Source: Anaerolineales bacterium (GTDB taxonomy: Bacteria; Chloroflexota; Anaerolineae; Anaerolineales; UBA11579). Taken from it: a DNA stretch of 64,000 nucleotides. The stretch lies in contig OY776212.2 of assembly GCA_963675375.2 (NCBI GenBank), positions 3,152,567 through 3,216,566 of the forward strand. Direction: 5' to 3'. The notes beneath the pieces were generated by a model. It had not been told where the DNA came from. It did no database searches and saw only the letters and a list, made by a program, of their open reading frames with translations. This document shows, piece by piece, positions 1 through 64,000 of the stretch (positions are counted from its first letter, which is position 1; each line of letters begins with the position of its first letter). The translations under genes and the position numbers were made by a program.

Positions 1-547
1 GGCCGGAAATGCCGGGGAAGAAGTATTTTGCTCCCCCCGAAAAACCTACCACCTCATGTGGAAATGTGGGGCCGAGAACCAAGATATGGTCGTAGTCCAT
101 CACCCTGGCATTGAGCTTGATCGGAATATCCCCACCCAAAGATGGATGCCAGCTGTCCCCAATGATGTCTTGCACCTCTTCCTGGGACAACGTGCCAATC
201 TGCTGGAGTGCCGCAGGTGTATCCCACTGGTGATTGAACAGCCCAATATGTTGATATTTACCGGTGCGCTCCGCTGAGGTGATCCCAACAAGATGATTCA
301 TCTGTGCTTCGGTCAGTGGGGGGTGTGTGCCCAGCGCCACCATAAAATCCAACTTTCCCGTGTCGGAAAGGGCTTCGACCAACATTTCAAACAGAGCAGG
401 CAATGGAATACTGCGCGTGTGGTCGGGGATCAACACCAAGACTTTTTGGTCCTGAAATCTCCCCGTCAACCCCTTATGGATGGTATCAGCCACCACATCG
501 TTGGATAATAGTTGACCATTGTTTGCTATTGCCTGAATTTCTACCAT
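1..547 (-). CDS. LarA-like (DUF2088) nickel-dependent racemase/epimerase family protein, N-terminal part. The gene runs off the window start.
   Basis: Absent from the ORF track because there is no stop in the window. My reverse-strand translation gives (MS)MVEIQAIANNGQLL...KVLVLIPDHTRSIPLP...DFMVALGTHPPLTEAQ...GPTFPHEVVGFSGGAKYFFPGISG. The PDHTR and GTH motifs are typical of the LarA family. A GAGGAG sits directly before the first ATG (553), so the second ATG (547) has the better spacing. Confidence 0.65.
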   Translation of the reverse strand, partial: MVEIQAIANNGQLLSNDVVADTIHKGLTGRFQDQKVLVLIPDHTRSIPLPALFEMLVEALSDTGKLDFMVALGTHPPLTEAQMNHLVGITSAERTGKYQHIGLFNHQWDTPAALQQIGTLSQEEVQDIIGDSWHPSLGGDIPIKLNARVMDYDHILVLGPTFPHEVVGFSGGAKYFFPGISG

Positions 548-686
548 GCTCATCTCCTCATTATTGCAGCCCCCCTACCAATTTCGCCATCATTTTAATC
601 CAGAAAAGAGATATTTTCAGGAAATCGGTAGATGTATTGCGCAGTTTATTGAGGCTTTTTTCTATTCAGGCAGCAGCCTGGGTTAA

Positions 687-720
687 AACATCTTTACCCA
701 GTTAGCTGGGCAAAGATGTT
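687..720 (-). terminator. Putative intrinsic terminator downstream of the rdhC-like gene
   Basis: 14-bp inverted repeat AACATCTTTACCCA / TGGGCAAAGATGTT with a 6-nt loop. The single mismatch becomes a G-U pair on the minus-strand RNA. The stem runs into UUUU on the minus strand, 57 nt after the stop at 777. Confidence 0.45.
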
Positions 721-776
721 GCTAAAAAGTTCAACCAAGATTAATCCCATGGACACCAAAACAAAGATCAACAGGA

Positions 777-2012
777 TCAGTTCAGCCCTTCTTTTCTTCT
801 TTTGGGCTTTATTTTTTTCCATAATTCCAATATCCATTTCCGAGCCATCCGAATAAAATCCACCACCGGGTCTATTGGGCATAGATACGTACACCAGGGG
901 CGTTTGACGAACAGTGAAACCACCAGCACAAGAGCCAACAGAATAAATTGTAAATTTGAGCCCAAGAAAGAGAACAAAGTACCAAAGATCTCATAGCTGG
1001 TGATTCCCGGACTGCGGAATAATAAGGCAACCACAATTGCAAACCACACCACACCGCGGCGCAGCCACATTAAGAAATTCCGGTAGCGTCCGGGAGAATA
1101 AACCTTTGCCCCTCCCACTGCGCCCATACACTCTTGCGCGGCACCAAAAGGGCAAAACCAATAACAATATGGATTTTTATTATCCACGGTGAATACGAAC
1201 AGAATACCTCCAAGCAGCAGATACCAGTACAGGCTGGTGCGCCAATTCGGCCAAAAGCCCAACAACAACTTATTGAAATAAGCCAGGGTCAACGGCGCGT
1301 TATACACAAAGCCCAACACCACCAAACCAACCAGCATCGCCACCCAGCGGAGTTGTTTCTTGTATTTAAATTTGCCCTGATGACCAATAAAACCAACCCC
1401 AAACAAAGCCAGCAGTGTAATTTCAGGAACGCCAAATACAATTTTGGGTTTGGCCTGTGACGGCAGTGATAGACCGAGTTGTTCACCTGCAACTTCCCTG
1501 CTCCCTGCTAAGACCGCTTGCGCAATCGCCCTGGATGTGTAGGTTGCACTGGTCACGCCATCAACATCTTCCCCAAGCTGGAAGGCATCCTGATAACTCT
1601 TCCCCAGCAAAGTGCTGACGTAGTCGCTTTCCATTACTTTGCGATACCAAGAAGGGGTTTCCCGGTGTTTGATCACCTTCAAACCAGAAACATTCCCTTC
1701 CAAATCTACCCCCACAGCCGCTTGTAAAGGGCCGCCATACCCATTGGCCTCGCCAATAGTCACGTACCCAATCAATTGATCAGCGCCATCGTCGGCATAG
1801 GCAGCATATGTGTCCGCCGATAATTTTTCAAAATGGGCGGCAGCAGGCATGGCTTCACTCAAAAAAGATTCAAGCTCACCTGATTCAAGCTGATATCCAA
1901 CCAGCCAGGCGGCTGCAAAGGTCAAGATCGCGACCACAGCCAGAATGCGCTCCCACTGCGGTTTTGTCTTCTTCTTTATTTTTTTCTCTGTAAAAATAAT
2001 CTGTTCAGACAT
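777..2012 (-). CDS. rdhC: RdhC/PceC-like membrane flavoprotein: periplasmic FMN-binding domain plus NosR/NapH-type polytopic domain with two CX3CP motifs
   Basis: 411 aa. N-terminal TM helix, FMN_bind-like DGVTSATYTSRAIAQAV (flavinylation-type S-A-T), several TM helices, and CYWFCPFGAAQEC and WCTYLCPIDP cysteine motifs. Sits in the same strand block as rdhAB. Confidence 0.7.
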   Translation of the reverse strand: MSEQIIFTEKKIKKKTKPQWERILAVVAILTFAAAWLVGYQLESGELESFLSEAMPAAAHFEKLSADTYAAYADDGADQLIGYVTIGEANGYGGPLQAAVGVDLEGNVSGLKVIKHRETPSWYRKVMESDYVSTLLGKSYQDAFQLGEDVDGVTSATYTSRAIAQAVLAGSREVAGEQLGLSLPSQAKPKIVFGVPEITLLALFGVGFIGHQGKFKYKKQLRWVAMLVGLVVLGFVYNAPLTLAYFNKLLLGFWPNWRTSLYWYLLLGGILFVFTVDNKNPYCYWFCPFGAAQECMGAVGGAKVYSPGRYRNFLMWLRRGVVWFAIVVALLFRSPGITSYEIFGTLFSFLGSNLQFILLALVLVVSLFVKRPWCTYLCPIDPVVDFIRMARKWILELWKKIKPKRRKEGLN

Positions 2013-2048
2013 AAATAAGTTTTCAAAAATTAGTTTATTAGAAAACAG

Positions 2049-3359
2049 CTATTCAATTTCATGAAGCAATTCTTTGGCTTTCCCGATCAGCGTGGGATCA
2101 TCAAAATCCTCAAAATAGCCAATTGCTTTCCGGCACCATTCCGCTGCCAGCACAAGATCACCCTGATCGCGATAACTCATTGCCAGCATGCAGCATTGCT
2201 CTCCTGCAATGCGAATATCACCCAGCTTTTCAGCCGCTTCCAAAGCAAGATGCGAATATAGCATGGATTGTTCTAGATGCCCAAGGTCTGCATTGATCGC
2301 CGCCAACCGGCCCAATAATCGAGCTTCGACCTCCCGCTTCTGTAGTCGTACAGAAAGCTCATGTGCAGCCTCGTAGTCTTGTAAAGCCGCCTCTAATTTT
2401 TCCTGGTCATAATAGGTATTTGCCCGATTCGTTAAGATCGTGAGCTGTGCGGTTTTGTCCTGCTGCTGCTCCGCAAAACGCAATGCAGCATCCATCACAT
2501 CAAGGGCTTCATCCAATTTGTTCTTGCTGATCAGCAGCATAATAAGCGCTTCTTCGTAAGATTTTTGAGTCAGATAGTCACCAGCCTCAATTGCAAGGGC
2601 TAAGGCTCTTCGGGTAGCTTTTAAACATTTCTTTGTGCGGCCTTCTTCTGCGTACGCGCGGACCAAATAACGCAGTACGTTCCGTTCACCTTCCAGGTTA
2701 CCCAACTCACCATAAAGGTCTTGCGCTCTTTCAAAAACGCCGATCATGGAAGCATAATCATCATAGCGAGCGTGGATCAAACCGATATTGTTTAAATAAC
2801 CGGCAATAGCCGGAGCGTCTTCCAGCTGTTCTGCCAGTTCCAAAGCGCGTTTAAAACCATCCAGTGCACCTTCAGCAGATGCCATCTGCATATATGCGCG
2901 CCCCAAATTTCCCTGGTGGATCATCTCTCGCTTAGGATCATTCAAAGTTTTGGCAATGCCAATGGCAGCAACCAAATTGTTAATTGCCGGTCCCAGATCG
3001 CCAGTTTCTATCAATACCAGGCCCATATTGCCTTGTGCGTCACAAACCATTTCCTGATTATCGATTTCTTCAGCGATTTCAAACACTTTCTGGAAACATT
3101 CATAGGCATCTTCCCGCCGTTGGATGTCGTATAACGCCCAACCTTGCGAACCAATCGTGTAAGCCTCCAGCATACGATCCTGGTTTACTGTTGCATTTTC
3201 AATAGCTTGTTCAAATGTAGCAACCCCTGATTCATAGGATTGTTGAGCAATAAGCTGAGTTCCTAATTGAACTAAAGAATAGCTGACAGCTACATAATTC
3301 CCGGCGGTCTGTGCGTCCTCAAGCTGTTTTTCTAGGGTTGCAATTGAGTCAAATGACAT
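2049..3359 (-). CDS. Tetratricopeptide-repeat (TPR) protein, cytoplasmic
   Basis: 436 aa. Repeated A/L/Y/G-rich ~34-aa helical repeats throughout (e.g. GNLGRAYMQMASAEGALDGFKRALELAE). No signal peptide or TM helix. Confidence 0.7.
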   Translation of the reverse strand: MSFDSIATLEKQLEDAQTAGNYVAVSYSLVQLGTQLIAQQSYESGVATFEQAIENATVNQDRMLEAYTIGSQGWALYDIQRREDAYECFQKVFEIAEEIDNQEMVCDAQGNMGLVLIETGDLGPAINNLVAAIGIAKTLNDPKREMIHQGNLGRAYMQMASAEGALDGFKRALELAEQLEDAPAIAGYLNNIGLIHARYDDYASMIGVFERAQDLYGELGNLEGERNVLRYLVRAYAEEGRTKKCLKATRRALALAIEAGDYLTQKSYEEALIMLLISKNKLDEALDVMDAALRFAEQQQDKTAQLTILTNRANTYYDQEKLEAALQDYEAAHELSVRLQKREVEARLLGRLAAINADLGHLEQSMLYSHLALEAAEKLGDIRIAGEQCCMLAMSYRDQGDLVLAAEWCRKAIGYFEDFDDPTLIGKAKELLHEIE

Positions 3360-3391
3360 TTTTTAATCCTTGGGTATATTTGGTAATACCT

Positions 3392-3434
3392 GGTTAGTTG
3401 GATTGTCCATGCTTTGTTGACAATCCAACTAACC
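3392..3434 (-). other. Perfect 16-bp stem-loop between rdhB and the TPR gene (possible terminator, attenuator or processing site)
   Basis: GGTTAGTTGGATTGTC - 11 nt - GACAATCCAACTAACC, 12 nt after the rdhB stop. No U-tract follows on the minus strand. Confidence 0.5.
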
Positions 3435-3445
3435 GTTATGCTAAA

Positions 3446-3748
3446 CTATTCTGCTATCTTCTGACGGTCCGCGGCTAACAAACGCCACAAACCAACGCCC
3501 AAAACAATCGATACAACGATCATCGGGATAAAAATACGCAACGCTGCATTGGGTTCATTTTCACCTAAGATCGTCATAGGAGCAGCCAGTGAAACATTGA
3601 ACAGCCCATACCACAAGGCGGCTAAAAGCCATTTCCACCAGGTCATTTTGAGCCCTAAATCTTTAGCCCAGGTAACTGCACCAACAGCCACCAAGATCAT
3701 CAGCATACCCATTACAAACCAGAATAAGTCTCCACTAAACATTGTCAT
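3446..3748 (-). CDS. rdhB: RdhB-like small membrane anchor protein (three TM helices)
   Basis: Roughly 98-100 aa once the start is trimmed. ATG at 3748 overlaps the rdhA TGA (ATGA). The alternative ATG at 3742 lies 7 nt after GGAG. Three hydrophobic helices: LFWFVMGMLMILVAVGAVTWA, WKWLLAALWYGLFNVSLAAPMTIL, LRIFIPMIVVSIVLGVGLWRLL. Lies immediately 3' of rdhA, as in rdhAB operons. Confidence 0.65.
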   Translation of the reverse strand: MTMFSGDLFWFVMGMLMILVAVGAVTWAKDLGLKMTWWKWLLAALWYGLFNVSLAAPMTILGENEPNAALRIFIPMIVVSIVLGVGLWRLLAADRQKIAE

Positions 3749-5244
3749 TCTCCTTTTTGTGGATTTGCAGGAGAGACCGCAAACCAATTTTCAATTTCCA
3801 GCCATTCAGGAGCAGGGCGGAAGCCTGCAAAACGGCCATCTGGCGGGTGGCGGTACTCTTGTGCATCTGGCATATCAAAAGCGCTTTTCTGCATCCAGAC
3901 CAATACGTCATTGACCAAACCGGTTGGGTCATTCACATCCGCAGTTTTCGCCAATTCGTGTACCCAATTGCTCTTACGGCTGAAGGGACAAACAGCCAGA
4001 CACAGCCGGCAGCCCAACGGCCCCATAGCTTCCATCCAGAAATTGAAGCATTTGGCGGTGTTGACGTACCAATGTTCGTATCCACGCAGTTCCATACCTT
4101 CTGGGGAATCTTCCATGCTGATCGCCCCGGATGGACATTGTTCTGCACAAATTTTGCAAGTGTTGCAAAAATCGGCTACGCCAAAATCAATGGGCTTGTC
4201 CACAGTCATCGGCACATTTGTAGTCACAACTGCCAAACGAAGGTTTGAACCGGTTTCTGGGCAAATGGTGTACCCGTGGCGACCGGTCTGACCAATCCCA
4301 GCATCCACCGCGATCGGTGGGACAACCAGATCATAGTGGGTAGGCGGGTGATGAGAGCGGGCTGGATAGCCGATGGACTTGATGAAGGCTGTTAAGCGGC
4401 CAGCGGCATTCCGCACCCGGTTGTAGCCATCGTAGCTGGTACCGTGCGCCGGGTTAGATAACATCTGATCCCACTCATGCGGGACGCCGACAACAATGGC
4501 ATATTCCCAATGAGCCGGCACTTCGTACGGGCCAGGTTCACCACCGCGCAAATTGCTGTCATAGCAAAAGTCTGGGTTGAGCTTGGTGATTCCGACAATG
4601 GTCGCACCGTACTGGTGTGCAATCTTCTTGATCAACTCAGCGGCATGGTCTGGGCTTTTAAATGGCAATGGTTCACCAATTTCATGTACTTCTGTACCGG
4701 CAAGACCAAAGCGGGTCATCTTATAATCTGAAATTTCTGGGGGTTCGGTGGGTTCAGGCGGGTAGAAATTGAAGAGTTCTTCCCAGCCGTTTGCATACGC
4801 ATCTGCAAGCGCAAAATACGCATCATATTTCATGTGGTTTTCAGCAGCAGTAGGCATCACCACAGTCTGACATTCCCAATCCAATTCCAGCGTTTCCGGG
4901 TTCTCCTCGTAGAACTTAGCTAACGGCTCAGGAAAAGCGTCCAAGCTATCACCCAATTTCCACCCGGCGGCTACTGCCTGACCAAAAACACCCGTGCGGG
5001 CAAAAACATAGTCGGTAAGGTAGCCAGGGCGTCTGATTTCACCCACTACTTTGTAAGGTTTGTGATCAATTTCAAACGCTTTGCGGTTGAAGGTTTGTTC
5101 CACACCCTCAAAGTTTTTGTATCCGGTATAACTATCGATATCTTCTCCAGCGGCCAAACCAGAACCAGCAAAACCAATTACTTGCAGGGCTACCCCAGCC
5201 GCTCCCCCTATCTTCAGGAAATCTCTTCGTGAGAGTTCTCCCAT
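3745..5244 (-). CDS. rdhA: Reductive dehalogenase catalytic subunit homologue (RdhA family, corrinoid/Fe-S)
   Basis: 499 aa. Twin-arginine signal MGELSRRDFLKIGGAAGVAL. C-terminal CNTCKICAEQCP and C-x15-CRLCLAVCP ferredoxin-like motifs in the arrangement typical of RdhA. AAGGAGG Shine-Dalgarno at 5251-5257 (reverse strand). Confidence 0.8.
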   Translation of the reverse strand: MGELSRRDFLKIGGAAGVALQVIGFAGSGLAAGEDIDSYTGYKNFEGVEQTFNRKAFEIDHKPYKVVGEIRRPGYLTDYVFARTGVFGQAVAAGWKLGDSLDAFPEPLAKFYEENPETLELDWECQTVVMPTAAENHMKYDAYFALADAYANGWEELFNFYPPEPTEPPEISDYKMTRFGLAGTEVHEIGEPLPFKSPDHAAELIKKIAHQYGATIVGITKLNPDFCYDSNLRGGEPGPYEVPAHWEYAIVVGVPHEWDQMLSNPAHGTSYDGYNRVRNAAGRLTAFIKSIGYPARSHHPPTHYDLVVPPIAVDAGIGQTGRHGYTICPETGSNLRLAVVTTNVPMTVDKPIDFGVADFCNTCKICAEQCPSGAISMEDSPEGMELRGYEHWYVNTAKCFNFWMEAMGPLGCRLCLAVCPFSRKSNWVHELAKTADVNDPTGLVNDVLVWMQKSAFDMPDAQEYRHPPDGRFAGFRPAPEWLEIENWFAVSPANPQKGE

Positions 5245-5324
5245 ATTGTGCCTCCTTTCAAAAGGACATGGTGAGTGGGTTCAGCACAAACGCTGCAGGT
5301 ATCGACATCGACACCCTCTTCTCT

Positions 5325-5456
5325 CGAGACACAAGCTCTAACCAAATATCTGACTTCCTGCAAAAAAGCAGGTCACAGTTGCGGGACAGTGCCGGAATAG
5401 ATCATTAAAACGATCTTCACCGACTTCCTTGGATAGACTGGAACCCTGAATAAGTA
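5325..5456 (-). promoter_or_regulatory. Cobalamin (B12) riboswitch-like 5' leader of rdhA
   Basis: Minus-strand RNA reads ...CUAUCCAAGGAAGUCGGUGAAGAUCGUUUUAAUGAUCUAUUCCGGCACUGUCCCGCAACUGUGACCUGCUUUUUUGCAGGAAGUCAGAUAUUUGGUUAG... This contains the GGAAnnnGGUGAA, CCCGCAACUGU and AGUCAG (B12-box) elements. CUAUCCAAG pairs with UUUGGUUAG to close the junction. Boundaries are approximate. Confidence 0.7.
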
Positions 5457-5500
5457 CGCTTTATTCTAAAAAACTTGTCCTAATGGGAAAATACTTAATT

Positions 5501-5518
5501 TGTGTGATTTTTCACACA
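5501..5518. promoter_or_regulatory. Perfect palindrome TGTGTGA-TTTT-TCACACA (candidate transcription-factor site)
   Basis: 7-bp arms with a 4-bp spacer. Lies about 35 bp upstream (minus-strand sense) of a TAGAAT -10-like hexamer at 5463-5468 and of the riboswitch 5' end. Confidence 0.5.
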
Positions 5519-5535
5519 CGCCCCCTGTTTTCGAA

Positions 5536-5551
5536 TCACACAAAAGTGTGA
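5536..5551. promoter_or_regulatory. Perfect palindrome TCACAC-AAAA-GTGTGA (second, permuted copy of the same half-site)
   Basis: 6-bp arms with a 4-bp spacer, 10 nt after the stop of the LuxR-type regulator gene. Uses the same TGTGA/TCACA half-sites as 5501-5518 in the opposite arrangement. Confidence 0.5.
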
Positions 5552-5561
5552 GGAGGTAAAC

Positions 5562-8294
5562 TTAAACCCGATTTTTCATAATTCCTAATTGTGTGGCCCG
5601 ATTGATCGCTTGTGTCCGGTTGTTCACTTCTAATTTCGTATAAATATTCTTGATATGTGACTTTAGAGTATTCTCGGAGATCATCAATTCTTGAGATAAA
5701 TTTTTATAACTCAAACCAGCGGCTAACAATTGGATCACATCTAGTTCGCGCAAGGTAAGAAGTTGATAAGACTCTGGCTCTCGATAACGAATACCCAACT
5801 TAGAAAGCCGGGTGTTTTCTTCCTCAAAAGCGTGCACAAGCTGAGTGATATATGTCTGGATTGATGGAGAAATTTGCATCTGTTGATTTTGGGATAATGC
5901 CACCAATAACGAGTGTATTCGCCAGCCTTTATCCAAAAATGAGCGCACATACCCCTCATCCACAGCAATTTCTAATAGATGTAAAAGTAATTTTTGCGCC
6001 TGGTTATAGTCTCCTGCCTGGTCATACGCTAATACTAAAGTTAAACCTATCTGGATCAGATCCCATTGACGCTCTTGGCTTTGGGCTAATTCGTACAACT
6101 TTAAAATCAAATCCATCACTTCTTCAGTTCTTTGCTCATGGAGCCATACCAAGGCCAGCACACGCAATTGGTAATCTATTGATGAATTAAAATCCTCATC
6201 TAATGGTGGAACTACCATGCCGGAAGCCCAGCGGAGTGCATTGTCAAACTGCCCTTGGGCCAAATAATTGCGCGCCTGGATCGCTTCCAATCCAGCAATG
6301 ACTGTTTGGGGGCGTCCATTCTTATTGGCGACTGTTTTTGCATACGCCAACTTCTCTTCAACAAGGGTATATTCTCCCAACGCAATCTTTATCTTGGCAA
6401 AGCTCAAATAGCCTATTAATAACCGTTCAAGATAATCACCATTCTCAGCAATCTGTATTCCCTCTTCAAAGAAAGATTCTGCCTGAGCCAGGTCATTCAT
6501 CTCATAATACAAATTTCCCATCCCAATAATTGCGTTTGAGAACACATTGCTTTTATGCACGCCCATCATAGTGGACTGACGACTGATTTCATCATAGTAT
6601 TTTCGTGCCAGGGACAGTTCGCCCTGTGCAGCCACCGATTGTGCATGGTAAGAAGACCATAATAAATTCATCAGGGGATAATTGATGATCTCTATCATTT
6701 CCATGGCCTTCTTTAGCGAGCTGCGCGCTTGTACTACATTGCCCAGGTGAAGACACGCCGAACCATAATGCCCGTAAGCGATACATTGCCCCAAGAGTTC
6801 ATTCTCTGGAAGTAATGCGGCTGCTTTTTGAGTCAACTGCCGGGATTTAACCGCATCGATTTTGCTGTGAACTGCCACCGCGGCTAAAAAAACAGACTTG
6901 TAGCCAATAATGATATCTTTCTCTGCCTGAGATATCTCAGGCAATTGATCCAGATCATTCCAAATCCAATCAATAATACGCTCCGATTCTTTAAAATCTC
7001 CCTTATCCAACCACGCGATCACATAATGCTGCCATAATTGTCCAACTCGGCGTAAAATATCCTTTGGAATACTTTGCATCCAGCGAATTGCCTGATCGCG
7101 TCCACCACTCGAAATAATCTTTGTGATTCTTGGGTCAATCAGCTGGGCGGCATATTCATATTCTTCCCCTTCTAAGCCATATTCAATCGCCTCTTCCATA
7201 TAATTATGGGCTTCAAACCATTGTGCCGCTCGTAAATAATGGGTAGATTGAAATTTCCGTAAGAGGCTGGGCTGATTTTGTAACAATTCAGATAGCAAAT
7301 GATGATACCGGTACCAGGTCCGTTTATTATCCAGGGGGATGATGAATAAATTTGCATGGATTAAATAATCAATGATTTCTTGGCTGTTGTCTGTTTCCAG
7401 GACATCATCACAGAGAGGTGCGGAAAAACGCCTAAGCCCTGCGGTCAGCGCCATAAATTGCTGCACTTCTTCAGGCTGATGAGAAAAGACCTCGTTGAAT
7501 AAGTAATCCCCGATCAACCGGTCGTCCCCTGACAAATATTGAAGGATATCCTCTACCTCCGGATCATTCCTGGTACTGATCGCCGCCAATTGCAAGCCAG
7601 TCACCCACCCCTCCGTATGCTGATCTAGAAGGTTGACTTGTTCGGGAGTAAGGTTCACCCTAAAAAATTTTCGGACGAATTCAGCGGTCTCTTGGTAATT
7701 GAATCGCAAATCGAACGTATCTATGACCAAGGCCTGATTTTTTGCCCGAAGATCCGTAATTGAAAAAGGCAATTCAGCCCGGCTGGTGATCACAATTTGC
7801 AAATTGGGCGGCAAGTTTTGCAGCAGGTAAGAAAGAGCGTAATGGACTTTAGGGTCACTAATCAAGTGAAAGTCATCCAGCACCAAATGGGTATAGCTGC
7901 GCATGCAAGCCAGGTCGTTGATGATGAAAGTAAGTAATGTGTCGATAGGTGGGGGGTCGGGCGAGCGAATGATGCCGAGAACTGAACTACAAATACCAGA
8001 ATCTACTTGCTGTAATGCAGATATACAATAAGAAAGAAAACGTCCGACATCATTATCTGCCTGATCTAAAGAGTACCAGGCGACAGCCTCCGTACTTTTT
8101 GAAAACCACTCTGTAAGCAAAGTTGTTTTTCCATATCCCGCCGGGGCAGTAACCAAGATCAGTTTTCTTTCTTTACCGGCAATCAGTTGATCGACCAAAC
8201 GAGGCCGAACAACCAATTCATTCCGCACTTTGGGAATATAAAGCTTTGTAACTAATAAATCATTTAGATGGGGGTTTTTCGGATCATATTCCAT
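5562..8294 (-). CDS. MalT-like STAND ATPase / TPR-like helical repeats / C-terminal LuxR-type HTH transcriptional regulator
   Basis: 910 aa. Walker A APAGYGKTTLL, Walker B-like HLVLDDFH, a long helical repeat region, and a C-terminal LTLRELDVIQLLAAGLSYKNLSQELMISENTLKSHIKNIYTKLEV (GerE/LuxR HTH). Confidence 0.8.
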   Translation of the reverse strand: MEYDPKNPHLNDLLVTKLYIPKVRNELVVRPRLVDQLIAGKERKLILVTAPAGYGKTTLLTEWFSKSTEAVAWYSLDQADNDVGRFLSYCISALQQVDSGICSSVLGIIRSPDPPPIDTLLTFIINDLACMRSYTHLVLDDFHLISDPKVHYALSYLLQNLPPNLQIVITSRAELPFSITDLRAKNQALVIDTFDLRFNYQETAEFVRKFFRVNLTPEQVNLLDQHTEGWVTGLQLAAISTRNDPEVEDILQYLSGDDRLIGDYLFNEVFSHQPEEVQQFMALTAGLRRFSAPLCDDVLETDNSQEIIDYLIHANLFIIPLDNKRTWYRYHHLLSELLQNQPSLLRKFQSTHYLRAAQWFEAHNYMEEAIEYGLEGEEYEYAAQLIDPRITKIISSGGRDQAIRWMQSIPKDILRRVGQLWQHYVIAWLDKGDFKESERIIDWIWNDLDQLPEISQAEKDIIIGYKSVFLAAVAVHSKIDAVKSRQLTQKAAALLPENELLGQCIAYGHYGSACLHLGNVVQARSSLKKAMEMIEIINYPLMNLLWSSYHAQSVAAQGELSLARKYYDEISRQSTMMGVHKSNVFSNAIIGMGNLYYEMNDLAQAESFFEEGIQIAENGDYLERLLIGYLSFAKIKIALGEYTLVEEKLAYAKTVANKNGRPQTVIAGLEAIQARNYLAQGQFDNALRWASGMVVPPLDEDFNSSIDYQLRVLALVWLHEQRTEEVMDLILKLYELAQSQERQWDLIQIGLTLVLAYDQAGDYNQAQKLLLHLLEIAVDEGYVRSFLDKGWRIHSLLVALSQNQQMQISPSIQTYITQLVHAFEEENTRLSKLGIRYREPESYQLLTLRELDVIQLLAAGLSYKNLSQELMISENTLKSHIKNIYTKLEVNNRTQAINRATQLGIMKNRV

Positions 8295-8359
8295 ATTCGA
8301 AATTCATTGCAATTAAATTTACAGCCATTAGTATATCAGATATGTAAAATCACACATTA

Positions 8360-8379
8360 TAACCTCAGTTACGTTTAGG
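8360..8379 (+). repeat. Solo copy of the TAACCTCAGTT(A/T)CG terminal-repeat motif
   Basis: TAACCTCAGTTACGTTTAGG shares its first ~14 nt with the inverted repeats at 8590 and 8734. Confidence 0.4.
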
Positions 8380-8450
8380 CAACGATACAAATGTATCCAC
8401 TGGAACCGTAACTACACGCCCACCCCAAAACTAGAGGATATCCAAAAGAT

Positions 8451-8561
8451 ATGCACCAGCAGGCACTGGAACTATCTATCGATGGGATGAATATTCGGTG
8501 GATTGCTCGCCATTTAGGTGTCAATCATGAGACTGGCACGAAAATCTCGTTGCTTTTCTAG
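8451..8561 (+). pseudogene. 36-codon remnant resembling the N-terminal HTH of a transposase
   Basis: My translation: MHQQALELSIDGMNIRWIARHLGVNHETGTKISLLF*. The (I/L)ARxLGV(S/N)xxT pattern is typical of IS-transposase HTH domains. No catalytic domain follows. Family not assignable. Confidence 0.35.
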
Positions 8562-8589
8562 CTGCCCATTACCCAGTCTCTTAACTACT

Positions 8590-8734
8590 TAACCTCAGTT
8601 TCGTATAAGGAATTTTTTTTCTCTAAAATGCACGTTTTTCATCGAGAATGCACTAAAAACAAGCATTTTTGAGGTCAAATGTTACTTATTAATCACTCAA
8701 AATCAAATTTTATTCTTATCCGAAACTCAGGTTA
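8590..8734. mobile_element. MITE-like element, about 145 bp, bounded by ~23-bp imperfect inverted repeats
   Basis: Left end TAACCTCAGTTTCGTATAAGGAAT. Right end (reverse complement) TAACCTGAGTTTCGGATAAGAAT. AT-rich non-coding interior. Confidence 0.45.
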
Positions 8735-8911
8735 CTTATAGCATTAATAAAAAAACAAATCCAACCCAATTACAACATTGAAAGTCACAGTCGATCAGGC
8801 TGGTTTACAAGGTTTATTGCGGAAACTGTATCGCATAGCATTCGCGTAATTCCCGCAACTTATGTTACACCGTGATATAAAGTATTTTTTGTAAGAGATA
8901 ACGGGGAAAAC

Positions 8912-11152
8912 TTATTTTGGGGATCCTTCTAGAATTCGAGCATACAAATTGAGCAACCTTTTCTCCATAATCTCCCAAGAAAACTGAGAATTGTAGGCTT
9001 TTCTAGCGTTTTTTCCCATTTCAGCTGCTAATTTAGGATTTTGAGCAATATAATTTATTGCTTCCTCAATTTCTCTTTTATTGTCATATTCAACGACTAA
9101 CCCGCAATTATATTCGCGAACCAAAGAGTCAATGTGCGTATTTTTTGCAACTAATACTGGCTTACCTAGCATCATAGCTTCAAATATCTTGTTGGGGCTT
9201 GCATATTTGTGATTAGGAATTGCAGGATCATAAAGAGCATAGAACAAGTCAGCTTTTGCACCAAGCTTTAGAGAGTCTTGGTAATCAATTCTGCCATGGA
9301 AACAAATGTTTTCTAATATATCAATCCTTGTTTTAATCGCTTCCTCATCCCCTCCGAAGCCCGCTAAATCAAGGATCCACTCGGGTCTCGTTTTCAATAT
9401 ATCAAATAGTGTAAATAAGCCTCGTTCTTTTAACAACATCCCCACGTAAACTATTCTTATCTCGCCTTTATCAGACTGCTTTTGATTAGTTTGCATAATA
9501 TCAACATTATATGTCTGGACATCTTTAGGCGTATTGTTAATAATGGTAAGATTTTTGGGATTTGACCCTTTTATTTGCTCAATACGACATTCGTCCGTTA
9601 TGATCACTCCATCAGCTTTATCGATAATTCTTATTTCTTGTAAACTGATCAACTTTTTCAACCATTCTGGGGTAAAACGGATATGATCGCTGTAAAAATC
9701 AAATAGATCATAAACTAAAAGATTTTTTGATAACACTTTTGTTACCATATAAGCAGGGATGGCGGTATCAAAATCACAAGAGTGAAATACATCATATTTA
9801 TTTCTATTCTTAATCAGCCAAATTAGTTCAGATATTTGCCAAAATAAATAGCTTGGCAAATTGTATATTCCCCGCCCATATTTTGCTGAAATTGATTTTC
9901 TATAAAAAGTAATCCCATTTTCTACTTCAACCGGTAAAGATTTACCAGATCGATCCCAACCAAGAATATCAATAGAATAGCCTTGATTTGCTAATGCATA
10001 TGCAGTTTTTTCCACTCTAGGATCTGGAGCAACTGGGTTGCTTCTTATAATTAATATTTTCGAGCCAGTCTGAGAAGCAAGTTCAGCTTCATATATCTTT
10101 TGAAAGAAATCTAATTTCTTGATTTCCTTCTCTGAAGTATCAATATGTTGAATATCCTCCCTATTTACCCTTACTCCCATATTTTTGTGAACAAATTCTT
10201 CAATTTTATCAATGCTTGCTTCAATATTTTTTTCGATATTGGGTAATTGAAGAATAAATGGTGTATCTTGCTCAAAGTCAGTATCTTCGTAAGCAATAAT
10301 TGTTGGCAAACCATAGGCTAAATATTCCCGCAACTTAAGCGGTGCCATCTGATTCATACCAATACGATGTAAACCCAGAGTACCGATAGCTATATCCGAA
10401 TTTTTTATTATCTTTTTATAAATAGCTGTGTCTATAAACCCATAAAAATGGACATTTTCCAAACATTTTTTTATTTTTGTATTTTTTTGATTTAAACCAA
10501 TAATATGAAATTGCCACTTGGGGAATATTTCAGCTAATCGGATGACCTTATCTAAGGCTATCCATGGAAAATCTGAGCTTGTAAGAAGAACTAAATTTGG
10601 ATTTTGATTAACTGGAGCTGGCGTAGAATCAATTGCATTTAAATCAATGCTATCACCACATACTAACGTAGGGCGATTATGCTTTTTTACCCAATGAGCC
10701 AAATCCTCTGTTAGGGTCACAAAACCTTTTGCATGAGAAAATACCCACCGATAAGTTAACCGATGAAATAAATAACCAATTAAATTATGGATGTGCTTAT
10801 ATTCTTTATCGTAATTTGAATTAACTTCTACAATGGTAGGAAACCGATTAATCAAGGCGATTAATCCCGGATAGTAGCTGCTATATCTCCAATAAATTAG
10901 ATCAGGTTTCCACTTCTGAATTGCTTTTTGAGCATTCATCGCTTTTTGGAATAGTGCAATGTAGTTTTTTGTTTCAAAATATTCAATTGAAATATCATCT
11001 AAACCCGGCCAAACGTCCGTCACTGGCCTGGTCAAACAAAAGACCTTTACCTCATGTCCTGCATTTTGCCAAAAGCGCACTTGTCTGGCAATTTTTTTTA
11101 GCACCCCAGACCCTATTCCAATATTTATTCTCGCATAATACGCTATCTTCAT
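8912..11152 (-). CDS. Fused double glycosyltransferase (two GT4/GT1-type GT-B modules)
   Basis: 746 aa. Each half starts with a MKI/ILII Rossmann-like GT-B N-domain. The C-terminal half ends with the EAMMLGKPVLV (E-x7-E region) typical of GT4. Very AT-rich. Confidence 0.6.
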   Translation of the reverse strand: MKIAYYARINIGIGSGVLKKIARQVRFWQNAGHEVKVFCLTRPVTDVWPGLDDISIEYFETKNYIALFQKAMNAQKAIQKWKPDLIYWRYSSYYPGLIALINRFPTIVEVNSNYDKEYKHIHNLIGYLFHRLTYRWVFSHAKGFVTLTEDLAHWVKKHNRPTLVCGDSIDLNAIDSTPAPVNQNPNLVLLTSSDFPWIALDKVIRLAEIFPKWQFHIIGLNQKNTKIKKCLENVHFYGFIDTAIYKKIIKNSDIAIGTLGLHRIGMNQMAPLKLREYLAYGLPTIIAYEDTDFEQDTPFILQLPNIEKNIEASIDKIEEFVHKNMGVRVNREDIQHIDTSEKEIKKLDFFQKIYEAELASQTGSKILIIRSNPVAPDPRVEKTAYALANQGYSIDILGWDRSGKSLPVEVENGITFYRKSISAKYGRGIYNLPSYLFWQISELIWLIKNRNKYDVFHSCDFDTAIPAYMVTKVLSKNLLVYDLFDFYSDHIRFTPEWLKKLISLQEIRIIDKADGVIITDECRIEQIKGSNPKNLTIINNTPKDVQTYNVDIMQTNQKQSDKGEIRIVYVGMLLKERGLFTLFDILKTRPEWILDLAGFGGDEEAIKTRIDILENICFHGRIDYQDSLKLGAKADLFYALYDPAIPNHKYASPNKIFEAMMLGKPVLVAKNTHIDSLVREYNCGLVVEYDNKREIEEAINYIAQNPKLAAEMGKNARKAYNSQFSWEIMEKRLLNLYARILEGSPK

Positions 11153-11553
11153 TTGTGAACATTTCCCTGAGGCAAAATCTGTTTTTCAGAATCTAGTAGC
11201 TAAAAAATCCGATTTTTTATTTTACAATTTTGGATCCAAAGGAAACCTTGATCATTTTCCCGACTTGCCGATTTTATCATACCTATTCTTACGGCTAATG
11301 AATAGTTTTCTAAATAGCTATCCAAAATAAACACTCTGAATACAATTATTACATATCAATTGTGATAAACTAATCGACAAATAATCGGGTTTGCAAATAA
11401 CATCAAAGAGGAATCATTTCATGTATTGTAATATTTCACAGCAAGGTTGCATTTTGAATACACACCTTCTCATTTTCTCCACATCCACTCTTTGTTCATC
11501 ACATATTAGGACCCAATAATTTCCTGCAAAGAATCCCAAACAATATATTTTTT

Positions 11554-13362
11554 ATGAAATCAATTCAGAATCTAAAAGAATTTAAAATCGCTGGAGTATT
11601 TGACGCATTTTCTATGGAATGTATTGGAGACGAATGTGAACTGATCCTCCCCACACCAAACAATTGGCATGAAATCTTAGAGAAAAGCACTCCAGATTTA
11701 TTAATGGTTGAATCTGCATGGCAGGGGAATATGGGCAGTTGGGAAAATAAAATTGCGCAATATCCTAATAAGGGGTCAAAATTGCAAGATATGGTGGCCT
11801 ATTGTAATAAAAAAAATATTCCCACAGTATTCTGGAATAAAGAAGATCCTGTTTTTTTTAACGCCTTTATTGGATCAGCAAAACTCTTTGATTATATCTT
11901 CACTACAGATGCCAGCATCATCCATCGATACAAAATCATTACAAACAAAAATAATGTGTTCGTGATGCCCTTTGCAGCACAGCCAAAAATTCATAATCCT
12001 ATAGAAATCCTCGATCGCTCCAATAAAATAGTCTATTCGGGATCATATTACAGTAGGCGCTATTATTCAAGAATGCGGGATTTCAATCGTTTGGTTTCTA
12101 TTTGCAAAGATTATGGATTAGTGATTTATGATCGCAATTATTCCAATAATTTACCTCAATTTTCTTTTCCCAAGCATATGAACAAATACATTGTTGGAAA
12201 CCTTAAGGTAGAAGATTTATATATAGCGAATAAAGGATATAAATTCTCAATCAACGTAAATAGTGTAAAACATTCTCCTACAATGTTTTCGCGGAGGGTT
12301 TTTGAGATGATTGCATCTAATACTCCCATAATCAGCTCTTGGTCAAAAGGAATTGAAAAGATATTTGGAAACTTAGTTATCAACAGCGACAATATTCAAG
12401 AAGTGGGGAAAAAATTAGATACATTGTACAAAGATAATCGATTATATAATTTGTATCGCCTCAGGGGTTTACGCTTTGTCATGCAGCAGCACACTTATGA
12501 AAAACGCTTGCTAAATATGTTATCAATGGTCGGTTTCAACATAAACACATCTATCCCAGGAGTAACCATTATTGTGAATGTAAACAATAATGAATTAGCT
12601 CTCAAGCAAGCAAAGGAAACTATCAAGCGCTGGCACTATCCCCAAAAACAAATAATTATCTTGCACAAAGGTTTACAATCAAATGACAAAGATAGTAAAT
12701 ATTTATATCTTGACCAAACAAAACAAAAAGATTTATTGGACAATATAAAATACAATCGGGTCATTTACCTAGGACAAACCTCATACTATGGAGAGAATTA
12801 TTTAAATGACCTAATCCTTGCAACACAATATTGCGATCAAAAAATAATAGGAAAAGGGAATTATTACACTATTGAAAAAGGGGAAATGCAGCTTATTACA
12901 AATGGGAAAGTTTATAAAAAAGCACTACACATGGGATTAGAGCGCTGCTTATTTTCTAAAAAACTCTTAGAAGACAAACGTTTATTTACTGCTATTCTCG
13001 AAAATGATTTCCATTTCGATCTTGGACAATTAAATATCCCTATGTTTAGTATTGATGAGTTTAATTACATTTCACATTATAAAAGTAAGAATGATGAAAA
13101 GTATTTACAACTTATTGATGACAGCTTAAATCCACATTTAAATTCTTTCTTACATTCAAAGGAAGAAAAATCACTGAAACAGACCGTTAGAAATTTCCGT
13201 AGTTTTGGGTATTTTCTATCCAAACTTTGGGATAAAATTTGGCTATCATTGACAAAAAATCAATACCATAAGTTTTGGATGTATCAAAGAAAAACAATCG
13301 AATTTGGAAAAAAAACAGTAATAAAAATCCGTTCATTTTGGAGCAGGAAAATTGATTACTAA
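11554..13362 (+). CDS. CgeB-like/DUF3880-type glycosyltransferase with a long C-terminal extension
   Basis: 602 aa. The N-terminal region PDLLMVESAWQGNMGSWENKI...NIPTVFWNKEDPVFFNAF...DYIFTTD resembles the CgeB/YkvP spore-maturation glycosyltransferase family. Very AT-rich. Confidence 0.45.
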   Translation: MKSIQNLKEFKIAGVFDAFSMECIGDECELILPTPNNWHEILEKSTPDLLMVESAWQGNMGSWENKIAQYPNKGSKLQDMVAYCNKKNIPTVFWNKEDPVFFNAFIGSAKLFDYIFTTDASIIHRYKIITNKNNVFVMPFAAQPKIHNPIEILDRSNKIVYSGSYYSRRYYSRMRDFNRLVSICKDYGLVIYDRNYSNNLPQFSFPKHMNKYIVGNLKVEDLYIANKGYKFSINVNSVKHSPTMFSRRVFEMIASNTPIISSWSKGIEKIFGNLVINSDNIQEVGKKLDTLYKDNRLYNLYRLRGLRFVMQQHTYEKRLLNMLSMVGFNINTSIPGVTIIVNVNNNELALKQAKETIKRWHYPQKQIIILHKGLQSNDKDSKYLYLDQTKQKDLLDNIKYNRVIYLGQTSYYGENYLNDLILATQYCDQKIIGKGNYYTIEKGEMQLITNGKVYKKALHMGLERCLFSKKLLEDKRLFTAILENDFHFDLGQLNIPMFSIDEFNYISHYKSKNDEKYLQLIDDSLNPHLNSFLHSKEEKSLKQTVRNFRSFGYFLSKLWDKIWLSLTKNQYHKFWMYQRKTIEFGKKTVIKIRSFWSRKIDY

Positions 13363-13713
13363 CCCTTTCAGATTAGACTAATTTGGAATATTGGATCTAA
13401 ACATTTTCCAATGGATTCGGTAATTAAGGTAAGCAAAAATTTCACGGAGTGAAGATGCACCATACAAATGAAGAATATCTAAACATTGCTGTCATAGTAC
13501 CTTACTATCAGGTAGAAAAAGAAATTAGAGAGGTATTACTTCAGATCCCTGAATTTGTAAAACACATCATTGTTGTAGATGATCAGAGTCCAGATAACAC
13601 TGAAAAAGTTGTAAAAGAGTTACAGCTAAACTACTAGATAGAGATGGACAAATGGACTCATCCCTGATTCTTCAATTTGTGCACCCAATCTTGGATGGTA
13701 GAGTAAACTACAC

Positions 13714-14939
13714 TAGACCTCTTTCATAAGTTGTAAAAGTCAAAACAAGTTCTGACACTCATGATATTAAGCGCTGATAAAATACGAGTTAGAATCTTGC
13801 TGCGGAATCACCTCCTGCGAAAATAGTGTATCAAGCTCCTTCTCTTTTGACAAATGACGTGTGTCAGAGAAGGTTTGCATCGGCGTACGCCCGTGACAGT
13901 ATTTCCCACTGTGCGGGCGTTCTTCGTTGTAAAAATGGATCCAAGTATCTAGGTCGGCCTGCAAATCTTCCAGTGAAGCGTAGATTTTCTTGCGGAAAGC
14001 AAGATCATAAAATTCTTCTTTGATGGTGCGGTGGAAGCGTTCGCAGATGCCGTTGGTTTGGGGATGGCGGGTCTTGGTACGACTGTGGTCGATATTTTCG
14101 ATGGCCAGATAGAGTTGGTATTCGTGGTTTTCCAACTTGCCATTGTATTCTGTGCCCCGGTCAGTCAGGATACGCAGCAGATCAACTTCTTGAGTCTCAA
14201 ACCAGGGGATGACCCTGTCATTGAGCAGATCGGCAGCAGTGATAGCATGCTTGCTGGTGTACAGCTTGGCAAAACCTGCTTTGCAATAGGTATCTATGAA
14301 AGTTTGCTGGTAAATACGGCCAATGCCTTTGATCGTGCCCACGTAGTAGGTATCCTGGGCTCCTAGATAGCCAGGATGTTCCGTTTCGATCTCACCGTGG
14401 GCTTCTCGTTCTTCTTTGGCTTTTTCCATCGCCTGAAGCTGCGATTCGGTCAAAACCAGGTTTTCAGCGGCAGCCTTTTCTTCCAGCGCTTTCAGACGCT
14501 TTTTGAAGGTTTCCAGGCCATGACGCAACCAGATTGAACGCACTCCGCCAGGTGAAACAAAAACACCTTCTTGCTTGAGTATATTGGATACGCGGAGTTG
14601 CCCCAGTGCGGGATTGTCAGTGGCAATCTTCACCACCGCATCTTCCACCTGTGGGTCTACTCGATTCTTTGGATTTGGTTTACTGCGGCTCAGTTCGCGC
14701 AGACCTTCAGAACCCTGTTCATCGTACAATTCTTTGAACCGGTAATAGCTGTCCCGTGAGAACCCCATGATCTTGCATGCTTCGCTAACATTCCCCAGGT
14801 GTTCTGCCAGGTTGATTAGCCCCATTTTATTTTTGACTACTTTTTCTGCTGTGGTCATCTTTCACTCCTTTTCAATCTCTTGATTGTAATTGGAGTGTCA
14901 GATTAAGTCTTGACTATCTCAACTTATGAAAGAGGTCTA
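13714..14939 (-). mobile_element. IS481-family insertion sequence (1226 bp)
   Basis: Perfect 20-bp terminal inverted repeats TAGACCTCTTTCATAAGTTG, with further partial matches out to about 47 bp ending in CTGACACTC. Single transposase ORF. TA/CTA at both junctions. Confidence 0.75.
13767..14858 (-). CDS. IS481-family DDE transposase (HTH plus rve integrase core)
   Basis: 363 aa. N-terminal HTH (LGNVSEACKIMGFSRDSYYRFKE), LRELSRSKPNPKN, and an integrase core ending HPQTNGICERFHRTIKEEF...YNEERPHSG. Confidence 0.8.
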   Translation of the reverse strand: MTTAEKVVKNKMGLINLAEHLGNVSEACKIMGFSRDSYYRFKELYDEQGSEGLRELSRSKPNPKNRVDPQVEDAVVKIATDNPALGQLRVSNILKQEGVFVSPGGVRSIWLRHGLETFKKRLKALEEKAAAENLVLTESQLQAMEKAKEEREAHGEIETEHPGYLGAQDTYYVGTIKGIGRIYQQTFIDTYCKAGFAKLYTSKHAITAADLLNDRVIPWFETQEVDLLRILTDRGTEYNGKLENHEYQLYLAIENIDHSRTKTRHPQTNGICERFHRTIKEEFYDLAFRKKIYASLEDLQADLDTWIHFYNEERPHSGKYCHGRTPMQTFSDTRHLSKEKELDTLFSQEVIPQQDSNSYFISA

Positions 14940-15169
14940 ATGTAAAAACCAGATTTTTTCCGATAATCCATATAGTCCTGGAATATTTCTCCCGATATCT
15001 TCCCAAAACACCTAAATAACAAAACTGTAAGGTCGCCTGCTTGGCAAATACTAGGCTAATTATCAATTTTGTAGACCCATTAACCCACTTGTCCTATATC
15101 ATATTCCAATGATAGCTACTATTCTATGGGAAATTGCTACGACTAGATAGCTAATTTTGGGAAAATATT

Positions 15170-17809
15170 ATGAATGCAAAAAGGAAATGGGGCTTAATCA
15201 CGATTGAGATCATAATTTTGGGGGCTTTATTAGTCACCTTGATCTCATTATTATTTCCATATAACACACAAGAATTCTCTGCCGTTTCACAACTAATTAC
15301 TGGAAATATCCAGACCATGGATATCAAAGATTCTCACAATACCCTCACCGCCGTTCATCAAAACCAAATTATCCGCTCCAATCAGCGTGTACTCAGCGAT
15401 CAAGATAGTTCGGGCGAATTTGAATTATTAGATGGACAGGCTTATGTTCGAGTAGAACCTCTTTCAAGCATTGTTTTTGGCGAGTTGGAAAGTTGGGAAG
15501 ATACCAATATCATTCAGATAAACGTGGAAGTAGGAGAAACCATTGTTTCTACTTCTACCTCGAAAATCTCCATTCAAACGCCTTCTGGCAATGCTTTTTT
15601 AATGAATGGCGATTCTACACTTCGCATTTCTGTAGATATTGATACTTTTGAAACTGATTTCAACTGCATAAAAGGTTCATGCTTTGTTGAAAATGAAGTG
15701 ACTCGGGCAATATTGACAGCCGGCCAAAATGTATCTATTGCTAACAAAACTGCTGACTGGATAGTAGACCAACCTATTTATCAATCAACCGTTCCAGATA
15801 CAGTAGAATCAACGGATATTATTGCAGTTCAACCTGAAGTGAAAGCCGCCGAATCAGATAGTGTTATCCGGTCAATGGCTGAATTATCTCCAACACCCAC
15901 CACTGAAGTTGTTCAAGCCAATAATATCATCGTCGTTGAAGAATCCCAAAAGGCAGAGGAAGTTGTTCCAACCAAAGTGCAAAAGGATGAGAATCCTCAA
16001 ACGAATCAACCTGTTCACCCCTCTCCCACTATTGAACCTCCTCAGCCAACCACGGTTCCAGATCAAGAGGAAGGTCACGAAATTGTAGAAATCCCTGATC
16101 AAAGAGCTATCCCCTATTTACTGGCTGCATCTAATTGGGAACTCTCTTCTTACGGTGCATCTGCAAACTTAACCGCTGTCCCCGAAGGACTTTTGTTAAC
16201 TTTCCAATATGACCCCAGCATAAATACCATTACCGGTCAAACCGGTTGTGCCAACTTTACTGGCACGGCCGTTGTAGGCACTAACACGATACAAATCTCC
16301 AACCTCAAAGTACAAAACAACAAGATGGTATGTAGTGCCGGTGCAATCCAATACAGCAATTTGTATATCAGCTTGATTGACCAACTTACACAGTATATTG
16401 TTACAGCTGACAATTTGGTATTAACAACCGCTATGGGCTGGGAACTTCACTACTCTCCAGAACATGCTCAGTCAGGCAACAATACACGTCCTCCCGAAAT
16501 TCCTACCCCAGTAATGCCACCTACAGCCGTACCGCCATCCGGCACTTATTATGTCGACCAGGCTAATGGCTCAGACAATAATGTCGGTACACAAGCAAAA
16601 CCCTGGAAGACGATCCAAAAAGCTGCCAACACCTTATCTGCAGGTGAAACTGTCATTGTGGATGCAGGAAATTATTCAGAACGAGTTTATGTCAACCGTT
16701 CTGGAACATCAAGCGCATCAATTAAGTTCAAAACCCAAGGTACAGTGGTCATGCGTGGGTTTACCATCCGGGCAGATTATATTGAAATCAACGGATTTGA
16801 AATCACAAACACGCCTAATGACTCGACAGATGGCCGTGGCATTTATGTTGAAGGTAAAAAATGCGTGCTTGTCAACAATTATATCCATTACACCACGCGT
16901 GGCGGAATCCTTTTATATGCCGAGCCAGGAAACGAGGATGATACAAGTGGTTGCTTAGTAAAAAATAATCGCTTATATCGAAATTCTCAAAACGGCATTG
17001 ATGTTCGAGGTAAAAATCACGTGATTGAAAATAACGAGATTTGGGCAACCATCCAATACCATCCTACTTGGACAAATGCCCCCTCATACGTAGACGCAGA
17101 TGGTATTCGCTTCTTCGGCAGCGGTCATACCTTCCGCGGGAATTACATTCACGACATCACTTTAGATGCACCAGAAAATGTCAATCCACATATCGATGGA
17201 TTCCAAACCTGGGATGAATCTCTGGTTAGAGCAGGAAGCAACTGTCTCTTTGAGAGAAATACGATTGAATTAGGACGAACAGCAACTGCCTTCCAGCTAG
17301 AAGGTGGCACACATGACCTCACAATCCGTAATAACATTATTGCTGCCTATGGTGGCATTCGATCCTATAAAAATGGGCAATCACCTGTCACCACACCATA
17401 CAATTTCTATATCTACAATAACTTGTTCATTGGTAAGTTAAGTTACAAAAACGATGGGTATCCGGTTGGGATGGGTATTCGTGAAACATCAAACGTTATT
17501 ATCAAAAATAATATGCTTGTCAACCAAACCGGCGCCGCCATTTATCTCGAAAACGATTCTGGTGTCGACATGGACTACAATCTATTTTTCAACACAGATG
17601 GTTCCACTCCGAACGCGACAAAACAAGCTCACGATCTTTGGATGGTAGACCCCAAATTCATCGATATTGGTGCCGGAAATTATCACTTGCAAAACAACTC
17701 TCAAGCCATTAATGCCGGCATAAATGTACCTGTGAGCAATGATTTTGACGGTAATTCCCGCCCAACCGGTGGGGCTTATGATATCGGAGCTTTTGAATTC
17801 CAACCGTAG
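15170..17809 (+). CDS. Membrane-anchored extracellular multidomain protein: N-terminal TM helix, Pro/Thr-rich linkers, META (HslJ-like) domain, C-terminal right-handed parallel beta-helix domain
   Basis: 879 aa. TM helix WGLITIEIIILGALLVTLISLLF. META-like segment WELSSYGASANL...ITGQTGCANFTGTAVVG...MVCSAG. Beta-helix repeats NNYIH/NNRLY/NNEIW/RNNII, and a C-terminal DFDGNSRP...YDIGAFEF. Confidence 0.6.
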   Translation: MNAKRKWGLITIEIIILGALLVTLISLLFPYNTQEFSAVSQLITGNIQTMDIKDSHNTLTAVHQNQIIRSNQRVLSDQDSSGEFELLDGQAYVRVEPLSSIVFGELESWEDTNIIQINVEVGETIVSTSTSKISIQTPSGNAFLMNGDSTLRISVDIDTFETDFNCIKGSCFVENEVTRAILTAGQNVSIANKTADWIVDQPIYQSTVPDTVESTDIIAVQPEVKAAESDSVIRSMAELSPTPTTEVVQANNIIVVEESQKAEEVVPTKVQKDENPQTNQPVHPSPTIEPPQPTTVPDQEEGHEIVEIPDQRAIPYLLAASNWELSSYGASANLTAVPEGLLLTFQYDPSINTITGQTGCANFTGTAVVGTNTIQISNLKVQNNKMVCSAGAIQYSNLYISLIDQLTQYIVTADNLVLTTAMGWELHYSPEHAQSGNNTRPPEIPTPVMPPTAVPPSGTYYVDQANGSDNNVGTQAKPWKTIQKAANTLSAGETVIVDAGNYSERVYVNRSGTSSASIKFKTQGTVVMRGFTIRADYIEINGFEITNTPNDSTDGRGIYVEGKKCVLVNNYIHYTTRGGILLYAEPGNEDDTSGCLVKNNRLYRNSQNGIDVRGKNHVIENNEIWATIQYHPTWTNAPSYVDADGIRFFGSGHTFRGNYIHDITLDAPENVNPHIDGFQTWDESLVRAGSNCLFERNTIELGRTATAFQLEGGTHDLTIRNNIIAAYGGIRSYKNGQSPVTTPYNFYIYNNLFIGKLSYKNDGYPVGMGIRETSNVIIKNNMLVNQTGAAIYLENDSGVDMDYNLFFNTDGSTPNATKQAHDLWMVDPKFIDIGAGNYHLQNNSQAINAGINVPVSNDFDGNSRPTGGAYDIGAFEFQP

Positions 17810-17830
17810 CAAGAAATTGCATATAAAAAA

Positions 17831-17865
17831 TACAGCCTCCCTTTAGAACGGAGGCTGTATTTTTA
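17831..17865. terminator. Intrinsic terminator (bidirectional appearance)
   Basis: TACAGCCTCC - 9 nt - GGAGGCTGTA followed by TTTTTA and preceded by AAAAAA. Lies 22 nt after the stop at 17809. Confidence 0.75.
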
Positions 17866-17931
17866 TAAACGAATAGTAAATCTAACATATAATAGAAAGA
17901 TAACAATAATCATTTTCAAAATCATACTCCT

Positions 17932-19338
17932 ATGAAGAAGCTATCAATATTATTAATCATCCTATTTCTCCATGCTTGCCAAAGCGCTCCACCAATTACC
18001 ACCACCCCAAAAACAAATAATTTTATTAGTACTCCTACCAAACAATCAGAAGATGCCGAACAAACTGAGTGGCAATATTATGTTAATGGAACTACCGGAT
18101 CAGATCTAAATCTCGGCACACAAGATAATCCTTGGCGGACGATTCAGCACGCAGCAGATAACATCGTTCCGGGAGATACTGTAAATATTCTTGAAGGGGA
18201 ATACGCCGAGCGGGTACACATCACCATTTCCGGAACAGAAGAAAAGCCGATCACTTTCCTAGCTATTGGAAACGTAGTAACCCAGGGTTTTACTATCCAG
18301 GCTGATTATATTACTATACAAAATTTCGAAATCACCAACACCTCCAATCAATTTGCAGATGGCCGGGGTATCTACGTCCATGGAAGCGGATGCCTGCTTG
18401 AAAACAACTATATACACAATACAACCCGCGGCGGCATATTATTATTTGCCGAGCCAGGAGAAGAACAACAAACCTCAAACTGTACCCTTCGCAATAACAA
18501 ACTTTACCAAAATTCTCAAAACGGGATTGATGTTCGCGGCACAAACCATCTGATTGAGGGAAACGAAATTTGGGCATCAATCCAATATCATCCAAATTGG
18601 ATCGAACCTCCACTTTGGGTAGACGCAGATGGCATCCGGTTTTTCGGAAGTGGTCATATTTTCAGACATAACTACATCCATGATATATCGCTAGACCAAA
18701 AAGAAAACATTGACCCTCATATTGATGCCTTTCAAACTTGGGATCAAGAAGATATGGAAGCCGGAAATAACTGCCTTTTTGAAAACAACTTGATTATATT
18801 GAGTGGGGATTTAACAACAGGATTCCAACTAGAGGGTGGAGTTCATGACCTTATTTTAAGAAATAACATTGTGCAAACATTTGCTGGTGTACGCGCTTAC
18901 CGCAACGGCTCCGAATTGGAAACCTTCCCGGAAAATATAGAAATCTACCATAATTTATTTATCGGAAAACTCACTTACAATCCAACATCATACCCGGTTG
19001 GGGTGTCCCTAAAAAGTGTAATCTCCGCCCAAATAAAGAATAATATTTTTTTAGACCAGGTTGGGCGGATAATTGTTCTTGATAATGCAGAAGATGTAAT
19101 CGCTGATTACAATTTGTTTTACAACTCGAACAACAGCCCATTATCAGGCAGCCCTCAACCTAATGATTTATGGAATACCAACCCTTTATTTATTGACCCG
19201 GTGAATGGGGATTATCACTTACAACCCGAATCGCCGGCAATCAATGCTGGCACCTATGTAAATGTCGATCAGGATTATGATGGCAACCTACGGGATAAAA
19301 ATACAGTAGATATTGGTCCGTTTGAATTCACTCCATAA
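17932..19338 (+). CDS. Lipoprotein with right-handed parallel beta-helix domain; paralogue of the C-terminal ~400 aa of the upstream gene
   Basis: 468 aa. Lipobox LFLHAC. Aligns by eye along its length with 15170-17809: GRGIYV, TTRGGILL(F/Y)AEPG, NSQNGIDVRG, VDADGIRFFGSGH, HID(A/G)FQTWD, FQLEGG(V/T)HDL, YNLF(Y/F)N, GDYHLQ, DIGPFEF. Confidence 0.65.
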   Translation: MKKLSILLIILFLHACQSAPPITTTPKTNNFISTPTKQSEDAEQTEWQYYVNGTTGSDLNLGTQDNPWRTIQHAADNIVPGDTVNILEGEYAERVHITISGTEEKPITFLAIGNVVTQGFTIQADYITIQNFEITNTSNQFADGRGIYVHGSGCLLENNYIHNTTRGGILLFAEPGEEQQTSNCTLRNNKLYQNSQNGIDVRGTNHLIEGNEIWASIQYHPNWIEPPLWVDADGIRFFGSGHIFRHNYIHDISLDQKENIDPHIDAFQTWDQEDMEAGNNCLFENNLIILSGDLTTGFQLEGGVHDLILRNNIVQTFAGVRAYRNGSELETFPENIEIYHNLFIGKLTYNPTSYPVGVSLKSVISAQIKNNIFLDQVGRIIVLDNAEDVIADYNLFYNSNNSPLSGSPQPNDLWNTNPLFIDPVNGDYHLQPESPAINAGTYVNVDQDYDGNLRDKNTVDIGPFEFTP

Positions 19339-19361
19339 TTCATCACTGCATCAACCAGGGA

Positions 19362-19940
19362 TCAAGAAACTCGTTCTAACCACTCTTCTCGCCAAAAATA
19401 AAAACAAGCTCTGTCGCAATGCTCATATCTTTCGTCCCCTTCGCAAATTAACCCCTCTAGCAACACAAGCCCTTTTGCTTCCTTCAATCGGAGATCACGT
19501 TCATCCACAAAAATTTTTACCGGCTTGAATACAGTTTGTTCTGTACCGATATATTTTTTCATTCCTAACATAAACCCACACCCTTTAAAATCCCCTCTTT
19601 TATCAAGTGTTAGTGCGATCTCATCCCACGACCGCACTCGAACTTTCTCACCAGCCTTTAAATTTAGTATTGGAAATGGAGGGGGTGGAATTGAAGGTTT
19701 TTCCTGAATCCTGAAGATTTTTCTGAAAGCACGCGCGGTTTTTTTATATCTTTGTTTTAACCTCTGCCGCTTTTGATGGCTGATCAATAATTTAATCCGT
19801 ATCTTTAGCGGCAAACGATTATTGATCACCTCTCCAGTAGAGAGCATAGGCAATTGACAAATCTGGCACCCAATTGTAGAAGGCTTCTTTCCCCTAATCT
19901 GATACTGATAATTAAAATTCATCATTCTCTCCTGAATCAC
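19362..19940 (-). CDS. Hypothetical protein (basic N-terminal half, conserved-looking C-terminal ~100 aa). No family recognised.
   Basis: 192-aa ORF convergent with 17932-19338. Very basic stretch KIRIKLLISHQKRQRLKQRYKKTARAFRK, then PPPPFP, then a Cys-containing domain ...CEGDERYEHCDRACFYFWREEWLE. The true start may be internal. Confidence 0.35.
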   Translation of the reverse strand: MIQERMMNFNYQYQIRGKKPSTIGCQICQLPMLSTGEVINNRLPLKIRIKLLISHQKRQRLKQRYKKTARAFRKIFRIQEKPSIPPPPFPILNLKAGEKVRVRSWDEIALTLDKRGDFKGCGFMLGMKKYIGTEQTVFKPVKIFVDERDLRLKEAKGLVLLEGLICEGDERYEHCDRACFYFWREEWLERVS

Positions 19941-20082
19941 TAAGTATTAATGAGAGCTTTCTGATTATGTTAGCGTGTCGATTGTTTATTGTCTATATCC
20001 AGAGATTGCGCTCAGACTAACATCAAACTCCTTCAAAATAACTCATAATTAAAGAATATTACTTTCTCTAAATAATCTTTGA

Positions 20083-20805
20083 TTAACTTTCTCGTGTCAT
20101 TTTTTTCTGATTTGAGCTGTCAATTGCATCAAGAATTTCTGATTGGAAAACTTGCTGTAAAATTTTAATATTTGGCATTACACAGTGCCCGCCAATCACA
20201 CCAGGGAAAAATTTAACCGGTGGCAAGTAACCAATTTCTTCATAAAAGGATACAACTTCATCATACTCCAAGTTCAAGGCATCGCAATACCTTTCGACCT
20301 CTTGCGCCCAGGCAATTAAAAGACCGAAATATGTCGTGCATGAGAGTTTTGCCAGTTCCACCGCTTCTGGCGAGGAAAGGACTTTCGTCTTCATTCCAAC
20401 TGACTGGAAATGCTTTGCCGCTGCTTGGGCACTGGCTTCGTCAATTCCCCCCACAAACTTCGAATAATATCGTAAATCCTCTTTCATTTTCACATGTTTA
20501 CCACGCACCGGGCTGTAAGCAATTGGTAACTGTATGCGTTCATAAATTTCTCTGGTTGTCCCCGGCAAAATCGTACTGTTTATTATTGTCAGTTGAGGTT
20601 GATATTTTTCGATATATGCCACACAAGTCCCAACAAAATCATCCACCTGAAATGGGATTGCAATATGCATGATCCCAACCTTATCATCAATTTCGACCGG
20701 ATCAATATCTATCCCTGTCACCTCTTGATGTTCAGAAATTACCTCATACAACGGCTTCCCCACTTCTCCTAAACCAATAACTAATGTACGTCCTTTAATC
20801 TCCAT
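20083..20805 (-). CDS. Short nucleotide-sugar dehydrogenase-like protein (UDP-glucose/GDP-mannose dehydrogenase family N-terminal and central parts only)
   Basis: 240 aa. Rossmann N-terminus TLVIGLGEVGKPL. GGHCVMPN resembles the catalytic GGHC(I/L) motif of WecC/Cap5O-type dehydrogenases. The C-terminal UDP-binding domain is missing. Confidence 0.45.
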   Translation of the reverse strand: MEIKGRTLVIGLGEVGKPLYEVISEHQEVTGIDIDPVEIDDKVGIMHIAIPFQVDDFVGTCVAYIEKYQPQLTIINSTILPGTTREIYERIQLPIAYSPVRGKHVKMKEDLRYYSKFVGGIDEASAQAAAKHFQSVGMKTKVLSSPEAVELAKLSCTTYFGLLIAWAQEVERYCDALNLEYDEVVSFYEEIGYLPPVKFFPGVIGGHCVMPNIKILQQVFQSEILDAIDSSNQKKMTRES

Positions 20806-20812
20806 AACTTCT

Positions 20813-22000
20813 CTATCCTCCTATCAGCCCATCTACTAAAGTATAGTAATTTTGTTTTTGATGATTCCAATTATATATTTTTATAAAATTATTCGCTTTA
20901 TTGATAAGCGCTTCCCTTTTATCTCTGTGATGATACAAGTCTAAAATGCAATCTGCCAGCTCTTGTATATTCCCTGAGGAAAAATACAGCACCATGTCGT
21001 CGGTAAAATATGCTTCAATTGTTTTTGTCCGTGTGCAAATTGTTGGCTTCCCAAGAGCCACGTATTCCAACAATTTTACCGGCAGCATATATTGTGTAAA
21101 TTCATCCAAAACCAACGGAACAATCCCCGCATCTGCCTGTTTTAGTCTGGGAACCAGTTCCTCCAAGGGTACCATCCCTTTTGAAATATGAACCAAGTCC
21201 TCTAATTCTAGTGTTTCCACCAAGCCAATTAATCGATCAATATCGTCCCCATCACCAATAATCTCAAATTTCAGGTGTGGGGTCTCATCTTTTATCAGGT
21301 TGACCGCCTGAATAGCCGTCTCAAGTCCATTCCTTAGCGCTACCGTCCCATGGTAAACAAGTTTAAAATTCTCCAAATCAGTTTCTTCTTCATCTTCGGA
21401 AACTGATTCATCCGGCTTAAATACCTGCTCATCAGCTAAATTCAACAATTGGATAAATTTATCTCTTGGATTCCCGTGGCTGCACAGCGCATCCAGATGC
21501 GGCTCATGAACCGCAATTGCCCGATGGGCAAATTTGATACTGGCTTTTTCCACCCAGGTAATAACACGGATCAGTGGATGATTGTTTGCATACCCAAACT
21601 TGGATTGATAAAGTTCAGGCATTAGATCGTGTACATCCAAAATAATCTTTGCGCCCATCATTTTGGGAATCAAGGTTGTGAATACCATAAAATCTGGCAT
21701 CGTATGCACTTGGATGACCGGATATCGCTTTTTGATATATAAACCGGCTACGCGGAAAAAGGCTGACACGAAAAAGCGAAAATATGCCATCAGGTAAGAC
21801 AAAGCGCTGCTACCACGATAACGTGAATGATTGATTTTTTCTAAATGCACTCCATGAAATAATTCTTGCTTTGAGCTCTTCTTCTCACCCAAGCAAATAA
21901 AGTCCACCTCATCCCCGCGAGCAACCAACGATTCCGCCTCCCGTCTCACACGCGAATCGGTGGGGTAATGGGTATAGGCAATCATACAAATTCTAGTCAC
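20813..22000 (-). CDS. GT4-family glycosyltransferase
   Basis: 395 aa. GT-B architecture with an N-terminal ICMIAYTHYPTDSRVRREAESL motif as in GT4-like enzymes, and C-terminal PVKLLEYVALGKP. Confidence 0.65.
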   Translation of the reverse strand: MTRICMIAYTHYPTDSRVRREAESLVARGDEVDFICLGEKKSSKQELFHGVHLEKINHSRYRGSSALSYLMAYFRFFVSAFFRVAGLYIKKRYPVIQVHTMPDFMVFTTLIPKMMGAKIILDVHDLMPELYQSKFGYANNHPLIRVITWVEKASIKFAHRAIAVHEPHLDALCSHGNPRDKFIQLLNLADEQVFKPDESVSEDEEETDLENFKLVYHGTVALRNGLETAIQAVNLIKDETPHLKFEIIGDGDDIDRLIGLVETLELEDLVHISKGMVPLEELVPRLKQADAGIVPLVLDEFTQYMLPVKLLEYVALGKPTICTRTKTIEAYFTDDMVLYFSSGNIQELADCILDLYHHRDKREALINKANNFIKIYNWNHQKQNYYTLVDGLIGG

Positions 22001-22001
22001 T

Positions 22002-23690
22002 TTAACGCTCTCCTCGCTTTAGCGCGATGCTTATCACCTGGCGATTTTCATCCGTAATCATAAATCTCTCAGTTTCCATGTTTTCTATAACAGGCAAGTT
22101 TGATAGAAATGGATTACCCTGCTGAAATTTCACAAAAGCACTCCGGTCATTTGGTGCAACACCGTTTGTCTCAATTTCTATCCTGATTTCATCTCCCACT
22201 ATCTGCACTGAATGAAATTGAATAGCACGCCGATACTTAAACCAATCTACAATTTGCTTTGCGCTGCCAATCCAGGCATTATTTACTTTCAGGCGTTCCA
22301 AAAGCCAGGAATAGAATCGCCCCCACAAACGTTCAGGGGCAAGGCTGCGTGCATGCCAGGAAATGGTTAGCACACCCCCAAATTTTTTCGCTTGAGCAAT
22401 AATCTCGTCACACACCTCTTTTGCCCGAACATTAGAAAGCTTCATTCTTTTTGGGTAAAACAACGAAGTGTCCTGAATATGCATCGGCAATTCATAAATT
22501 TGGCTTACACCTAAAGGTTTAAAAACCTGCGTGGTCCCATTCCGGTAACCCACTGCATCGTTATATCCCCCCGTACTGTCGTAGCTGTACCCCGCCTGCT
22601 CTAATTGGCTAAACGTGTCTTCATCGTGATACAACCAATGCATTCGTACCCCTGAAGCCGCTTCTCCCACAATGGTTGATATCCGCTCCATTTCCAGGCT
22701 GCCCGCTTCAACATCCCGCCAGGCATCAATACCATGTACGGCTATTTCCATCCCCTGTTGAGATAATTTTTTCAGCTTTGATGCAATATTTTCTAGAGAA
22801 TAGTTTGCCGCCCGTTTCTTATCTATCTCTCCAAAAGCATTTACCCCTGGTCGATTCTCAAAAGGAAGCACAAAAAAAGTTGACTTGTAAGGAGATTCCA
22901 TGTCTCCATAGATATCAAATTTATCCCAAATATCTTCAGCCATCCCCAAATAGATAAAGGGAAGTTTTATCACCGCCCACCAATTCTGAAATAACTCCCC
23001 TATTGATAATTCTCTTTGAATAAATCTCAACGGGGTCAAGAGCAAGCTTCGGTAAACGAATCCCCAAAAGGTATGGCCTAATTTGTGGTATCTGATCCCT
23101 GCAAAATCAACATCATGTGTCAGACACCCAAAGAAACTATAACCCGCCGGTACAGGTGGAATTTCAATCACAGCAATGCCTATGCGCAACAAGCAATTCC
23201 TCAATAATTCGATATGCAGTTCAACCGTTGGCGCCAATGCATGGCTGCTTGACTGGCCAGTCATGAGTAAAAATTGAATTTCTTCAAACAGATCATAACC
23301 AAACCGATATACAGCCTGTCCCCTAATATCAATATATATCCCCACAGACACATCATTAGAATGAATAATTTCAATCGAATCGCCACCCTCCCCAACCTCG
23401 CTCAATTTACCATATGCTGGAACGTGATAGGTATCATACCCGAACCCATCCAAATCCTGCCGTTCTATAACTTTAATTTGATGCAGATTATCAACCTCAA
23501 GGGGCAATGATGAATAATAAAGCACCACTTTTGCTGCTATAGGGAAAGGTTCGGAAATGGTAGAGAGGACAACCTCATATTGTTCTTCAGGAACAGCAAA
23601 CTCCCAGGGAGTTTTGAATAACTCAAAAAACTCCCTGACAATCTCCTTTTCTAAGGGGTGGCACAGAACACCAATTTTCGCATTCGTCAT
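22002..23690 (-). CDS. Hypothetical protein with a CE4-superfamily-like (polysaccharide deacetylase fold) central region
   Basis: 562 aa. CLTHDVDFAGIRYH and IAVHGIDAW resemble metal-binding strands of the deacetylase/(beta/alpha)7 barrel superfamily. ATGA overlap with the upstream gene. Confidence 0.4.
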   Translation of the reverse strand: MTNAKIGVLCHPLEKEIVREFFELFKTPWEFAVPEEQYEVVLSTISEPFPIAAKVVLYYSSLPLEVDNLHQIKVIERQDLDGFGYDTYHVPAYGKLSEVGEGGDSIEIIHSNDVSVGIYIDIRGQAVYRFGYDLFEEIQFLLMTGQSSSHALAPTVELHIELLRNCLLRIGIAVIEIPPVPAGYSFFGCLTHDVDFAGIRYHKLGHTFWGFVYRSLLLTPLRFIQRELSIGELFQNWWAVIKLPFIYLGMAEDIWDKFDIYGDMESPYKSTFFVLPFENRPGVNAFGEIDKKRAANYSLENIASKLKKLSQQGMEIAVHGIDAWRDVEAGSLEMERISTIVGEAASGVRMHWLYHDEDTFSQLEQAGYSYDSTGGYNDAVGYRNGTTQVFKPLGVSQIYELPMHIQDTSLFYPKRMKLSNVRAKEVCDEIIAQAKKFGGVLTISWHARSLAPERLWGRFYSWLLERLKVNNAWIGSAKQIVDWFKYRRAIQFHSVQIVGDEIRIEIETNGVAPNDRSAFVKFQQGNPFLSNLPVIENMETERFMITDENRQVISIALKRGER

Positions 23691-25537
23691 GATTTATTTT
23701 TCCACCACGAACGCAATCCCCAACTTAATGACCCATGATCTCGCTGTAACTTATAAAACTTCATGGCAGCAGATCTGCAAATCGGATCCCGTTCTTTTAG
23801 AATGGCAGGGACCAGTTTCGCAAATTCCCACAAATTTTTCAGTACATCTTTAAAATATCCCCTTTTTATTCCACGGAGCAATGTGGCTGCCACTTTTCCA
23901 GGGAGAAATAGCACCATCAACCACAACGGGAATCGTGCCAAATAAATCGTAAGGAAATTATTTAAAAACATCGTATCCCGCGCCCCGCTGTGAATCCGTG
24001 CCTTTTCCGATGTGCGATGGTAAATAATTGAATCTGGGAAATAACAGATTTCGTACCCCGCGTCCATGACCCGTAAGCTAAACTCAAACCCTTCACACCC
24101 AAAAAAGAGCCGTTCCCAAAATCCACCTACCAGGTCAAAAATACTTTTCCGGATGGCTGCTCCACCCTCTGAAAAGCTGAAGGTGGTAAATGCTGTATCC
24201 TGCTGCTCCTTTGCCTCTTCCGAATAAGACCAACCGGTGTGCGGGTCAATTTTCATGGTGTCCGCATTGACAATCTTACTGTTCAACACGCCAACATTGG
24301 GGGCTTCTCGAAATTTTCGAACGACATGCTGTAAGCTATACGCGCCTAGGCTGGCGTCGCTGTCCAGGCAGAAAATGATTTCTCCACTGGCAATTTCTAC
24401 CCCATCATTTCTTGCGCTTATCCCCTTGTTTTGCCGGTGAGCGATTACCTTTACATCTGGGAAATAAGTATTCACAGCCTCAACCGTATCATCTTCTGAA
24501 CCGTTATCTACCAGAATCACTTCAAAATTCGAATACGCCTGGTTGTATACCGATTGGATCGTTTCCAGAACATCTTCTTTTCTGTTCCAGGTAATGATCA
24601 ACACACTCACCAATGGCTCGGTAGATTCTGTTTTTGTTATTACCTCAAAATCAAGTTCCCTATCTTCCAGTTCCCAATTTGGCAATTCCTTCAACCAAGG
24701 ATTTCTCCCCTTCCGTACCGCTTGCCCCACCGAGGTGCCTTCTAAAAACCAGATTTTGCTGCGAATATACCTTTGGTAAGTGGCAGAGGCCTTCCTACAT
24801 ATCGTTTTAGGTGTGTCTTTACTTCGCCCCGGCCACCGCCAAATGTTATATCTGTTTTGAAAACCAGAAATTGTGCCCAATCCAGCCTGGTATCCGGCTT
24901 TTAAAGCCTGATGCTGAATGTAAACATTTGATTCTCCACATGGATATGCCACAATCGGCACAGAAACTTGCAAGCGCTCTTCCAGCATGTCTTTTGAGTG
25001 CGCAAGTTCATGTTCCACCTGCTCTTTTGTCAGGAACAATAACCGTGAATGCGTGCAAGTATGGCTGCCAAAGGTAAATTCTTCCTGCTGCAATTCTTGG
25101 ATTTGTGACCAATTCATCAGTGGGATATGCACATTGGCTTCCCAATTGCTGGTCAATCCCACTCTGTCAACCACAATAAAAACTGTCGCCGGGAAATTCA
25201 TTTCTCGCAAATAGGGGGCCACCAAAAAATAAAAGTCCTCAGACCCATCATCAAATGTCAATGCAAAGCGTTTTTTAGGCAGCGACTTTATCGATGGTTG
25301 AAGCATTTCAAACAGAGAGACACATTCAAATCCCTTCTGATGAAGAGTTTCCATCTGGCTTTTAAAATCATCCAACATAACAGAACAACCGGGAGAAATG
25401 TGGGGATGATCCTTATCCACAATATTGTGATAAACCAAAATCGGGGGACACCGATCCACAATATCTTGGTCATCCAACAGTGCCAGATGATCGAGATTTT
25501 CCTTTTGAGGGTAAACCCGCAAAGTCGTTTCTAACAA
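23687..25537 (-). CDS. Bifunctional fusion: N-terminal CE4 polysaccharide deacetylase (NodB) domain plus C-terminal GT2 glycosyltransferase domain
   Basis: 616 aa. NodB motifs FALTFDDG and HTCTHSRL. GT2 signature VSVLIITWNRKEDVLETIQSVYNQAYSNFEVILVDNGSEDDT and CLDSDA. Confidence 0.7.
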   Translation of the reverse strand: MLETTLRVYPQKENLDHLALLDDQDIVDRCPPILVYHNIVDKDHPHISPGCSVMLDDFKSQMETLHQKGFECVSLFEMLQPSIKSLPKKRFALTFDDGSEDFYFLVAPYLREMNFPATVFIVVDRVGLTSNWEANVHIPLMNWSQIQELQQEEFTFGSHTCTHSRLLFLTKEQVEHELAHSKDMLEERLQVSVPIVAYPCGESNVYIQHQALKAGYQAGLGTISGFQNRYNIWRWPGRSKDTPKTICRKASATYQRYIRSKIWFLEGTSVGQAVRKGRNPWLKELPNWELEDRELDFEVITKTESTEPLVSVLIITWNRKEDVLETIQSVYNQAYSNFEVILVDNGSEDDTVEAVNTYFPDVKVIAHRQNKGISARNDGVEIASGEIIFCLDSDASLGAYSLQHVVRKFREAPNVGVLNSKIVNADTMKIDPHTGWSYSEEAKEQQDTAFTTFSFSEGGAAIRKSIFDLVGGFWERLFFGCEGFEFSLRVMDAGYEICYFPDSIIYHRTSEKARIHSGARDTMFLNNFLTIYLARFPLWLMVLFLPGKVAATLLRGIKRGYFKDVLKNLWEFAKLVPAILKERDPICRSAAMKFYKLQRDHGSLSWGLRSWWKNKS

Positions 25538-25538
25538 T

Positions 25539-26720
25539 TCAGTTCCCCTTTCCTTGCTGGTCCTCTACCTCTTTTTTCTTCCGCCAGGAGAGAAACTTCT
25601 TGGTTAGAAATTCATTCTTTTTTACCCATTCTCGTACACCTTCATAAACCTCAGCACCCATTCGCAAGATAAAAGACCGTAATTTACGGGGATATAATTC
25701 AATATTTACTCTTGGCTTTAGCTGGTTCGTCCACAGCTCTTTCCAGTCATAATAAGTGCCCCAATCAATCATCCGAATACCCTGGTTGGTCACCTCATCC
25801 ACAAACAATTCCATCAGGATCACCATCGGGGAATATTTATAAAATTCTGGATCATAAGCAATTAATTGGATCAACGCCACCTCATCGGTTATAAAAGAAA
25901 TTAACTGCCCCATCGTGACCCAACCAGCTTTTAATGTATACAGATTTAATTTCCCCCGATCTAATAGCTTTGCCCCAGCTTCTCGATAGAAATCGCATTG
26001 TGCGGGATAATTAAACTGGCTCGGCGTGAAAGTCTCATCCCAGCGCTTCCGGTGAAGATCAAAGAATTTCTCAACCTCTTTCTCATACTGAGAAGAATCC
26101 TTACACCAGCTAAGTTCCAAATTACCAAGTTCACGTGCAGCTTTCCGTATCCGGTTCGCAACCCTGTGTTTACGCTTTTTATCCAGCGAATCCTGATACT
26201 CTTGCCAGGTCGATTCCAACTGCAAGTACGCACATTCATCTTGAGCAGAACGCAGCTTCCAGCCTAATTCTTGTGCTTTTTCCAGGATTGCTTTTGTGGT
26301 TGGAAGTTCATCTAAAAGGTGAAAAAGATTGAGAATGTCCCACTCAGATTGATAGGTTTGCAGATAATCAAAAATACAACCTAAAACTTCCTCACCAGAT
26401 TCCCCGATCAACAATCGCTGATAATTCGACTCTTCAGCCGCAATAATTTCAAGTGACCGGACAGCAAGCCCATATTTTCGCGTTTCACTTATTTTCAATG
26501 GCGCAATTGCAACCACACTATCCGCATCTTCAACCACAAGAATATACAGCAAAGCATCTTGCGAAAAATATTTCCAATAAGTACACTGCCATTCAAAAGA
26601 TAATTCAACCGCATTTTTATCAGTATCATCCAGCAGTTGGTTCCAGATACCGGATAACTCTAAAGCATCCTCATATTTTTCAATTCTTTTTATGGTCAAA
26701 CTGTTCTTACTCATAATCAT
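25539..26720 (-). CDS. CelD/BcsL-like GNAT-fold acyltransferase (FemAB-like)
   Basis: 393 aa. Layout and motifs (WNQLLDD..., SFEWQCTYWKYF, LIAYDPEFYKYSP) resemble the cellulose-biosynthesis CelD-like acetyltransferase family. Confidence 0.5.
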   Translation of the reverse strand: MIMSKNSLTIKRIEKYEDALELSGIWNQLLDDTDKNAVELSFEWQCTYWKYFSQDALLYILVVEDADSVVAIAPLKISETRKYGLAVRSLEIIAAEESNYQRLLIGESGEEVLGCIFDYLQTYQSEWDILNLFHLLDELPTTKAILEKAQELGWKLRSAQDECAYLQLESTWQEYQDSLDKKRKHRVANRIRKAARELGNLELSWCKDSSQYEKEVEKFFDLHRKRWDETFTPSQFNYPAQCDFYREAGAKLLDRGKLNLYTLKAGWVTMGQLISFITDEVALIQLIAYDPEFYKYSPMVILMELFVDEVTNQGIRMIDWGTYYDWKELWTNQLKPRVNIELYPRKLRSFILRMGAEVYEGVREWVKKNEFLTKKFLSWRKKKEVEDQQGKGN

Positions 26721-26732
26721 CCCTCAAACACA

Positions 26733-27908
26733 TCACTCCTCATTTGGCTTTCGAAAAAGACCATTTGCCCGAACTGCGTGTTTGTGATGAGAGACAATCA
26801 TCTCATGATAGAGTGAAATCATCTTAGGCGTGGTTGCAGACTGATGGTCGTCAAGCCACTTTCGGGCATTTCTACCCATTTCTTTTCTCAGGGAGTCGTT
26901 TTTTAGCAAATACACAATTGAATCTGCGAGCACTTTGGGGTTATGCGGTGGAATCAGAATGCCTGTCTTATTCTGTTCAACATACTCCGACAAACACCCC
27001 ACGTCGGTAACCACAACCGGCTTCCCAAATTGGTATGCAGTCAACAACACCCCACTTGTGGATGCCGATAAATATGGAAGTGCCACCAGGGAACACCGGC
27101 TGAATAATGCTGCCATTTTTTCGGGAACAATATACCCCTCATGTATTTCATAGGGCCCAAAGTCCTCAATTTTATTTTTGCATATTTGTAAATTTTCCCC
27201 ATGAGATGCAATAATGATCTTTGCTTCTGGCACCAATTCATTGATCCGCGGTTGTGCCTCAATTAAATATTCCAATCCCTTATGCGGGTCCGATCGACCA
27301 AAAAACAACACCTCTTTCTCTTCTTTTTCGTCTGAATCCAACCACTTTTCTGATGTTGTCCGTGCCCCTAAAGGCACATGCCTGATCCGGTTAGGGTTGA
27401 TTTGGTATTCTTCGCCCACACTTCCCACCATATTGCAGCAGTTCACCAACAGCATATCCGATCCGGCAATCAAAATGCGGTTAATCGGCTTCGTATACCG
27501 CCCTAAATGGTCCCCGAAATTCGCCTCCGGCACAATCAAAGTAGAGATTACCGGAATTTTACGGACAAGCACCGCCAAAATAGCCAACCACGGTTCCGAC
27601 GGGCCGGCTAAAATATGCAGCACATCCACCTTATCCTTCAAGATCGTCTTTCTTATTTTAAGGAAAGTGCTCAAAGAACGTGGGTCTCTCATGCGAGGAA
27701 GTTCAAATAAATTCACTTTGCTATTGGGGGGAGTCACGCCTCTGTGAGCTAAGATTTCTCGATATTCTTGTGGCGTTTCTCCATTCCGAATTAACGAATG
27801 CTGGCTAAAATAAAAAGAAATCTGATGCCCCTCCTTGGAAAGCACATCACCAAGGTCAAAGGCTGTATCCATATCCGTTAGTGTAATTAATCCAACATGT
27901 AAACTCAC
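26733..27908 (-). CDS. GT4-family glycosyltransferase
   Basis: The ORF track starts at a TTG (27923). I prefer the GTG at 27908, which overlaps the upstream TGA (GTGA) and lies 7 nt after GGGGAG. Motifs: GRSDPHKGLEYLIEA and FGKPVVVTDVG. Confidence 0.65.
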   Translation of the reverse strand: MSLHVGLITLTDMDTAFDLGDVLSKEGHQISFYFSQHSLIRNGETPQEYREILAHRGVTPPNSKVNLFELPRMRDPRSLSTFLKIRKTILKDKVDVLHILAGPSEPWLAILAVLVRKIPVISTLIVPEANFGDHLGRYTKPINRILIAGSDMLLVNCCNMVGSVGEEYQINPNRIRHVPLGARTTSEKWLDSDEKEEKEVLFFGRSDPHKGLEYLIEAQPRINELVPEAKIIIASHGENLQICKNKIEDFGPYEIHEGYIVPEKMAALFSRCSLVALPYLSASTSGVLLTAYQFGKPVVVTDVGCLSEYVEQNKTGILIPPHNPKVLADSIVYLLKNDSLRKEMGRNARKWLDDHQSATTPKMISLYHEMIVSHHKHAVRANGLFRKPNEE

Positions 27909-29110
27909 CCGCCTACTCCCCAAAGAATCCCTTTGTCCAGAGCATCATCTTCTGATACTGATTCCTTTTCAATCATCTCTAAAACCATTAATGCATCCAG
28001 GAAAAATTTTGCAGCCCAATTCGGTAAGACATAAGGTAGATATCCTCCATTGATCGGGAATGAACCCCATACTCCTCCCCGACTGCCAATATCCTGATCC
28101 TGTAACATCTGTGTCGTTTTTATATACGAAACTGCTTTAGAGGCTGCCAATAAATATTCTGATTCCTTCGTAATGTTGTAAATTTTCGCCCACACAATCG
28201 CCATCTGAGCAGTTCCTGTTAAACAACACCAGGGCACATGAATCCCCCAGCCTGCGGAAAACTCACCGGCCAATTGCCCGTCTTCCCGTTGGGTTTTAGC
28301 CACCGCCAATGCAGCTTTTTTCGCTGCCGCCAAATAAGCTTCGTTTTCTAAAATTAGTCCCGCTTCAAACAAACCGCGGATTGTATACGCAATCGTATGC
28401 AAGGAAGGCATTTCATCGGTAGAAAAAGCCGCATTCGAAAACCAACCATCTTCCATTTGCTGTTTCAAAACCCAATCCAGGTTCTTCACAGCTGCATCTT
28501 GCATTTTTATATTTTTCAATTCTTTGGCAGCTTCTAACAATGCCCATGCCACTCTAGCATGGTACGTTGTAGGAATACTATGATATGTTCCTCTAATCCA
28601 AGAGCCGTCATCCTCTTGAATAGCGGCCAACCAATTTCCCGCCTTTTCAACCGCGTTCAAATACATTTCAGGCCAACCGCTTCTGCATCCAGCAATTAAA
28701 CCGAGCATCACCTGCCCCGTATCAAACACCAATCCTCTAAATGGATTATCTCTGCTTGCCCAACTTCCATTCTCAAGTTGCAGGGAAAGCAACCAATTCG
28801 CCATCCGTACGGATCGCCCAACCCATTCATCTTTCTGCACCATTTTGGCATATGCCAAAAAAGTTGGGATGATATACCCTGTTGTTTCCGGGTAACTAAA
28901 ATCCCATCCTGTACGTAAAGAATACAAAGCAGCTACCCCACCATCAGGAGTAGCATCATGCGCAGCAGCCAGCCATTCTGCGGTAGCCTTCATATGTTCC
29001 AAATGGCTTCCGGGGTGGCTTCTTTTCTGCTGCCAGAGACTTTTTAAAAGCATACCTCGAGAGCTTATAAATCCCCGTAGTCTTTCAAAAGCACCTCTTG
29101 TATCAATCAT
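27905..29110 (-). CDS. Alpha/alpha-toroid protein with prenyltransferase/squalene-cyclase-like repeats
   Basis: Repeated (E/Q)xDG(S/G)W-type motifs: LENGSWASRDN, QEDDGSWIRGTY, QMEDGWFSNA, QREDGQLAGEF. ATG at 29110 overlaps the upstream TGA (ATGA) after GGAGG. The track start at 29131 is also possible. Confidence 0.5.
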   Translation of the reverse strand: MIDTRGAFERLRGFISSRGMLLKSLWQQKRSHPGSHLEHMKATAEWLAAAHDATPDGGVAALYSLRTGWDFSYPETTGYIIPTFLAYAKMVQKDEWVGRSVRMANWLLSLQLENGSWASRDNPFRGLVFDTGQVMLGLIAGCRSGWPEMYLNAVEKAGNWLAAIQEDDGSWIRGTYHSIPTTYHARVAWALLEAAKELKNIKMQDAAVKNLDWVLKQQMEDGWFSNAAFSTDEMPSLHTIAYTIRGLFEAGLILENEAYLAAAKKAALAVAKTQREDGQLAGEFSAGWGIHVPWCCLTGTAQMAIVWAKIYNITKESEYLLAASKAVSYIKTTQMLQDQDIGSRGGVWGSFPINGGYLPYVLPNWAAKFFLDALMVLEMIEKESVSEDDALDKGILWGVGG

Positions 29111-30300
29111 TCCCCCTCCAATGCCTGCCATTCCTGAGACCCAATCAACTGATCAAAAAGGAAAGCCCAGTCATACTTTCTCGCGTGTTCTGCCGCACGC
29201 GCAGAAGTGTTTTTTAGTAATTCATCATCCCCCAACAACAATAAAGCCTTTTCTGCAAAATCCTCTGCATCGAAAGGAACGGCATACCCCGCCCCAGATT
29301 CTTCAATGATCCGCTCGGTTTCGCCAACCTTTGAGCCGACTACAGGCAACCCTGCCGCCATATATTCAACCACTTTCAAAGGAAAAGCAAATTTCATCAA
29401 ATCTGTTGGAGTAAATAAAGCAACCCCCACATCTGCTTGGGCTAAGTAGTTAGGCAAATCCTCATAAGGCTGGGGAGCAATAAAATCCACCCGATCTTCT
29501 AAACCAAGGTCTTCTACAATTCCCCGCAAATATTGAGCATAGTCATCCTGGTTGTACCCAATGATCATAAATCGCGCATCTGGGATCGTCTTTACAATCT
29601 CAGCAAACCCTCGAATAGCAACATCTACGCCATATTCTTCTGCCAATTTCCCAATATATACCAATGTTGGGGGGTGATCTCCCTTCTTCTGTGCTTGTGA
29701 AAAGAGGGGATAATTTACACCATTAGGGATCACAATCGTCTTATCTGCCCCCTGGTTTTCACGGAGTTTTGCTAACAAATATCCTACACTGACGACCAGA
29801 TTAGCATGTGAAGCACACCATTTCTCGCGGTAGTGGATTACATTTTTTATCATCCGAGAATGGTCAAAGCCCTCATAGTAATCCCAATCATCATAAACGA
29901 TCGTTTTTACAATCCCTCGCCGTTTCAACCACACCGGCAAATAAGCATTATCTGGATTGCCATAAATACAAACCTCATACTGCTTATTTTTTAAACGTCC
30001 TAACTGGAAAGCAGCCCAAAAATCTTGCGCCACAAAATCAAAACGACCAGGAAGGCGGCGAAGCAGCAATTGCATGCCATTTGCGCGCTCAATTACTTCA
30101 ACCTGTTCACCACTTTTTACGCCCTCTCGGAATCTCTGCCACGATCCAACTTGCTCTGCCCCGGAATAAAACCGGCGCAATGAGATCACATCCACTTTTG
30201 CACCTTTCTCTTCTAAGAAACGCACAAAATGGTGGGCGCGGTGATTTGGGTGGATTGTAAAATCACTCCCCGCGATGAACAAGATTTTCACATTTCTCAT
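29107..30300 (-). CDS. GT4-family glycosyltransferase
   Basis: Start trimmed to MRNVKILFIAGSDF (ATG 30300), just after the sulfotransferase stop at 30305. C-terminal FPLKVVEYMAAGLPVVGSKVGE. Confidence 0.65.
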   Translation of the reverse strand: MRNVKILFIAGSDFTIHPNHRAHHFVRFLEEKGAKVDVISLRRFYSGAEQVGSWQRFREGVKSGEQVEVIERANGMQLLLRRLPGRFDFVAQDFWAAFQLGRLKNKQYEVCIYGNPDNAYLPVWLKRRGIVKTIVYDDWDYYEGFDHSRMIKNVIHYREKWCASHANLVVSVGYLLAKLRENQGADKTIVIPNGVNYPLFSQAQKKGDHPPTLVYIGKLAEEYGVDVAIRGFAEIVKTIPDARFMIIGYNQDDYAQYLRGIVEDLGLEDRVDFIAPQPYEDLPNYLAQADVGVALFTPTDLMKFAFPLKVVEYMAAGLPVVGSKVGETERIIEESGAGYAVPFDAEDFAEKALLLLGDDELLKNTSARAAEHARKYDWAFLFDQLIGSQEWQALEGE

Positions 30301-30304
30301 CCGT

Positions 30305-31306
30305 TCATCCCTTTTTCTCTCCATTGGTTGGAAAATGTAATACTCTTTCAGCCGGGCATGGAGAAGCAGCCTGATAAGTACTGATTTCAAAAATATCTAA
30401 AATTTCCTGTACATTTACCAAATCTGCTGCAGTCACTTGTGACAGCCACTTCTCCACCAAATACTCGCGCTTATTTTGCAAGATCGCCTCATTAGATTGC
30501 GTATTGCTAAATTCTCTGCTGGAAGATGGCGTGTTTATCTTGGCGTACATTCTCTTATTAGAGACGATAGAAAGCTTATTCACCAGGAGATCGATAACTT
30601 GTTCCGCCTTAATTACCAATTCCTCATAAGTCAAAGCCAAATCTATTTGCGCCGCATACTTCAAGGGGTAAAGGTTTTCAAATACCCAATTCAAAACGCC
30701 TTTTTCAAGGTCTGTCCCATTTCCCAATACCTTATGAGCCAACCGAATCTGCTCCCCAGATAAGTATTGATTTGCAAAAAAATCGTCTTCCAAATATGCG
30801 GGGGCCGTATTTTGCCACCCGGCTCGCATTACAGACAGCGCTTGGGGAATCGGATGGCGGACCAAATAAATGATGATCGGTTTAAACTGCTTGGCAAACC
30901 AATCCATCATCGGCAAAGAGTCACACTCCTTGATTAAAGTACGGTGTTTTGGCAGTAAATAAGGCTCACACAAAACTTTATTTTGGCAGGAAAGGAGCAT
31001 ATTAAAATAACGGATAACTTGTTTCTGCTCTTCTTGTGTAACTCCAATGAATTGGCTCAAGTATTTATCCGGAAGTAATTGCTGCTTGATCAATTTTCTT
31101 TCAGCATCATAGTCGTTCAAATCAAGCGGTTGATCAATCAGTCGTATATGCGGTGCGCTGGCAATCAAACTTGCCAAATAAGAAGACCCCCCTCTTCGGC
31201 TGGAGAATAAAAATATATTTGGATCTTTATCTTGGGAATAAAGCCAATCTGAAGGAAGTCTATAAAATAAAAAAGTTTTTACCCGTGTTTTCAAATTTGA
31301 TATCAT
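30305..31306 (-). CDS. Sulfotransferase-family protein (PAPS-dependent)
   Basis: 333 aa. 5'-PSB-like IFLFSSRRGGSSYL and 3'-PB-like IIIYLVRHPIPQALS motifs at the expected spacing. Confidence 0.55.
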   Translation of the reverse strand: MISNLKTRVKTFLFYRLPSDWLYSQDKDPNIFLFSSRRGGSSYLASLIASAPHIRLIDQPLDLNDYDAERKLIKQQLLPDKYLSQFIGVTQEEQKQVIRYFNMLLSCQNKVLCEPYLLPKHRTLIKECDSLPMMDWFAKQFKPIIIYLVRHPIPQALSVMRAGWQNTAPAYLEDDFFANQYLSGEQIRLAHKVLGNGTDLEKGVLNWVFENLYPLKYAAQIDLALTYEELVIKAEQVIDLLVNKLSIVSNKRMYAKINTPSSSREFSNTQSNEAILQNKREYLVEKWLSQVTAADLVNVQEILDIFEISTYQAASPCPAERVLHFPTNGEKKG

Positions 31307-31328
31307 CGCAATAAATTCTCACTACCAC

Positions 31329-32819
31329 TCATTTTCCCGGATATTCAGTTACTCTTGGTTTTGATAAATGCAAAAATGATTTTGCTTCTTGGAAAACAAC
31401 TCCCAACTCCTCGGTTGTTATTGCAGAAAATACAACAGCAAGAATTGGATAAACGCACAACACTAACAATCTCACAATATATGATTCTGGGTTGATAAAT
31501 AAAACAAACCCCCATAATACGGCAAAAAGAATCAAAGGTTTTAAGAAACTGATTGGCTTTATCCTTAATCCTTTTTTAGACAAGAAATACATGTTCAAAG
31601 GGATCGCAATAGAAAACCCTATCACTGTTGCCCATGCGCCACCAAGGATGCCAAATTGAGGAATTAGTAGCAGATTTCCTAATAAACTTACTGCAGCAAG
31701 AGCAGCCATTATGTATGCAGGCTTATCAGATTGTCCAATTCCTACCAAGGAGTAACCTAATGTATGTTCGACAATCGTCAAGCTGAACCCGACCATCAAT
31801 AATGTAAATACAGGAGCAATTGATTGATAATCGGGAGAGAATAAAATAGAAATAATTTCTTTTCCAAAAAGAAGTACAAATACAGAACCGAATAAACTGA
31901 AAAAGATCAACCAGCGAATCGCGGAAGATAATGTTTGTGTAGTTTTATCATTATCACCTTGAGCAAATTGGTTTGCGAACAAAGGGAAATATACAGATTT
32001 GAAAGAATTGTACAATCGGATAAGTGCATCTGGGATTTTCCTTGCTATTTCATATAATGCAATTTCAGCTGGGCCAAGGAGTGCGCCAATAAATAGCGAG
32101 TCAAATCGCTGGTAACCGAAACTAAACACATTGTTTAATAGCAGCGGGAACCCAAAAATAATCATCTCCTTCAATATTCCAATATTTATTTCTATTCGTT
32201 TCTGAACTGGTATTACCCAAAATTTATACAAGCAAGTAAGCAATTGGGATATGACCCTCGCATAGATCAATCCAATAATTCCAAGGTTCAACCAGACAAT
32301 GAAAATAACGATAAGGACAAATTTCAAGATAGAACCAGAGGAAGATGCTATTGCCGATTTTTGAAACTGCTCAAATCCTTCTAATAAGCAATCAAGCAAT
32401 TCTGAAAAACTCTCCAATGTAAAGATTATGGGAAGATAAACAATATATTCCAACAAAGAGGGAGAGGAAAACAAATCTCTAAATATGGGTGCAGCTATCC
32501 AGGTCAACACCCCCACCAACAATAAGACAAAGAAACGGAAAAGCAGCACCGAATTGACCAATTGCCGCCGGTACAATGGTTCTTCATTGCTAGCAATATA
32601 CTTTGTAGTTGTCAGGTTTAATCCAAAACCACTAAACTGAGTAATCAGGCTCGAATTCACTTCCAACAGAACAAAAGTGCCAAAAACTGCCATGGACATT
32701 TCTCGTACAATAATCCTGGTGCTGATTAAGCCAAGCAATTGGACAACTGTATTCCCTAAGCCTACCGGAACAACACCTTTGATAAAACGGTTCAAGAACG
32801 AAGGTTTATCATTCATCAC
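31329..32819 (-). CDS. Wzx-type polysaccharide flippase (MOP superfamily)
   Basis: 496 aa with about 12-14 hydrophobic helices. N-terminal GLGNTVVQLLGLISTRIIVR pattern is typical of polysaccharide biosynthesis/export proteins. Confidence 0.65.
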   Translation of the reverse strand: MMNDKPSFLNRFIKGVVPVGLGNTVVQLLGLISTRIIVREMSMAVFGTFVLLEVNSSLITQFSGFGLNLTTTKYIASNEEPLYRRQLVNSVLLFRFFVLLLVGVLTWIAAPIFRDLFSSPSLLEYIVYLPIIFTLESFSELLDCLLEGFEQFQKSAIASSSGSILKFVLIVIFIVWLNLGIIGLIYARVISQLLTCLYKFWVIPVQKRIEINIGILKEMIIFGFPLLLNNVFSFGYQRFDSLFIGALLGPAEIALYEIARKIPDALIRLYNSFKSVYFPLFANQFAQGDNDKTTQTLSSAIRWLIFFSLFGSVFVLLFGKEIISILFSPDYQSIAPVFTLLMVGFSLTIVEHTLGYSLVGIGQSDKPAYIMAALAAVSLLGNLLLIPQFGILGGAWATVIGFSIAIPLNMYFLSKKGLRIKPISFLKPLILFAVLWGFVLFINPESYIVRLLVLCVYPILAVVFSAITTEELGVVFQEAKSFLHLSKPRVTEYPGK

Positions 32820-32867
32820 TCAGACCTGTTGAAACGATTTCTTTACAATGGCGATAAATGACCTCAT

Positions 32868-34304
32868 TCACTCCAAACATGATCCGATCAATGGTGTCCA
32901 ATACCACTGCGTAAATATGGGGTTATAGATAGCCCCAATCACAACCCCCAAATACACGAGGGTAAATCCTAATACCCAGTAGCGCATTTCTGCATCTTGC
33001 ACCTTGTACCAATATTTAAATCCCCGATATAGAAAAATGAATGACATCACCACCAAGCATCCATAAGAAGCTATCCCACCTTTTAGCAAAATCCAAAAAT
33101 GGGCATTATGGATGTAATATCTGGCATCAAACCATGTTCTTTCCTCATAATCAATGCGGTGATCCCAGGTGCGGTATTTTGCACCTAAACCAAGACCAAG
33201 CAAAGGATGTTTTTGCACTTGCGGCCAGACATAACTATTTTCCACACTTCTCCATTCCAGGCTATCCTCGGATAAAGTGTCTACCTCAAACAAAGTCCCT
33301 AATCTTTCCACAGTCGCTAGTGTAAGCTGAGCATACCGCGCAGAAGGATTACTGTATGACAGGATCAACAATACTGCTAAAGCCAACAAAACCAAAAGAG
33401 CATAGTTTATTAATCGTCTTCTTTCAGCTTTTCTAGCAACGACTGCTAAGACAAAAACAGCCAAAGCAACCTGTACCCAGAAGCTTCTAGTAAACGTAAT
33501 TATTACTGCAAACCCAATCATCGCACACTGTAAGAGTAAAATGACTTTATTTTTTGCTTTAGGATTTACAATCAATTGGCAAATCAGCAGAATGAGAGCA
33601 GTAACAATTACCGATTGTCCGGGAGGTAGAATTCTTGTAATATCAGTATAGACTGTCTCCCCCGTCCGCAAGGCTTCCACTCGATCAGGCAAAAAGGGCA
33701 AAGAAATCCCTAGCAAAAACTGTAAGCTCATCGCAAAGGCCACCAGTGTTGCCAGCCAGATGATACCGTCTATCAACCAACGTAATTGCTTTTTTCTTTG
33801 AACCAGATTAATGACAATAAAAAATGCAAGATAATAACTTAAGACCCGGAATTCTCTAATTCCCTCATGAAAATCCACTTGATTATAAAGTGCGGCAATC
33901 AAAGTGGATAATAGCAAAAAGCCTAAATAAAACACCACCCACCAATTCATCGGCGAACTTATCAATTTGAAATCTGGTTCAACCAATGCCTTAAATACCA
34001 AAATTACCAATACACCAAGCAGTAAAATATCTGGTATATGCAAACTTCCAATTCCAATGGGCAGCAGGGGTAAATCCGACTCATAAATGATTCCAGATGT
34101 AATAAAGAGAATAGCTAACAACGAAATTTCTGGACGGTAAAAAAACAGAACGATCCCGAAAATTATAGAAACACCTGCCAATGCAATCAAAGGTGAGAAT
34201 ACGACGCTGGTTATCCCAATTAACAATCCCAGGATCACCGCGCTGATAATAATTGTTCTTTGATTCCATTTTAGAAATGTGTTTACAACCAATTTGGATT
34301 CCAT
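32868..34304 (-). CDS. O-antigen ligase/Wzy-like polymerase membrane protein
   Basis: 478 aa, polytopic, with a larger loop late in the protein (HPLLGLGLGAKY...), as in the Wzy_C/O-antigen ligase family. Confidence 0.55.
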   Translation of the reverse strand: MESKLVVNTFLKWNQRTIIISAVILGLLIGITSVVFSPLIALAGVSIIFGIVLFFYRPEISLLAILFITSGIIYESDLPLLPIGIGSLHIPDILLLGVLVILVFKALVEPDFKLISSPMNWWVVFYLGFLLLSTLIAALYNQVDFHEGIREFRVLSYYLAFFIVINLVQRKKQLRWLIDGIIWLATLVAFAMSLQFLLGISLPFLPDRVEALRTGETVYTDITRILPPGQSVIVTALILLICQLIVNPKAKNKVILLLQCAMIGFAVIITFTRSFWVQVALAVFVLAVVARKAERRRLINYALLVLLALAVLLILSYSNPSARYAQLTLATVERLGTLFEVDTLSEDSLEWRSVENSYVWPQVQKHPLLGLGLGAKYRTWDHRIDYEERTWFDARYYIHNAHFWILLKGGIASYGCLVVMSFIFLYRGFKYWYKVQDAEMRYWVLGFTLVYLGVVIGAIYNPIFTQWYWTPLIGSCLE

Positions 34305-34400
34305 TATTACTGTCTCATTCTTATGTTTTCATGGTGGGACAAAATGCACAACGTAATCTACACACCAAATCCTACAAAAATTACACTTAGCTGCCTTTTC

Positions 34401-36410
34401 TCATTCACCATACTGGATCACAATTTCAAATGATGCCTGTGCAGGCACATCCAAGGCAATTCGCAGCCAACCCTCTACTATCTGATAGGGATAGGATTCG
34501 CCATTTACAGTCACGGACAAAATTGGAACATTCAAGGTTTCTTCTTTCTGAATGTGATAAACCTTGCTAGCATCTGATTCATTGGTAATTTCGAGCACAT
34601 TGGTATACATGAATATACTGGTACTACCATCATCGTTTTGTTTTTCCAGATACAGATGCTTGAGAATATACCCTAAGCTATGCCACTCAACATTTGTGCT
34701 CAATGCATTGACAATGTCTGCCATCTCATTGAACGCTGTAATACCATCCGCAAATAGATCCTCCTCGTATGCAAAGGAGTAAAACAAAGCTGGTTTATCT
34801 ATAAAAAGATCGAAAAGAGAGGGTTGGATATTGGGTACAAACGGCATATAAGTACCCGGATGTCTGTTAGTCAGCAATGGAAAATTCCCAAAGCTCAACT
34901 CTGCCGGATACATGCCAAATCCCCAATTATCTGTTGGCATCGCCTCACCCAATGGAGCCGGCTGTGCGTTTACAGTTCCAAGATAATTATATTTTTTTAG
35001 CAGCTCTAATGTTTTTGTCGGTGCAATACCAGAAGGAAAAACCATTATCCTATCGAATGGCAGTTGTAAAGTCGCATTCATATCATTGAGGCGAAGCAAA
35101 CCTTCTTGAATATCTGCTTCTTGTTCACTCAATGGCCGGGCTGATAGATTAGGATCATCAACCGAATCATCCTCATCTAAAACATATTTGTAAAACTCAT
35201 AGCCATCCCCATTATTTCCTTGCTGAACAATAGATAAACGGTTTGGATAGCGCTTGAAGAGAGTTACGACCTCGTTATCATAATCTTCCCACTGAGCCGG
35301 CACCAGAGAAATTGTAGTATGGAAATTATGTAATTCCATTTCTCGTAGTAGAGAAGGATAAGAAAGCTGGAAAAAAGGTTCCACCAAGACGGGGTCATCC
35401 AATGTAAGGTTTGCATAATCCGTACTTCTATGCCAAGCCTCATCTTGCATCACATTTTTATAGACCATCATCATTGGGAGAATATAAGAAGAATACTGCA
35501 CATCGTAGTACATTTCTCTCAATCTCAATTCTCCCATGTACCGTCTCTGCCATCCTCCATCAATAAAAATACGCCCTTCCCCACTCTCCCATAATACGAA
35601 TACCGGATAAGTATCTCCAGACGCAGTATAAGCACTCATCAGAGTTGTCACAGTATTGGGATCAACCACTTCGATAGGAGAATCTCCCCAAGTAGTAATC
35701 GGAGGCGATTCAATCGTCTGTCCAGTAAACTCTCTAGTAACTGCCGGCATAGTTTCAGAAAAAGTCCAACCCAAAGGCGGTTCCAACGGATACCTGGCCC
35801 CACTTACTGCACCATCGGTAAGATCCGATAATAAATAAGTGTTCATCCGCCCATCTACGTTGCCGATATGTAGTGTGGATTCTCCCGAGTAGAGAGCAGT
35901 TTTTAATATTTCTAATTCCTCGTAAGTCAGCAATTGAGGAACCTTTAGGAAAGTAACCGCACTCACACCGATCAGCTTATACGGCTCACCATTTTCATCT
36001 TGAAGCAATTCTTTGGTTAGGGGATCATTTAAAATATCCAATTGTTTACACCCTAGCCCCAAAAACTCAGCAAGATGACAAAAGGTTTTATCGTAACTAG
36101 TAGGTAAATGGGAATCATACAACAGCAGCACATCAGCCACATCATCAATTTCTTCATTTTGTAGAAATGAGATTGGATTTTCCACCGTGGGAATAACAGA
36201 TTCTTCTTCCGAGATTGGCTCCTCTGCAATTTCAGAATCCGCAGAAGTAGGAACAGGAGTTTCATCCTGTGAATCTAGAACATAAGAATCCACCGAATCT
36301 ACTTCCCCTGGCGATTGTGTCTGAAAGTGTTTATTAGCTTGACTCCAAAGGACAATAAACCCTAGGATCAGAGCAATTAATATAACTATTAGAGCGTTAC
36401 GTACTTTCAC
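34401..36410 (-). CDS. Membrane-anchored extracytoplasmic protein of unknown function
   Basis: 669 aa. N-terminal TM helix ALIVILIALILGFIVLW and an acidic linker. No motif I can name with confidence. One segment (HNFHTTISLVPAQWEDYDNEV) faintly recalls DUF2334/CE4-like deacetylases. Confidence 0.35.
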   Translation of the reverse strand: MKVRNALIVILIALILGFIVLWSQANKHFQTQSPGEVDSVDSYVLDSQDETPVPTSADSEIAEEPISEEESVIPTVENPISFLQNEEIDDVADVLLLYDSHLPTSYDKTFCHLAEFLGLGCKQLDILNDPLTKELLQDENGEPYKLIGVSAVTFLKVPQLLTYEELEILKTALYSGESTLHIGNVDGRMNTYLLSDLTDGAVSGARYPLEPPLGWTFSETMPAVTREFTGQTIESPPITTWGDSPIEVVDPNTVTTLMSAYTASGDTYPVFVLWESGEGRIFIDGGWQRRYMGELRLREMYYDVQYSSYILPMMMVYKNVMQDEAWHRSTDYANLTLDDPVLVEPFFQLSYPSLLREMELHNFHTTISLVPAQWEDYDNEVVTLFKRYPNRLSIVQQGNNGDGYEFYKYVLDEDDSVDDPNLSARPLSEQEADIQEGLLRLNDMNATLQLPFDRIMVFPSGIAPTKTLELLKKYNYLGTVNAQPAPLGEAMPTDNWGFGMYPAELSFGNFPLLTNRHPGTYMPFVPNIQPSLFDLFIDKPALFYSFAYEEDLFADGITAFNEMADIVNALSTNVEWHSLGYILKHLYLEKQNDDGSTSIFMYTNVLEITNESDASKVYHIQKEETLNVPILSVTVNGESYPYQIVEGWLRIALDVPAQASFEIVIQYGE

Positions 36411-36448
36411 GTTTAAATCTCCAAGGGAATAGTCTCCCCTCTAATTCA

Positions 36449-37564
36449 TTATGCGGGTATCAATTCACTTTCAAATTTTTTAATCATGCTTACCATGTAT
36501 TCAATCTGCTCATCAGTCAATTCTGCATAGATAGGCAGAGAGAGAATTTCCTTCACCACTTGCTCAGTAACCGGCAAGTCGCCCTCTTTATAACCAAGCG
36601 ATGCAACAGCTGGTTGTAGGTGGATTGGCACAGGGTAATGAATCCCGGGGAATACATTGTGATCTCGTAACCACTGCATCAATTCATCACGGTGCTGCGT
36701 GCGCACCACATACAGATGATAAACATGCCGGTTCGCTGCCAATTCAGTCGGCGCGGTAACTGTTGTTTCGGCTAATAGAGATTTAAGTTTCTCAGCATGC
36801 GCCCTTCGTTGTTCATTCCAGGCCTCAAGATATGGCAATTTAGCCCGCAAAACGACTGCCTGAAGCTCATCCAACCGGGCATTCATCCCCACCACATGGT
36901 GATAATATTTCTCCTGCGAGCCGTGGTCGCGGATCATCCTGACCTTTTTCGCTAGATCATCATCATTTGTGGTAACAAATCCACCTTCCCCATAGCCGCC
37001 TAAATTCTTAGAGAAGTAAAAACTAAACGCCCCAGCATCTCCCATGCTTCCGGCTCGCCGCCCCTTATACTCTGCCCCATGCGCCTGGCAAGCATCTTCG
37101 ATCACTTTTAGGTCATGTTTCCGAGCAATTTCCAACAGCGGATCCATATCCACTGTTTGCCCATACAAATGCACCGGCAAGATCGCCTTTGTTTTATCGG
37201 TGATTTTGTCTTCAATCTGGCTCACATCCATCAAGCAGGTAACCGGGTCAATATCTACAAATACTGGTACTGCCCCGACCAACATAATTGCCTCTGTCGT
37301 TGCAATAAAGGTATGTGACACCGTAATGACTTCATCCCCATGCCCAATATCCATCGCCCGTAATGCCACATGGAGTGCATCCGTCCCGGAGCCGACACCA
37401 ATCCCGTGTTTTACCTGGCAAAATTCAGCAAATTCTTTCTCAAGAGCTTGCACATTCTTTCCAAGAAACAGATACATACTGTCTAACACGTCAGATATAT
37501 TGCTTAAAATTTCCTCTTTCAAAGGGCCATATTGCATTTTTAAATCTACTAAAGGAATATTCAT
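36449..37564 (-). CDS. DegT/DnrJ/EryC1/StrS-family PLP-dependent sugar aminotransferase (WbpE-like)
   Basis: Start trimmed to MNIPLVDLKMQY, with AGGAGA 7 nt upstream. Motifs GVGSGTDALHVAL and FSFYFSKNLGGYGEGG (the PLP lysine region). Confidence 0.75.
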   Translation of the reverse strand: MNIPLVDLKMQYGPLKEEILSNISDVLDSMYLFLGKNVQALEKEFAEFCQVKHGIGVGSGTDALHVALRAMDIGHGDEVITVSHTFIATTEAIMLVGAVPVFVDIDPVTCLMDVSQIEDKITDKTKAILPVHLYGQTVDMDPLLEIARKHDLKVIEDACQAHGAEYKGRRAGSMGDAGAFSFYFSKNLGGYGEGGFVTTNDDDLAKKVRMIRDHGSQEKYYHHVVGMNARLDELQAVVLRAKLPYLEAWNEQRRAHAEKLKSLLAETTVTAPTELAANRHVYHLYVVRTQHRDELMQWLRDHNVFPGIHYPVPIHLQPAVASLGYKEGDLPVTEQVVKEILSLPIYAELTDEQIEYMVSMIKKFESELIPA

Positions 37565-37574
37565 TTTATTTCTC

Positions 37575-38063
37575 CTATCCTTGTTCAACTGGTCTCAAAA
37601 CTTTTGCTGGGTTTCCCGAAACGATCATCCTCGGTGGTACATCCTTTGTTACCACGCTCCCAGCCCCAACGATCGCGCCTTCCCCAACTGTCACACCACA
37701 TAAAATCGTGGCATTACTTCCAATGGATGCACCTTTCTTAATCAAAGTGGGGATACAAGTCCAATCTTCTTCTGTTTGAAGTTGCCCATCGCCAGCTGTA
37801 GCCCGGGGATATTTATCGTTGATGAACATCACGCCATGCCCAATAAACACCTCGTCTTCAATCGTTACACCTTCGCAAATGAAAGTGTGGCTGGAAATCT
37901 TTGACATTTTCCCAACACTAACCCCTTTTTGGATTTCAACAAAAGTGCCGATCTTTGTTCCGTCCCCAATCTCACACCCATACAAATTCACAAAGGCATA
38001 GATTTTTACATCTTTACCTAAAACCACATCAGGAGATATTCTGGCAAAATCCGCATTTACCAT
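37575..38063 (-). CDS. Left-handed beta-helix (hexapeptide-repeat) acetyltransferase (WbpD-like)
   Basis: Start trimmed to MVNADFARI; the ATG at 38063 overlaps the end of the upstream gene. Hexapeptide repeats IGDGTKIGTFVEI, IGSNATILCGVTVGEGAIVGAGSVV. Confidence 0.7.
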   Translation of the reverse strand: MVNADFARISPDVVLGKDVKIYAFVNLYGCEIGDGTKIGTFVEIQKGVSVGKMSKISSHTFICEGVTIEDEVFIGHGVMFINDKYPRATAGDGQLQTEEDWTCIPTLIKKGASIGSNATILCGVTVGEGAIVGAGSVVTKDVPPRMIVSGNPAKVLRPVEQG

Positions 38064-39070
38064 TTGATCACCTCGTGAGTGGAATGATTCTTGATCGACT
38101 TTTCCGCTGCTTCGATGATTTTCACAACCCGTAAGCCGGACACCCCATCGCTTACCGGTTTTTTTCCGGTGGATACACAATCAATAAAGTGCAGGCACTC
38201 TTGTTTGAGAGGTTCCAGATAACGAATGTTAGGGATTGTGATGTTCCCATAGCGATAATTGCACTGAAACTCATCAAAGGTATTCGTGTAAAGGGGTTTA
38301 TCGACCCCTTTATCATAAATTTTGATTTTGTATTCATCTACATCATTGAAAACGGCCATTTTCTCGCTGCCAACCACTGTAACCCGCCGCACCTTGCATG
38401 GGTCAAGCCAACTCACATGGACATACGCCGACACATTATTTTTGAAGATCAGATTGAGATACACCACATCATACAAACCGTCGAAAACACACGGCATCCC
38501 ATGTGCGCTCACAGAGACAGGTTGGTCTTGGAGCAAGTACAGCAAAATGGAAATATCATGTGGAGCAAGGTCCCACAACACGTGAGACTTCTTTTGGAAC
38601 AATCCCAAATTTAACCGGGCTGCATCAATATAATAAATATCCCCCAACTCACCTTCGACAATATAATCTCGAAGTTGCAGTACGGCAGAGTTATATTCAA
38701 AAGTATGTCCGACCATCAAGGTTTTGTTTTGGGTTGCTGCCAAATCCACCAATAGTTCCCCTGCTTCACTATCTAAAGTGAGGGGTTTTTCCACTAACAC
38801 ACTCAACCCATTTTCCAAACACTCCTTGGCAATTGGGTAATGTGAATCTGGTGGTGTTGAAATCACAACGGCATCCAACCCCATATCAAACAAATCATGA
38901 TAATCAGATGTATAGGTAACTTCTGGGTACTTTGATCTCGCTCGCTCTAATTGCTCTTCTTTTACATCCGCTACCGCCACCACGTCAGATTCAGGGATTT
39001 CATAAAAATTGCGCGTTAAATTGGGTCCCCAATATCCATAACCAATGATTCCTACTTTCACGTTTTCCAT
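38057..39070 (-). CDS. Gfo/Idh/MocA-family NAD-dependent sugar oxidoreductase (WbpB-like)
   Basis: 337 aa. N-terminal VKVGIIGYGYWGPNL Rossmann motif and EKPL motif (LVEKPLTL). Confidence 0.7.
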   Translation of the reverse strand: MENVKVGIIGYGYWGPNLTRNFYEIPESDVVAVADVKEEQLERARSKYPEVTYTSDYHDLFDMGLDAVVISTPPDSHYPIAKECLENGLSVLVEKPLTLDSEAGELLVDLAATQNKTLMVGHTFEYNSAVLQLRDYIVEGELGDIYYIDAARLNLGLFQKKSHVLWDLAPHDISILLYLLQDQPVSVSAHGMPCVFDGLYDVVYLNLIFKNNVSAYVHVSWLDPCKVRRVTVVGSEKMAVFNDVDEYKIKIYDKGVDKPLYTNTFDEFQCNYRYGNITIPNIRYLEPLKQECLHFIDCVSTGKKPVSDGVSGLRVVKIIEAAEKSIKNHSTHEVIKW

Positions 39071-39084
39071 GATTCACTCCTCAA

Positions 39085-39834
39085 CTAAAGTGCCCCTTTG
39101 GTGGATATAACTGCGAAAGGCGTTTTCAATAATATTTTGATATCTAAAAACAATGATTGACGTTCTATATATTGCAGGTCTAGATTGACCTGATGGTCAA
39201 ACGATTTGGTACATCGTGCAGTTACCTGCTGCAACCCTGTCAATCCAGGTTTGGCTTGCAAACGTTTTTTATGCCACGGCAGGTAAACATCCACCTCATA
39301 AGGGATTGCGGGCCTGGGTCCCACCAAACTCATATGCCCCACAATCACATTCCAAAGCTGAGGTAATTCATCCAAACTAAACTTTCTAAGATATTTTCCT
39401 GGTCTAATAATTCTTGTGTCTTGGATTAATTTTTTGGTGTCTGTTTCTCCCCCTTGAATTTTAGCAGCGGTGTCAACGTCATTTATAATTAGTGCCTGTA
39501 CATATTTTTTATGGATTTCCGGGTCAGCATTTTCCTTCATTGTCCTGAACTTATAACAGGGGAATTCCACCTGCTCCCAGTAAATTCTGTCTCCATCCCT
39601 ACACAACTTAGCCCCCACCCGCCTTTGCACAAACAATACATGCCCGGGAGAGTATATAAAGATTAAGCAAGAAATTAAGAGCATAAGAGGCAAACATACT
39701 AAAAATAGTGCCGATGCAATGGTTATATCCAAGACTCTTTTAGATACATAGTAAATAATCCGTCTTCGATCAATGCATAGATTCTTTACTGCTTCTACAT
39801 TGGCTTGATCCCCAAAAGCAACTTTGATCGTCAT
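39085..39834 (-). CDS. Initiating polyprenyl-phosphate sugar-phosphate transferase (bacterial sugar transferase family, small PglC/WbaP-C type)
   Basis: 249 aa. One re-entrant helix, then YKFRTM, LDELPQLWNVIVGHMSLVGPRP. Confidence 0.75.
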   Translation of the reverse strand: MTIKVAFGDQANVEAVKNLCIDRRRIIYYVSKRVLDITIASALFLVCLPLMLLISCLIFIYSPGHVLFVQRRVGAKLCRDGDRIYWEQVEFPCYKFRTMKENADPEIHKKYVQALIINDVDTAAKIQGGETDTKKLIQDTRIIRPGKYLRKFSLDELPQLWNVIVGHMSLVGPRPAIPYEVDVYLPWHKKRLQAKPGLTGLQQVTARCTKSFDHQVNLDLQYIERQSLFLDIKILLKTPFAVISTKGAL

Positions 39835-39857
39835 CTTATTTCCTATCCAGGCATGCT

Positions 39858-41369
39858 TTATGAACTCTTATGAAAAATAAAATTATTAGTCGCTTTTTCT
39901 GCTTGGTTGACAATCATGCCCGTAAACTTGTCTTCCAAAGTACTCACATAGTCACTTGCATCCACAACATCGCCTTTATCTGAAAAAGTCCTTCGAATTA
40001 CGAGGATTACGCCCTCTACAGCCCCGACAAACATAGCGATATGGATCAATGGGAACATTGGAGAACTATCAATCAAAACAAAATCAAACTTTTCCTCAGC
40101 CTCTTTCAACAAATTCTGCATTTTCTTTTCAAAAGTCAGATCATTGACAGAACTATTTTGTTTCCCTGGTAAGAGATATAAATTTTCAATTCCTACATCA
40201 AGAAGCGTTATCTGATTGAAATCTGTCTCCCTATTCAGGTAATCGACCAAACCCACCTCAGGAGAAACGCCAAACACTCGATGAAGTGAAGGCTCATTCA
40301 TATCACCATCCACCAGCAGCACTTTTTTACCCAACTTTGCTAGAACAATCCCCAAATTGGCAACCACGGTCGTCTTCCCCTCTCCGGATTGAGTACTAAC
40401 GAATAAGAAGGATTTCAACCGGTCGCTTTCACTGACATATAAAAGGTTCTTTGCAATTTTTTCAAAAATGTTATACATCTGAGATGGACGATTTGGTTCA
40501 ACGATTAAATTCCGTTTATTGCTAGACGGTATCTTCGCAAATACAGGAACTTGAGTTGTAGTTACTATCTGTTCATCTGATGTTAGTGTGCTATCCGTAT
40601 TTTCGATTACAAAAGCAAGCCCTGCTCCACCAACCATACCTACCAATACCCCCAACACAATATTTACTAGCAATTTTGGAGAAATTGGTTCAGTTGGGAT
40701 TTGCGCAGTTTGTACAATCGTGATGCTGTTCTCAATAATGCTCTCTCGAAATGTAGCATTATGATATTCTTCCAAGAGGTTCTGATAATTTGTGCGCTTT
40801 TCATCCACGGTAATGCCGGTTATTTCAGCCTTAGCATTTTCATCAGGATCAAGAGATAGAAGTTCCCCTTCATATTGGGCAACCACATTTTCTAAGTCTA
40901 GCTTGGCTTGAGCAAGCTGTTCTTGAATAATATCTTCTGCTGTTTTAGTATCACCCATATAGATAGATTTACTATTTTTTATGAGTAATTCAGCGAGCGC
41001 ATTTGCTGCCGCAGCGGCAGTAGATGGTGATTGCGATTCAACCGAAATCTCAAACAGCTCTGTATTTGGAATATTCTCGATTGTGATGGTAGGCATGGTA
41101 TCAATACCTAACACCGATTGCAATTCATGATTCAATGATTCACTTGAAGCTATTTCCAAGAAAGTAGAAAACAATCGATCAAGATAAATAGCATCATAGT
41201 AATTCAATGATCCACCTGTCGTTGCGGAGATTCTTACCAAAGCTGATGTTTGATACACTGGCGTTAGTAATAACGTCCCCACTGTTACGACAATTAATGT
41301 CACAACAAGCGTTAAAAGAAATACAAATCGTCTTCGCCAAAGTACACGAAGGTAGTGCAAGAGATCCAT
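39858..41369 (-). CDS. Polysaccharide co-polymerase (Wzz-like) fused to a BY-kinase/CpsD-like P-loop ATPase domain
   Basis: 503 aa. N-terminal TM helix, a coiled periplasmic region and a second TM helix. Then Walker A SGEGKTT, Walker A' LLVDGDMNEPSL and Walker B FVLIDSSP. No C-terminal tyrosine cluster. Confidence 0.65.
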   Translation of the reverse strand: MDLLHYLRVLWRRRFVFLLTLVVTLIVVTVGTLLLTPVYQTSALVRISATTGGSLNYYDAIYLDRLFSTFLEIASSESLNHELQSVLGIDTMPTITIENIPNTELFEISVESQSPSTAAAAANALAELLIKNSKSIYMGDTKTAEDIIQEQLAQAKLDLENVVAQYEGELLSLDPDENAKAEITGITVDEKRTNYQNLLEEYHNATFRESIIENSITIVQTAQIPTEPISPKLLVNIVLGVLVGMVGGAGLAFVIENTDSTLTSDEQIVTTTQVPVFAKIPSSNKRNLIVEPNRPSQMYNIFEKIAKNLLYVSESDRLKSFLFVSTQSGEGKTTVVANLGIVLAKLGKKVLLVDGDMNEPSLHRVFGVSPEVGLVDYLNRETDFNQITLLDVGIENLYLLPGKQNSSVNDLTFEKKMQNLLKEAEEKFDFVLIDSSPMFPLIHIAMFVGAVEGVILVIRRTFSDKGDVVDASDYVSTLEDKFTGMIVNQAEKATNNFIFHKSS

Positions 41370-41758
41370 AATGAATTCCTTTCACGGTTAACAGCTATAT
41401 ATTATTTTGTTTGTGCAGTTTATCTTTGTATGATGATCCCCAATATTGTTTTCAAAACAGATGATTACTTGAAATAAATTTAATATAAATTGGGTTGCTG
41501 CCAAGTTCACCCTGCATCATCATTGTATATTTTTTCACATAGAAAATCAATAGGGATTCTGACGAATTTTGAAAATTGATAATAACTTATAGAAATCTAA
41601 TTAATTTATCAATGGTTCCAATCTGTAGTCAGCAAAAGCGCTGTAAGTATTCCACCACCCAAGAACATCTGTGCTACAATAAGATTTTATAACCAAGTTA
41701 AGTTAATCATTGATAACCTACAAAATATACCATTTATAAAATATCACTTTTATTACCA

Positions 41759-44700
41759 ATGTTCATTCACCTGACCACCCACTCCGCATACTCCTTGCAA
41801 GCCAGCCTGCTCAGCCCAGCAGAACTGGTGCATGCTGCTAAAGAACAAGGCATGAATGCCATTGCGCTTACCGACCGATATTTGCTTACTGGTGCAGTAG
41901 AATTCGTCCACGCCTGTAAAAAAGCCGGCATCCAGCCAATTCTTGGCCTAGAAATTGATCTGGAAGATCATCCGCTCACCCTCCTGGCAACCAGCATAGA
42001 AGGCTGGTCTAATCTATGTCGTCTCAGCAGCGCACTAGCCCTTCGGGCAGAGCCTCAATCGACTTGTACAGTTGATTTTATAGCTCCTTTTTCTGGCGAT
42101 CTAATTGCTATCGTCCCATGGTCTTCTCAAAACATTGCCCAGCTCAAACAAGTATTTTGCCGCTGCCTTTACCTTGCCTTGCAAGACCCTTCTGTCGGTC
42201 TTCCTGCTTCAAATCTGGCACGCAATCTAAATTTATCTCTTGTCGTCACTCACCCGGTACACTACCTTAAACCTGAACAAGCCAATTTACTTCAAACCCT
42301 GGCTGCCATCCGTCTCAACTGCACGATAGACCAACTCTTGCCCGGCGATTTTCCACCGCCAAATGCTTACTTCACCAGTCAAGGGGAAATGCTGGTGCGC
42401 TTTTCAGGGTTTCATGCTGCACTTGAAAAGACCCAAGAGATTGCAAAACGCTGCCAGTTTGATTTACCACTTGGTGTGCCAAATATGCCGGTCGTTCCCA
42501 TTCCCGATGGAATAACCCCAACCCAATTTCTACGCCAAAAAGCAGAAGAGGGGGCGCGCCGTATCTATGGGAAGATCAACTCAGAAATTCAAACCCGCCT
42601 GGACCATGAGCTTGAGATCATCGCCAAGTTAGGTTATGAGCCCATCTTTTTGATTGTAGAAGATGTACTCAATTTCGCCCGCCAGACCAATGTGCCATAT
42701 TCGTCACGCGGTTCGGCGGCTTCTTCACTCGTTGCCCACTGCCTCGGAATCACCAGCCCTGACCCACTCCGCCTCAACTTATATTTTGAACGCTTCCTGA
42801 ATCCTGCCCGCCAAACACCGCCCGATATTGACACAGACCTATGCTCTCGCCGCAGAGACAGCGTCATCCAACATGTATTTGATACCTACGGCGCAGACCG
42901 GGTGGCAATGGTCTCCACCATCAACCGGTTTCGCCCGCGTTCTGCATTAGGTGAAGTAGCCAAAGCATACGGTCTCACGCCCGTGGCAGTCCGAAAAATG
43001 GTAGAAAAGCTGCCGCATGCCTTTTGGATACGAAAAGTAGAAGGAGAATCGCCCACATCACCTTTTGCAGAGCTGCGCAAAAGTTACCCATCAGAGCAAC
43101 ACCAGCTCATCTTTGATGATGCCGAAGCTATCCTAAAACTACCCCGCCATCTTTCCGTCCATCCTGGCGGATTGATCGTTGCACCTGGCCCGGTAACCGA
43201 TCTCGTACCCGTAATGCGTTCAGGCAGTAAGGGCATGCTCATTACCCAATTAGACCTGGAATCTGTGGAGGCGATGGGGTTAGTAAAAATAGACTTGTTG
43301 GGTATCCGTGGCCTGACCGTACTGGGTGACATCGCCAAATATGTACAGGAAAGTCAACCAGATCAATACGCTAATTCGCTTTCAGTGTTGGCTGCTGCCC
43401 CCACCGAAGACACACCAACTGCCAACATGGTTGAACAGGGGCGAACCATCGGCTGTTTCCAGATTGAAAGCCCCGGTATGCGCACTACCTTACGTGAAAT
43501 CCACGCTCGCAGCGAAGATGACATCATGGCTGCCCTCGCTCTCTATCGCCCCGGCCCGCTGACAGGGGGTCTCAAAGACGCCTTCGTGAAACGCTTCAAA
43601 GGTGAGGAAGAAGTCACCCATATTCACCCCGCCCTGGCTCCTCTTTTAGAAGAAACCTACGGCGTGATTTTATATCAAGAGCAGGTACTGCGGATCGCCA
43701 GCACACTGGCTGGGTTCAGTCTGGCCGAAGCCGATCTGCTCCGGCGCGCAATGAGCCACTTTGATCCGGGCAAACGGATGAAAGACCTGCGCCAAAAATT
43801 CATTCACGAAGCAGAAACAAGGAGCGGTATCCCCCCTGAAACAGGAGAACAGGTGTGGGAAATGATGGCCGCCTTTGCCGGATACGGTTTCCCCAAAGCT
43901 CATGCCGCCTCCTATGCGCATGTTGCCTGGCAATCCGCATGGGCTAAAACCCATTTCCCTGCCGAATTTATGTCTGCTGTATTAGCAAATTGGGGTGGTT
44001 ACTACAGCCAGAGAGTGTACTTAAGTGAAGCCCGAAGAATGGGGCTTGCGATTCGCCCGCCCCATGTCAACCACTCTGAGCATCATTTTTCCGTAAGCGA
44101 GGTCTCAGGAGAGAAAACGCTGTTTATGGGATTAGAACAAGTCAAAAATCTATCCCGTAAAACCATCGCCCGCATCATCCGTTTACGCCCTTTCCCCACG
44201 CTCGAAGATTTTCTTTGCCGGGTTGACCCCCGCCCACGGGAAGCAAAGAACCTGGCTAGTGTCGGCGCTTTTGATAATTTAGGATACATCCCTGCCATCA
44301 TGCAGCGCCTCAAAAGCGGCTGGCAGGTCGGGCAGCCCGGATTATTTGGCGGAGAAGTATTTGACGGAGAAGACTGGGGACTAGAGCAAAAAATGGCTGC
44401 CCAAAATGACCTGCTCGGTGTCAGCCTGGAAGCACACCCATTAGAACTGCTAGCCGACCAGATCACCCATATTGGAGCAATCTCCACAGAAGAAGCAGCC
44501 AGCCGGGTCGGTCGTTTGGTGCATGTTGCAGGGGTACGTCAAACCTCTCGGCGCAGCAGGACATCCAAAGGGGATACCATGCTGTTCCTCACCCTGGAAG
44601 ACCTCTCCGGGGTGCTGGAGGTGATCGTCTTTCCGGATATCTACCGCCGGGCGAAACAAATTCTAAGGTCCAATGCACCCATGGTCATCACCGGTCGGAT

Positions 44701-44761
44701 AGAAATGAGCGAGGACCACGAACCATTTTTGAAAGCTGAAAAAGTCGAGCTGCTTTCATAA
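41759..44761 (+). CDS. dnaE: DNA polymerase III alpha-subunit family protein, short form (PHP, polymerase core, HhH and OB domains; no C-terminal extension)
   Basis: 1000 aa. PHP HLTTHSAYS, PPDIDTDL catalytic region, HPGGLIVAP, FQIESPGM, ALYRPGP, YGFPKAHAASYA, QPGLF (clamp-binding-like), and a terminal OB fold. Confidence 0.8.
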   Translation: MFIHLTTHSAYSLQASLLSPAELVHAAKEQGMNAIALTDRYLLTGAVEFVHACKKAGIQPILGLEIDLEDHPLTLLATSIEGWSNLCRLSSALALRAEPQSTCTVDFIAPFSGDLIAIVPWSSQNIAQLKQVFCRCLYLALQDPSVGLPASNLARNLNLSLVVTHPVHYLKPEQANLLQTLAAIRLNCTIDQLLPGDFPPPNAYFTSQGEMLVRFSGFHAALEKTQEIAKRCQFDLPLGVPNMPVVPIPDGITPTQFLRQKAEEGARRIYGKINSEIQTRLDHELEIIAKLGYEPIFLIVEDVLNFARQTNVPYSSRGSAASSLVAHCLGITSPDPLRLNLYFERFLNPARQTPPDIDTDLCSRRRDSVIQHVFDTYGADRVAMVSTINRFRPRSALGEVAKAYGLTPVAVRKMVEKLPHAFWIRKVEGESPTSPFAELRKSYPSEQHQLIFDDAEAILKLPRHLSVHPGGLIVAPGPVTDLVPVMRSGSKGMLITQLDLESVEAMGLVKIDLLGIRGLTVLGDIAKYVQESQPDQYANSLSVLAAAPTEDTPTANMVEQGRTIGCFQIESPGMRTTLREIHARSEDDIMAALALYRPGPLTGGLKDAFVKRFKGEEEVTHIHPALAPLLEETYGVILYQEQVLRIASTLAGFSLAEADLLRRAMSHFDPGKRMKDLRQKFIHEAETRSGIPPETGEQVWEMMAAFAGYGFPKAHAASYAHVAWQSAWAKTHFPAEFMSAVLANWGGYYSQRVYLSEARRMGLAIRPPHVNHSEHHFSVSEVSGEKTLFMGLEQVKNLSRKTIARIIRLRPFPTLEDFLCRVDPRPREAKNLASVGAFDNLGYIPAIMQRLKSGWQVGQPGLFGGEVFDGEDWGLEQKMAAQNDLLGVSLEAHPLELLADQITHIGAISTEEAASRVGRLVHVAGVRQTSRRSRTSKGDTMLFLTLEDLSGVLEVIVFPDIYRRAKQILRSNAPMVITGRIEMSEDHEPFLKAEKVELLS

Positions 44762-44795
44762 AGCTAAGGTTTTTCCCAGTTTATGCTACATCCTA

Positions 44796-46397
44796 TCAGC
44801 CATGAACCATATTTAACGCCAACGCCTCGGCGGCTTTGACCCCATCCACCGCTGAGGAGAGGATACCGCCCGCATACCCCGATCCTTCGCCTGATGGGTA
44901 CAATCCCTTAATCCGAACGCTTTGATAATCATCCCCGCGCACGATCCAGATCGGTGAAGAGGTGCGTGTTTCAACCCCGGTCAAAACAGCATCTGCCATT
45001 GTAAAACCTTTGATTTTCTTCTCAAATTCCGGCAAAGCTTCTCGAATGGATGCGATAATATAGTCTGGCAAACTCGTACTCAAATCCCCTAAATGAATCC
45101 CCGGTTTATACGAAGGCTGCACAGAACCTAATCCCGTTGAGGGCCGTCCAGCCAGGAAATCGCCCACCAACTGCCCTGGCGCTTCATAAGTGCTTCCCCC
45201 CAATTCATAGGCACGCTGTTCCCACTTACGCTGGAAATCAATCCCTGCCAAAACATGTCCCGGAAAATCATCTGGAAATACTTCCACCACAATGGCGCTG
45301 TTGGCGTTGCCCGCATTCCGTGAATATTGGCTCATCCCATTGGTCACCACAGTATGGTATTCAGATGCAGCCGCCAGCACTGTGCCGCCGGGACACATGC
45401 AAAAACTGTACACCGAACGACCATTACTGCCGTGGTGAACCAGTTTATAGTCCGCTGCACCCAAAACAGGGTTACCCGCATTCTTTCCCAATCGAGCGGC
45501 ATCAATCACCGGCTGCGGGTGTTCGATTCGCAGCCCCATCGAAAAAGGTTTCGGTCTGATCTCCACGCCGTGTTGAACGAGCATCTGAAAAGTATCGCGA
45601 GCGCTGTGACCAATTGCCAGGATCACATGATCGCTGAACAGTTTCTGCCCATCCGCTAACACCACGCCCCGCAGTTGGTCCTCTTCAACCATCAAATCTT
45701 TTACCTGACTCTCAAAAAGAAACTCCCCGCCCAACTCAACAATCACATTGCGCAGTTTTTCTACGATCTTGACCAATCGCAGCGTGCCGATATGTGGTTT
45801 GCTGATATAGAGGATTTCTTCTGGCGCGCCTGCATTGACAAATTCCTGAAGCACTTTTCGATCACGATGATTTTTATCTTTTGTCTGCGTATGCAGCTTG
45901 CCATCAGAGAAAGTGCCTGCCCCGCCTTCCCCAAACTGGACGTTTGAATCTGGGTTTAATTCTCCTTTGCGCCAAAATGCAAACGTATCTACCGTGCGTT
46001 CGCGCACAAGTTTTCCCCGTTCGATCAAGATCGGATTGAAACCCATCTGTGCCAACACCAACCCGGCAAATAAACCGTTTGGGCCGGTGCCAATCACTAG
46101 CGGACGCTGACGTAAATTTTCGGGTGCCTTAGTTACAAATTTATAGCTTAGATCGGGAGAAACACGGATCGTTTTATCTTTGCGCTTTCGCTCCAAAATT
46201 TTCTTCTCTTGCGCCACTTCAACATCTACAGAGTAAATTAATTTAATTGCATTTTTATTGCGGGCATCATAGCTGCGTTTGAAGATGCGGTAGGAAATCA
46301 CCTCTTCCGGCTGGATTCCAAGTTTTTTTAGGATTGCTGTTTCCAATTCATCGGGAGTGTGATCGAGGGGTAATTTTATATCTGTAAGTCGAAGCAT
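44796..46397 (-). CDS. FAD-dependent dehydrogenase of the uncharacterised COG2509 type
   Basis: 533 aa. N-terminal ferredoxin-like segment (SYRIFKRSYDAR), dinucleotide motif VIGTGPNGLFAGLVLA, C-terminal GLYPSGEGSGYAGGI. Confidence 0.65.
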   Translation of the reverse strand: MLRLTDIKLPLDHTPDELETAILKKLGIQPEEVISYRIFKRSYDARNKNAIKLIYSVDVEVAQEKKILERKRKDKTIRVSPDLSYKFVTKAPENLRQRPLVIGTGPNGLFAGLVLAQMGFNPILIERGKLVRERTVDTFAFWRKGELNPDSNVQFGEGGAGTFSDGKLHTQTKDKNHRDRKVLQEFVNAGAPEEILYISKPHIGTLRLVKIVEKLRNVIVELGGEFLFESQVKDLMVEEDQLRGVVLADGQKLFSDHVILAIGHSARDTFQMLVQHGVEIRPKPFSMGLRIEHPQPVIDAARLGKNAGNPVLGAADYKLVHHGSNGRSVYSFCMCPGGTVLAAASEYHTVVTNGMSQYSRNAGNANSAIVVEVFPDDFPGHVLAGIDFQRKWEQRAYELGGSTYEAPGQLVGDFLAGRPSTGLGSVQPSYKPGIHLGDLSTSLPDYIIASIREALPEFEKKIKGFTMADAVLTGVETRTSSPIWIVRGDDYQSVRIKGLYPSGEGSGYAGGILSSAVDGVKAAEALALNMVHG

Positions 46398-46573
46398 GGT
46401 GATCCTATCAAAATATTATTTTCTAAGAAAATTGCGGCCAATCATTCTTTGCTGCACATAAATTATCAGAATACAAAGATACCAGAGTTATACACGAATG
46501 AACATGACCAAAATCATATTCGCCGCAGTCAAAGAGTTTTTTACACGTTCCTCTGCGCATTCAAACGCGTTTG

Positions 46574-46620
46574 TTGACTTTCCTTGTTTTAAATGTTATA
46601 ACAAATTTGTTATAACATTT
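46574..46620 (+). promoter_or_regulatory. Sigma-70-type promoter (TTGACT-17-TATAAC) overlapped by a 26-30 bp perfect palindromic operator
   Basis: AAATGTTATAACAAATTTGTTATAACATTT (46591-46620) is a perfect palindrome. The -10-like TATAAC (46597-46602) lies inside its left arm, and TTGACT is at 46574-46579. Confidence 0.65.
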
Positions 46621-46666
46621 CCAATTCTCAATTCCCTACCTTCAACCACACACATAGGCTAACCTC

Positions 46667-47866
46667 TTGTCCGATTCGAAAACACTCCCCTCTCTTCCTC
46701 CTACAAATATCCCACCGGGCAAACAACGCATCCCGGTGATCCGAAGTATTTACTTTTTTTATTTTGCAGCCTTTGGTATTACAACCACTTTCCTCAATAT
46801 TTACTACAACGATATCGGCCTGACCGGCGTGCAAATTGGCGTGATCTCCTCGGTACTACCGCTTATCTCCATCATCGCTGCTCCCTTATGGGGCGTATTG
46901 AGTGACCGCCTGGGCAGAAACCGCACATTATTGGGAATTGCCAGCGTCGGAATCATTCTCTCAATGAGCGGTATCTGGCTCATGCACACATTTTTTCTGA
47001 TTATTATATTTACCGGCTTATACGCCTTCTTCGACAGTTCCGTACTCACCATCATCGACAGCACCGCCCTCCGTTCTCTCGGTCAAAACCGCGATCGTTT
47101 CGGACGCGAGCGGGTATGGGGTTCGGTTGGATTTATCATTGCCGCCTGGGGCGTAGGCTATATTTTAGAGCGTTTTGGGGTCGAATGGTTTTTCCTATTC
47201 TTCATCCTCATGATTGTCGGCGTATTGGTCGCCCTCTATTGGCTGCCAGACCAAAAAACGGAATTACAAGCCTTCAACATCGGCGAAATCAAGAAGTTCA
47301 TCACCCAAAAGCAGTGGCTCATCTTTTCCGCCAGCCTGCTTATGATCGGTTTGGGCAGCTTTGCCATCAACGGCTTCCTGGGGATTTACATTACCGACCT
47401 CGGGGGAAGTGAAGGTCTGGTGGGAATGGCAGCTGCATTTGCCACCATCACAGAACTGCCCATCCTCTTCTGGGGAGATAAAATTCTCAAACGATTTAAA
47501 CCTCGCCAGCTGCTCATGGTTGCCTTTGGTGCCACCGGCCTCCGATTGCTTTTATACAGCATCATGCCAGATGCCAGTTGGGTGCTTCCCATCAGTCTCA
47601 CCCACAGCCTTACCTTTGGGGTCTACTGGATCGCGACCATCGCTTATGTCGATCAACTGTCAGCGGACGAGATCAAATCTTCAGCCCAGGGGATTCTATA
47701 TGCTGTGCTGAATGTCTCCCGCATGATTTCTGCAATCATCTGCGGTTATTTTTACGACCTTGTTGGCGGCAGCCAACTCTTTCTCATCTCTGCGGTTTTC
47801 TCCCTTGCCGCTATCTTTTTGCTTTCTTTGAACCGCCCAAAGGCACCCACCAAACTTTTAGAATAA
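46667..47866 (+). CDS. MFS transporter (MFS_1-like/nucleoside-H+ symporter-like)
   Basis: 399 aa, 12 predicted helices, GVLSDRLGRNR loop motif between TM2 and TM3. TTG start taken from the track; the start is uncertain. Confidence 0.65.
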   Translation: MSDSKTLPSLPPTNIPPGKQRIPVIRSIYFFYFAAFGITTTFLNIYYNDIGLTGVQIGVISSVLPLISIIAAPLWGVLSDRLGRNRTLLGIASVGIILSMSGIWLMHTFFLIIIFTGLYAFFDSSVLTIIDSTALRSLGQNRDRFGRERVWGSVGFIIAAWGVGYILERFGVEWFFLFFILMIVGVLVALYWLPDQKTELQAFNIGEIKKFITQKQWLIFSASLLMIGLGSFAINGFLGIYITDLGGSEGLVGMAAAFATITELPILFWGDKILKRFKPRQLLMVAFGATGLRLLLYSIMPDASWVLPISLTHSLTFGVYWIATIAYVDQLSADEIKSSAQGILYAVLNVSRMISAIICGYFYDLVGGSQLFLISAVFSLAAIFLLSLNRPKAPTKLLE

Positions 47867-47899
47867 TTTCCCAATATTGGTGAAAGGACACTGTCCCCA

Positions 47900-48913
47900 A
47901 TGAATTTTAGCCCTCAACTCACCCCTGGCCTGGCAATTTTTATGGTCTTCCTCGCTGCATCAATGTGGGGAAGCTGGTTCATCTCGCTAAAATATCTCAA
48001 AGACTACCCCATTGATGGTTTCTACATCACCTTGTTCACCACCTCCATCCTGTTTGTCTGGTCAGTTGGCTTTCTCCTGGATAAAGGCGCTCTGCTGCAA
48101 AATATGCGCGATGTATTTGCCGTGGATCCCAGCCGTATCTATGTCACCCTGGTTTGCGGCAGTTTATACGTGATTGGCATGCGCGTCACCCTACATGTCT
48201 TTTCCACCATCGGACTGGCCCTCGCCATGCCGATCAAATCTTCGATCAGCATCCTGGTGAGCACCATGGTAGCCGCAGTCGTTGGGGGTGTCCCCGAAGG
48301 ATATTCACTCACTACCATCTTTGGGGCTTGCTTCATCTTGGTAGCAGCTGTCTTGCTCTCCATGCGCTCTGCCAGGCTGCGAATTGCCGCCCAGGAAACA
48401 GCCAAAGAAAAAAACGACCTCCAATTTTCAATGGAAGACATGCGCAAGTCGATCATCCTGATCTTGCTGACCACGGTCATCAGTCCAGCTTATACATTTG
48501 GTTTATCGTATGGGCTTAAATCAATCACCCAACCCAATGGTCTCGCCGTTCTCCCCTATATGGCCTTGCTTTCCACAGGCGCTTTCATCGGCTCTCTGCT
48601 TGCCAGCGGCAGCATCCTCACAATCAAAAAGCAGTGGCGCGTGGTCTTTTCTGCCCCTTTCTCCATCCACAAATTTGGCATCATCTCCGGTCTGTTCCAC
48701 TACGGCGGAAACATCATCCATACATTCGCCAGTGCGTTCCTCAGCACGGTGATCGCCTTCCCCTTAGGGCTCTCCTCTAATTTGATTACCCAGCTTTGGG
48801 GGATCGTATACGGCGAATTCAAAGGGTCGCCCCGCCAGGCATATTACTACCTCGGTGGCTCATTGGCTCTCTACGTTCTTGGCGCTTACATTATCGCCCA
48901 AATGAATTTCTAA
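47900..48913 (+). CDS. RhaT/GRP-family-like sugar transporter (10 TM, DMT superfamily)
   Basis: 337 aa polytopic protein. Paralogue of the partial gene at 63518. Confidence 0.5.
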   Translation: MNFSPQLTPGLAIFMVFLAASMWGSWFISLKYLKDYPIDGFYITLFTTSILFVWSVGFLLDKGALLQNMRDVFAVDPSRIYVTLVCGSLYVIGMRVTLHVFSTIGLALAMPIKSSISILVSTMVAAVVGGVPEGYSLTTIFGACFILVAAVLLSMRSARLRIAAQETAKEKNDLQFSMEDMRKSIILILLTTVISPAYTFGLSYGLKSITQPNGLAVLPYMALLSTGAFIGSLLASGSILTIKKQWRVVFSAPFSIHKFGIISGLFHYGGNIIHTFASAFLSTVIAFPLGLSSNLITQLWGIVYGEFKGSPRQAYYYLGGSLALYVLGAYIIAQMNF

Positions 48914-48933
48914 CTCAGGTTCAATTCAAAAGT

Positions 48934-48991
48934 TTGACAATCATTTCAAAAAATGTTATAACAAATTTGTTATAACAATAATGTCATAACA
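48934..48991 (+). promoter_or_regulatory. Second promoter (TTGACA-17-TATAAC) with the same palindromic operator plus an extra half-site
   Basis: AAATGTTATAACAAATTTGTTATAACA at 48951-48977 is identical to the copy at 46591. ATGTCATAACA (48981-48991) is a one-mismatch half-site. Geometry relative to the -35/-10 elements is the same as at 46574. Confidence 0.65.
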
Positions 48992-49030
48992 ACTCAATAT
49001 TTAGCTTTCAATCTATGAAAGGAGCAGAAA

Positions 49031-49825
49031 TTGAATCTAGACCGAAATAAATCCATGCCGTTATACGAACAGTTACGGTTGGTTCTTCAGGACAAGATAC
49101 TGCTCGGGGACTACCCTGTTGGCACCTTATTGCCCACTGAAAAAGAATTGTGCGAAGAATTTCATATCAGCCGCATCACTGCCCGAAAAGCACTCGAAGA
49201 ATTAGCCCGCACCGGGCTCATTGAACGCGTGCAAGGTAAGGGCACCCTGGTTGCAGACCGTAAACACACACAAAATTTCAATCAAATCAAAGGCCACAAA
49301 CGTACCATGGAAGAATTGGGGTATCGTGGTGGAGGAATCATCTTATCGAAGAAATTGATTCCCCCCAACCCCAACCTGTTGCGCCTGTTTGGCTTTCCCG
49401 AAGATTCAAAACAAAAATTCTGGCACTTCCGTCGGCTGCGCTATCAAAATGACGACCCTGTAGTGATTATGAATAGTTTTGTGCGCGAAGAAATTGGCGA
49501 CAAAATGCTCACCTACGAATTAAAAGACGCTTCTTTTTACAATTTGTTCGAAAAGATCACCGGGCGTTACGTAGTTGATACAAAAGCCCTCATTTCTGCT
49601 ACAGTAGCCAGCCCTGAAGTTGCCTCTTTGCTGAACACCCAAGTGGGTGCAGCTCTGATCTGGTACCGTTCTCTCAGCTATATTGAGGGCGGGATTCCCA
49701 TTGAAGTCAATTATTCCCTGTTTCTTGGAGACAGATTCCACTTTGAAACCAAATTCTACCGGGCGAACACCATCGAAGACGTCGAGCAAGAATTTCTTGA
49801 GCAATTCGCTAATCCGGAAATCTAA
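49031..49825 (+). CDS. GntR-family transcriptional regulator, HutC/FrlR-like subfamily (winged HTH plus UTRA domain)
   Basis: 264 aa. LPTEKELCEEFHISRITARKALEELARTGLIERVQGKGTLV. TTG start 6 nt after AAAGGAG. Confidence 0.8.
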   Translation: MNLDRNKSMPLYEQLRLVLQDKILLGDYPVGTLLPTEKELCEEFHISRITARKALEELARTGLIERVQGKGTLVADRKHTQNFNQIKGHKRTMEELGYRGGGIILSKKLIPPNPNLLRLFGFPEDSKQKFWHFRRLRYQNDDPVVIMNSFVREEIGDKMLTYELKDASFYNLFEKITGRYVVDTKALISATVASPEVASLLNTQVGAALIWYRSLSYIEGGIPIEVNYSLFLGDRFHFETKFYRANTIEDVEQEFLEQFANPEI

Positions 49826-49895
49826 AGAAAAGGAGGTGTTTTTAACCAATAACAAACAATAAAGCAAACAGTCCAAGTTCACTATTCTTAGGAGA

Positions 49896-51299
49896 ATGAA
49901 GATGACGATTAAAAAGAAATTCGCATTGTTCATCAGCTTGTTGCTTGTACTTAGTATGGTGTTAGGCGCTTGTGGGTCCAACACCGAGCCAAACAATGCA
50001 AATACCGGGAATATGGGGGACAATACAGGGGATGATATGGGGGAAGATACAGGTACTGGAGAGATGGAGCCAGTAGTTCTTCGTTTTTTGAAAATTGCAG
50101 ATGAGTTGGAAGCGCAGGCTTTTGCCGAAATGGTAGAAGCTTTCCAACAAAGTGAAGGCGGAAAATGGTCTTACGTATCCATTGAATACGATGCCAAACC
50201 ATTTGCCGAACTTTTCCCTGCCATTGAAAAAGCAGTCGCCACCGATTCAACCATCGACCTGATCCAGGCAGACGGCCCCGACGTAAAGCACTTTGCATAC
50301 AACGGCGTTCTCATGGATCTCACCGATCACTTCACGGATGAAGAGATGGCACAATGGGCTCCTCAGTCCATCATGGAAGGCTCAATGAATGACAAGTTTT
50401 ACGGTCCGCCCGAAGTGCAGTCCTGCCAGCTGATGTGGTTCAACCAGGATATGCTGGATGCTGCCGGTATTGATTATTCCGATACCGCAGGCTGGACATA
50501 TGGCACTGATGGCACCGGCTTAGCCAACTGGCAAAAGTTGACCGTTGATGACGATGGTGATGGCACCCCCGAAGTCTTTGGCCTTGCTGCCAACGGCCCG
50601 TGGGACTACTACTATCACATTCCCTCTCGTTCCAATGGTGAACCCGGCTCCGCGACGTATGAAGGCGTAGGTGATGATGGTATTACCTTCGTCGGATACT
50701 TCGACTCCCCCGAAGCCGTAGAAGCCTACCAGTTCATGCAAGACCTGGTTTACGAATACAACGTAATGTCTGCTGAATACCTCACCAACCAGATGCTTTC
50801 CGGTCTGGCTGCAACAGATATCAGCCAAGACATGACCATTGGTACCCAGCGTGACCAGTTCCCAGATTTCAATCTGGGTGGGATTGAACCCCCTTACTTT
50901 GTGACCCCGCTTTGCCAGACTGGTTCCTGGCACTATGGAATTGCAGCCAACACCGAACACTTTGAAGAAGCATTAGCTTTCGTCAAATTTGCCTCCAGCG
51001 ATGAAGGTGCCCAATTCATTTGGAAGTACAAGAACCAACTCCCCGCCAATGTTAATCTGTACAACAGCATTGATGAATTCACCGATCCGGAGAACCCCCG
51101 CAGCCTGATGGCGGAATTCTTCCTGGAATACGGTGCCCCCCGCATCGAAACCCCTGCTTATACAGAATATAACAGCCTGTTCACAGAATTCTGGACCAGC
51201 TTAATGGCTGGCGAAGAAGACGTTCAAGGCTTAGCCACTGAGTACGCAGAACTCATGCAAGAAGCCGCAGCCAAATACGCAGGTTGGCAAGACCAGTAA
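49896..51299 (+). CDS. ABC transporter extracellular solute-binding lipoprotein (carbohydrate family 1 type)
   Basis: 467 aa. Lipobox LGACGS followed by a Gly/Asp/Thr/Met-rich linker. Confidence 0.75.
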   Translation: MKMTIKKKFALFISLLLVLSMVLGACGSNTEPNNANTGNMGDNTGDDMGEDTGTGEMEPVVLRFLKIADELEAQAFAEMVEAFQQSEGGKWSYVSIEYDAKPFAELFPAIEKAVATDSTIDLIQADGPDVKHFAYNGVLMDLTDHFTDEEMAQWAPQSIMEGSMNDKFYGPPEVQSCQLMWFNQDMLDAAGIDYSDTAGWTYGTDGTGLANWQKLTVDDDGDGTPEVFGLAANGPWDYYYHIPSRSNGEPGSATYEGVGDDGITFVGYFDSPEAVEAYQFMQDLVYEYNVMSAEYLTNQMLSGLAATDISQDMTIGTQRDQFPDFNLGGIEPPYFVTPLCQTGSWHYGIAANTEHFEEALAFVKFASSDEGAQFIWKYKNQLPANVNLYNSIDEFTDPENPRSLMAEFFLEYGAPRIETPAYTEYNSLFTEFWTSLMAGEEDVQGLATEYAELMQEAAAKYAGWQDQ

Positions 51300-51315
51300 A
51301 AAAACAAATGCAAAC

Positions 51316-51354
51316 CCCATGGGCATGGGAAGTTCCATGCCCATGGGATTTTTA
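51316..51354 (+). terminator. Intrinsic terminator/attenuator after the binding-protein gene
   Basis: CCCATGGGCATGG - GAAGTT - CCATGCCCATGGG followed by ATTTTTAT. Confidence 0.7.
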
Positions 51355-51438
51355 TAACCGAACAGAGTCCGGTTTTATCAAATTGATGGCATTAATAATA
51401 AAGTCAATTTGATTCAGTCCCCATTGAAGGAGCTGGTA

Positions 51439-52356
51439 ATGGCTGTTGCATCAAAGACAACGCAAACAGGTGAATTAAAGTGGTGGAAGAAACGCAAATT
51501 CCAACAATATTTAATCGCCTTTCTATTTGTGCTCCCTGCACTCATCAATTTTTCCATTTTTCGGTATTACCCAATCATCTGGTCTGCTCGCGCCAGTTTT
51601 TGGGATTACAGCTTACTGGGGGGATTTAAAGAAAATGTGGGTTGGGATAACTACATCCGCATGTTCCAAGACCAATACTTTTGGCAAAGCCTGTGGGTCA
51701 CCGTCAAATTTTTCATCATGTATGTCCCCCCCACCGTCGCGCTTGCCCTTGCTTTAGCAGTCTTCTCTAACCAAAAGAAACCCGGGATGGGCGCTATTCG
51801 GGCAATCATCTTTATTCCAGTCGTCACCTCCTTTGTAGTTGTTTCTATCTTGTGGGGCATGCTCTTGAATAAAGATGTTGGTCTGATCAACAGCGTGTTA
51901 CAAACCCTTGGCATAGGCAGAATTTCATTCCTGTTAGACAAGGAAAATGCGCTCCCCACCATTGCCCTCATCTCAATATGGAAGAATGTGGGTTACAGCA
52001 TGATTATCCTGGTAGCCGGCCTAAAAGGGGTCCCCGGAGAGCTGTACGATGCCGCCACAGTGGACGGCGCTAACTCCTGGAATCGCTTTATCCATGTCAC
52101 CCTTCCCATGATCCGCCGGCAGTTGATGTTTGTGATCGTTTGGGCTTCGTTGGGTGCTTTCCAGGTATTTATTCCGGTTTATTCCCTCACCAATGGCGGC
52201 CCGCGGCGTGCAACCAATGTGATCGTCTATTACATTTACAATAAGGCCTTCAAATTTGGCGAGATGGGATATGCCTCTGCCCTCTCAATTGCTTTGTTGG
52301 TGATCTTATTATTGATCAGCGTGGTTCAAATGAAACTGCTGCAGCGAGATTATTAA
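51439..52356 (+). CDS. ABC sugar transporter permease (MalF/BPD_transp_1 type)
   Basis: Start trimmed to MAVASKTTQ (ATG 6 nt after GAAGGAG). EAA-like motif DAATVDGANSWNRFIHVTLPMI. Confidence 0.75.
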   Translation: MAVASKTTQTGELKWWKKRKFQQYLIAFLFVLPALINFSIFRYYPIIWSARASFWDYSLLGGFKENVGWDNYIRMFQDQYFWQSLWVTVKFFIMYVPPTVALALALAVFSNQKKPGMGAIRAIIFIPVVTSFVVVSILWGMLLNKDVGLINSVLQTLGIGRISFLLDKENALPTIALISIWKNVGYSMIILVAGLKGVPGELYDAATVDGANSWNRFIHVTLPMIRRQLMFVIVWASLGAFQVFIPVYSLTNGGPRRATNVIVYYIYNKAFKFGEMGYASALSIALLVILLLISVVQMKLLQRDY

Positions 52357-52359
52357 CCA

Positions 52360-53298
52360 ATGGAGGATCCCATGACAACCAAAACCCAACTCGATTATGA
52401 ACAACAAGTAGTCAAGTATCAACGAGAAGCCTTGATTAAAAAAATTGGTTCAGGAATCTTCACAGCCATTTGCTATATCATCATTATCATCGTTTTCATC
52501 ACACCTTTCCTCTATGTGATCGGCAACAGTGTCCGCAACTCACAGGAAATCTGGGCAAACGCTTTTCCTATATCCTGGCGAACATTTATCCCCTACGAGG
52601 GCGTCACACTAGAGAATTTTGCCAAGTCTTTAGGCTTCGGTGATGTTGCCAAAGGATTAAGCTACGACATCAGTCGTAACCTATGGATTTCTCTGGCGTC
52701 CTCCATATGCGTGGTCAGTTTATCGCTCGTCTTCAACACCAGTGCGGCCTACTTCTTTGGGCGTCTTAATTTCCCCGGCAAAAGATTCCTCCTGGTCTTT
52801 GTAGTTGCAACCATGATGGTGCCGCAGCAGGTGGTGCTGGTTCCCTTGTATATTGTCGTCAACCAGATAGGGCTGATCAACTCGTTTTGGGCGCTGGTTG
52901 TGCCCTGGTATGCCAGTCCGTTCATTATCTTCCTGCTCACGCAATTTATGGCAGACCTGCCCATCGAATTTGATGAGGCAGCCGTGATTGACGGGGCTAA
53001 TTTGTGGCAAATCCTTTGGAAAGTGGTCATCCCCAATACCATTCCCGGCCTCATCACCGTCTCCCTGATGGAGTTCCAGTTCATTTGGAATGAATTCTAT
53101 TGGCCGTTGATTGCCATCAGCGATAACAAACTCTACCCCGTGCAGGTGGCAGTCGCGTCTCAGTTTACAGAAAGTGGCCCCAACTGGGGCGTCGTATTCG
53201 CTGCCATGGCCCTTGCCTCTGCGCCTGTAATTATCCTCTTCCTCTTCCTCCAGCGATACTTCTACGAAAGTGTTGCCATGTCCGGGATCAAAGGTTAA
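52360..53298 (+). CDS. ABC sugar transporter permease (MalG type)
   Basis: 312 aa. EAA motif DEAAVIDGANLWQILWKVVIPNTIPG. Confidence 0.75.
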   Translation: MEDPMTTKTQLDYEQQVVKYQREALIKKIGSGIFTAICYIIIIIVFITPFLYVIGNSVRNSQEIWANAFPISWRTFIPYEGVTLENFAKSLGFGDVAKGLSYDISRNLWISLASSICVVSLSLVFNTSAAYFFGRLNFPGKRFLLVFVVATMMVPQQVVLVPLYIVVNQIGLINSFWALVVPWYASPFIIFLLTQFMADLPIEFDEAAVIDGANLWQILWKVVIPNTIPGLITVSLMEFQFIWNEFYWPLIAISDNKLYPVQVAVASQFTESGPNWGVVFAAMALASAPVIILFLFLQRYFYESVAMSGIKG

Positions 53299-53307
53299 GC
53301 TGCAATC

Positions 53308-54129
53308 ATGGAGACCCTACACGCCAACCCGCGTTTTTCCGAAAAGAATATTCTTATTACTGGCGCTGCCAGCGGTATTGGCAAAGCCGCCGCATTACGC
53401 TTTTCGCAAGAGGGCGGCCGTGTGGTCATTGCCGATAAAAACATCCCTGCCGCAGAACAAGTCGCGTCTCAAATAAACAAACAATTCGGATATGACCCGC
53501 TGGTAATTTACGTAGATGTGCAGGATGCTGACTCTACCCAACAAATGGTTGATACCGCCATTCAATTCTTTGGCGATTTAAATGTAGTCTTTGCCAATGC
53601 CGGAATCGGTGGCGGTGATCTGGCGCAAGATATGTCCCCGCAGCTATGGGATAAAGTCATCCAGACCAATCTCTCCGGCATTTTCTATACCTGCAAATAT
53701 GCCATTCCCAACCTGATCAAACAGCCAGGCAACGCCATTGTCACCATGGGGTCTTCCATGGCTGGTTGGGATACAAGCCTGACCGGTGCAGCATACATGG
53801 CAAGCAAAGCCGGCGTTACCGGTCTGACCAAAAGCCTGGCCCTACAGCTTGCCCGCTATGGGGTACGCGTCAACAGCATTTGCCCCGGCATTATCCGCAC
53901 CGCTTTGAGTGGACGGGCAGACCAGTATCCAGAATTTGCCCAGAAAATACCATTGCGCCAAGTGGGCGAAGCCGAGGATGTTGCAGCAGCAGTTGCTTTC
54001 CTGGCTTCTGAGGACGCCCGGCATATTACCGGTTCCATGCTGTTAATTGACGGTGGTCAAACATTGCAAAGCTGGAGCAACGCCCCGCAGGGCAGTTTCC
54101 CCCTTGAATATGATCTTAATTTACTCTAA
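53308..54129 (+). CDS. Short-chain dehydrogenase/reductase (SDR)
   Basis: 273 aa. TGAASGIGKA cofactor motif, NAG, YMASK catalytic motif. Confidence 0.8.
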   Translation: METLHANPRFSEKNILITGAASGIGKAAALRFSQEGGRVVIADKNIPAAEQVASQINKQFGYDPLVIYVDVQDADSTQQMVDTAIQFFGDLNVVFANAGIGGGDLAQDMSPQLWDKVIQTNLSGIFYTCKYAIPNLIKQPGNAIVTMGSSMAGWDTSLTGAAYMASKAGVTGLTKSLALQLARYGVRVNSICPGIIRTALSGRADQYPEFAQKIPLRQVGEAEDVAAAVAFLASEDARHITGSMLLIDGGQTLQSWSNAPQGSFPLEYDLNLL

Positions 54130-54140
54130 AGGAGTTTGAT

Positions 54141-54947
54141 GTGAGTATGTTTAAAAATTTAGGAAATCGAAAATTGGTGATCGGGTTGATCCATTTGATC
54201 CCCCTGCCAGGCACCCCGCTGTACGAAGAAGGCAATTTTGAGATTGCCCTGGACAAAGCGATAAAAGATGCCCAGGCTTTACATCAGGGTGGCGCAGATG
54301 GCTGCCTGGTGCAAACCGTAGACCGTATCTATCCTTCAGGGGACGACGCTGATTATGCGCGCGTTTCTGCCATGGCAGTCATCACGCATGAAGTTCGCAA
54401 AGCCACCAGCCCAGACTTTCTGGTCGGTGCTCAAATCATGTGGAATTGCATTACACCTTCTCTTGGTGTTGCCAAAGCCACTGGGGCGCAGTTCACCCGC
54501 GCCACTGCTTTAACCGGCACCACCACTTCCCCCTTTGGGTTAATCGATGCGAATCCGCACAAAGTTGGCATCTACCGCCGCCAGATTGGGGCGCAGGATA
54601 TTGCCATTGTCGCCGAGATCCACGGCTATCACTTCAAAGGCTTCGGCACCGAAGAAATGTCTATCCCAATGAAGGCCCGCATGGCAATCAATGCGGGCGG
54701 TGATGCAGTCGAGATCATGGATGCAGATGAAGAAGCAAATAACCGCATGGTACACGACATTAAATCGGCTTTCCCCAATATCCCCGTGATCTTGGGCGGC
54801 AAGACCGATTTAGAAAATGTCACCCGGCGGATGAAAGAGGCCAATGGCGCTTTTGTTGGTTCTGTCTTTGAAAAAGGCGAATGGGGCAAATCAATTGACC
54901 CACAGATTGTAAAGGAATATGTAGGCCTCGTACGGTCTATTGAATAA
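54141..54947 (+). CDS. BtpA/SgcQ-family TIM-barrel protein
   Basis: 268 aa. N-terminal VIGLIHLIPLPGTPLY is characteristic of the BtpA/SgcQ family. GTG start 6 nt after AAAGGAG. Confidence 0.6.
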   Translation: MSMFKNLGNRKLVIGLIHLIPLPGTPLYEEGNFEIALDKAIKDAQALHQGGADGCLVQTVDRIYPSGDDADYARVSAMAVITHEVRKATSPDFLVGAQIMWNCITPSLGVAKATGAQFTRATALTGTTTSPFGLIDANPHKVGIYRRQIGAQDIAIVAEIHGYHFKGFGTEEMSIPMKARMAINAGGDAVEIMDADEEANNRMVHDIKSAFPNIPVILGGKTDLENVTRRMKEANGAFVGSVFEKGEWGKSIDPQIVKEYVGLVRSIE

Positions 54948-54986
54948 ATCAGCAACCATATAGATTACAGATTAGGAGAAGTATTC

Positions 54987-56117
54987 ATGGAAAGAGATAT
55001 GCACCCCGAGCTGATCTTAGATCAAATGAAAACCCTGGGAGCTTTGCATCGCGAAAGCTTTACCGAAATAGACCACAGTGTAAGAACTGCCCTCTCCGCC
55101 TTAGATTTCGAATCCCTTCACCGCGTATATGCGTTTGGAGACGGCGACTCCTACCACGCCGCCCTTTCTACCGAAATGGCCTTTAGCGAGTTTGCTCAGA
55201 TCATGTATCGCCCCCTCTCGGCGATGCGTTTTTTGGATTATGGCGCGGACTATATCCCCGTAAATTTCCCACGCGACACCCTGACCGTTGGCATCTCTGC
55301 TTCGGGTGGCACCACCCGCGTTGCACAAGGTTTAGAACGCGCAAAAGACAAGAGCGACAAGATCACAACCGCAGCCCTAGTTGGCAATGTCGGTTCTAAG
55401 GTGGCTTTTGCCGCCGATGTCGTATTTTCAGCAGAAATTCCCGAACTAGGCCGTTCTCCGGGAATCCGCTCGTATGTCGCTTCCTTGATGGGTTTGTACA
55501 GTTTGGCTATCCGCATCGGTGAGATCAAACGTAAATATTCACAGGACGATGCCAACGCACTGCGCCAAGAAATTGTAGACCTGGCCGATGTCGTGGAAGC
55601 CACCTATGAAGCCAGCCACACCACCTCCGAGGAAATTGCCAAAGTCGTCAAAGATACTCCTTTCATTTCCTATGCCGGGTCTGGCCCCAGCTTTGGTACC
55701 GCCAGCTTCTCTGGCGCTAAGGTAGTCGAATCGGCCGGTATTTTTGCAGTCCCCGCAGACCTGGAGGAATGGGCGCATGTCGAGCGATTCGCCTACCCAT
55801 TAGACTATCCGGTCTTTATTATTGCACCTCCTGGCAAAGGGTATTGGCGGGCAGCGCACCTGGCAGAAGGCGTCAAACAGCTTGGGCACTATCTGGTTGC
55901 GGTGGTAGAAGAAGGCGATGAAGAAGTTGCCAAACACGCCGATGCAGTCCTCCCCATCAAAGGCAAAGTGCGCGAGGTATTCTCCCCCTTACTGTATTAC
56001 GTCGCAGGCACCACCTTTGCTTACTATCTCACCAAGCAGGTAGGACGATCGATGTTTATGACCGACAATGACAAAATTATGAAAATGCGCGAAGAAATGA
56101 TGAGGCAGATTCGATAA
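54987..56117 (+). CDS. Double-SIS-domain sugar-phosphate isomerase/deglycase-like protein (FrlB/GlmS-C-terminal-like)
   Basis: 376 aa. SIS motif VGISASGGTTR and a second SIS-like half (SYAGSGPSFGTASF). Confidence 0.6.
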   Translation: MERDMHPELILDQMKTLGALHRESFTEIDHSVRTALSALDFESLHRVYAFGDGDSYHAALSTEMAFSEFAQIMYRPLSAMRFLDYGADYIPVNFPRDTLTVGISASGGTTRVAQGLERAKDKSDKITTAALVGNVGSKVAFAADVVFSAEIPELGRSPGIRSYVASLMGLYSLAIRIGEIKRKYSQDDANALRQEIVDLADVVEATYEASHTTSEEIAKVVKDTPFISYAGSGPSFGTASFSGAKVVESAGIFAVPADLEEWAHVERFAYPLDYPVFIIAPPGKGYWRAAHLAEGVKQLGHYLVAVVEEGDEEVAKHADAVLPIKGKVREVFSPLLYYVAGTTFAYYLTKQVGRSMFMTDNDKIMKMREEMMRQIR

Positions 56118-56530
56118 TGGCACACTTCAAAAAGATCGGGTTAAAAACAACCAAGATACAAGAATGGATCAACCTGCTAGATGAGATCAAAGATTTTGTC
56201 AGCGAGAGCGGCGTGCAAGAAGGCATTTGCCTGGTCTACAACCCACATTCCACCGCGGCGCTGTTCAACAACTCTTATCTCGACCCCCAAACGCCCGAAG
56301 ACATCATGTTTGAGTGGAACCGCTTGATCCCCACCCGCTTCGACTTCTTCCATCAATTCGACACCCCGACAGACGCAGCCGGGCATGTCAAATCCGTGTT
56401 AATGGGCAGCAGCTGCACCGTCATCATTCACGAAGGAGAACTGATGGTGGGTCACTCGCAGGGCATAGTGTTTGCCGAGTTTGACGGCCCGCGCCAACGG
56501 GAAGTTTATCTAAAAATTCTCGAAGGCTAA
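56117..56530 (+). CDS. YjbQ/UPF0047-family protein
   Basis: 137 aa. HSTAALFNN...DAAGHVKSVLMGSS...G.SQGIVFAEFDGPRQR matches the YjbQ signature. Confidence 0.7.
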   Translation: MAHFKKIGLKTTKIQEWINLLDEIKDFVSESGVQEGICLVYNPHSTAALFNNSYLDPQTPEDIMFEWNRLIPTRFDFFHQFDTPTDAAGHVKSVLMGSSCTVIIHEGELMVGHSQGIVFAEFDGPRQREVYLKILEG

Positions 56531-56543
56531 TGCAAGAAAACTG

Positions 56544-56584
56544 ATCCCAATGAGGAGTAGACTTATCGTTCTCCTCATTGGGAT
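56544..56584 (+). other. Perfect 14-bp stem-loop between yjbQ-like and kinase genes
   Basis: ATCCCAATGAGGAG - 13 nt - CTCCTCATTGGGAT. No T-tract follows. Confidence 0.5.
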
Positions 56585-56670
56585 TGCGTGGAATTGATCC
56601 GCTGACAAACTGTATTCGCTCTCATACTTTGATCGGTCAGATTCACTTAGACAAAAGGATGAACTATTCA

Positions 56671-57612
56671 ATGGTCGACTACGTAGTGTATGGCAAGATT
56701 ATCATCGACGATATCCGCTTGAAGAGTGGGGAAATCGTCAAGAATCAATTGGGCGGCGGCGGGCCGCAAGGTGCTTTTGGCGCTCATTTATGGGATCCCT
56801 CGGTGGGGCTTCTCAGCCGTTCTGGAACGGACATTAACCCCGAACCCAAACAAGCCTTAGAATCAATCGGAATTGATCTGGCCGGGTGGGTGCAGTATGC
56901 GGATTTACCAACGGCACATGGCTTAATGGCCTACGATGAAAATGAGTATATGATTGGCAGCATTGACTTCGAGAAACGTAAAGAAGACTTTATGCGCAAC
57001 ATGGGTGAAATGCTGGCACGGGAACTTCCCATCCCACCCAGCTACCAATCCCCCAAGGTGATTCACTTGATCACCGAATTTACGCAAGAGCCGATGGCAA
57101 AAACTGCCTTGCAGATGAAGAAAGAGCAAGGCACGATTTATTCGCTGGAACCGATCATCGACTGGCACAGTTGGAACAACCGGGAAGAAATGATTGACTA
57201 CTTCCCACAGGTGGACATTGTCACCCCAGATTGGCCTTCTGCCAGCGGGATGGCTGGCTCTGAATCTCCCCTGGAAGTGCTCAAATATTGGTCTAAGCTG
57301 GGTGCATCTGTCGTTTCTGTGCGCCATGGCGCCAATGGCTCCTATGTCTGGGACGCCAAACACGATCAGATGTGGCATATCCCCATCGCAAAAGTAGAAA
57401 CCGTAGACCCCACCGGCTGCGGCAACAGCTACGGCGGCGGCTTCATGGTAGGTTGGGCCAAGCACCAGGATTCACGCATTGCCGGTGCTGCCGGTACGGT
57501 TTCAGCCTCCTATCTGGCGAAAATGGTCGGTGTGCCTGCCGTGACAGATGCCCTCCGCGAAGAAGCCCAGGCCATCCTTGACCAATTGCTGGATCACATT
57601 GAACCTCTATAA
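56671..57612 (+). CDS. PfkB-family carbohydrate kinase (FrlD/ribokinase-like)
   Basis: Start trimmed to MVDYVVYGKIIIDD; the track start at 56578 lies inside the hairpin. C-terminal DPTGCGNSYGGGFMVGW corresponds to the PfkB DTxGAGD motif. Confidence 0.65.
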   Translation: MVDYVVYGKIIIDDIRLKSGEIVKNQLGGGGPQGAFGAHLWDPSVGLLSRSGTDINPEPKQALESIGIDLAGWVQYADLPTAHGLMAYDENEYMIGSIDFEKRKEDFMRNMGEMLARELPIPPSYQSPKVIHLITEFTQEPMAKTALQMKKEQGTIYSLEPIIDWHSWNNREEMIDYFPQVDIVTPDWPSASGMAGSESPLEVLKYWSKLGASVVSVRHGANGSYVWDAKHDQMWHIPIAKVETVDPTGCGNSYGGGFMVGWAKHQDSRIAGAAGTVSASYLAKMVGVPAVTDALREEAQAILDQLLDHIEPL

Positions 57613-57715
57613 AAAGATAGAGAAAAAGTTAACATTTTCGTTATTCCAAGCTTCGCTTGGTCATATCAAGCAGTCTCCGCCACAGCATATCCGTTGAGCT
57701 GATAGGAACCCTTTA

Positions 57716-58675
57716 ATGATTGTTACCAAAGACTTGACCAAAAAGTTTGGCAAATTTACCGCTGTCGACCGCCTTAATCTGAACATTGCCAAAGGTGAAA
57801 GCTACGGCTTCCTTGGCCCCAATGGCGCAGGAAAAACCACCACCCTATTAATGCTGCTTGGTATCCTCCATCCCACTTCTGGCGAAGTCTTTATTGATGG
57901 TCAGCAAGTAAGCAGCGCATCATTTGATCTCAAACGCAAGATCGGCGTGGTGGCAGAATACCAAACTTTTTACGAGAACATGACAGCCTGGGAATATGTC
58001 GCCTTCTTTGCCAGACTGTACCAGGTCGCAAATGTAGAAGAACGCGCAGCAGACCTGTTCGACCGTCTAAAACTCACCGAGTGGCAAAACACACTCATTT
58101 CTGCGTACTCAACCGGGATGAAGAAGAAGTTGGGTTTTATCCGCGCTCTGGTCCACTCGCCCGAAATCCTTATCCTGGACGAGCCTGTTTCCGGGTTAGA
58201 CCCCTTTGGCATCATCCAGGTGCGCAGCTTGTTGACCGAAGAAAAGCAGCGCGGCGTCACCCTGATTATCTCTTCCCACATCCTCTCAGAAGTGGAACAA
58301 ACCGCAGATAAAGTCGGCATCATTTCCCAAGGGAAATTGATCCTTGAAGATTCGATGGACAATCTGCGTGGAACCGTGGGCGAAGGGGACACCATCACCC
58401 TGAAAATCGCCAACCTATCTGCACAAGACATAGAAAACTTTTCCCGCCTGCCCTACGTCAAACAACTTACCCATGAAGGCGATCAGCTCACCCTGCATAC
58501 CCAGGCCGGGCAAGACTACCGCCCTCAGATTGGACAATTTTTGGTAGAGAATGGGTTGATCCCCTTAGAAATGAAACGGGCAGAAACCAGCCTGGAGGAG
58601 GCTTATATCACCATTTCCGAACGCAACTTAGAAACCCTGCAAGCCCAGCTTGGCAGCCAAGGGGGGGTGCGATGA
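57716..58675 (+). CDS. ABC transporter ATP-binding protein (ABC-2/DrrA-like)
   Basis: 319 aa. Walker A GPNGAGKTT, signature YSTGMKKKL, Walker B ILILDEP. Confidence 0.8.
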   Translation: MIVTKDLTKKFGKFTAVDRLNLNIAKGESYGFLGPNGAGKTTTLLMLLGILHPTSGEVFIDGQQVSSASFDLKRKIGVVAEYQTFYENMTAWEYVAFFARLYQVANVEERAADLFDRLKLTEWQNTLISAYSTGMKKKLGFIRALVHSPEILILDEPVSGLDPFGIIQVRSLLTEEKQRGVTLIISSHILSEVEQTADKVGIISQGKLILEDSMDNLRGTVGEGDTITLKIANLSAQDIENFSRLPYVKQLTHEGDQLTLHTQAGQDYRPQIGQFLVENGLIPLEMKRAETSLEEAYITISERNLETLQAQLGSQGGVR

Positions 58676-59517
58676 ATAGATCATCAAGCAGCGACCGCTG
58701 GCATGCCGTCAAAGTCATTCTAGATCGTGTCAGCCAGACCCGTTTTTGGGGTTGGGGCATCTTTATCACCCTTTCCGTTTCCCTGGCAATTTCATCCATC
58801 TTGTTGGTCAATGACCTGCGTTATACGGAAACCAATCAACTCTTGCTGGCAAAACAACCCTTCACCACTGCCATCCTGGTAAGTGTCATCCTCATCTCAC
58901 TTTATCTTGCCCTGACAGCCTCCCTAAATGTGGCCGGTGAATACAACAGCAATACGATTGAAATGCTCTTCTATGGCCCGGTGGATGAAGCTTCCTACAT
59001 GCTGGGGAATTTCCTCGCCCAACTAAAAATTTTTGTGCTTTCTCTAGCCGCCGTTTTAGTCTGGATGAACCTCAGTATTTGGCTGCTCAACCTGGAATTT
59101 CGCCTGGATATGTTTGCCATGCTGCTTGCCGCTGTGTTCATGTGCGCTCAGTTGGTAGCCTTTGGGCTGCTGCTCGCGGCTTGGGGTGGCAAACGCCGCA
59201 GCACCCTCGTGTATTTCCTCCTCGTGATCTTGTTGATCGGCGGTATCCAGGCGGCAGATCTGATCACTTCCACCCTGGTACAAATCCAGAATGCAACCGT
59301 CATCGACCCCTTGGTCATCACCCGCAATATACTTTCTGTCTCCAATCAAATCATTGCTTGGGTTTCTCCCTACGCGCAATTGAACAACGCCTATCAAGCC
59401 CTGCTCAACCATTCTACAGCCGGCTATATCGGCATGTTGGCTTTGATGCTGGCAGAAACCGGATTGATGCTCGGCGGCAGCATTTGGCTGCTGAAGAAAA
59501 AGGGGGTGCGGGGATGA
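58672..59517 (+). CDS. ABC-2-type transporter permease-like membrane protein
   Basis: 281 aa, about 6 helices, ATGA overlap with the ATPase gene. Confidence 0.55.
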   Translation: MNRSSSSDRWHAVKVILDRVSQTRFWGWGIFITLSVSLAISSILLVNDLRYTETNQLLLAKQPFTTAILVSVILISLYLALTASLNVAGEYNSNTIEMLFYGPVDEASYMLGNFLAQLKIFVLSLAAVLVWMNLSIWLLNLEFRLDMFAMLLAAVFMCAQLVAFGLLLAAWGGKRRSTLVYFLLVILLIGGIQAADLITSTLVQIQNATVIDPLVITRNILSVSNQIIAWVSPYAQLNNAYQALLNHSTAGYIGMLALMLAETGLMLGGSIWLLKKKGVRG

Positions 59518-60848
59518 ACAATACCTATACGCAACCTTTCACTCGATACCGGCGCATACTTGCTTTCCTCGTACTCCTCCCCCTGCTATTATGGGGCAGC
59601 CGTGCAAACGCGCAGGAAGAACTCAGCTTTGTCTATGGCACCAACCACTTTAATGGGGCCACCTTCTCAAGCACCTTTGTGCCTCCCTCTGTGGACACTT
59701 TTTATCTCATTGCAGACCACACCAACATGATCGCCAGCCGTTTTACCCAGGTGTACTATTGGCCGCTCACCAACGAAGAAAAAGCCAACTGGGATGAAGC
59801 CAATATTGTCGTCGAAGGCGAATTGGAAATTCTCCAGAACAATACCCTGCTGGACACCATTTCCCTCACCGATTATGTGATCCAATATGATGCGGTCGAT
59901 CACATCAACAGTTTGCAGCTTTATTTAGGGGACCAGGCAGGTGCAGCCCGTCAAAGTTTTGAAGACCTGCAAACCCAATACCGTGAAGACCTCTACCGTT
60001 ATTATGAGGAAATGAACGTCTACCGGGAAGAGTTTGCCGCCGCCCTGGAAGAATTAGCAGCAGGCACGATAACCGAAGACGAAATGCCCCAACCACCAGA
60101 CCCGCAGCAAGACCTGACCCTCTTTTCCACCAACTTGCTGGTGGGCTTCCCGCTCAACCTTCCTGAAGGCAGCTATCAAGTGCAGCTGCGTTTACCGGAC
60201 GGCACCATCCAACCTGACAGCCAGAAAAAGCTGGTAGTCTTCAGCCCCATTCAGGATGGGATTGGATACAATGTCTTTTCCCAAGAACGCTGGACGGCCC
60301 CAGAAGAATCGCTGGAAAGCAACGAAACAATTTACACCTTACCCGGCACAAAACTATACTTCGAGCCTTTTTACCAAATCCAGTTCAATGAGTTGTTTTA
60401 CACCCGGATGAACAATCCGCAGGATACCCAGGCGCGGCGAGACCGTAATATCTGGGTACCTTTCGATTACCTGCTAGACGCACAATTGGAAATAAAGACC
60501 GCCGGCCAATCCACGCAAAACATGGATGAACAAGCCTATTATGTGCGGCAAATTGCAGGCAGCGCTTTGGGGTATGAAATTGTGCTATATGATCCAGATA
60601 CCATCCAGGAAGCCACCTTCAGCGGATTTGAAGTCGAACTGGATACAGCCAAACTACAAATCGCCTTGGTCGACGAAGATGGCACCGCGCTCCCCTTCAG
60701 CCAACGGGAAATCCGCAGCCTAAACACACAAAATGCGCCTTGGGTCTATGTGCTCAGCAGCTTACCCCTCGCGGCAGGTTTGGCAGCCATACTTCTTCGC
60801 AAAAAATCGGTCAACAACAAAACGCGCTCGATGGATGTTACCAGATGA
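59514..60848 (+). CDS. Secreted, C-terminally anchored protein of unknown function
   Basis: Start set at the ATG overlapping the permease TGA (ATGA). Signal peptide ILAFLVLLPLLLWGSRANAQEE. C-terminal helix WVYVLSSLPLAAGLAAILL followed by RKK. No recognisable domain. Confidence 0.5.
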   Translation: MNNTYTQPFTRYRRILAFLVLLPLLLWGSRANAQEELSFVYGTNHFNGATFSSTFVPPSVDTFYLIADHTNMIASRFTQVYYWPLTNEEKANWDEANIVVEGELEILQNNTLLDTISLTDYVIQYDAVDHINSLQLYLGDQAGAARQSFEDLQTQYREDLYRYYEEMNVYREEFAAALEELAAGTITEDEMPQPPDPQQDLTLFSTNLLVGFPLNLPEGSYQVQLRLPDGTIQPDSQKKLVVFSPIQDGIGYNVFSQERWTAPEESLESNETIYTLPGTKLYFEPFYQIQFNELFYTRMNNPQDTQARRDRNIWVPFDYLLDAQLEIKTAGQSTQNMDEQAYYVRQIAGSALGYEIVLYDPDTIQEATFSGFEVELDTAKLQIALVDEDGTALPFSQREIRSLNTQNAPWVYVLSSLPLAAGLAAILLRKKSVNNKTRSMDVTR

Positions 60849-61828
60849 ACAGCCGTGTTTCCGCTATCCTACAGGCTTTGAGCGTACTCTTATTGATGTC
60901 GTTTGGCACCATCCTGACCAAAATCGTGCTGGCATCCATTCCCCCGCTCACCTTTGCCTGGACATCCATTGCCGTTGGTATGGTGGTCATGTCGGTATAT
61001 ACCTTTGTCATCAAAAAAGAGAAAATCCCACCTAAATTGGGGAAGCAGGTCTGGTGGTTCATTATCGCCATTGGGGTATGTAACTTCACCATTTCCCGCA
61101 TGACCCGCCCAATCTCCATCGAGCGTTTACCGGTAGTGACCAACACCTATGTAGGCAACTTTATCGGGATCATCACCCTGGTAATGAGCATTTTCATCCT
61201 CAAAGAATATCCCTCCATCTTCCAGGTGTTGGGGGCTGCCATCGCCATTTTTGGCATCACTGTCTATTTTAACGACCCGCTCCAATCCGCCGAGATTGTT
61301 GGCATCTTGATCATCTTGGTCGGCATCACCGCAGTCGCCTTCACCAACAACATCGCCCGCAAGCTCGCAATTGTCACCCAAAACGGGTTGAGTAACAATA
61401 TCGTATCCACGGTTGCATTGCTCATCGGGGGCAGTATTGCCGTGTTGATTGGTTTGATTTTTGACTTCCCCCCTCCCGTACCTGATTTGAAGAGCTGGGG
61501 CATTATCCTCTATGCCGGGGTAGTTAACATCAGCATTGGTCTCACCGTATGGAACCATATCCTCCGCTCCCTCCGCTCCTACGAGGCCAGCATTTTAGGG
61601 GCAACCACCATCATCTGGACATCTCTACTGGCACTTTGGATTTTAGATGAAACCCTGGCACCTAACCAGTGGGTGGGTATGGGGCTGCTCCTGGTCGGCT
61701 TGATTTTAGTGCAGGTACGTCTGGGCAGTTTTAGTACTCTTTTTGCCTATTGGAAAAAATCAGGGGACAAATCTCAACCAGTTGCAATAGATCAACCTAT
61801 GAAGGACACAACTTATGATAAAGAGTAG
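60845..61828 (+). CDS. EamA/DMT-family transporter
   Basis: Start set at the ATG overlapping the upstream TGA (ATGA). 10-helix protein. Paralogue of the next gene. Confidence 0.65.
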   Translation: MNSRVSAILQALSVLLLMSFGTILTKIVLASIPPLTFAWTSIAVGMVVMSVYTFVIKKEKIPPKLGKQVWWFIIAIGVCNFTISRMTRPISIERLPVVTNTYVGNFIGIITLVMSIFILKEYPSIFQVLGAAIAIFGITVYFNDPLQSAEIVGILIILVGITAVAFTNNIARKLAIVTQNGLSNNIVSTVALLIGGSIAVLIGLIFDFPPPVPDLKSWGIILYAGVVNISIGLTVWNHILRSLRSYEASILGATTIIWTSLLALWILDETLAPNQWVGMGLLLVGLILVQVRLGSFSTLFAYWKKSGDKSQPVAIDQPMKDTTYDKE

Positions 61829-62750
61829 AAGCACCGCAATCCTCATCACCGTATTAATTTTGATGTCTATGTCCTTGGGGACTGTATTGACCAAAATGCT
61901 GTTCAGCACCGTATCCCCGGCCGCCTTCCTCTATCTCAGCATGTTGGTTGGCATGGCAACCATGTCCCTCTACACCTTTGTGATCAAAAAAGAGCGCATT
62001 CCACATGAATTAATGACCAAAAAAATATGGTCGTACGTGCTCCAAATCGCCTTTTTTAACTTTGTTACCGGCACACTCAGCTTTTTCTCGCTCAAATTCC
62101 TGCCCGCCACCACAAACACCTACCTGACCAATTTCATCGGATTCATTACCATGGGCATGAGCATGGTTATTCTGAAAGAAATGCCGGGCTTTTACCAGGT
62201 TTTTGGGGCGGTACTTGCTTTTTCCGGTTTGCGTGTTTTCTTCCCCGAACCTCCCCAGGGCGGCGAAATCATCGGCGTGATCATGATCCTGGTCTCCATC
62301 ACCGGGGTGGCCTACACCAACAATATCGCCCGCAAGCTGGCCATAGAGACCGAAAACAAGATCAGCAACAACATCATCTCCACCCTCGCTATCCTGATCG
62401 GCGGTTCTGTCGCGGTGATCATCTATCTGATCGTGGATGGGTGGCCGCCGTATGTACCCACTGTTTGGGATTGGGCCATCATTATCTACATGGGTGTGGT
62501 CACTCGCGCAATCGGTCTGACCGTCTGGAATCTCATTCTTCGCACCCTGCGCTCGTACGAAGCCAGCATCTTGGGTGCCTCCACCGTGATCTGGACATCC
62601 ATTCTGGCAGTCTTCATCTTGGGTGAGACCCTCACTCGCAATCAGATCATCGGTATTGCCATGATGTTGGGCGGCCTCATCTTGGTGCAGGTACGCCGGA
62701 GTTTGAAAAAGAAGCCCCAGCCGCCCGCAAAAGCGGCAACACCATCATAG
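61815..62750 (+). CDS. EamA/DMT-family transporter (tandem paralogue)
   Basis: 311 aa. Shares YTFVIKKE(K/R)IP, TNNIARKLAI, LRSYEASILGA and LILVQVR blocks with 60845-61828. Confidence 0.65.
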   Translation: MIKSRSTAILITVLILMSMSLGTVLTKMLFSTVSPAAFLYLSMLVGMATMSLYTFVIKKERIPHELMTKKIWSYVLQIAFFNFVTGTLSFFSLKFLPATTNTYLTNFIGFITMGMSMVILKEMPGFYQVFGAVLAFSGLRVFFPEPPQGGEIIGVIMILVSITGVAYTNNIARKLAIETENKISNNIISTLAILIGGSVAVIIYLIVDGWPPYVPTVWDWAIIIYMGVVTRAIGLTVWNLILRTLRSYEASILGASTVIWTSILAVFILGETLTRNQIIGIAMMLGGLILVQVRRSLKKKPQPPAKAATPS

Positions 62751-62765
62751 GAAAAATTAAACACC

Positions 62766-63482
62766 ATGTGGCAGAGACTTTTTACACCAAACGACAAAGG
62801 GCAGCACCCCAATGAGACCCACAAAAACTCATCTTGGGATGTCGTTGTATTGTCCTTTTCTCTCCTTTTTCAGCAAATCCAATTTTGGATTCGCCCAAAC
62901 ATATGGATGGTCTTGCTGTCTCTGCCCATCATCACTGCCCCTGGAGCAAAAGCAGCCCTGTATCAAACCGTATCTGCCGGACTGCGTGACCCCGCGCTGA
63001 TCCGCACTATCCCACGGCAGGAAGTTAAAGCCGGGTTCTTCAAACACCTCTGGCGTTCGTTGGCGCTGGCACTGCTCAAGTGGTTGGTACTGGCAATCAT
63101 CGTCAGTTCGATCTGGTTCTGGATCTCTCAGGAATCCTGGGTGCTGCGCAGTGTTTCCGTCATTTCCTTATATGTGTTCGTTTTATGGTGGCTTTCTGTT
63201 GGGTATCTATATCCCATCTTGGTCGAACAGCCCGAACAGAATATCTTTCAGGTCGCAAAACAGGCTGTCCTGACTGCTTTCCGCCACCCCTTTGATTCAC
63301 TCTTATTTGCTGTGGTCAGCTCTCTGCTGCACCTGTTTGGATTGATCCTGCTAGGGCCTGTCTTGCTGGTCGTGCCCGCCCTACGCAGCATCCTCCATTT
63401 GCAAGGTTACTGGTACGTCACCGGCCAGGTCATCCCTGGTTTTGTAGATTTGGTGGAATACACCGAAAAATTTTATGAATAA
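62766..63482 (+). CDS. DUF624/YesL-like membrane protein
   Basis: 238 aa. LLSLPIITAPGAKAALYQTV resembles the DUF624 signature found next to sugar ABC systems. Confidence 0.5.
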   Translation: MWQRLFTPNDKGQHPNETHKNSSWDVVVLSFSLLFQQIQFWIRPNIWMVLLSLPIITAPGAKAALYQTVSAGLRDPALIRTIPRQEVKAGFFKHLWRSLALALLKWLVLAIIVSSIWFWISQESWVLRSVSVISLYVFVLWWLSVGYLYPILVEQPEQNIFQVAKQAVLTAFRHPFDSLLFAVVSSLLHLFGLILLGPVLLVVPALRSILHLQGYWYVTGQVIPGFVDLVEYTEKFYE

Positions 63483-63517
63483 CGGGAAAGAACTTCCCTG
63501 AAGGATAAAAAATTAAC

Positions 63518-64000
63518 ATGATGAACTTCGACCCAACTATCCCCACTGGTGTAGCAATTTTCATGGGACTTTTGGCTGCCTCCTGGTGGGGCACCTGGTT
63601 TATTGCCCTCAAATACCTGGAGGACTACCCGATTGAAGCCTTTTATATCACCCTCTTCACTGCCTCCGTGGTACTGGTTTTGGGGGTAGGCCTCATCCTC
63701 GATGGACGTATGCTCTTCCAGAACATGATTGATGTCTGGGCCGTCGATCCCTCTCGCATCTATATCACCTTCATCTGCGGCATCTTGTATGTCACCGGCA
63801 TGCAAATCTCTCTTCGGGTGATCCAGGTCATTGGCTTATCAGTCACCGCCCCTATCCAATCTACCGTCAATGTTGTCTTTGGCACATTGGTTACTGCGCT
63901 GGTTGGCGGCATCCCCGAAAGACTGACACCATTGCGGATCACACTCGCCGGGGTCTTTTTACTGGCTGCCATCTTGCTCACCATGAGCGCCGGGCGGATC
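63518..64000 (+). CDS. RhaT/GRP-family-like sugar transporter, N-terminal 161 codons (runs off the window)
   Basis: Not in the ORF track (no stop in window). My translation MMNFDPTIPTGVAIFMGLLAASWWGTWFIALKYLEDYPIEAFYITLFT...DPSRIYITFICGILYVTGM aligns closely by eye with 47900-48913. Confidence 0.6.
   Translation, partial: MMNFDPTIPTGVAIFMGLLAASWWGTWFIALKYLEDYPIEAFYITLFTASVVLVLGVGLILDGRMLFQNMIDVWAVDPSRIYITFICGILYVTGMQISLRVIQVIGLSVTAPIQSTVNVVFGTLVTALVGGIPERLTPLRITLAGVFLLAAILLTMSAGRI

Follow-up and report, generated by a model that had tools for sequence, protein, structure and literature searches.

The gene content and leader sequence of the rdhA block in the 64-kb window (the whole stretch of DNA analysed) point, with reasonable but far from full confidence, to a self-contained operon for organohalide reduction of the respiratory type, rdhA-rdhB-TPR-rdhC-small ORF, set in a heterotrophic genome, probably of an Anaerolineae-type Chloroflexota, and carrying two controls stacked in its leader. 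All five genes named by the first-pass annotation lie where it had placed them, on the minus strand, and their identities were borne out by profile matches and coordinates (5 of 5). The order on that strand is regulator, rdhA, rdhB, TPR gene, rdhC and a 41-aa ORF. The description of the surroundings as non-specialist was also accurate, with glycosyltransferases, a transposase, sugar transporters and dnaE flanking the block. Three features had been absent from that annotation: the 41-aa ORF (819..694), an intergenic hairpin downstream of rdhB, and a structured leader of 317 bp upstream of rdhA (5561..5245), which contains two palindromes, a predicted promoter and a cobalamin riboswitch.

The riboswitch is present and conserved. 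Its aptamer (5337..5437, minus strand) comprises P3, P4, an L5 loop reading UCCCG, a short P6 hairpin and the B12 box AAGUCAGAUAUUUG. The window aptamer has A in place of the conserved G before L5 and falls below the Rfam gathering scores (44 bits and E 6.8e-7 against RF01482, for which the gathering score is 50). Model R1, constructed from 10 orthologues with the window left out, scores the window at 95.5 bits (E 1.7e-23) over 5436..5310. The gathering score of RF00174 is reached in 7–8 orthologous leaders, including L005, L006, L007, L012, L013, L015 and L026, with the matches directly upstream of rdhA, and the same element can be recognised by sequence in L028, L029 and L030. P3 and P4 are 100% paired, compensatory changes occur at 5 pairs, and the observed score was reached by none of 500 shuffles. 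The riboswitch is missing ahead of rdhA in two loci, L014 and L024, both of which retain the regulator and the palindrome.

The sign of the switch is not settled, but B12 probably licenses rdhA expression (an ON switch), by analogy with the only activating corrinoid riboswitch known, that of Alkalihalobacillus halodurans cobT (Procknow et al. 2023, PMC10327014). A candidate L13 kissing loop was assigned following the L5–L13 model of PMC10327014: within the conserved motif CUCGAGAGAAG (5318..5328, minus strand), CGAGA can pair with UCCCG of L5, leaving one C bulged. The closing pair alternates between U-A and C-G across loci; the L5–L13 pairing gives no column-wise covariation because it is invariant in most sequences. 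The cobT riboswitch (PMC10327014) likewise has an L5 consensus of UCCCG, an L13 loop of about 10–11 nt that pairs with L5 through 4 bp with a bulged C, and a P13 whose 3' strand doubles as the 5' strand of an intrinsic terminator. Corrinoid binding would allow the kissing loop to form and P13 to be stabilised; in the closest relatives, where the P13 3' strand is the terminator 5' strand, the ligand would then block termination, and rdhA would be made only with cofactor available. It is because sharing between the kissing-loop hairpin and the terminator is the anatomy of an activating riboswitch that licensing by B12 is probable. The overlap, of 4–8 nt, was found in the four closest relatives (L028, L012, L013 and L005), only 4 of 11 leaders; in L006, L007, L015 and L026 a weak P13 stands clear of the terminator, and the ON anatomy therefore does not hold throughout. 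L029 and L030 have, in P13/L13, a GCCUC complementary to the Shine-Dalgarno sequence. Control may be exerted on either elongation or translation. Whereas cobT is a cobamide biosynthesis gene, the gene downstream here encodes a corrinoid-dependent enzyme.

The window also differs from cobT in that its own expression platform looks eroded. Canonical terminators occupy the corresponding leader position in eight orthologues, and none was found in the window leader, where the region (5285..5316, minus strand) consists of an 8-bp hairpin, GGGUGUCG/CGAUACCU, followed by GCAGCG and the weak U tract UUUGUG. There is no P13 stem, and the terminator 5' strand has been replaced. Corrinoid control may therefore be weakened in this genome. 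A small hairpin can form between the Shine-Dalgarno sequence of rdhA, AAGGAGG (5251..5257, minus strand), and a CCUUUU upstream of it.

A conventional repressing (OFF) riboswitch, in which corrinoid favours the terminator and rdhA expression is highest at low corrinoid, is the best-surviving alternative, though an unlikely one. With one exception, the corrinoid riboswitches characterised so far are repressors (PMC10327014; PMC4285132), and no part of the terminator hairpin falls within the aptamer. In L026 and L007, an extended P1 can also form between the leader and the 5' half of the conserved motif, which could remove an antiterminator upon ligand binding, and the terminator 5' strands of L005, L013, L006 and L028 have 5–6 nt of complementarity to the aptamer segment GCGCUGU, which could act as an antiterminator in the apo state. 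Such a switch, however, would turn down a corrinoid-dependent enzyme at the very time its cofactor is abundant, which makes no physiological sense; the strand common to P13 and terminator in the four closest relatives is an activating design, and P13 formation in L029 and L030 would free the Shine-Dalgarno sequence.

The gene under this control, rdhA (3745..5244, minus strand), encodes a 499-aa, TAT-exported catalytic subunit of a reductive dehalogenase with a corrinoid and two [4Fe-4S] clusters. The protein contains the Pfam TAT signal (SRRDFLK), a CX2CX2CX3CP motif and a second FeS motif, and Y274 (the catalytic Tyr) and R336 (the Arg) align with Y426 and K488 of NpRdhA. Placement in a non-dehalogenase clade, which the first-pass annotation had named as fatal to its reading, was not found by the tests available: the score against TIGR02486 exceeds the cut-off (177.1 against 160.35), and the catalytic Tyr and Arg are kept. 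The non-respiratory role it had proposed drew no support from the anatomy, in which TAT export and RdhB, together with an RdhC open to flavinylation and the ApbE/Tat genes of orthologous loci, form a respiratory-type layout as judged from gene content. It is nevertheless conceivable, if rather improbable, that the enzyme does not respire organohalides: it might be a dehalogenase for detoxification or catabolism that conserves no energy, or a corrinoid reductase whose substrate is not halogenated. The genomic surroundings are those of a generalist heterotroph, the members of the clade are named by homology only, with none characterised, and among solved structures the catabolic NpRdhA matches best (153.5 bits), ahead of the respiratory PceA (115.9 bits); the substrate-binding R552 of NpRdhA is replaced by W403 in the window RdhA. 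NpRdhA-type enzymes, however, are cytoplasmic fusions without RdhB. The TAT signal, RdhB and RdhC here, together with ApbE/TatABC in orthologous loci, describe a membrane-bound, outward-facing respiratory layout, and the QueG score is only 50.5 against 200, whereas TIGR02486 exceeds its cut-off. RdhA would receive its corrinoid and FeS clusters in the cytoplasm before TAT export and docking on RdhB.

The membrane anchor, RdhB, is a small protein of 98 aa (3446..3742, minus strand) with an alternative in-frame ATG at 3748. A GGAG Shine-Dalgarno sequence lies 1 nt from the ATG at 3748 and 7 nt from that at 3742, and rdhB homologues start 1–3 nt past the rdhA stop; rdhB is therefore likely to run from 3742 to 3446. 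The ATGA coupling described earlier exists as an overlap at 3748, but this is probably not the true start, being off by two codons. Two of the three helices attributed to RdhB are strong transmembrane segments in a 19-residue hydropathy window, whereas the Trp-rich middle segment is weaker. Homologues of RdhB carry PF27193 VcrB. Between rdhB and the TPR gene lies a hairpin with a perfect 16-bp stem (3392..3434, minus strand; -30 kcal/mol), and strong hairpins of unrelated sequence occur at the same spot in 9 of the 10 other loci folded. It is probably an attenuator or 3'-end stabiliser that sets rdhAB apart from the accessory genes, the expression of which it would probably reduce relative to rdhAB. 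The first of these (2049..3359, minus strand) encodes a cytoplasmic all-TPR protein of 436 aa, with no signal peptide or transmembrane segment predicted, that matches generic TPR scaffolds only. Its gene is present in all loci with RdhA identity of at least 61% and absent from rdhABC loci at 56–59%; the protein may hold RdhA during cofactor loading as a chaperone-like scaffold. RdhC (777..2012, minus strand) is a NosR/NapH-type membrane protein with FMN_bind and Fer4_5 domains, two CX3CP motifs, a TSAT flavinylation-type motif and five transmembrane segments by hydropathy. Orthologous loci continue from rdhC to an ApbE flavin transferase; in this organism, RdhC would be flavinylated by an ApbE encoded elsewhere in the genome and relay electrons across the membrane. 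The conserved 41-aa ORF (694..819, minus strand), with a single transmembrane segment, overlaps the end of rdhC. It is 51% identical to a 38-aa ORF of L028, and an ORF was called at the same position in seven further loci, of which that of L030 also matches the window by tblastn.

Upstream of the leader, a MalT-like STAND/LAL regulator of 910 aa (5562..8294, minus strand) combines a P-loop NTPase (Walker A APAGYGKT, Walker B LVLDD), a winged helix, a MalT-type TPR sensor (PF17874 TPR_MalT, 9.5e-49) and a GerE/LuxR helix-turn-helix (GerE, 3.6e-16). It aligns over its full length with the MalT model NF003420 (residues 13–906 to profile positions 2–899) at 387.5 bits, short of the equivalog cut-off of 537. 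A neighbourhood survey found the regulator in every locus with RdhA identity of at least 65% and sufficient upstream DNA. At least 10 distinct loci, differing in their flanking contexts, have a homologue immediately upstream of rdhA, among them L005 (81% RdhA identity), L024 (71%), L006 and L012 (both 70%), L013 and L014 (both 69%) and L007/L015 (65–66%). The P0003 contig (78%) has a GerE fragment in this position, and in L026 (65%) the regulator is 3.3 kb upstream. In the reverse test, three regulator homologues looked up independently (67, 39 and 39% identity) were all followed by rdhA-rdhB-TPR-rdhC-small ORF-ApbE(-Tat), so that conservation beside orthologous rdhA holds from both sides. Sister loci without the MalT-like gene have sigma-54 activators or TetR in its stead; sigma-54 activators adjoin rdhA in the nearest MalT-less relatives of the window RdhA (L027 and L002). 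The earlier statement that the regulator governs the block thus stands with respect to conserved linkage but is incomplete, as a cobalamin riboswitch also lies in the leader. A literature search found no paper in which rdhA is tied to either a STAND regulator or a B12 riboswitch, in agreement with the earlier remark that no characterised STAND (MalT-type) ATPase was known as a dedicated rdh neighbour, and the pairing of the two was found described nowhere for reductive dehalogenases.

Two palindromes are candidate operators: site 1 (5536..5551), a perfect TCACAC-TTTT-GTGTGA, and site 2 (5502..5517), GTGTGA-AAAA-TCACAC. Each is found a single time in the 64-kb window, where chance would give 0.09 and 0.12 occurrences, respectively. 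They are 34 bp apart centre to centre, centred about 88 and roughly 54 bp upstream of the predicted transcription start, and site 2 ends 10 bp upstream of the -35 hexamer. The promoter, read from the sequence (5463..5491, minus strand; -35 TTTTCC, 17-nt spacer, -10 TAGAAT), was not called by a generic consensus promoter scan; its geometry recurs in orthologues (e.g. L030, TTGTCT-17-TATACT). A weak -35 is typical of activator-dependent promoters. Palindromes were found in all 13 regulator-linked loci (degenerate in L024) and in none of the 5 loci without the regulator. Site 1 is matched at 11 or more of 12 positions in 12 of the 13, site 2 is kept whole or as a AAAATCACAC half-site at a spacing of 33–36 or 26 bp, and the distance from palindrome to -35 is fixed across them. 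It is very unlikely that the palindromes serve another factor (CRP/FNR-type, like CprK) or form 3'-end RNA hairpins of the regulator gene, leaving the MalT-like protein without a role at rdh: the TGTGA/TCACA half-sites are CRP-like, site 2 has the N4 spacing of FNR/CprK, site 1 lies about 10 nt past the regulator stop codon in most loci and CprK-type control is the characterised precedent for rdh operons, but the palindromes occur only together with the MalT-like gene, stay at rdhA in L026 although the regulator gene is 3.3 kb distant, alternate between TTTT and AAAA spacers as expected for a DNA palindrome readable on either strand, and lack a trailing U tract, and no CRP/FNR gene is found in any surveyed rdhA/regulator neighbourhood.

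Binding by the MalT-like regulator would place its GerE domain on both 16-bp palindromes (TCACAC-N4-GTGTGA), upstream of the weak -35. By analogy with MalT, the regulator would be freed to oligomerise and activate transcription by ATP together with an inducer, for which the organohalide substrate or a related aromatic is a plausible candidate; the ATP- and ligand-gated oligomerisation proposed earlier is suggested by homology. The regulator shares with Escherichia coli MalT and other LAL regulators the P-loop, TPR sensor, GerE domain and end-to-end alignment to the MalT model, and with MalT the location of its candidate sites upstream of a weak -35. It differs from MalT in its sub-equivalog score, in having 6-N4-6 palindromes as candidate operators instead of asymmetric MalT boxes, and in its presumed target, a respiratory reductase operon.

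Among known rdh systems, pceABCT and cprTKZEBACD of Desulfitobacterium and Dehalobacter resemble the window in their TAT-exported RdhA, RdhB anchor, FMN-binding NosR/NapH-type RdhC and dedicated cytoplasmic accessory protein, and in a palindrome ahead of the promoter that an activator binds (a candidate site here). There, however, the regulator is of the CRP/FNR family (CprK = RdhK) instead of a GerE-containing STAND ATPase of 910 aa, the accessory protein is the trigger-factor-like RdhT instead of an all-TPR protein, and no B12 riboswitch has been reported in the leader. Marine Desulfobacterota such as Desulfoluna spongiiphila share the order rdhA-rdhB-rdhC, with sigma-54 activators and with LuxR and MarR genes near rdhA2, the 'LuxR' neighbour being uncharacterised; the paper on these clusters (PMC7031245) describes no TPR gene, palindrome or riboswitch.

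The same logic is known from the eut/pdu operons of Listeria and Enterococcus, which are gated by B12 riboswitch-controlled sRNAs (Rli55/EutX, AspocR), so that a B12-dependent pathway is on only with both substrate, sensed by a protein regulator, and B12, sensed by the riboswitch. Those sRNAs act in trans, by regulator sequestration or as antisense RNA, whereas the riboswitch here lies in cis in the operon leader. Together, the regulator and riboswitch would act as an AND gate for reductive dehalogenation, with substrate and cofactor as its inputs.

The gene identities that the first-pass annotation had assigned to 777..8294 were borne out, with five long ORFs on the minus strand whose family assignments agree. 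RdhA scored 177.1 bits against TIGR02486, above the curated cut-off of 160.35, and 50.5 bits against the QueG profile, for which the cut-off is 200. It carries a twin-arginine signal (SRRDFLK; PF10518, 24.9 bits, above the cut-off of 22.7), and both FeS motifs, CNTCKICAEQCP and CX13CX2CX3CP, were found. Residues Y274 and R336, invariant in 20 homologues, align with the catalytic tyrosine and its basic partner in NpRdhA (Y426 and K488), and the position of NpRdhA R552 is occupied by Trp. Among the solved structures, NpRdhA was the best match (153.5 bits), followed by PceA (115.9 bits), with QueG far lower. Judged by sequence, RdhA is a predicted reductive dehalogenase, in a clade that has no characterised member.

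The 910-aa regulator matched PF17874 (166.9 bits, 9.5e-49) and PF00196 (GerE; 59 bits, 3.6e-16), with weak matches to AAA_16/AAA_22, and contains a Walker A motif, APAGYGKT, and a Walker B motif, LVLDD. Its homologues bear PF25873 (WHD_MalT), and its domain order (P-loop NTPase, winged helix, MalT-type TPR, and GerE helix-turn-helix) fits MalT/STAND-LAL proteins. The NF003420 MalT model could be aligned with it end to end at 387.5 bits, under the equivalog cut-off of 537. The assignment made from these profiles is to the MalT family, not to MalT orthologues. By analogy, ATP- and inducer-dependent oligomerisation of the regulator and promoter activation by it would be expected.

That the regulator stands beside orthologous rdhA genes, as the first-pass annotation would require, was confirmed from the RdhA side and from the regulator side. 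Homologous rdhA loci in other genomes are designated L0xx here, with RdhA identity to the window in parentheses. All loci with an identity of at least 65% and enough upstream DNA carry a MalT-like gene upstream in the same orientation. This gene is directly upstream in L005 (81%), L024/L025 (71%), L006/L012/L013/L014 (69–70%), and L007/L015 (65–66%); in L026 (65%) it is not adjacent, lying 3.3 kb upstream of rdhA with five opposite-strand genes between. The contig designated P0003 (78%) has a GerE fragment at the regulator position. Flanking genes vary among the regulator-linked loci. In a blind reverse look-up, all three regulator homologues recovered (67%, 39%, and 39%) precede rdhA-rdhB-TPR-rdhC-small ORF-ApbE, with TatA/B(/C) following ApbE in two of the three. 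Below ~63% RdhA identity, another regulator, or none, stands in for the MalT-like gene. In the nearest loci without it, L027 (1–1515, minus strand) and L002 (297–1937), a gene for a sigma-54 enhancer-binding protein adjoins rdhA, the L002 protein also having a GAF domain; L009 has TetR and an RND efflux pump, and L010 and L001 have no regulator. The link is therefore conserved within a clade, and the regulator is exchanged from one clade to another. The named regulator homologues point to Chloroflexota/Anaerolineales. One further regulator, P0134, on a 65.6-kb ENA contig, is 96% identical to that of the window, and a close strain has therefore been sampled.

Between the regulator stop codon and the rdhA start lies a 317-bp leader, absent from the first-pass annotation, which is densely structured and conserved across loci. 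It contains two palindromes, site 1 (TCACAC-TTTT-GTGTGA, 5551..5536) and site 2 (GTGTGA-AAAA-TCACAC, 5517..5502), each present once in the 64-kb window against ~0.1 expected. Site 1 was matched at 11 or more of 12 positions in 12 of 13 regulator-linked loci, in which site 2, or the half-site AAAATCACAC, follows 33–36 or 26 bp after it; neither palindrome was found in the five loci lacking the MalT-like gene. The spacer is TTTT or AAAA depending on the locus, as would be seen with a DNA palindrome. Because L026 keeps both sites at rdhA with the regulator gene distant, the palindromes belong to the rdhA promoter and not to the 3′ end of the regulator gene. They are a clean candidate operator for the MalT-like regulator. 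A promoter with a weak −35 element could be read 10 bp past site 2 (TTTTCC-17-TAGAAT in the window; TTGTCT-17-TATACT in L030), and for an activator, sites ahead of a weak −35 are the textbook arrangement. A generic promoter/terminator consensus scan of the leader called nothing, so this promoter rests on comparative reading. At the other end of the leader (5251–5266, minus strand), the rdhA Shine-Dalgarno sequence can form a small hairpin with an upstream CCUUUU (CCUUUUGAAAGGAGG), and similar CUUUUU-GAAAGGAGG arrangements are found in L012 and L013. Such a hairpin may add a translational layer.

A cobalamin riboswitch aptamer was spotted by eye in the leader and then found by local search; at gathering thresholds, no Rfam match was obtained in the whole window. 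In the local search, the element scored 44 bits against RF01482 (E 6.8e-7), below the gathering threshold of 50. RF00174 matches of 33.6–48.8 bits (gathering threshold 31.5) lie directly upstream of rdhA in L005, L006, L007, L012, L013, L015, and L026, and the same element is present in L028, L029, and L030. When a covariance model was built from ten orthologues with the window left out, its sole match in the window was full length, at 5436..5310 (95.5 bits, E 1.7e-23); this model found no match upstream of rdhA in the loci lacking the MalT-like gene or in L014 and L024. The aptamer core comprises GGUGA, the L5 loop UCCCG, and the B12 box. Helices P3 and P4 are 100% paired in an 11-sequence alignment, with five compensatory pairs; none of 500 shuffles matched the covariation score of the real alignment; slid controls collapse. 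These matches and the covariation identify a cobalamin riboswitch aptamer in the window leader, with corrinoid binding predicted. Just 5′ of the aptamer, GGGTTCC (5443–5449) is complementary to GAACCC (5277–5282) just past the terminator U tract, both on the minus strand. Minimum free energy folds pair these segments, enclosing the aptamer and expression platform. Pairing of this type was also found in L005, L012, and L028, and in L013 as GGGATCC, where it is kept via two G-U changes.

The sign of the switch was approached through the sequence that follows the aptamer. A canonical intrinsic terminator lies 20–40 nt past the aptamer in eight of the nine orthologous leaders tested, and the motif yCUCGAGAGAAGr is invariant between the two elements. 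L029 and L030 have no terminator, and there the switch target is likely the Shine-Dalgarno sequence. The first activating corrinoid riboswitch was described upstream of A. halodurans cobT (Procknow et al., PMC10327014), where L5 (consensus UCCCG) kisses L13 through four pairs with a bulged C, stabilising P13, the 3′ strand of which is also the 5′ strand of the terminator. The leaders examined here resemble that system in that L5 is exactly UCCCG, CGAGA of the invariant motif can pair with L5 through four pairs and a bulged C, and in the nearest four relatives of the window (L028, L012, L013, and L005) the best P13, sought with the motif held single-stranded, overlaps the terminator 5′ strand by 4–8 nt. 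They differ from it in that P13 is weak and has no terminator overlap in L006, L007, L015, and L026, and the window has neither a P13 stem nor a canonical terminator. L029 and L030 have UGCCG as L5 and CGAGCA in the motif, so that pairing is again possible with a shifted register; as both L5 and L13 change with this shift, column-wise covariation of the kissing loop is uncountable. The pair closing L13 is U-A or C-G depending on the locus.

Two other structures were considered for the invariant motif. The conserved CUC-GNRA-GAAG could form a plain GNRA tetraloop hairpin, a reading that differs from L13 only in three inner pairs; it was dropped in favour of the L13 kissing loop because the L5 consensus of PMC10327014 is matched. 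An extended P1 between the motif and the 5′ leader, as in L026 and L007, would need transcription to begin before the predicted −10 element and is not general. With L13 as the preferred structure, the comparison tips slightly towards a riboswitch that turns expression ON, a leaning to which physiological logic also contributes, as the enzyme would be made only with its cofactor present. The window's own expression platform looks eroded: a tandem GUCGAU-GUCGAU stands in place of the terminator 5′ strand, UUUGUG makes up the U tract, and the conserved G just before L5 is A.

Downstream of rdhA, the ATGA overlap with rdhB noted in the first-pass annotation exists, but the start of rdhB was moved to 3742. 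The Shine-Dalgarno sequence GGAG lies 1 nt before the overlap ATG and 7 nt before the ATG at 3742, and rdhB homologues begin 1–3 nt past the rdhA stop; on account of this spacing and these homologue starts, rdhB was placed at 3742..3446. The resulting RdhB has 98 aa, begins 2 nt past the rdhA stop, and is 35–69% identical to homologues bearing PF27193 (VcrB), whereas a Pfam scan of RdhB itself gave no match. Its hydropathy profile has two strong segments and one weaker, Trp-rich, the family norm being three transmembrane helices in ~100 aa. Between rdhB and the TPR gene is a hairpin with a perfect 16-bp stem (3434..3392, minus strand, −30 kcal/mol), and strong hairpins of unrelated sequence occupy the same position in 9 of the 10 other loci folded. 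Stems of 11–16 bp were found in the window, L005, L006, L007, L009, L024, L026, L028, L029, and L030; the hairpin sequence is common to the window and L028 only, and a U run follows only some of the hairpins. The recurrence of a strong hairpin after rdhB across loci suggests attenuation or 3′-end stabilisation, raising rdhAB over the accessory genes.

The TPR protein has neither a signal peptide nor a membrane segment. Its gene is present in every locus with an RdhA identity of at least 61% and is missing from rdhABC loci at 56–59%. A PDB search with the protein returned only generic peptide-binding TPR scaffolds, e.g. LGN/Pins, and an RdhT-like chaperone role is a guess. The idea that it is a paralogue or decoy of the regulator sensor domain was rejected (BLASTP E 0.23). 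RdhC matched PF04205 (FMN_bind; 1.9e-14) and PF12801 (Fer4_5; 3.2e-12) and has a flavinylation-type TSAT at residue 154, five predicted transmembrane segments, and two CX3CP motifs (CYWFCP and CTYLCP). An N-terminal FMN domain, a polytopic membrane part, and a CX3CP pair are thus all predicted, as in NosR/NirI/NapH-like proteins. Overlapping the end of rdhC is a small ORF (819..694, minus strand) for a single-transmembrane protein of 41 aa, 51% identical to its L028 counterpart; seven further loci have an ORF call there, and among these the L030 ORF also matches the window by tblastn.

The surroundings of the operon agree with the non-specialist genome context proposed earlier: the window encodes glycosyltransferases, a transposase, sugar transporters, and dnaE, so the genome is a generalist one. 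A low-GC island at 8000–14900 (34–36%, against 45–51% elsewhere) contains large glycosyltransferase genes and a transposase gene (13767..14858; rve_3 and helix-turn-helix domains), suggesting a horizontally acquired polysaccharide locus that adjoins the regulator gene. No ApbE or Tat genes were found in the window, although they are present in orthologous loci. A reading frame that runs off the left end (1–560, minus strand) occupies the place of ApbE in orthologous loci; motifs read in its translated sequence (PDHTRSIP, GTHPP, and FPHEVVGFSGGAKY) resemble those in the N-terminal domain of LarA-type nickel-dependent racemases. Corrinoid genes adjoin the module in several loci, namely cobA/btuR with its own RF00174 riboswitch in L024 (4053–4206, minus strand), a cbiG-type biosynthesis gene in L028 (11289 onward), and a BtuFCD-like ABC transporter in L030 (3405–6299).

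Taken together, the leader could tentatively be read, with more doubt than confidence, as an activating corrinoid riboswitch that licenses the corrinoid-dependent RdhA, stacked on a STAND activator gated by ligand and ATP. Under such control the operon would compute 'substrate present AND cofactor available'. Characterised rdh regulation involves CprK/RdhK, MarR-type RdhR, or two-component systems, and to our knowledge these three regulator types, in a few specialist organohalide respirers, are the only ones from which reductive dehalogenase regulation is known. Full-text literature searches returned no paper that ties rdhA to a MalT/STAND regulator and none that ties it to a cobalamin riboswitch. 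The cobalamin riboswitches of known organohalide respirers act on corrinoid synthesis and uptake operons, not on rdhA (PMC4285132), and the rdh clusters of marine Desulfoluna have sigma-54 activators, with LuxR and MarR genes, both uncharacterised, beside rdhA2 (PMC7031245). The 'rdhA motif' from the Breaker laboratory (Dehalococcoides) is a weak candidate and is distinct from the leader riboswitch described here.

The MalT-like regulator would be a fourth, signal-integrating type, in a module carried by uncultured, mostly marine or sediment, generalist lineages, and the leader riboswitch would form a second, previously unreported control layer. If the combined reading is true, the leader would hold the first B12 ON switch to act in cis ahead of a B12-dependent enzyme, and organohalide respiration would gain a new class of regulation. 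If activating, the riboswitch would bring the natural ON corrinoid riboswitches to two and could be used as it stands in B12 biosensors. As the candidate operator is clean, the inducer could be screened for directly, a route to the natural substrates of the dehalogenases of this module. The riboswitch would tie dehalogenase expression to corrinoid supply, an ecological constraint on dehalogenation that has long been debated.

Follow-up and report, generated by a model that had tools for sequence, protein, structure and literature searches.

A class-II-like cobalamin riboswitch in the leader of a reductive dehalogenase gene of an Anaerolineales bacterium

Judged by sequence comparison, the leader of the reductive dehalogenase gene rdhA in an Anaerolineales genome carries a genuine cobalamin riboswitch aptamer of a known type, far beyond chance resemblance. 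The gene lies within the window, the whole 64,000-nt stretch of DNA that was analyzed. The riboswitch class is already known; its association with rdhA genes is new and, across the leaders compared, conserved and recurrent. No report of a B12 riboswitch in an rdhA leader itself was found in the literature searched. With moderate confidence, given to this explanation as a whole, we suggest that the riboswitch is functional, has a class-II architecture and would bind its ligand, and that it attenuates transcription through hairpin P13 and a terminator, corrinoid most likely being an OFF signal.

The riboswitch precedes the following operon:

3745-5244, minus strand: rdhA, reductive dehalogenase catalytic subunit of 499 aa with a TAT signal and two 4Fe-4S motifs
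777-3742, minus strand: rest of the operon (Pfam), comprising the next three genes
about 3446-3742, minus strand: rdhB (VcrB-family rdhB was called in the syntenic loci L001 and L076)
2049-3359, minus strand: TPR protein (Pfam)
777-2012, minus strand: RdhC-like protein with FMN_bind and Fer4_5 domains (Pfam)

The RdhA protein was matched by TIGR02486 (177.1 bits, cutoff 160.35), and TAT_signal and Fer4_7 were found in it. It also matched the solved structures of NpRdhA (4RAS, 9e-44) and PceA (4UQU, 2e-32). Thus, TIGR02486, the TAT signal, two Fe-S motifs, and an adjacent rdhB were all present, as expected of a reductive dehalogenase.

Positions 5337-5440 of the minus strand were identified as a class-II-like cobalamin riboswitch aptamer from an Rfam match to RF01482, our own covariance model (CM R1), and covariation. 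In a permissive Rfam scan, RF01482 (AdoCbl) matched 5337-5437 (minus strand) with 44.0 bits against a gathering score of 50; the E-value was 5.5e-07 in a 401-nt stretch and 8.7e-05 when the whole 64 kb was compared with 4227 families, where this was the sole match with E < 1. Nothing in the window reached the Rfam gathering thresholds. RF00174, with a gathering score of 31.5, belongs with RF01482 to the Rfam clan CL00101, and RF01482 is the family reported for the window after clan competition. An earlier sequence-only reading of this DNA, which had placed a cobalamin-riboswitch-like leader directly ahead of rdhA, proposed a cmsearch check, and its outcome was divided: the window copy stays under its gathering score, while the orthologous leaders L005 (44.8 bits) and L001 (34.6 bits) pass that of RF00174. 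CM R1 gave 89.8 bits on the window aptamer and 47-104 bits on rdhA leaders, including five left out of its building (L073, L013a, L013b, L042, and L045). Weak matches of the window's rdhA leader to RnaG, Cyano-1, and SNORD57 (E of 0.19-7, scores far under gathering) were dismissed as chance.

The aptamer consists of the following parts:

5436-5428 paired with 5346-5338, minus strand: P1/P3 helix, CUAUCCAAG with UUUGGUUAG (sequence, covariation)
from 5428, minus strand: conserved element GGAAGUCGGUGAAGAUC
5391-5375, minus strand: conserved element CACUGUCCCGCAACUGU
within 5337-5440, minus strand: P4, GUCGG/CCGGC, with a 20-nt inserted hairpin
5388-5380, minus strand: P5/L5, UGUCCCGCA, with CCG in L5
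5374-5356, minus strand: P6, short hairpin GACCUGC-UUUUUU-GCAGG (sequence, covariation)
5356-5350, minus strand: B12 box AAGUCAG

Every motif claimed earlier was read from the sequence at its claimed coordinates. The core motifs GGAA..GGUG, CCCGC(A/C)ACUG, and the B12 box AGYCAG, all at 5428-5350, match the model consensus and are invariant over eight leaders. Compensatory changes were found in 6 of 18 pairs among eight sequences; with 16 distinct sequences, double compensatory changes occurred in 10 of 18 pairs and 95.4% of cells were paired. In this larger set, the observed score was reached by none of 500 shuffles, and slid controls were at most 41% paired. The helices of the four-way junction (P1/P3, P4, P5, and P6) are supported by this covariation. 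The comparison of orthologous leaders that had been proposed as a check thus revealed compensatory changes in P1 and the P6 hairpin, and the placement of a cobalamin riboswitch ahead of a true rdhA is upheld by Rfam, by orthologues, and by covariation. A chance resemblance to the B12 core, devoid of function, could appeal to the score under the Rfam gathering threshold, but it is hardly credible in view of the E-value over the whole window, the conservation with covariation in at least 13 leaders, and the presence of a canonical P13; the orthologue RF00174 scores, the family CM matches, and the covariation effectively refute it.

The architecture is that of class II: the P2 module is absent (short J1/3), P6 is a short hairpin, and there is no P7-P11 extension. 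In RF00174 alignments of L001 and L005, the P6 extension of 60-64 nt is shrunk to 6-11 nt, and the alignment of L001 begins at model position 45, past P1/P2 (the P2 module). L005 may keep a weak P2.

At least 13 leaders with the riboswitch ahead of rdhA were found, as well as a near-identical one in a sister strain (L076), whose locus was reached through the RdhA cluster member P0133. Of the 15 non-redundant CM matches in 465 kb, 13 had an rdhA on their own strand at most 200 nt downstream. These genes fall into two RdhA clades with 26% identity to each other. The hosts, assigned through DnaE homologues, are uncultured Anaerolineae/Anaerolineales and one MAG (L006) labelled Neomarinimicrobiota. 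The riboswitch was absent ahead of rdhA in the close orthologues L002-4, L033, L071, L072, and L074. Between the window and the sister strain, the aptamer is almost invariant though the flanks differ: substitutions and an indel lie close to the promoter and to the Shine-Dalgarno (SD) sequence, and the P13 hairpin and the long-range helix P0, both described below, are almost unchanged.

Downstream of the aptamer, the leader contains the following features:

5317-5329, minus strand: P13/L13 hairpin UCU-CGAGAGA-AGA, the expected kissing-loop partner of L5 (CCG)
5283-5316, minus strand: degenerate counterpart of the P14 terminator, with a hairpin GGGUGUCG-AUGU-CGAUACCU at 5316-5297
5296-5291, minus strand: GCAGCG, a 6-nt gap between this hairpin and a weak U-run, UUUGUGCU, at 5290-5283
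5441-5447 with 5277-5282, minus strand: long-range helix P0, AGGGUUC with GAACCC (minimum-free-energy fold)
5236-5276, minus strand: ribosome-binding region with SD AAGGAGG (5251-5257), UCCUU (5262-5266, in UCCUUUU), and ATG (5242-5244)

All 13 leaders have the P13/L13 hairpin, with covariation in its stem (85% of cells paired compared with 72% in shuffles; the observed score was reached in none of 500 shuffles). The CGAGAGA loop is found in a validated L13, that of Selenomonas sputigena btuC (CUUA-CGAGAGA-UGAG), and a near-identical one in A. halodurans metE (CCUA-CGGGAGA-UAGG) (PMC9600662). A kissing loop between L5 CCG and L13 is described for the Bacillus subtilis riboswitch (PMC7367189). 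By these matches, 5317-5329 is a canonical P13, and its tertiary contact with L5 is predicted. The motif AAGAGGG (5314-5320), once suggested to be an SD mimic competing for the anti-SD, is not free for such a role: its AGA makes up the 3' side of the P13 stem, and the GGG opens the hairpin that follows. A reading of the hairpin as a GNRA tetraloop (CUC-GNRA-G with a bulged A) was dropped; validated riboswitches share the same 6-7-nt L13 loops, and the GGUA of three leaders is not GNRA and yields CGG, complementary to L5 CCG. A helix pairing the 5' flank with the box, seen in folds of L073 and L035, was also rejected as a conserved element, being by eye inconsistent over the leaders.

In 12 of 13 leaders, P13 is followed directly by a hairpin and a U-run, i.e., an intrinsic terminator, which a terminator scanner confirmed in L031 and L001. 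This stacking of P13 on the terminator in the family as a whole is most readily read as regulation by transcription attenuation. The scanner found no terminator-like site at 5150-5650 of the window, and no intrinsic terminator lies there between the aptamer and the start codon. In alignment, CUGCAGCG of the window corresponds to the 3' arm of the terminator in L001, and the sister strain keeps the window's layout of hairpin and weak U-run; the 5' arm of the terminator and most of the U-run would thus have been lost in both strains. Both the terminator-based platform of the relatives and its absence from the window copy had escaped the sequence-only reading. As the window lacks a canonical terminator, the mechanism inferred from the relatives may not apply to its copy, where the switch is probably weaker or has its output through the downstream P0 helix and the SD region.

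In the minimum-free-energy fold, P0 encloses the aptamer, P13, and the hairpin. Both its strands are conserved in the window, L076, L001, and L031; in L032 (GGGUUCC/GGGAUCC), pairing is held by G-U wobbles, and the variation in support of P0 consists of one-sided changes only.

The window riboswitch could instead be a decaying relic, rdhA having been left under the MalT/LuxR-type activator alone after loss of the terminator. The missing canonical terminator, the same hairpin and weak U-run in the sister strain, and the Rfam score under gathering agree with such decay, as does the absence of the riboswitch from several close orthologues, according to which the module is dispensable. We nevertheless judge a relic improbable: the aptamer, P13, and P0 remained almost invariant between the strains while promoter- and SD-proximal parts varied, the score with the family CM is as high as those of other leaders, and P0 with the SD hairpin offers an alternative output.

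That hairpin is a predicted local structure masking the SD and the AUG, with -11.8 kcal/mol and z = -2.17 in the window. Folding gave no significant hairpin of this kind in L076, L001, L031, or L032; the earlier proposal that the adjacent UCCUU masks the SD therefore did not extend beyond the window. A three-codon uORF in this region (AUG UCC UUU UGA, 5269-5258) was discarded, being not conserved in the sister strain. Translational control of the window copy would amount to the proposed SD masking with the correct partner: the ligand-dependent state of P13 would determine the partner of the pyrimidine tract UCCUUUUGA, either the P13 purine strand or the SD. Without constraints, the window platform does fold with UCGAGAG paired to CUUUUGA, the SD/AUG hairpin has the z-score given above, and YUUUUGAAAGGAGG is common to the window, L031, and L032. 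Such control is very unlikely, however, given that the hairpin is not significant in the four other leaders, that the tract carries a 2-nt deletion in the sister strain, and that L001 lacks it; a P13 locked by ligand would, moreover, also give OFF regulation.

No competitive antiterminator was found in any leader, either by a duplex search that compared both terminator arms with everything upstream and used shuffled arms as controls, or by constrained folding with the 3' arm of the terminator blocked. The best partners of the terminator arms were only about 1-2 SD above shuffled arms, with a weak recurrent complementarity to the aptamer core CCGGCGCUGUCC, and opening the terminator by force cost 6-14 kcal/mol. 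An OFF switch would thus have no visible ON state. The second riboswitch of L002/L003, considered as an internal control for the platform, was set aside because it is of a different, translational type without the shared platform.

Because no antiterminator was found, the sign of regulation is not deducible from the sequence, and it was assessed from known systems. All 38 functional reporters repress, including the Veillonella parvula mutA riboswitch on the operon of a B12-dependent enzyme (PMC9600662), and cobalamin riboswitches are described in a review as OFF switches. Kennedy et al. equated function with repression, and their scoring would therefore have passed over any activation (PMC9600662). 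The OFF switch yvrC/btuF likewise has no obvious antiterminator (PMC7367189). The platform parts of the rdhA leaders, the P13/L13 hairpin and the terminator, are by sequence those of known OFF switches. The sequence-only reading had argued that OFF logic would be counterproductive for an enzyme that needs corrinoid and had therefore proposed an ON switch; this argument is not supported, since riboswitches on B12-dependent mutA operons repress (PMC9600662), and the canonical platform stands further against it. Its other suggestion, a device matching apoenzyme synthesis to cofactor supply, is viable. OFF is thus more likely than ON for the rdhA riboswitch. Two further points count against the OFF model or sit awkwardly with it: P13 adjoins the terminator in these leaders, a compact layout that differs from validated switches with their P13-to-terminator spacer of 30-80 nt (PMC9600662), and repression of a B12-requiring respiratory enzyme at plentiful B12 is physiologically odd.

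Both points would be accommodated by a corrinoid-activated ON riboswitch working through an extension of the terminator stem, which would form an AND gate with a substrate-sensing activator. Without ligand, the purine-rich 3' side of P13 (GAGAAGG) would pair with the U-run and extend the terminator stem, resulting in efficient termination; with ligand, the kissing loop would lock P13, withdraw the purine strand, and weaken termination, so that rdhA would be expressed only with the cofactor available. Every leader has the terminator in its minimum-free-energy fold, and the search for an antiterminator gave none, which makes termination look like the default state. When folded without constraints, about 7 of the 13 leaders pair the box with the U-run and do not form P13, which suggests that P13 and the stem extension are real alternatives. 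It is conceivable, if doubtful, that the compact leaders are the first cis-acting cobalamin ON riboswitches, by which the dehalogenase would be made only in the presence of both organohalide and cofactor. We regard activation as unlikely because no cis-acting cobalamin ON switch was found in the literature searched, and because the GC-rich core hairpin and the U-run would be undisturbed with or without ligand, which predicts a small effect. The mutA precedent shows that the target gene is an unreliable guide to the sign, and a missing antiterminator has also been reported for an OFF switch (PMC7367189).

Among characterized systems, the B. subtilis btuF (yvrC) riboswitch (PDB 6VMY) shares with the rdhA leaders the four-way junction, the short P6, the L5 CCG-L13 kissing loop, and a P13 followed by an intrinsic terminator with poly-U, also without a convincing antiterminator from sequence (PMC7367189). 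Its P13 is UCUG-CGAGGA-CAGA, compared with UCU-CGAGAGA-AGA in the window. However, it has a P2 module and a terminating hairpin set farther from P13, and it controls genes of corrinoid uptake and adenosylation rather than a corrinoid-dependent enzyme; its repression was shown experimentally. The mutA riboswitches of V. parvula, S. sputigena, and Desulfobulbus propionicus resemble ours in having terminators and in preceding the operon of a corrinoid-dependent enzyme; they are categorized as "corrinoid-dependent isoenzyme", and that of V. parvula was measured as repressing (PMC9600662). They differ in being class-I aptamers with long P6 extensions from other taxa, and their target, methylmalonyl-CoA mutase, is an AdoCbl enzyme, whereas RdhA is base-off and non-adenosylated.

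The class IIa riboswitches (env8 HyCbl, marine metagenome) likewise lack the P2 module and have a short P6 hairpin and an L5-L13 kissing loop, but env8-type switches are translational, with the ribosome-binding site in P13; in the leaders analyzed here, a terminator comes after P13, and the SD is located another 60-100 nt downstream. The class IIb AdoCbl eut riboswitch (EutX/Rli55 of Enterococcus and Listeria) shares the class-II architecture and serves a B12-dependent pathway, with net activation by B12. It acts in trans, as an sRNA sequestering the ANTAR regulator EutV, whereas the window riboswitch lies in cis in the mRNA leader, with neither an ANTAR partner nor an sRNA arrangement seen. 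The rdhA motif of Dehalococcoides (WRC-34-1) is likewise a candidate structured RNA that lies directly ahead of reductive dehalogenase genes; it is a different, uncharacterized motif with 18 representatives and no stated relation to B12, in contrast to the recognizable cobalamin aptamer of the window (PMC11109978).

Upstream of the leader, the following elements were found:

5463-5468, minus strand: TAGAAT, a -10-like hexamer, conserved in L076
5501-5518: palindrome TGTGTGA-N4-TCACACA, candidate operator for a MalT/LuxR-type activator
5536-5551: palindrome TCACAC-N4-GTGTGA, candidate operator for a MalT/LuxR-type activator
5562-8294, minus strand: MalT-like STAND/LuxR-family regulator of 910 aa (Pfam TPR_MalT, GerE, and AAA_16; NCBIfam MalT, 387 bits)

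No full sigma-70 promoter was found by a consensus promoter scan, and the poor -35 fits an activator-dependent promoter. The palindrome pattern is unique in the window, with 0 occurrences expected by chance; the palindromes are conserved in L001 and L076 and also in L033, which has no riboswitch. The MalT-like regulator is syntenic in L001, L002, L005, L013, L072, and L076.

According to the OFF model, transcription would start a few bases downstream of TAGAAT, from a promoter probably dependent on the neighboring MalT/LuxR-type activator bound to the two upstream palindromes. The nascent leader would fold into the four-way-junction aptamer, and bound corrinoid would stabilize kissing of L5 (UCCCG) with the P13 loop (CGAGAGA). 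By homology with every characterized cis-acting B12 riboswitch, corrinoid binding most likely raises termination, so that rdhA would be lowered at high free corrinoid and raised when corrinoid is scarce. Such OFF logic would represent compensatory over-production of the apoenzyme, as for the mutA riboswitches.

Organohalide respiration has reductive dehalogenases as its key enzymes, and corrinoid supply is the classic bottleneck for the organisms concerned. Known regulation of rdhA is exerted by proteins (CprK, MarR, and two-component systems), and the B12 riboswitches described in organohalide respirers concern corrinoid synthesis, salvage, and transport. A riboswitch placed in the leader of rdhA itself would tie production of a B12-requiring enzyme to the B12 level; conserved ahead of two RdhA clades, it would couple enzyme synthesis directly to the cofactor pool. 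Annotation at the Rfam gathering thresholds misses some such elements in genomes. Whether rdhA goes up or down with B12 bears on the budgeting of corrinoid-dependent metabolism and, if the ON model were true, the rdhA leaders would hold the first natural cis-acting B12 activator.

Each sequence element that the sequence-only reading had placed in the rdhA leader was found on the minus strand of the window at the position assigned to it. An Rfam scan of the entire window at gathering thresholds yielded no match. A permissive scan returned a single element, RF01482 (AdoCbl) at 5337–5437 (−), with 44.0 bits, short of the gathering score of 50; its E value was 5.5e-07 for a 401-nt stretch and 8.7e-05 over the full 64 kb, in which no other match to any of 4227 families had E<1. 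A score below threshold, named earlier as grounds for rejecting the riboswitch, is thus formally what the window copy shows, but the comparative evidence outweighs it. The curated score, not reached by the window copy, was reached by orthologues: RF00174 (gathering score 31.5) was exceeded by the metagenomic rdhA loci L005 (44.8 bits) and L001 (34.6 bits). In the window aptamer, a hairpin of 20 nt (GAUCGUUUUAAUGAUC) is inserted in loop L4 (5391–5410, −), for which the Rfam model allots 3 nt; such an insertion lowers the covariance-model score and may partly explain the sub-gathering value. Insertions of similar size but other sequence occur in L001, L005, L031, and L032, and none in L006, L034, L035, and L073.

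The window RdhA has many metagenomic relatives, and 76 loci were fetched for comparison. The closest orthologue, L001 (RdhA 81% identical), has the same gene order, namely MalT/LuxR regulator, leader of ~350 nt, rdhA, rdhB, TPR protein, and rdhC; its leader could be aligned to that of the window, with compensatory changes in the hairpins. RNAalifold on 8 aligned aptamers gave double compensatory changes in 6 of 18 pairs. A covariance model built from this alignment and run over 465 kb of loci scored the window at 89.8 bits and recovered five leaders from outside the training set (L073, two in L013, L042, and L045; the L044 sequence is that of L013). An alignment of the 16 distinct hits was paired in 95.4% of cells, and 10 of 18 pairs had changed on both sides, with a covariation score of 0.417 versus 0.176 in shuffles (0/500 reached 0.417); slid controls of this alignment were at most 41% paired. 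Judged by this comparison, the window aptamer is real despite its sub-gathering score.

The RF00174 alignment of L001 begins past the P2 module, and in the RF00174 alignments the P6 extension of 60–64 nt is reduced to 6–11 nt. By these sequence features, the riboswitch is of the class-II architecture described in PMC7367189 and PMC11477304. A box, CUCG-N-GAGAAG, was conserved 3′ of the aptamer in all 13 riboswitch-bearing rdhA leaders, the window included, and folds into a 4-bp stem with a 7-nt loop. Its stem was paired in 85% of cells (72% in shuffles), with a covariation score of 0.477 versus 0.209 in shuffles (0/500); pair 4–16 was C-G in 6 sequences, U-A in 4, A-U in 1, and U-G in 1. Reading the loop as a GNRA tetraloop was dropped, as validated riboswitches (PMC9600662 Table S1) show the canonical P13/L13 at this place:

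P13/L13 hairpins (window; the others from PMC9600662 Table S1)
A. halodurans metE: CCUA-CGGGAGA-UAGG
P. megaterium btuF1: CCUA-CGAGGA-UAGG
B. subtilis btuF: UCUG-CGAGGA-CAGA
S. sputigena btuC: CUUA-CGAGAGA-UGAG
Window: UCU-CGAGAGA-AGA

In the B. subtilis riboswitch, the kissing loop is made by the L5 CCG; here L5 is an invariant UGUCCCGCA. Since the box is a canonical P13/L13, AAGAGGG (5314–5320), previously taken for a Shine–Dalgarno mimic, is instead the P13 3′ strand together with the bases that open the following hairpin. In core sequence, in helix covariation, and in P13/L13, the element agreed with cobalamin riboswitches.

The downstream ORF, 3745–5244 (−), encodes a genuine reductive dehalogenase, as had been proposed: TIGR02486 scored 177 bits (cutoff 160), a TAT signal and two 4Fe-4S motifs were present, and the protein matched the solved structures of NpRdhA (4RAS, 9e-44) and PceA (4UQU, 2e-32). 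Thirteen of 15 non-redundant covariance-model hits were followed, within ~200 nt, by the start of an rdhA on their own strand. The rdhA genes so preceded form two clades. The first comprises window-like RdhAs, down to an L013 gene at 46% identity; the second, just 26% identical to the window RdhA, comprises the first rdhA of L042 (TIGR02486 250 bits), the first of L045 (254 bits), and the L013 gene behind the second riboswitch, whose protein is 61% identical to that of L045. DnaE relatives of ~70% identity bear the names Anaerolineae or Anaerolineales, and by them the window host is a bacterium of that group; L013 likewise comes from an Anaerolineales MAG, and the label on L006 is Neomarinimicrobiota.

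Riboswitches in L013, L042, and L045
L013 (=L044), 2804–2897: riboswitch
L013 (=L044), 6517–6619: riboswitch
L042, 682–776: riboswitch
L045, 644–737: riboswitch

The single L013 contig carries two riboswitch-controlled rdhA operons 3.7 kb apart, one for each clade. In L042, the riboswitch is followed by rdhA-rdhB and, 19 nt on, by a second rdhA; a single riboswitch may control two dehalogenases there. The riboswitch was absent from L002–L004, L033, L071, L072, and L074, with RdhAs 63–71% identical to that of the window, and from the remaining loci below 62% RdhA identity except L013/L044, L042, and L045. Leaders devoid of it are unrelated in sequence to the window leader, though L033 retains the upstream palindrome. 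This patchy presence among orthologues indicates an optional module between promoter and rdhA.

L002 and L003 bear a separate cobalamin riboswitch at 67–166 (−), beside the riboswitch-less rdh locus and oriented away from it (RF00174 50.3 bits, P2 module present, start codon immediately after P1); the gene it controls extends past the contig end. The rdh clusters of this type have a conserved TPR-repeat protein (~440 aa), encoded between rdhB and the rdhC-like gene:

TPR-repeat protein genes
Window, 2049–3359 (−)
L001, 7896–9227
L071, 2226–3641
L013, 5007–6314

A GC-rich hairpin with a U-run followed P13 by 0–4 nt in 12 of the 13 leaders. The terminator scanner confirmed those of L031 (703–727) and L001 (5928–5951) and missed that of the second L013 leader, probably since its stem reaches into the U-run. 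The exception is the window, in which the scanner found none and where alone the terminator test failed: its platform consists of a hairpin, GGGUGUCG-AUGU-CGAUACCU, then GCAGCG and UUUGUGCU. Because the CUGCAGCG segment aligns to the L001 terminator at its 3′ arm, it is the 5′ arm that has been replaced in the window. A decayed copy in this genome is improbable in our estimate. The sister strain L076 (DnaE 95% identical) shares the window's arrangement, which is therefore stable in the lineage and no sequencing artefact; its aptamer, P13, and P0 are nearly unchanged, and the promoter-proximal and SD-proximal parts diverge. P0 is a long-range helix of the minimum-free-energy fold that pairs AGGGUUC, which immediately precedes the aptamer, with GAACCC(U), which lies beyond the U-run; both strands occur in the window, L076, L001, L031, and L032. 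Its support from variation consists of one-sided wobble changes in L032 only. The proposed hairpin masking the SD and AUG, with −11.8 kcal/mol and z = −2.17 in the window, reached significance there but not in L076, L001, L031, or L032, and we regard a translational variant as very improbable. A three-codon mini-ORF (AUG UCC UUU UGA; 5258–5269, −) overlaps the pyrimidine tract upstream of the rdhA SD; in L076, a 2-nt deletion abolishes its stop.

Regarding the sign of regulation, both terminator arms were tested for duplexes with the whole upstream sequence, which showed weak recurrent complementarity to the aptamer core CCGGCGCUGUCC, ~1–2 SD above shuffled arms. In constrained folding, the terminator was part of every leader's minimum-free-energy fold, and its loss cost 6–14 kcal/mol. 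Neither route gave a convincing antiterminator, and therefore the sign is not readable from sequence; the authors of the B. subtilis OFF-switch structure (PMC7367189) were likewise without one. We lean towards an OFF switch, through which corrinoid would repress rdhA: known repressing switches are built from the same parts (L5–L13 kissing loop, P13, and terminator). In reviews, the class is presented as one of OFF switches, and our literature search found no cis-acting B12 ON switch. The earlier argument that OFF logic would be counterproductive for a corrinoid-dependent enzyme is unsafe: four riboswitches precede corrinoid-dependent mutA/mutB operons, and that of V. parvula mutA was characterised by "fold repression" (PMC9600662). 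Plausibly, scarcity of the cofactor would elicit compensatory over-production of apoenzyme. An ON switch, activated by corrinoid, seems unlikely, with several points in its favour. P13 abuts the terminator, whereas the two are 30–80 nt apart in validated switches; in several of the latter, as we read their sequences, pairing is possible between the terminator 5′ arm and the G-rich 3′ side of P13. When folded unconstrained, about half of the leaders have the P13 purine strand paired with the U-run instead, so that P13 and an extended terminator stem are true alternatives. Moreover, the Kennedy screen (PMC9600662) scored repression only.

Upstream of the TAGAAT box, two palindromes were found, TGTGTGA-N4-TCACACA (5501–5518) and TCACAC-N4-GTGTGA (5536–5551); the pattern is unique in the window and conserved in L001, L076, and the riboswitch-less L033. 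The −35 region is poor, and a consensus scan found no full sigma-70 promoter. Directly upstream of rdhA lies:

5562–8294: MalT-like STAND/LuxR regulator

The poor promoter and this neighbouring regulator suggest an activator-dependent rdhA promoter, to which the riboswitch would add a second, cofactor-related input. A regulator gene of this type upstream of rdhA, with a pair of palindromes separating it from the rdhA promoter, is a feature of the clade (window, L001, L033, L002, and L072). The palindrome sequence varies by locus (CACACAAATGTGT in L002, CCCACCCAAAAGGGTAGGGTGG in L072), as if co-evolving with the regulator, which looks like an rdh regulator of another type than CprK, MarR, and two-component systems. 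Between the rdh region and a large cluster for polysaccharide biosynthesis (~8.9–41 kb), with many glycosyltransferases, Wzz/tyrosine-kinase, and Wzy-like genes, there is an IS-type transposase (13767–14858, −; rve_3 integrase core and HTH).

Among the papers searched, none reports a B12 riboswitch ahead of rdhA. The D. restrictus riboswitches control corrinoid operons (PMC4285132), and the "rdhA motif" of Dehalococcoides (PMC11109978) is a different RNA. The riboswitch class is known, and what is unusual is rdhA as the target gene and the compact P13–terminator layout. The riboswitch ties the key enzyme of organohalide respiration to the supply of its cofactor in a clean and testable manner, but its parts are canonical, and there is a repressing precedent on a B12-dependent enzyme.

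Follow-up and report, generated by a model that had tools for sequence, protein, structure and literature searches.

A candidate four-box operator for a MalT-like regulator upstream of a reductive dehalogenase operon in an Anaerolineales bacterium

Two perfect palindromes are located between a gene for a MalT-like STAND/LuxR regulator and the promoter of the neighboring reductive dehalogenase gene rdhA in an Anaerolineales genome. Judged from the comparison of 13 loci, they are very probably protein-binding regulatory DNA elements. We consider it probable that the adjacent regulator binds both of them as one four-box operator of the rdhA promoter. The DNA analyzed was a stretch of 64 kb, referred to below as the window, and the coordinates of the features discussed are collected in Table 1.

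The palindromes and the rdhA promoter region

The regulator gene and rdhA are both encoded on the minus strand, and rdhA is followed by rdhB, a gene for a TPR protein and a gene for an RdhC-like protein. The regulator stop codon occupies positions 5562-5564. A sequence-only reading of the window had described two exact TGTGA/TCACA palindromes 17 bp apart, located between this stop codon and the -10 hexamer of rdhA. Both the palindromes and their placement were confirmed by reading the window sequence. The proximal palindrome TGTGTGA-TTTT-TCACACA (5501-5518) and the distal palindrome TCACAC-AAAA-GTGTGA (5536-5551) are perfect, and the gap between them spans 5519-5535. The same reading had assigned one half-site to both palindromes. 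This holds for the hexamer GTGTGA/TCACAC, which is spaced by N4 in both, but not for the pentamer TGTGA/TCACA, which is spaced by N4 in one palindrome and by N6 in the other. Altogether four hexamer boxes (TCACAC/GTGTGA) are packed into 51 bp.

Table 1. Positions of the genes, palindromes and predicted control elements in the window.
Feature	Position	Strand	Description
MalT-like STAND regulator, 910 aa	5562..8294	minus	NOD/winged helix/arm, TPR_MalT sensor, C-terminal GerE/LuxR HTH; proposed to bind the boxes
rdhA, 499 aa	3745..5244	minus	TAT signal, two 4Fe-4S motifs (Pfam); first gene of rdhA, rdhB, TPR protein, rdhC
Distal palindrome	5536..5551		Gene strand TCACAC-TTTT-GTGTGA; spans about -95 to -80 relative to the predicted start; 10 nt past the regulator stop codon
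Proximal palindrome	5501..5518		Gene strand TGTGTGA-AAAA-TCACACA; spans about -62 to -45 relative to the predicted start
Invariant box, promoter-side arm TCACAC(A) of the proximal palindrome	5507..5501		TCACAC at -51 to -46
AGGGGG run between the palindromes	5521..5526	minus	AGGGGG, GGGGAT or GGGGGAT there in 8 of 11 aligned loci
Predicted -35 hexamer TTTTCC	5486..5491	minus	TTTACC in most orthologues; 9-10 nt past the proximal TCACAC box, 17 nt before the -10 hexamer
Predicted -10 hexamer TAGAAT	5463..5468	minus	TAnAnT-type; in register in most loci with a proximal box
AdoCbl (B12) riboswitch aptamer	5337..5437	minus	Rfam RF01482, 44 bits (gathering score 50), E 6.8e-7; in the rdhA leader

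The palindromes exceed what is expected by chance. TGTGA-N4-TCACA was found once in the window against 0.08 expected, and 4 of the 18 GTGTGA hexamers in the 64 kb fall inside 50 bp. The 16-mers of both palindromes are unique in the genome (4.87 Mb, two contigs). The genome-wide search for more copies that had been proposed in the sequence-only reading therefore returned each palindrome only once, and near-matches to either were at chance level except for one at C1:599537. Across the 13 orthologous loci described below, the hexamer density was 23.8 per kb in the 110 nt following the regulator stop codon and 0.24 per kb elsewhere, which is an enrichment of about 100-fold.

A scan of positions 5100-5700 for consensus promoters and terminators found nothing, and the promoter was subsequently placed by conservation across the orthologous loci. 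The -35 hexamer is weak, with three to four of six matches to TTGACA, and was missed by the consensus promoter scan. In the loci with a proximal box the -10 hexamer reads TAGAAT, TAAAAT, TACATT, TAAAGT, TATACT, TAAATT, TAAACT or TACACT, while L029 reads CACAAT at the fixed -10 offset. Transcription would start near 5456. No match was found when the window was scanned against Rfam at the gathering threshold. The match to the AdoCbl riboswitch is sub-threshold but clear, and it begins about 19 nt downstream of the predicted start. The position of the riboswitch in the leader confines the promoter to roughly 5500-5440. The B12 riboswitch core was found conserved in all orthologous rdhA leaders (L024-L035 and L037). 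In most of these the core is followed by a clean terminator hairpin with a T-run just before the ribosome-binding site. The window (leader 5249-5456, minus strand) and its 96% relative L023 have no clean T-run at that spot, and their expression platform may therefore differ from that of most orthologues.

Conservation of the boxes in orthologous cassettes

We found 12 further loci with the gene order regulator, intergenic region, rdhA, rdhB, rdhC in metagenomes, giving 13 together with the window. The loci were drawn from contigs of a large protein collection and from one metagenome contig. Their regulators are 36-96% identical to that of the window, and their RdhA proteins 65-81%. The flanking genes vary between the loci while the gene order is the same, and the cassette is thus a portable unit.

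The sequence-only reading had proposed to look for conservation upstream of orthologous rdhA genes, and such conservation was found for both elements. The distal palindrome TCACAC-N4-GTGTGA is kept in 11 of the 12 other loci, with nearly invariant arms and a varying spacer (TTTT, AAAA, AAAT), and is located 0-44 nt past the regulator stop codon in 12 of all 13. Eleven of the 12 others likewise keep the proximal TCACAC box. Counting the window, it is placed 9-10 nt before a weak -35 (three to four of six matches) in 12 of 13 loci, so that several boxes are found upstream of a weak promoter. The start-to-start distance between the distal and proximal TCACAC boxes is 40-47 nt, mostly 44 nt. In an alignment of 11 loci AAAA-CACAC was invariant, and the arm with its flanks, AAAA-TCACAC-AAA, essentially so. 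On the left side of the proximal palindrome many orthologues have a degenerate arm (TATGTGA, AATGTGA, ATTGTGA). L024, L029, and L034 are among the loci affected, the arm being lost in L029 and L034, and in L037 it is displaced by 2 bp. By this comparison the proximal and distal palindromes are not equivalent. L035 has kept the distal palindrome and misses the proximal box, while L030 has kept the proximal box and misses the distal palindrome; neither element is therefore indispensable.

The G-run between the palindromes is present in the closer relatives, and in three loci a C-rich stretch on the 5' side of the distal palindrome could form pairs with it. This AGGGGG/GGGGAT run loosely recalls the TGGGGA boxes of another MalT-like subfamily.

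When the DNA of the intergenic region was searched against 40 relatives, it returned the short riboswitch core only and no conserved palindromes, RdhA relatives in species-representative genomes (45-59% identity) had different upstream contexts and no boxes, and the combined box pattern was not found in 400 other genomes sampled from the same class. For the second rdhA paralogue of the genome (C1:693084) we found neither boxes nor a MalT-like neighbor. The region upstream of this paralogue (L014, C1:692166-693030) carries two to three copies of a repeat of about 100 nt (…cgcgatctacccataagggcgtcctctgggacgccc…) and no TCACAC boxes, with a TetR-family gene downstream.

No conserved box was found upstream of the regulator genes among the orthologous loci. 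The window has a single TGTGTGA-TTTT about 60 nt upstream of the regulator start codon (TGTGTGA at 8351-8357, minus strand), within insertion-element debris. Because it is not conserved even in the 96% orthologue, which has ATGTGA, it is probably a chance occurrence, and autoregulation through an upstream box was dropped. In L025, L026, and L031 a stretch reading GGATTTGATATACTTGTCTTGGTCAA or similar is conserved about 20-50 nt upstream of the regulator start codons. It is absent from the window and is probably the own promoter of these three regulators.

DNA sites, RNA hairpins and the candidate binding proteins

Transcribed into RNA, the palindromes could form hairpins at the 3' end of the regulator transcript, acting as a terminator without a U-tract or as a stabilizing stem-loop and not as DNA sites. 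The sequence-only reading had described the hairpins as weak, A/U- and G/U-rich and without U-tracts. The lack of U-tracts stands, since the stems are followed by UUCGAAAACAGG and AAAUUAAG, and the number of terminator-like sites in 5100-5700 was zero. The stems are not G/U-rich, however, but perfect Watson-Crick helices of -7.8 (distal) and -8.1 kcal/mol (proximal). The distal fold has a z-score of -4.8 and its place just past the stop codon in 12 of 13 loci would suit such a role, as would the flanking C/G pairs that can lengthen the distal stem in several orthologues. Against this, the stems are conserved as sequence. Among the 11 aligned loci, pairing in the distal helix amounts to 96.7%; four of its six pairs are the same in every locus, and compensatory pairs are absent. 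The proximal helix is 74% paired; five of its seven pairs break without compensation in the orthologues, and a compensatory pair was found at one of seven. The pairing conservation of either helix was not above that of shuffles (156-194 of 500). A hairpin also leaves the recurrence of the hexamer at a fixed distance from the -35 unexplained, and in other MalT-like subfamilies a separate canonical terminator is present, with the box arrays located after it. We therefore regard RNA hairpins as a very unlikely explanation. That the stem sequences are kept while the spacers vary, with no compensatory pattern, indicates that the sequence and not the pairing is conserved, which is the signature of sequence-specific recognition. 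The earlier preference for protein-binding DNA sites over terminators is upheld by the conservation across loci, the lack of compensatory changes in the stems and the fixed register with the -35 and -10 hexamers. Since flanking C/G pairs extend the stem in some loci, there is some room for a residual hairpin role of the distal element. An extended C-run/G-run helix around the distal palindrome was seen in three close relatives only and was not adopted, and an Rfam match to RnaG over the palindromes was set aside as noise (E 0.24).

The adjacent regulator has the domains of a MalT-type protein, namely a NOD ATPase, a winged helix/arm, a TPR-type sensor and a C-terminal LuxR/GerE HTH. Residues 14-375 match the NOD-arm structure that has been solved for E. 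coli MalT (8BOB, E 2.7e-50), and the Pfam matches include TPR_MalT (9.5e-49) and GerE (3.6e-16). WHD_MalT was recorded for the orthologous regulators. The last 70 residues, comprising the HTH, are nearest in sequence to the DNA-binding domains of VraR, ChrA, GerE, and NarL (E 1e-11 to 1e-7). The HTH residues N875, T876, L877, K878, I881, and K882 are invariant across the orthologous regulators, and no regulator gene other than the MalT-like one is found with the boxes in all 13 contexts. One hexamer is common to both elements in at least 10 divergent loci, suggesting that the two have the same binder.

Regulators with other recognition helices are accompanied by other boxes. The palindrome TGATGACATCTCA (GATGA-catc-TCATC) occurs exactly three times in the genome (C1:965507, C1:1673809, and C1:1682609), each time 30-100 nt past the stop codon of a MalT-like paralogue with the helix ..INTVKTH... 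On metagenome contigs, regulators with ..LSTVRTHTK.. are followed by TCCCCA arrays in four of six loci (L039, L054, L069, and L071). Each of these arrays contains a TCCCCA-N4-TGGGGA inverted pair, and its final direct box abuts a TATATT -10. Arrays of CCGCAT/CCACAT with the same design were found in L060, L064, and L068; of these, L060 and L068 showed the helix ..SINTVRHHNR.., and for L064 the helix was extracted incompletely. Together with the rdhA cassettes, four helix classes are thus found with four box types, a co-variation that is a correlation across loci. The exact TCACAC-N4-GTGTGA was found in none of the regulator relatives of about 30% identity, and a loosened palindrome pattern flagged one of these, L044 (ATCACCC-CCCT-GGGTGAT). 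For MalT it has been described that inducer-triggered multimers bind cooperatively to several MalT boxes and then recruit RNA polymerase (PMC4381067). The co-variation of helix and box together with this published mechanism makes the adjacent regulator the best candidate. Of the binders named in the sequence-only reading it is thus the LuxR-type neighbor that is favored: the cassette travels together, and the palindromes of other subfamilies track the recognition helix.

As for the arrays themselves, the other-subfamily regulators from metagenomes are followed by three to five copies of their own hexamer, with one N4-spaced inverted pair and the last direct box next to the -10; this array design looks like a general operator grammar for the MalT-like family. 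All three TGATGACATCTCA copies precede cytochrome/flavoenzyme genes and have a Rex-like TGTG-N8-CACA box after them, a sister design to the rdhA boxes.

In the mechanism that we propose, the two palindromes would form one array of four TCACAC/GTGTGA boxes upstream of an activator-dependent rdhA promoter. An inducer sensed by the TPR domain would lead to ATP-dependent multimerization of the regulator, by analogy with MalT, after which its LuxR-type HTH domains would occupy the distal inverted pair and the proximal element cooperatively. The proximal element has its invariant TCACAC box 10 nt upstream of the weak -35. RNA polymerase would be recruited, and transcription starting near 5456 would proceed through the B12 riboswitch leader into rdhA-rdhB-TPR-rdhC. 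From the weak -35 hexamer we infer that the regulator acts as an activator and not as a repressor.

Other proteins were considered as binders. The sequence-only reading had likened the palindromes to boxes of the CRP/FNR family, to which the classical rdh regulator CprK belongs. TGTGA/TCACA are indeed CRP half-sites, two 16-mers inside the proximal 18-mer match TGTGA-N6-TCACA at 9 of 10 positions, and the genome encodes four HTH_Crp_2 proteins above the family cut-off. In CRP boxes (TGTGA-N6-TCACA) as in FNR and CprK boxes (5-N4-5) the dyad is equivalent to GA-N6-TC. The proximal core is, however, GA-N4-TC and not GA-N6-TC, and thereby 2 bp shorter, so that only off-centre 16-mers reach 9/10, and the left half is not conserved. 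The distal palindrome is divergent, has the opposite polarity and is unreadable as a CRP/FNR site. No gene for a cNMP-binding or CRP/FNR protein was found among the cassette loci with gene calls (L037 has no calls), and the centre predicted near -53.5 corresponds neither to -41.5 nor to -61.5. Binding by a CRP/FNR-family regulator in the manner of CprK on its dehalobox is accordingly not favored, and we consider it extremely improbable. It is also most unlikely that the boxes are bound by another transcription factor encoded outside the cassette. A further factor is hinted at by the conserved AGGGGG run that separates the palindromes, but the MalT-like gene is the only regulator that travels with the boxes through different contexts, and the co-variation of subfamily and box points to the cognate neighbor.

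A rival that was absent from the sequence-only reading, and that refines its view of the proximal element, is Rex, a repressor that senses NADH/NAD+. The proximal palindrome would then be a Rex operator, instead of or in addition to an activator site, with only the distal palindrome left for the MalT-like regulator; Rex on the proximal box would block the activator at low NADH. The genome encodes one Rex homologue (PF06971, 72 bits, C1:540787). Its AT-rich TGTG-N8-CACA sites carry the half TTCACAAT and match the published Rex operator TTGTGAAW4TTCACAA, which is of the form TGTG-N8-CACA (PMC2883068). Such sites are biased to non-coding DNA (12 of 15 in the genome), adjoin redox genes, and lie just downstream of the operators of three MalT-like paralogues. 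A site at C1:599537-599554, probably a Rex operator, differs from the proximal 18-mer by one arm base, and the proximal element itself matches the Rex consensus at 11 of 14 positions in the window and at 12 of 14 in L033. This score is not distinctive, however: it ranges from 7 to 12 of 14 in the orthologues, and 241 sites score 11/14 genome-wide against about 180 expected by chance. If the element is aligned as a Rex site, the invariant TC of the TCACAC box is placed partly in the spacer and partly at a position that mismatches the consensus, so that the invariant positions are off the Rex-critical ones; selection for Rex binding would not hold this TC fixed across 11 loci. TTCACAA was found in no orthologue, a Rex site is 2 bp longer than the true dyad, and a location upstream of the -35 is unusual for a repressor. 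L029 and L034 score just 7-8 of 14 yet retain the TCACAC box. Taken together we find it unlikely that the proximal palindrome serves as a Rex operator. An activator box and a Rex site may overlap, which of all outcomes would be the most interesting. By extension the cassette might be a portable rdh module with three stacked controls, a MalT-like activator on the TCACAC array, a Rex-type site overlapping the proximal box for redox gating, and the B12 riboswitch. This is a speculative reading that we hold to be doubtful. If true, it would mean that reductive dehalogenase regulators comprise a new, fifth class, found in uncultured Anaerolineae-like bacteria, and that its first operator is thereby defined.

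The site at C1:599537-599554 is located 180 nt upstream of a gene for a GltD/NfnB-like oxidoreductase, with no MalT-like gene nearby, and about a dozen similar non-coding sites were found beside redox genes.

Comparison with known regulatory systems

The rdh regulators that have been worked out experimentally are CprK of the CRP/FNR family, the MarR-type RdhR, and two-component systems. Like the CprK dehalobox and the RdhR operators, the palindromes described here are located upstream of an rdhA promoter and beside a dedicated regulator gene. The regulator family, the box sequence, and the geometry all differ, and among the gene calls of the cassettes there is neither a CRP/FNR nor a MarR gene. 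The presence of LuxR-type genes beside some rdh clusters has been mentioned (Desulfoluna; PMC7031245), and in the open literature searched we found no operator described for rdh-linked LuxR-type regulators. What is new is the box sequence and the target operon; the design itself follows the MalT paradigm and is unsurprising. The analysis provides a concrete, conserved candidate operator and promoter for an rdhA-linked MalT-like regulator from at least 13 environmental loci. The candidate operator is testable without cultivating the organism, and a reporter on the rdhA promoter could be used to screen for the inducer, possibly an organohalide substrate.

The E. coli MalT system resembles the present one both in the homologous architecture of the regulator (NOD/arm, TPR/SUPR sensor, GerE HTH) and in the presence of several short boxes of mixed orientation upstream of a weak promoter. 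At E. coli MalT promoters the proximal box is located at roughly -37.5, whereas the proximal box here is centred near -48.5 and does not overlap the -35. The cassettes further differ in having tight N4-spaced inverted pairs and in their target, an rdh operon whose leader carries a B12 riboswitch. In E. coli the MalT box has a G-rich consensus, GGGGA(T/G)GAGG. The boxes found here read TCACAC/GTGTGA, with only the intervening AGGGGG run being G-rich, and an E. coli-type MalT box was rejected.

The distal site also fits the form of a 7-2-7 inverted repeat (TCACACA-AA-TGTGTGA in L026), which resembles the sites of NarL/VraR/GerE-type proteins; NarL sites consist of heptamers in a 7-2-7 inverted arrangement. 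Unlike the present regulator, these proteins are response regulators or consist of a stand-alone domain.

The MalT-like (LAL) paralogues of the same genome share the order of regulator gene, subfamily-specific N4-spaced palindrome past the stop codon, and promoter, with a Rex-like TGTG-N8-CACA nearby. Their box GATGA-catc-TCATC abuts the -10 and the Rex-like box is located at about +1, whereas the rdhA palindrome is placed far upstream, with a second element of the same hexamer next to the -35.
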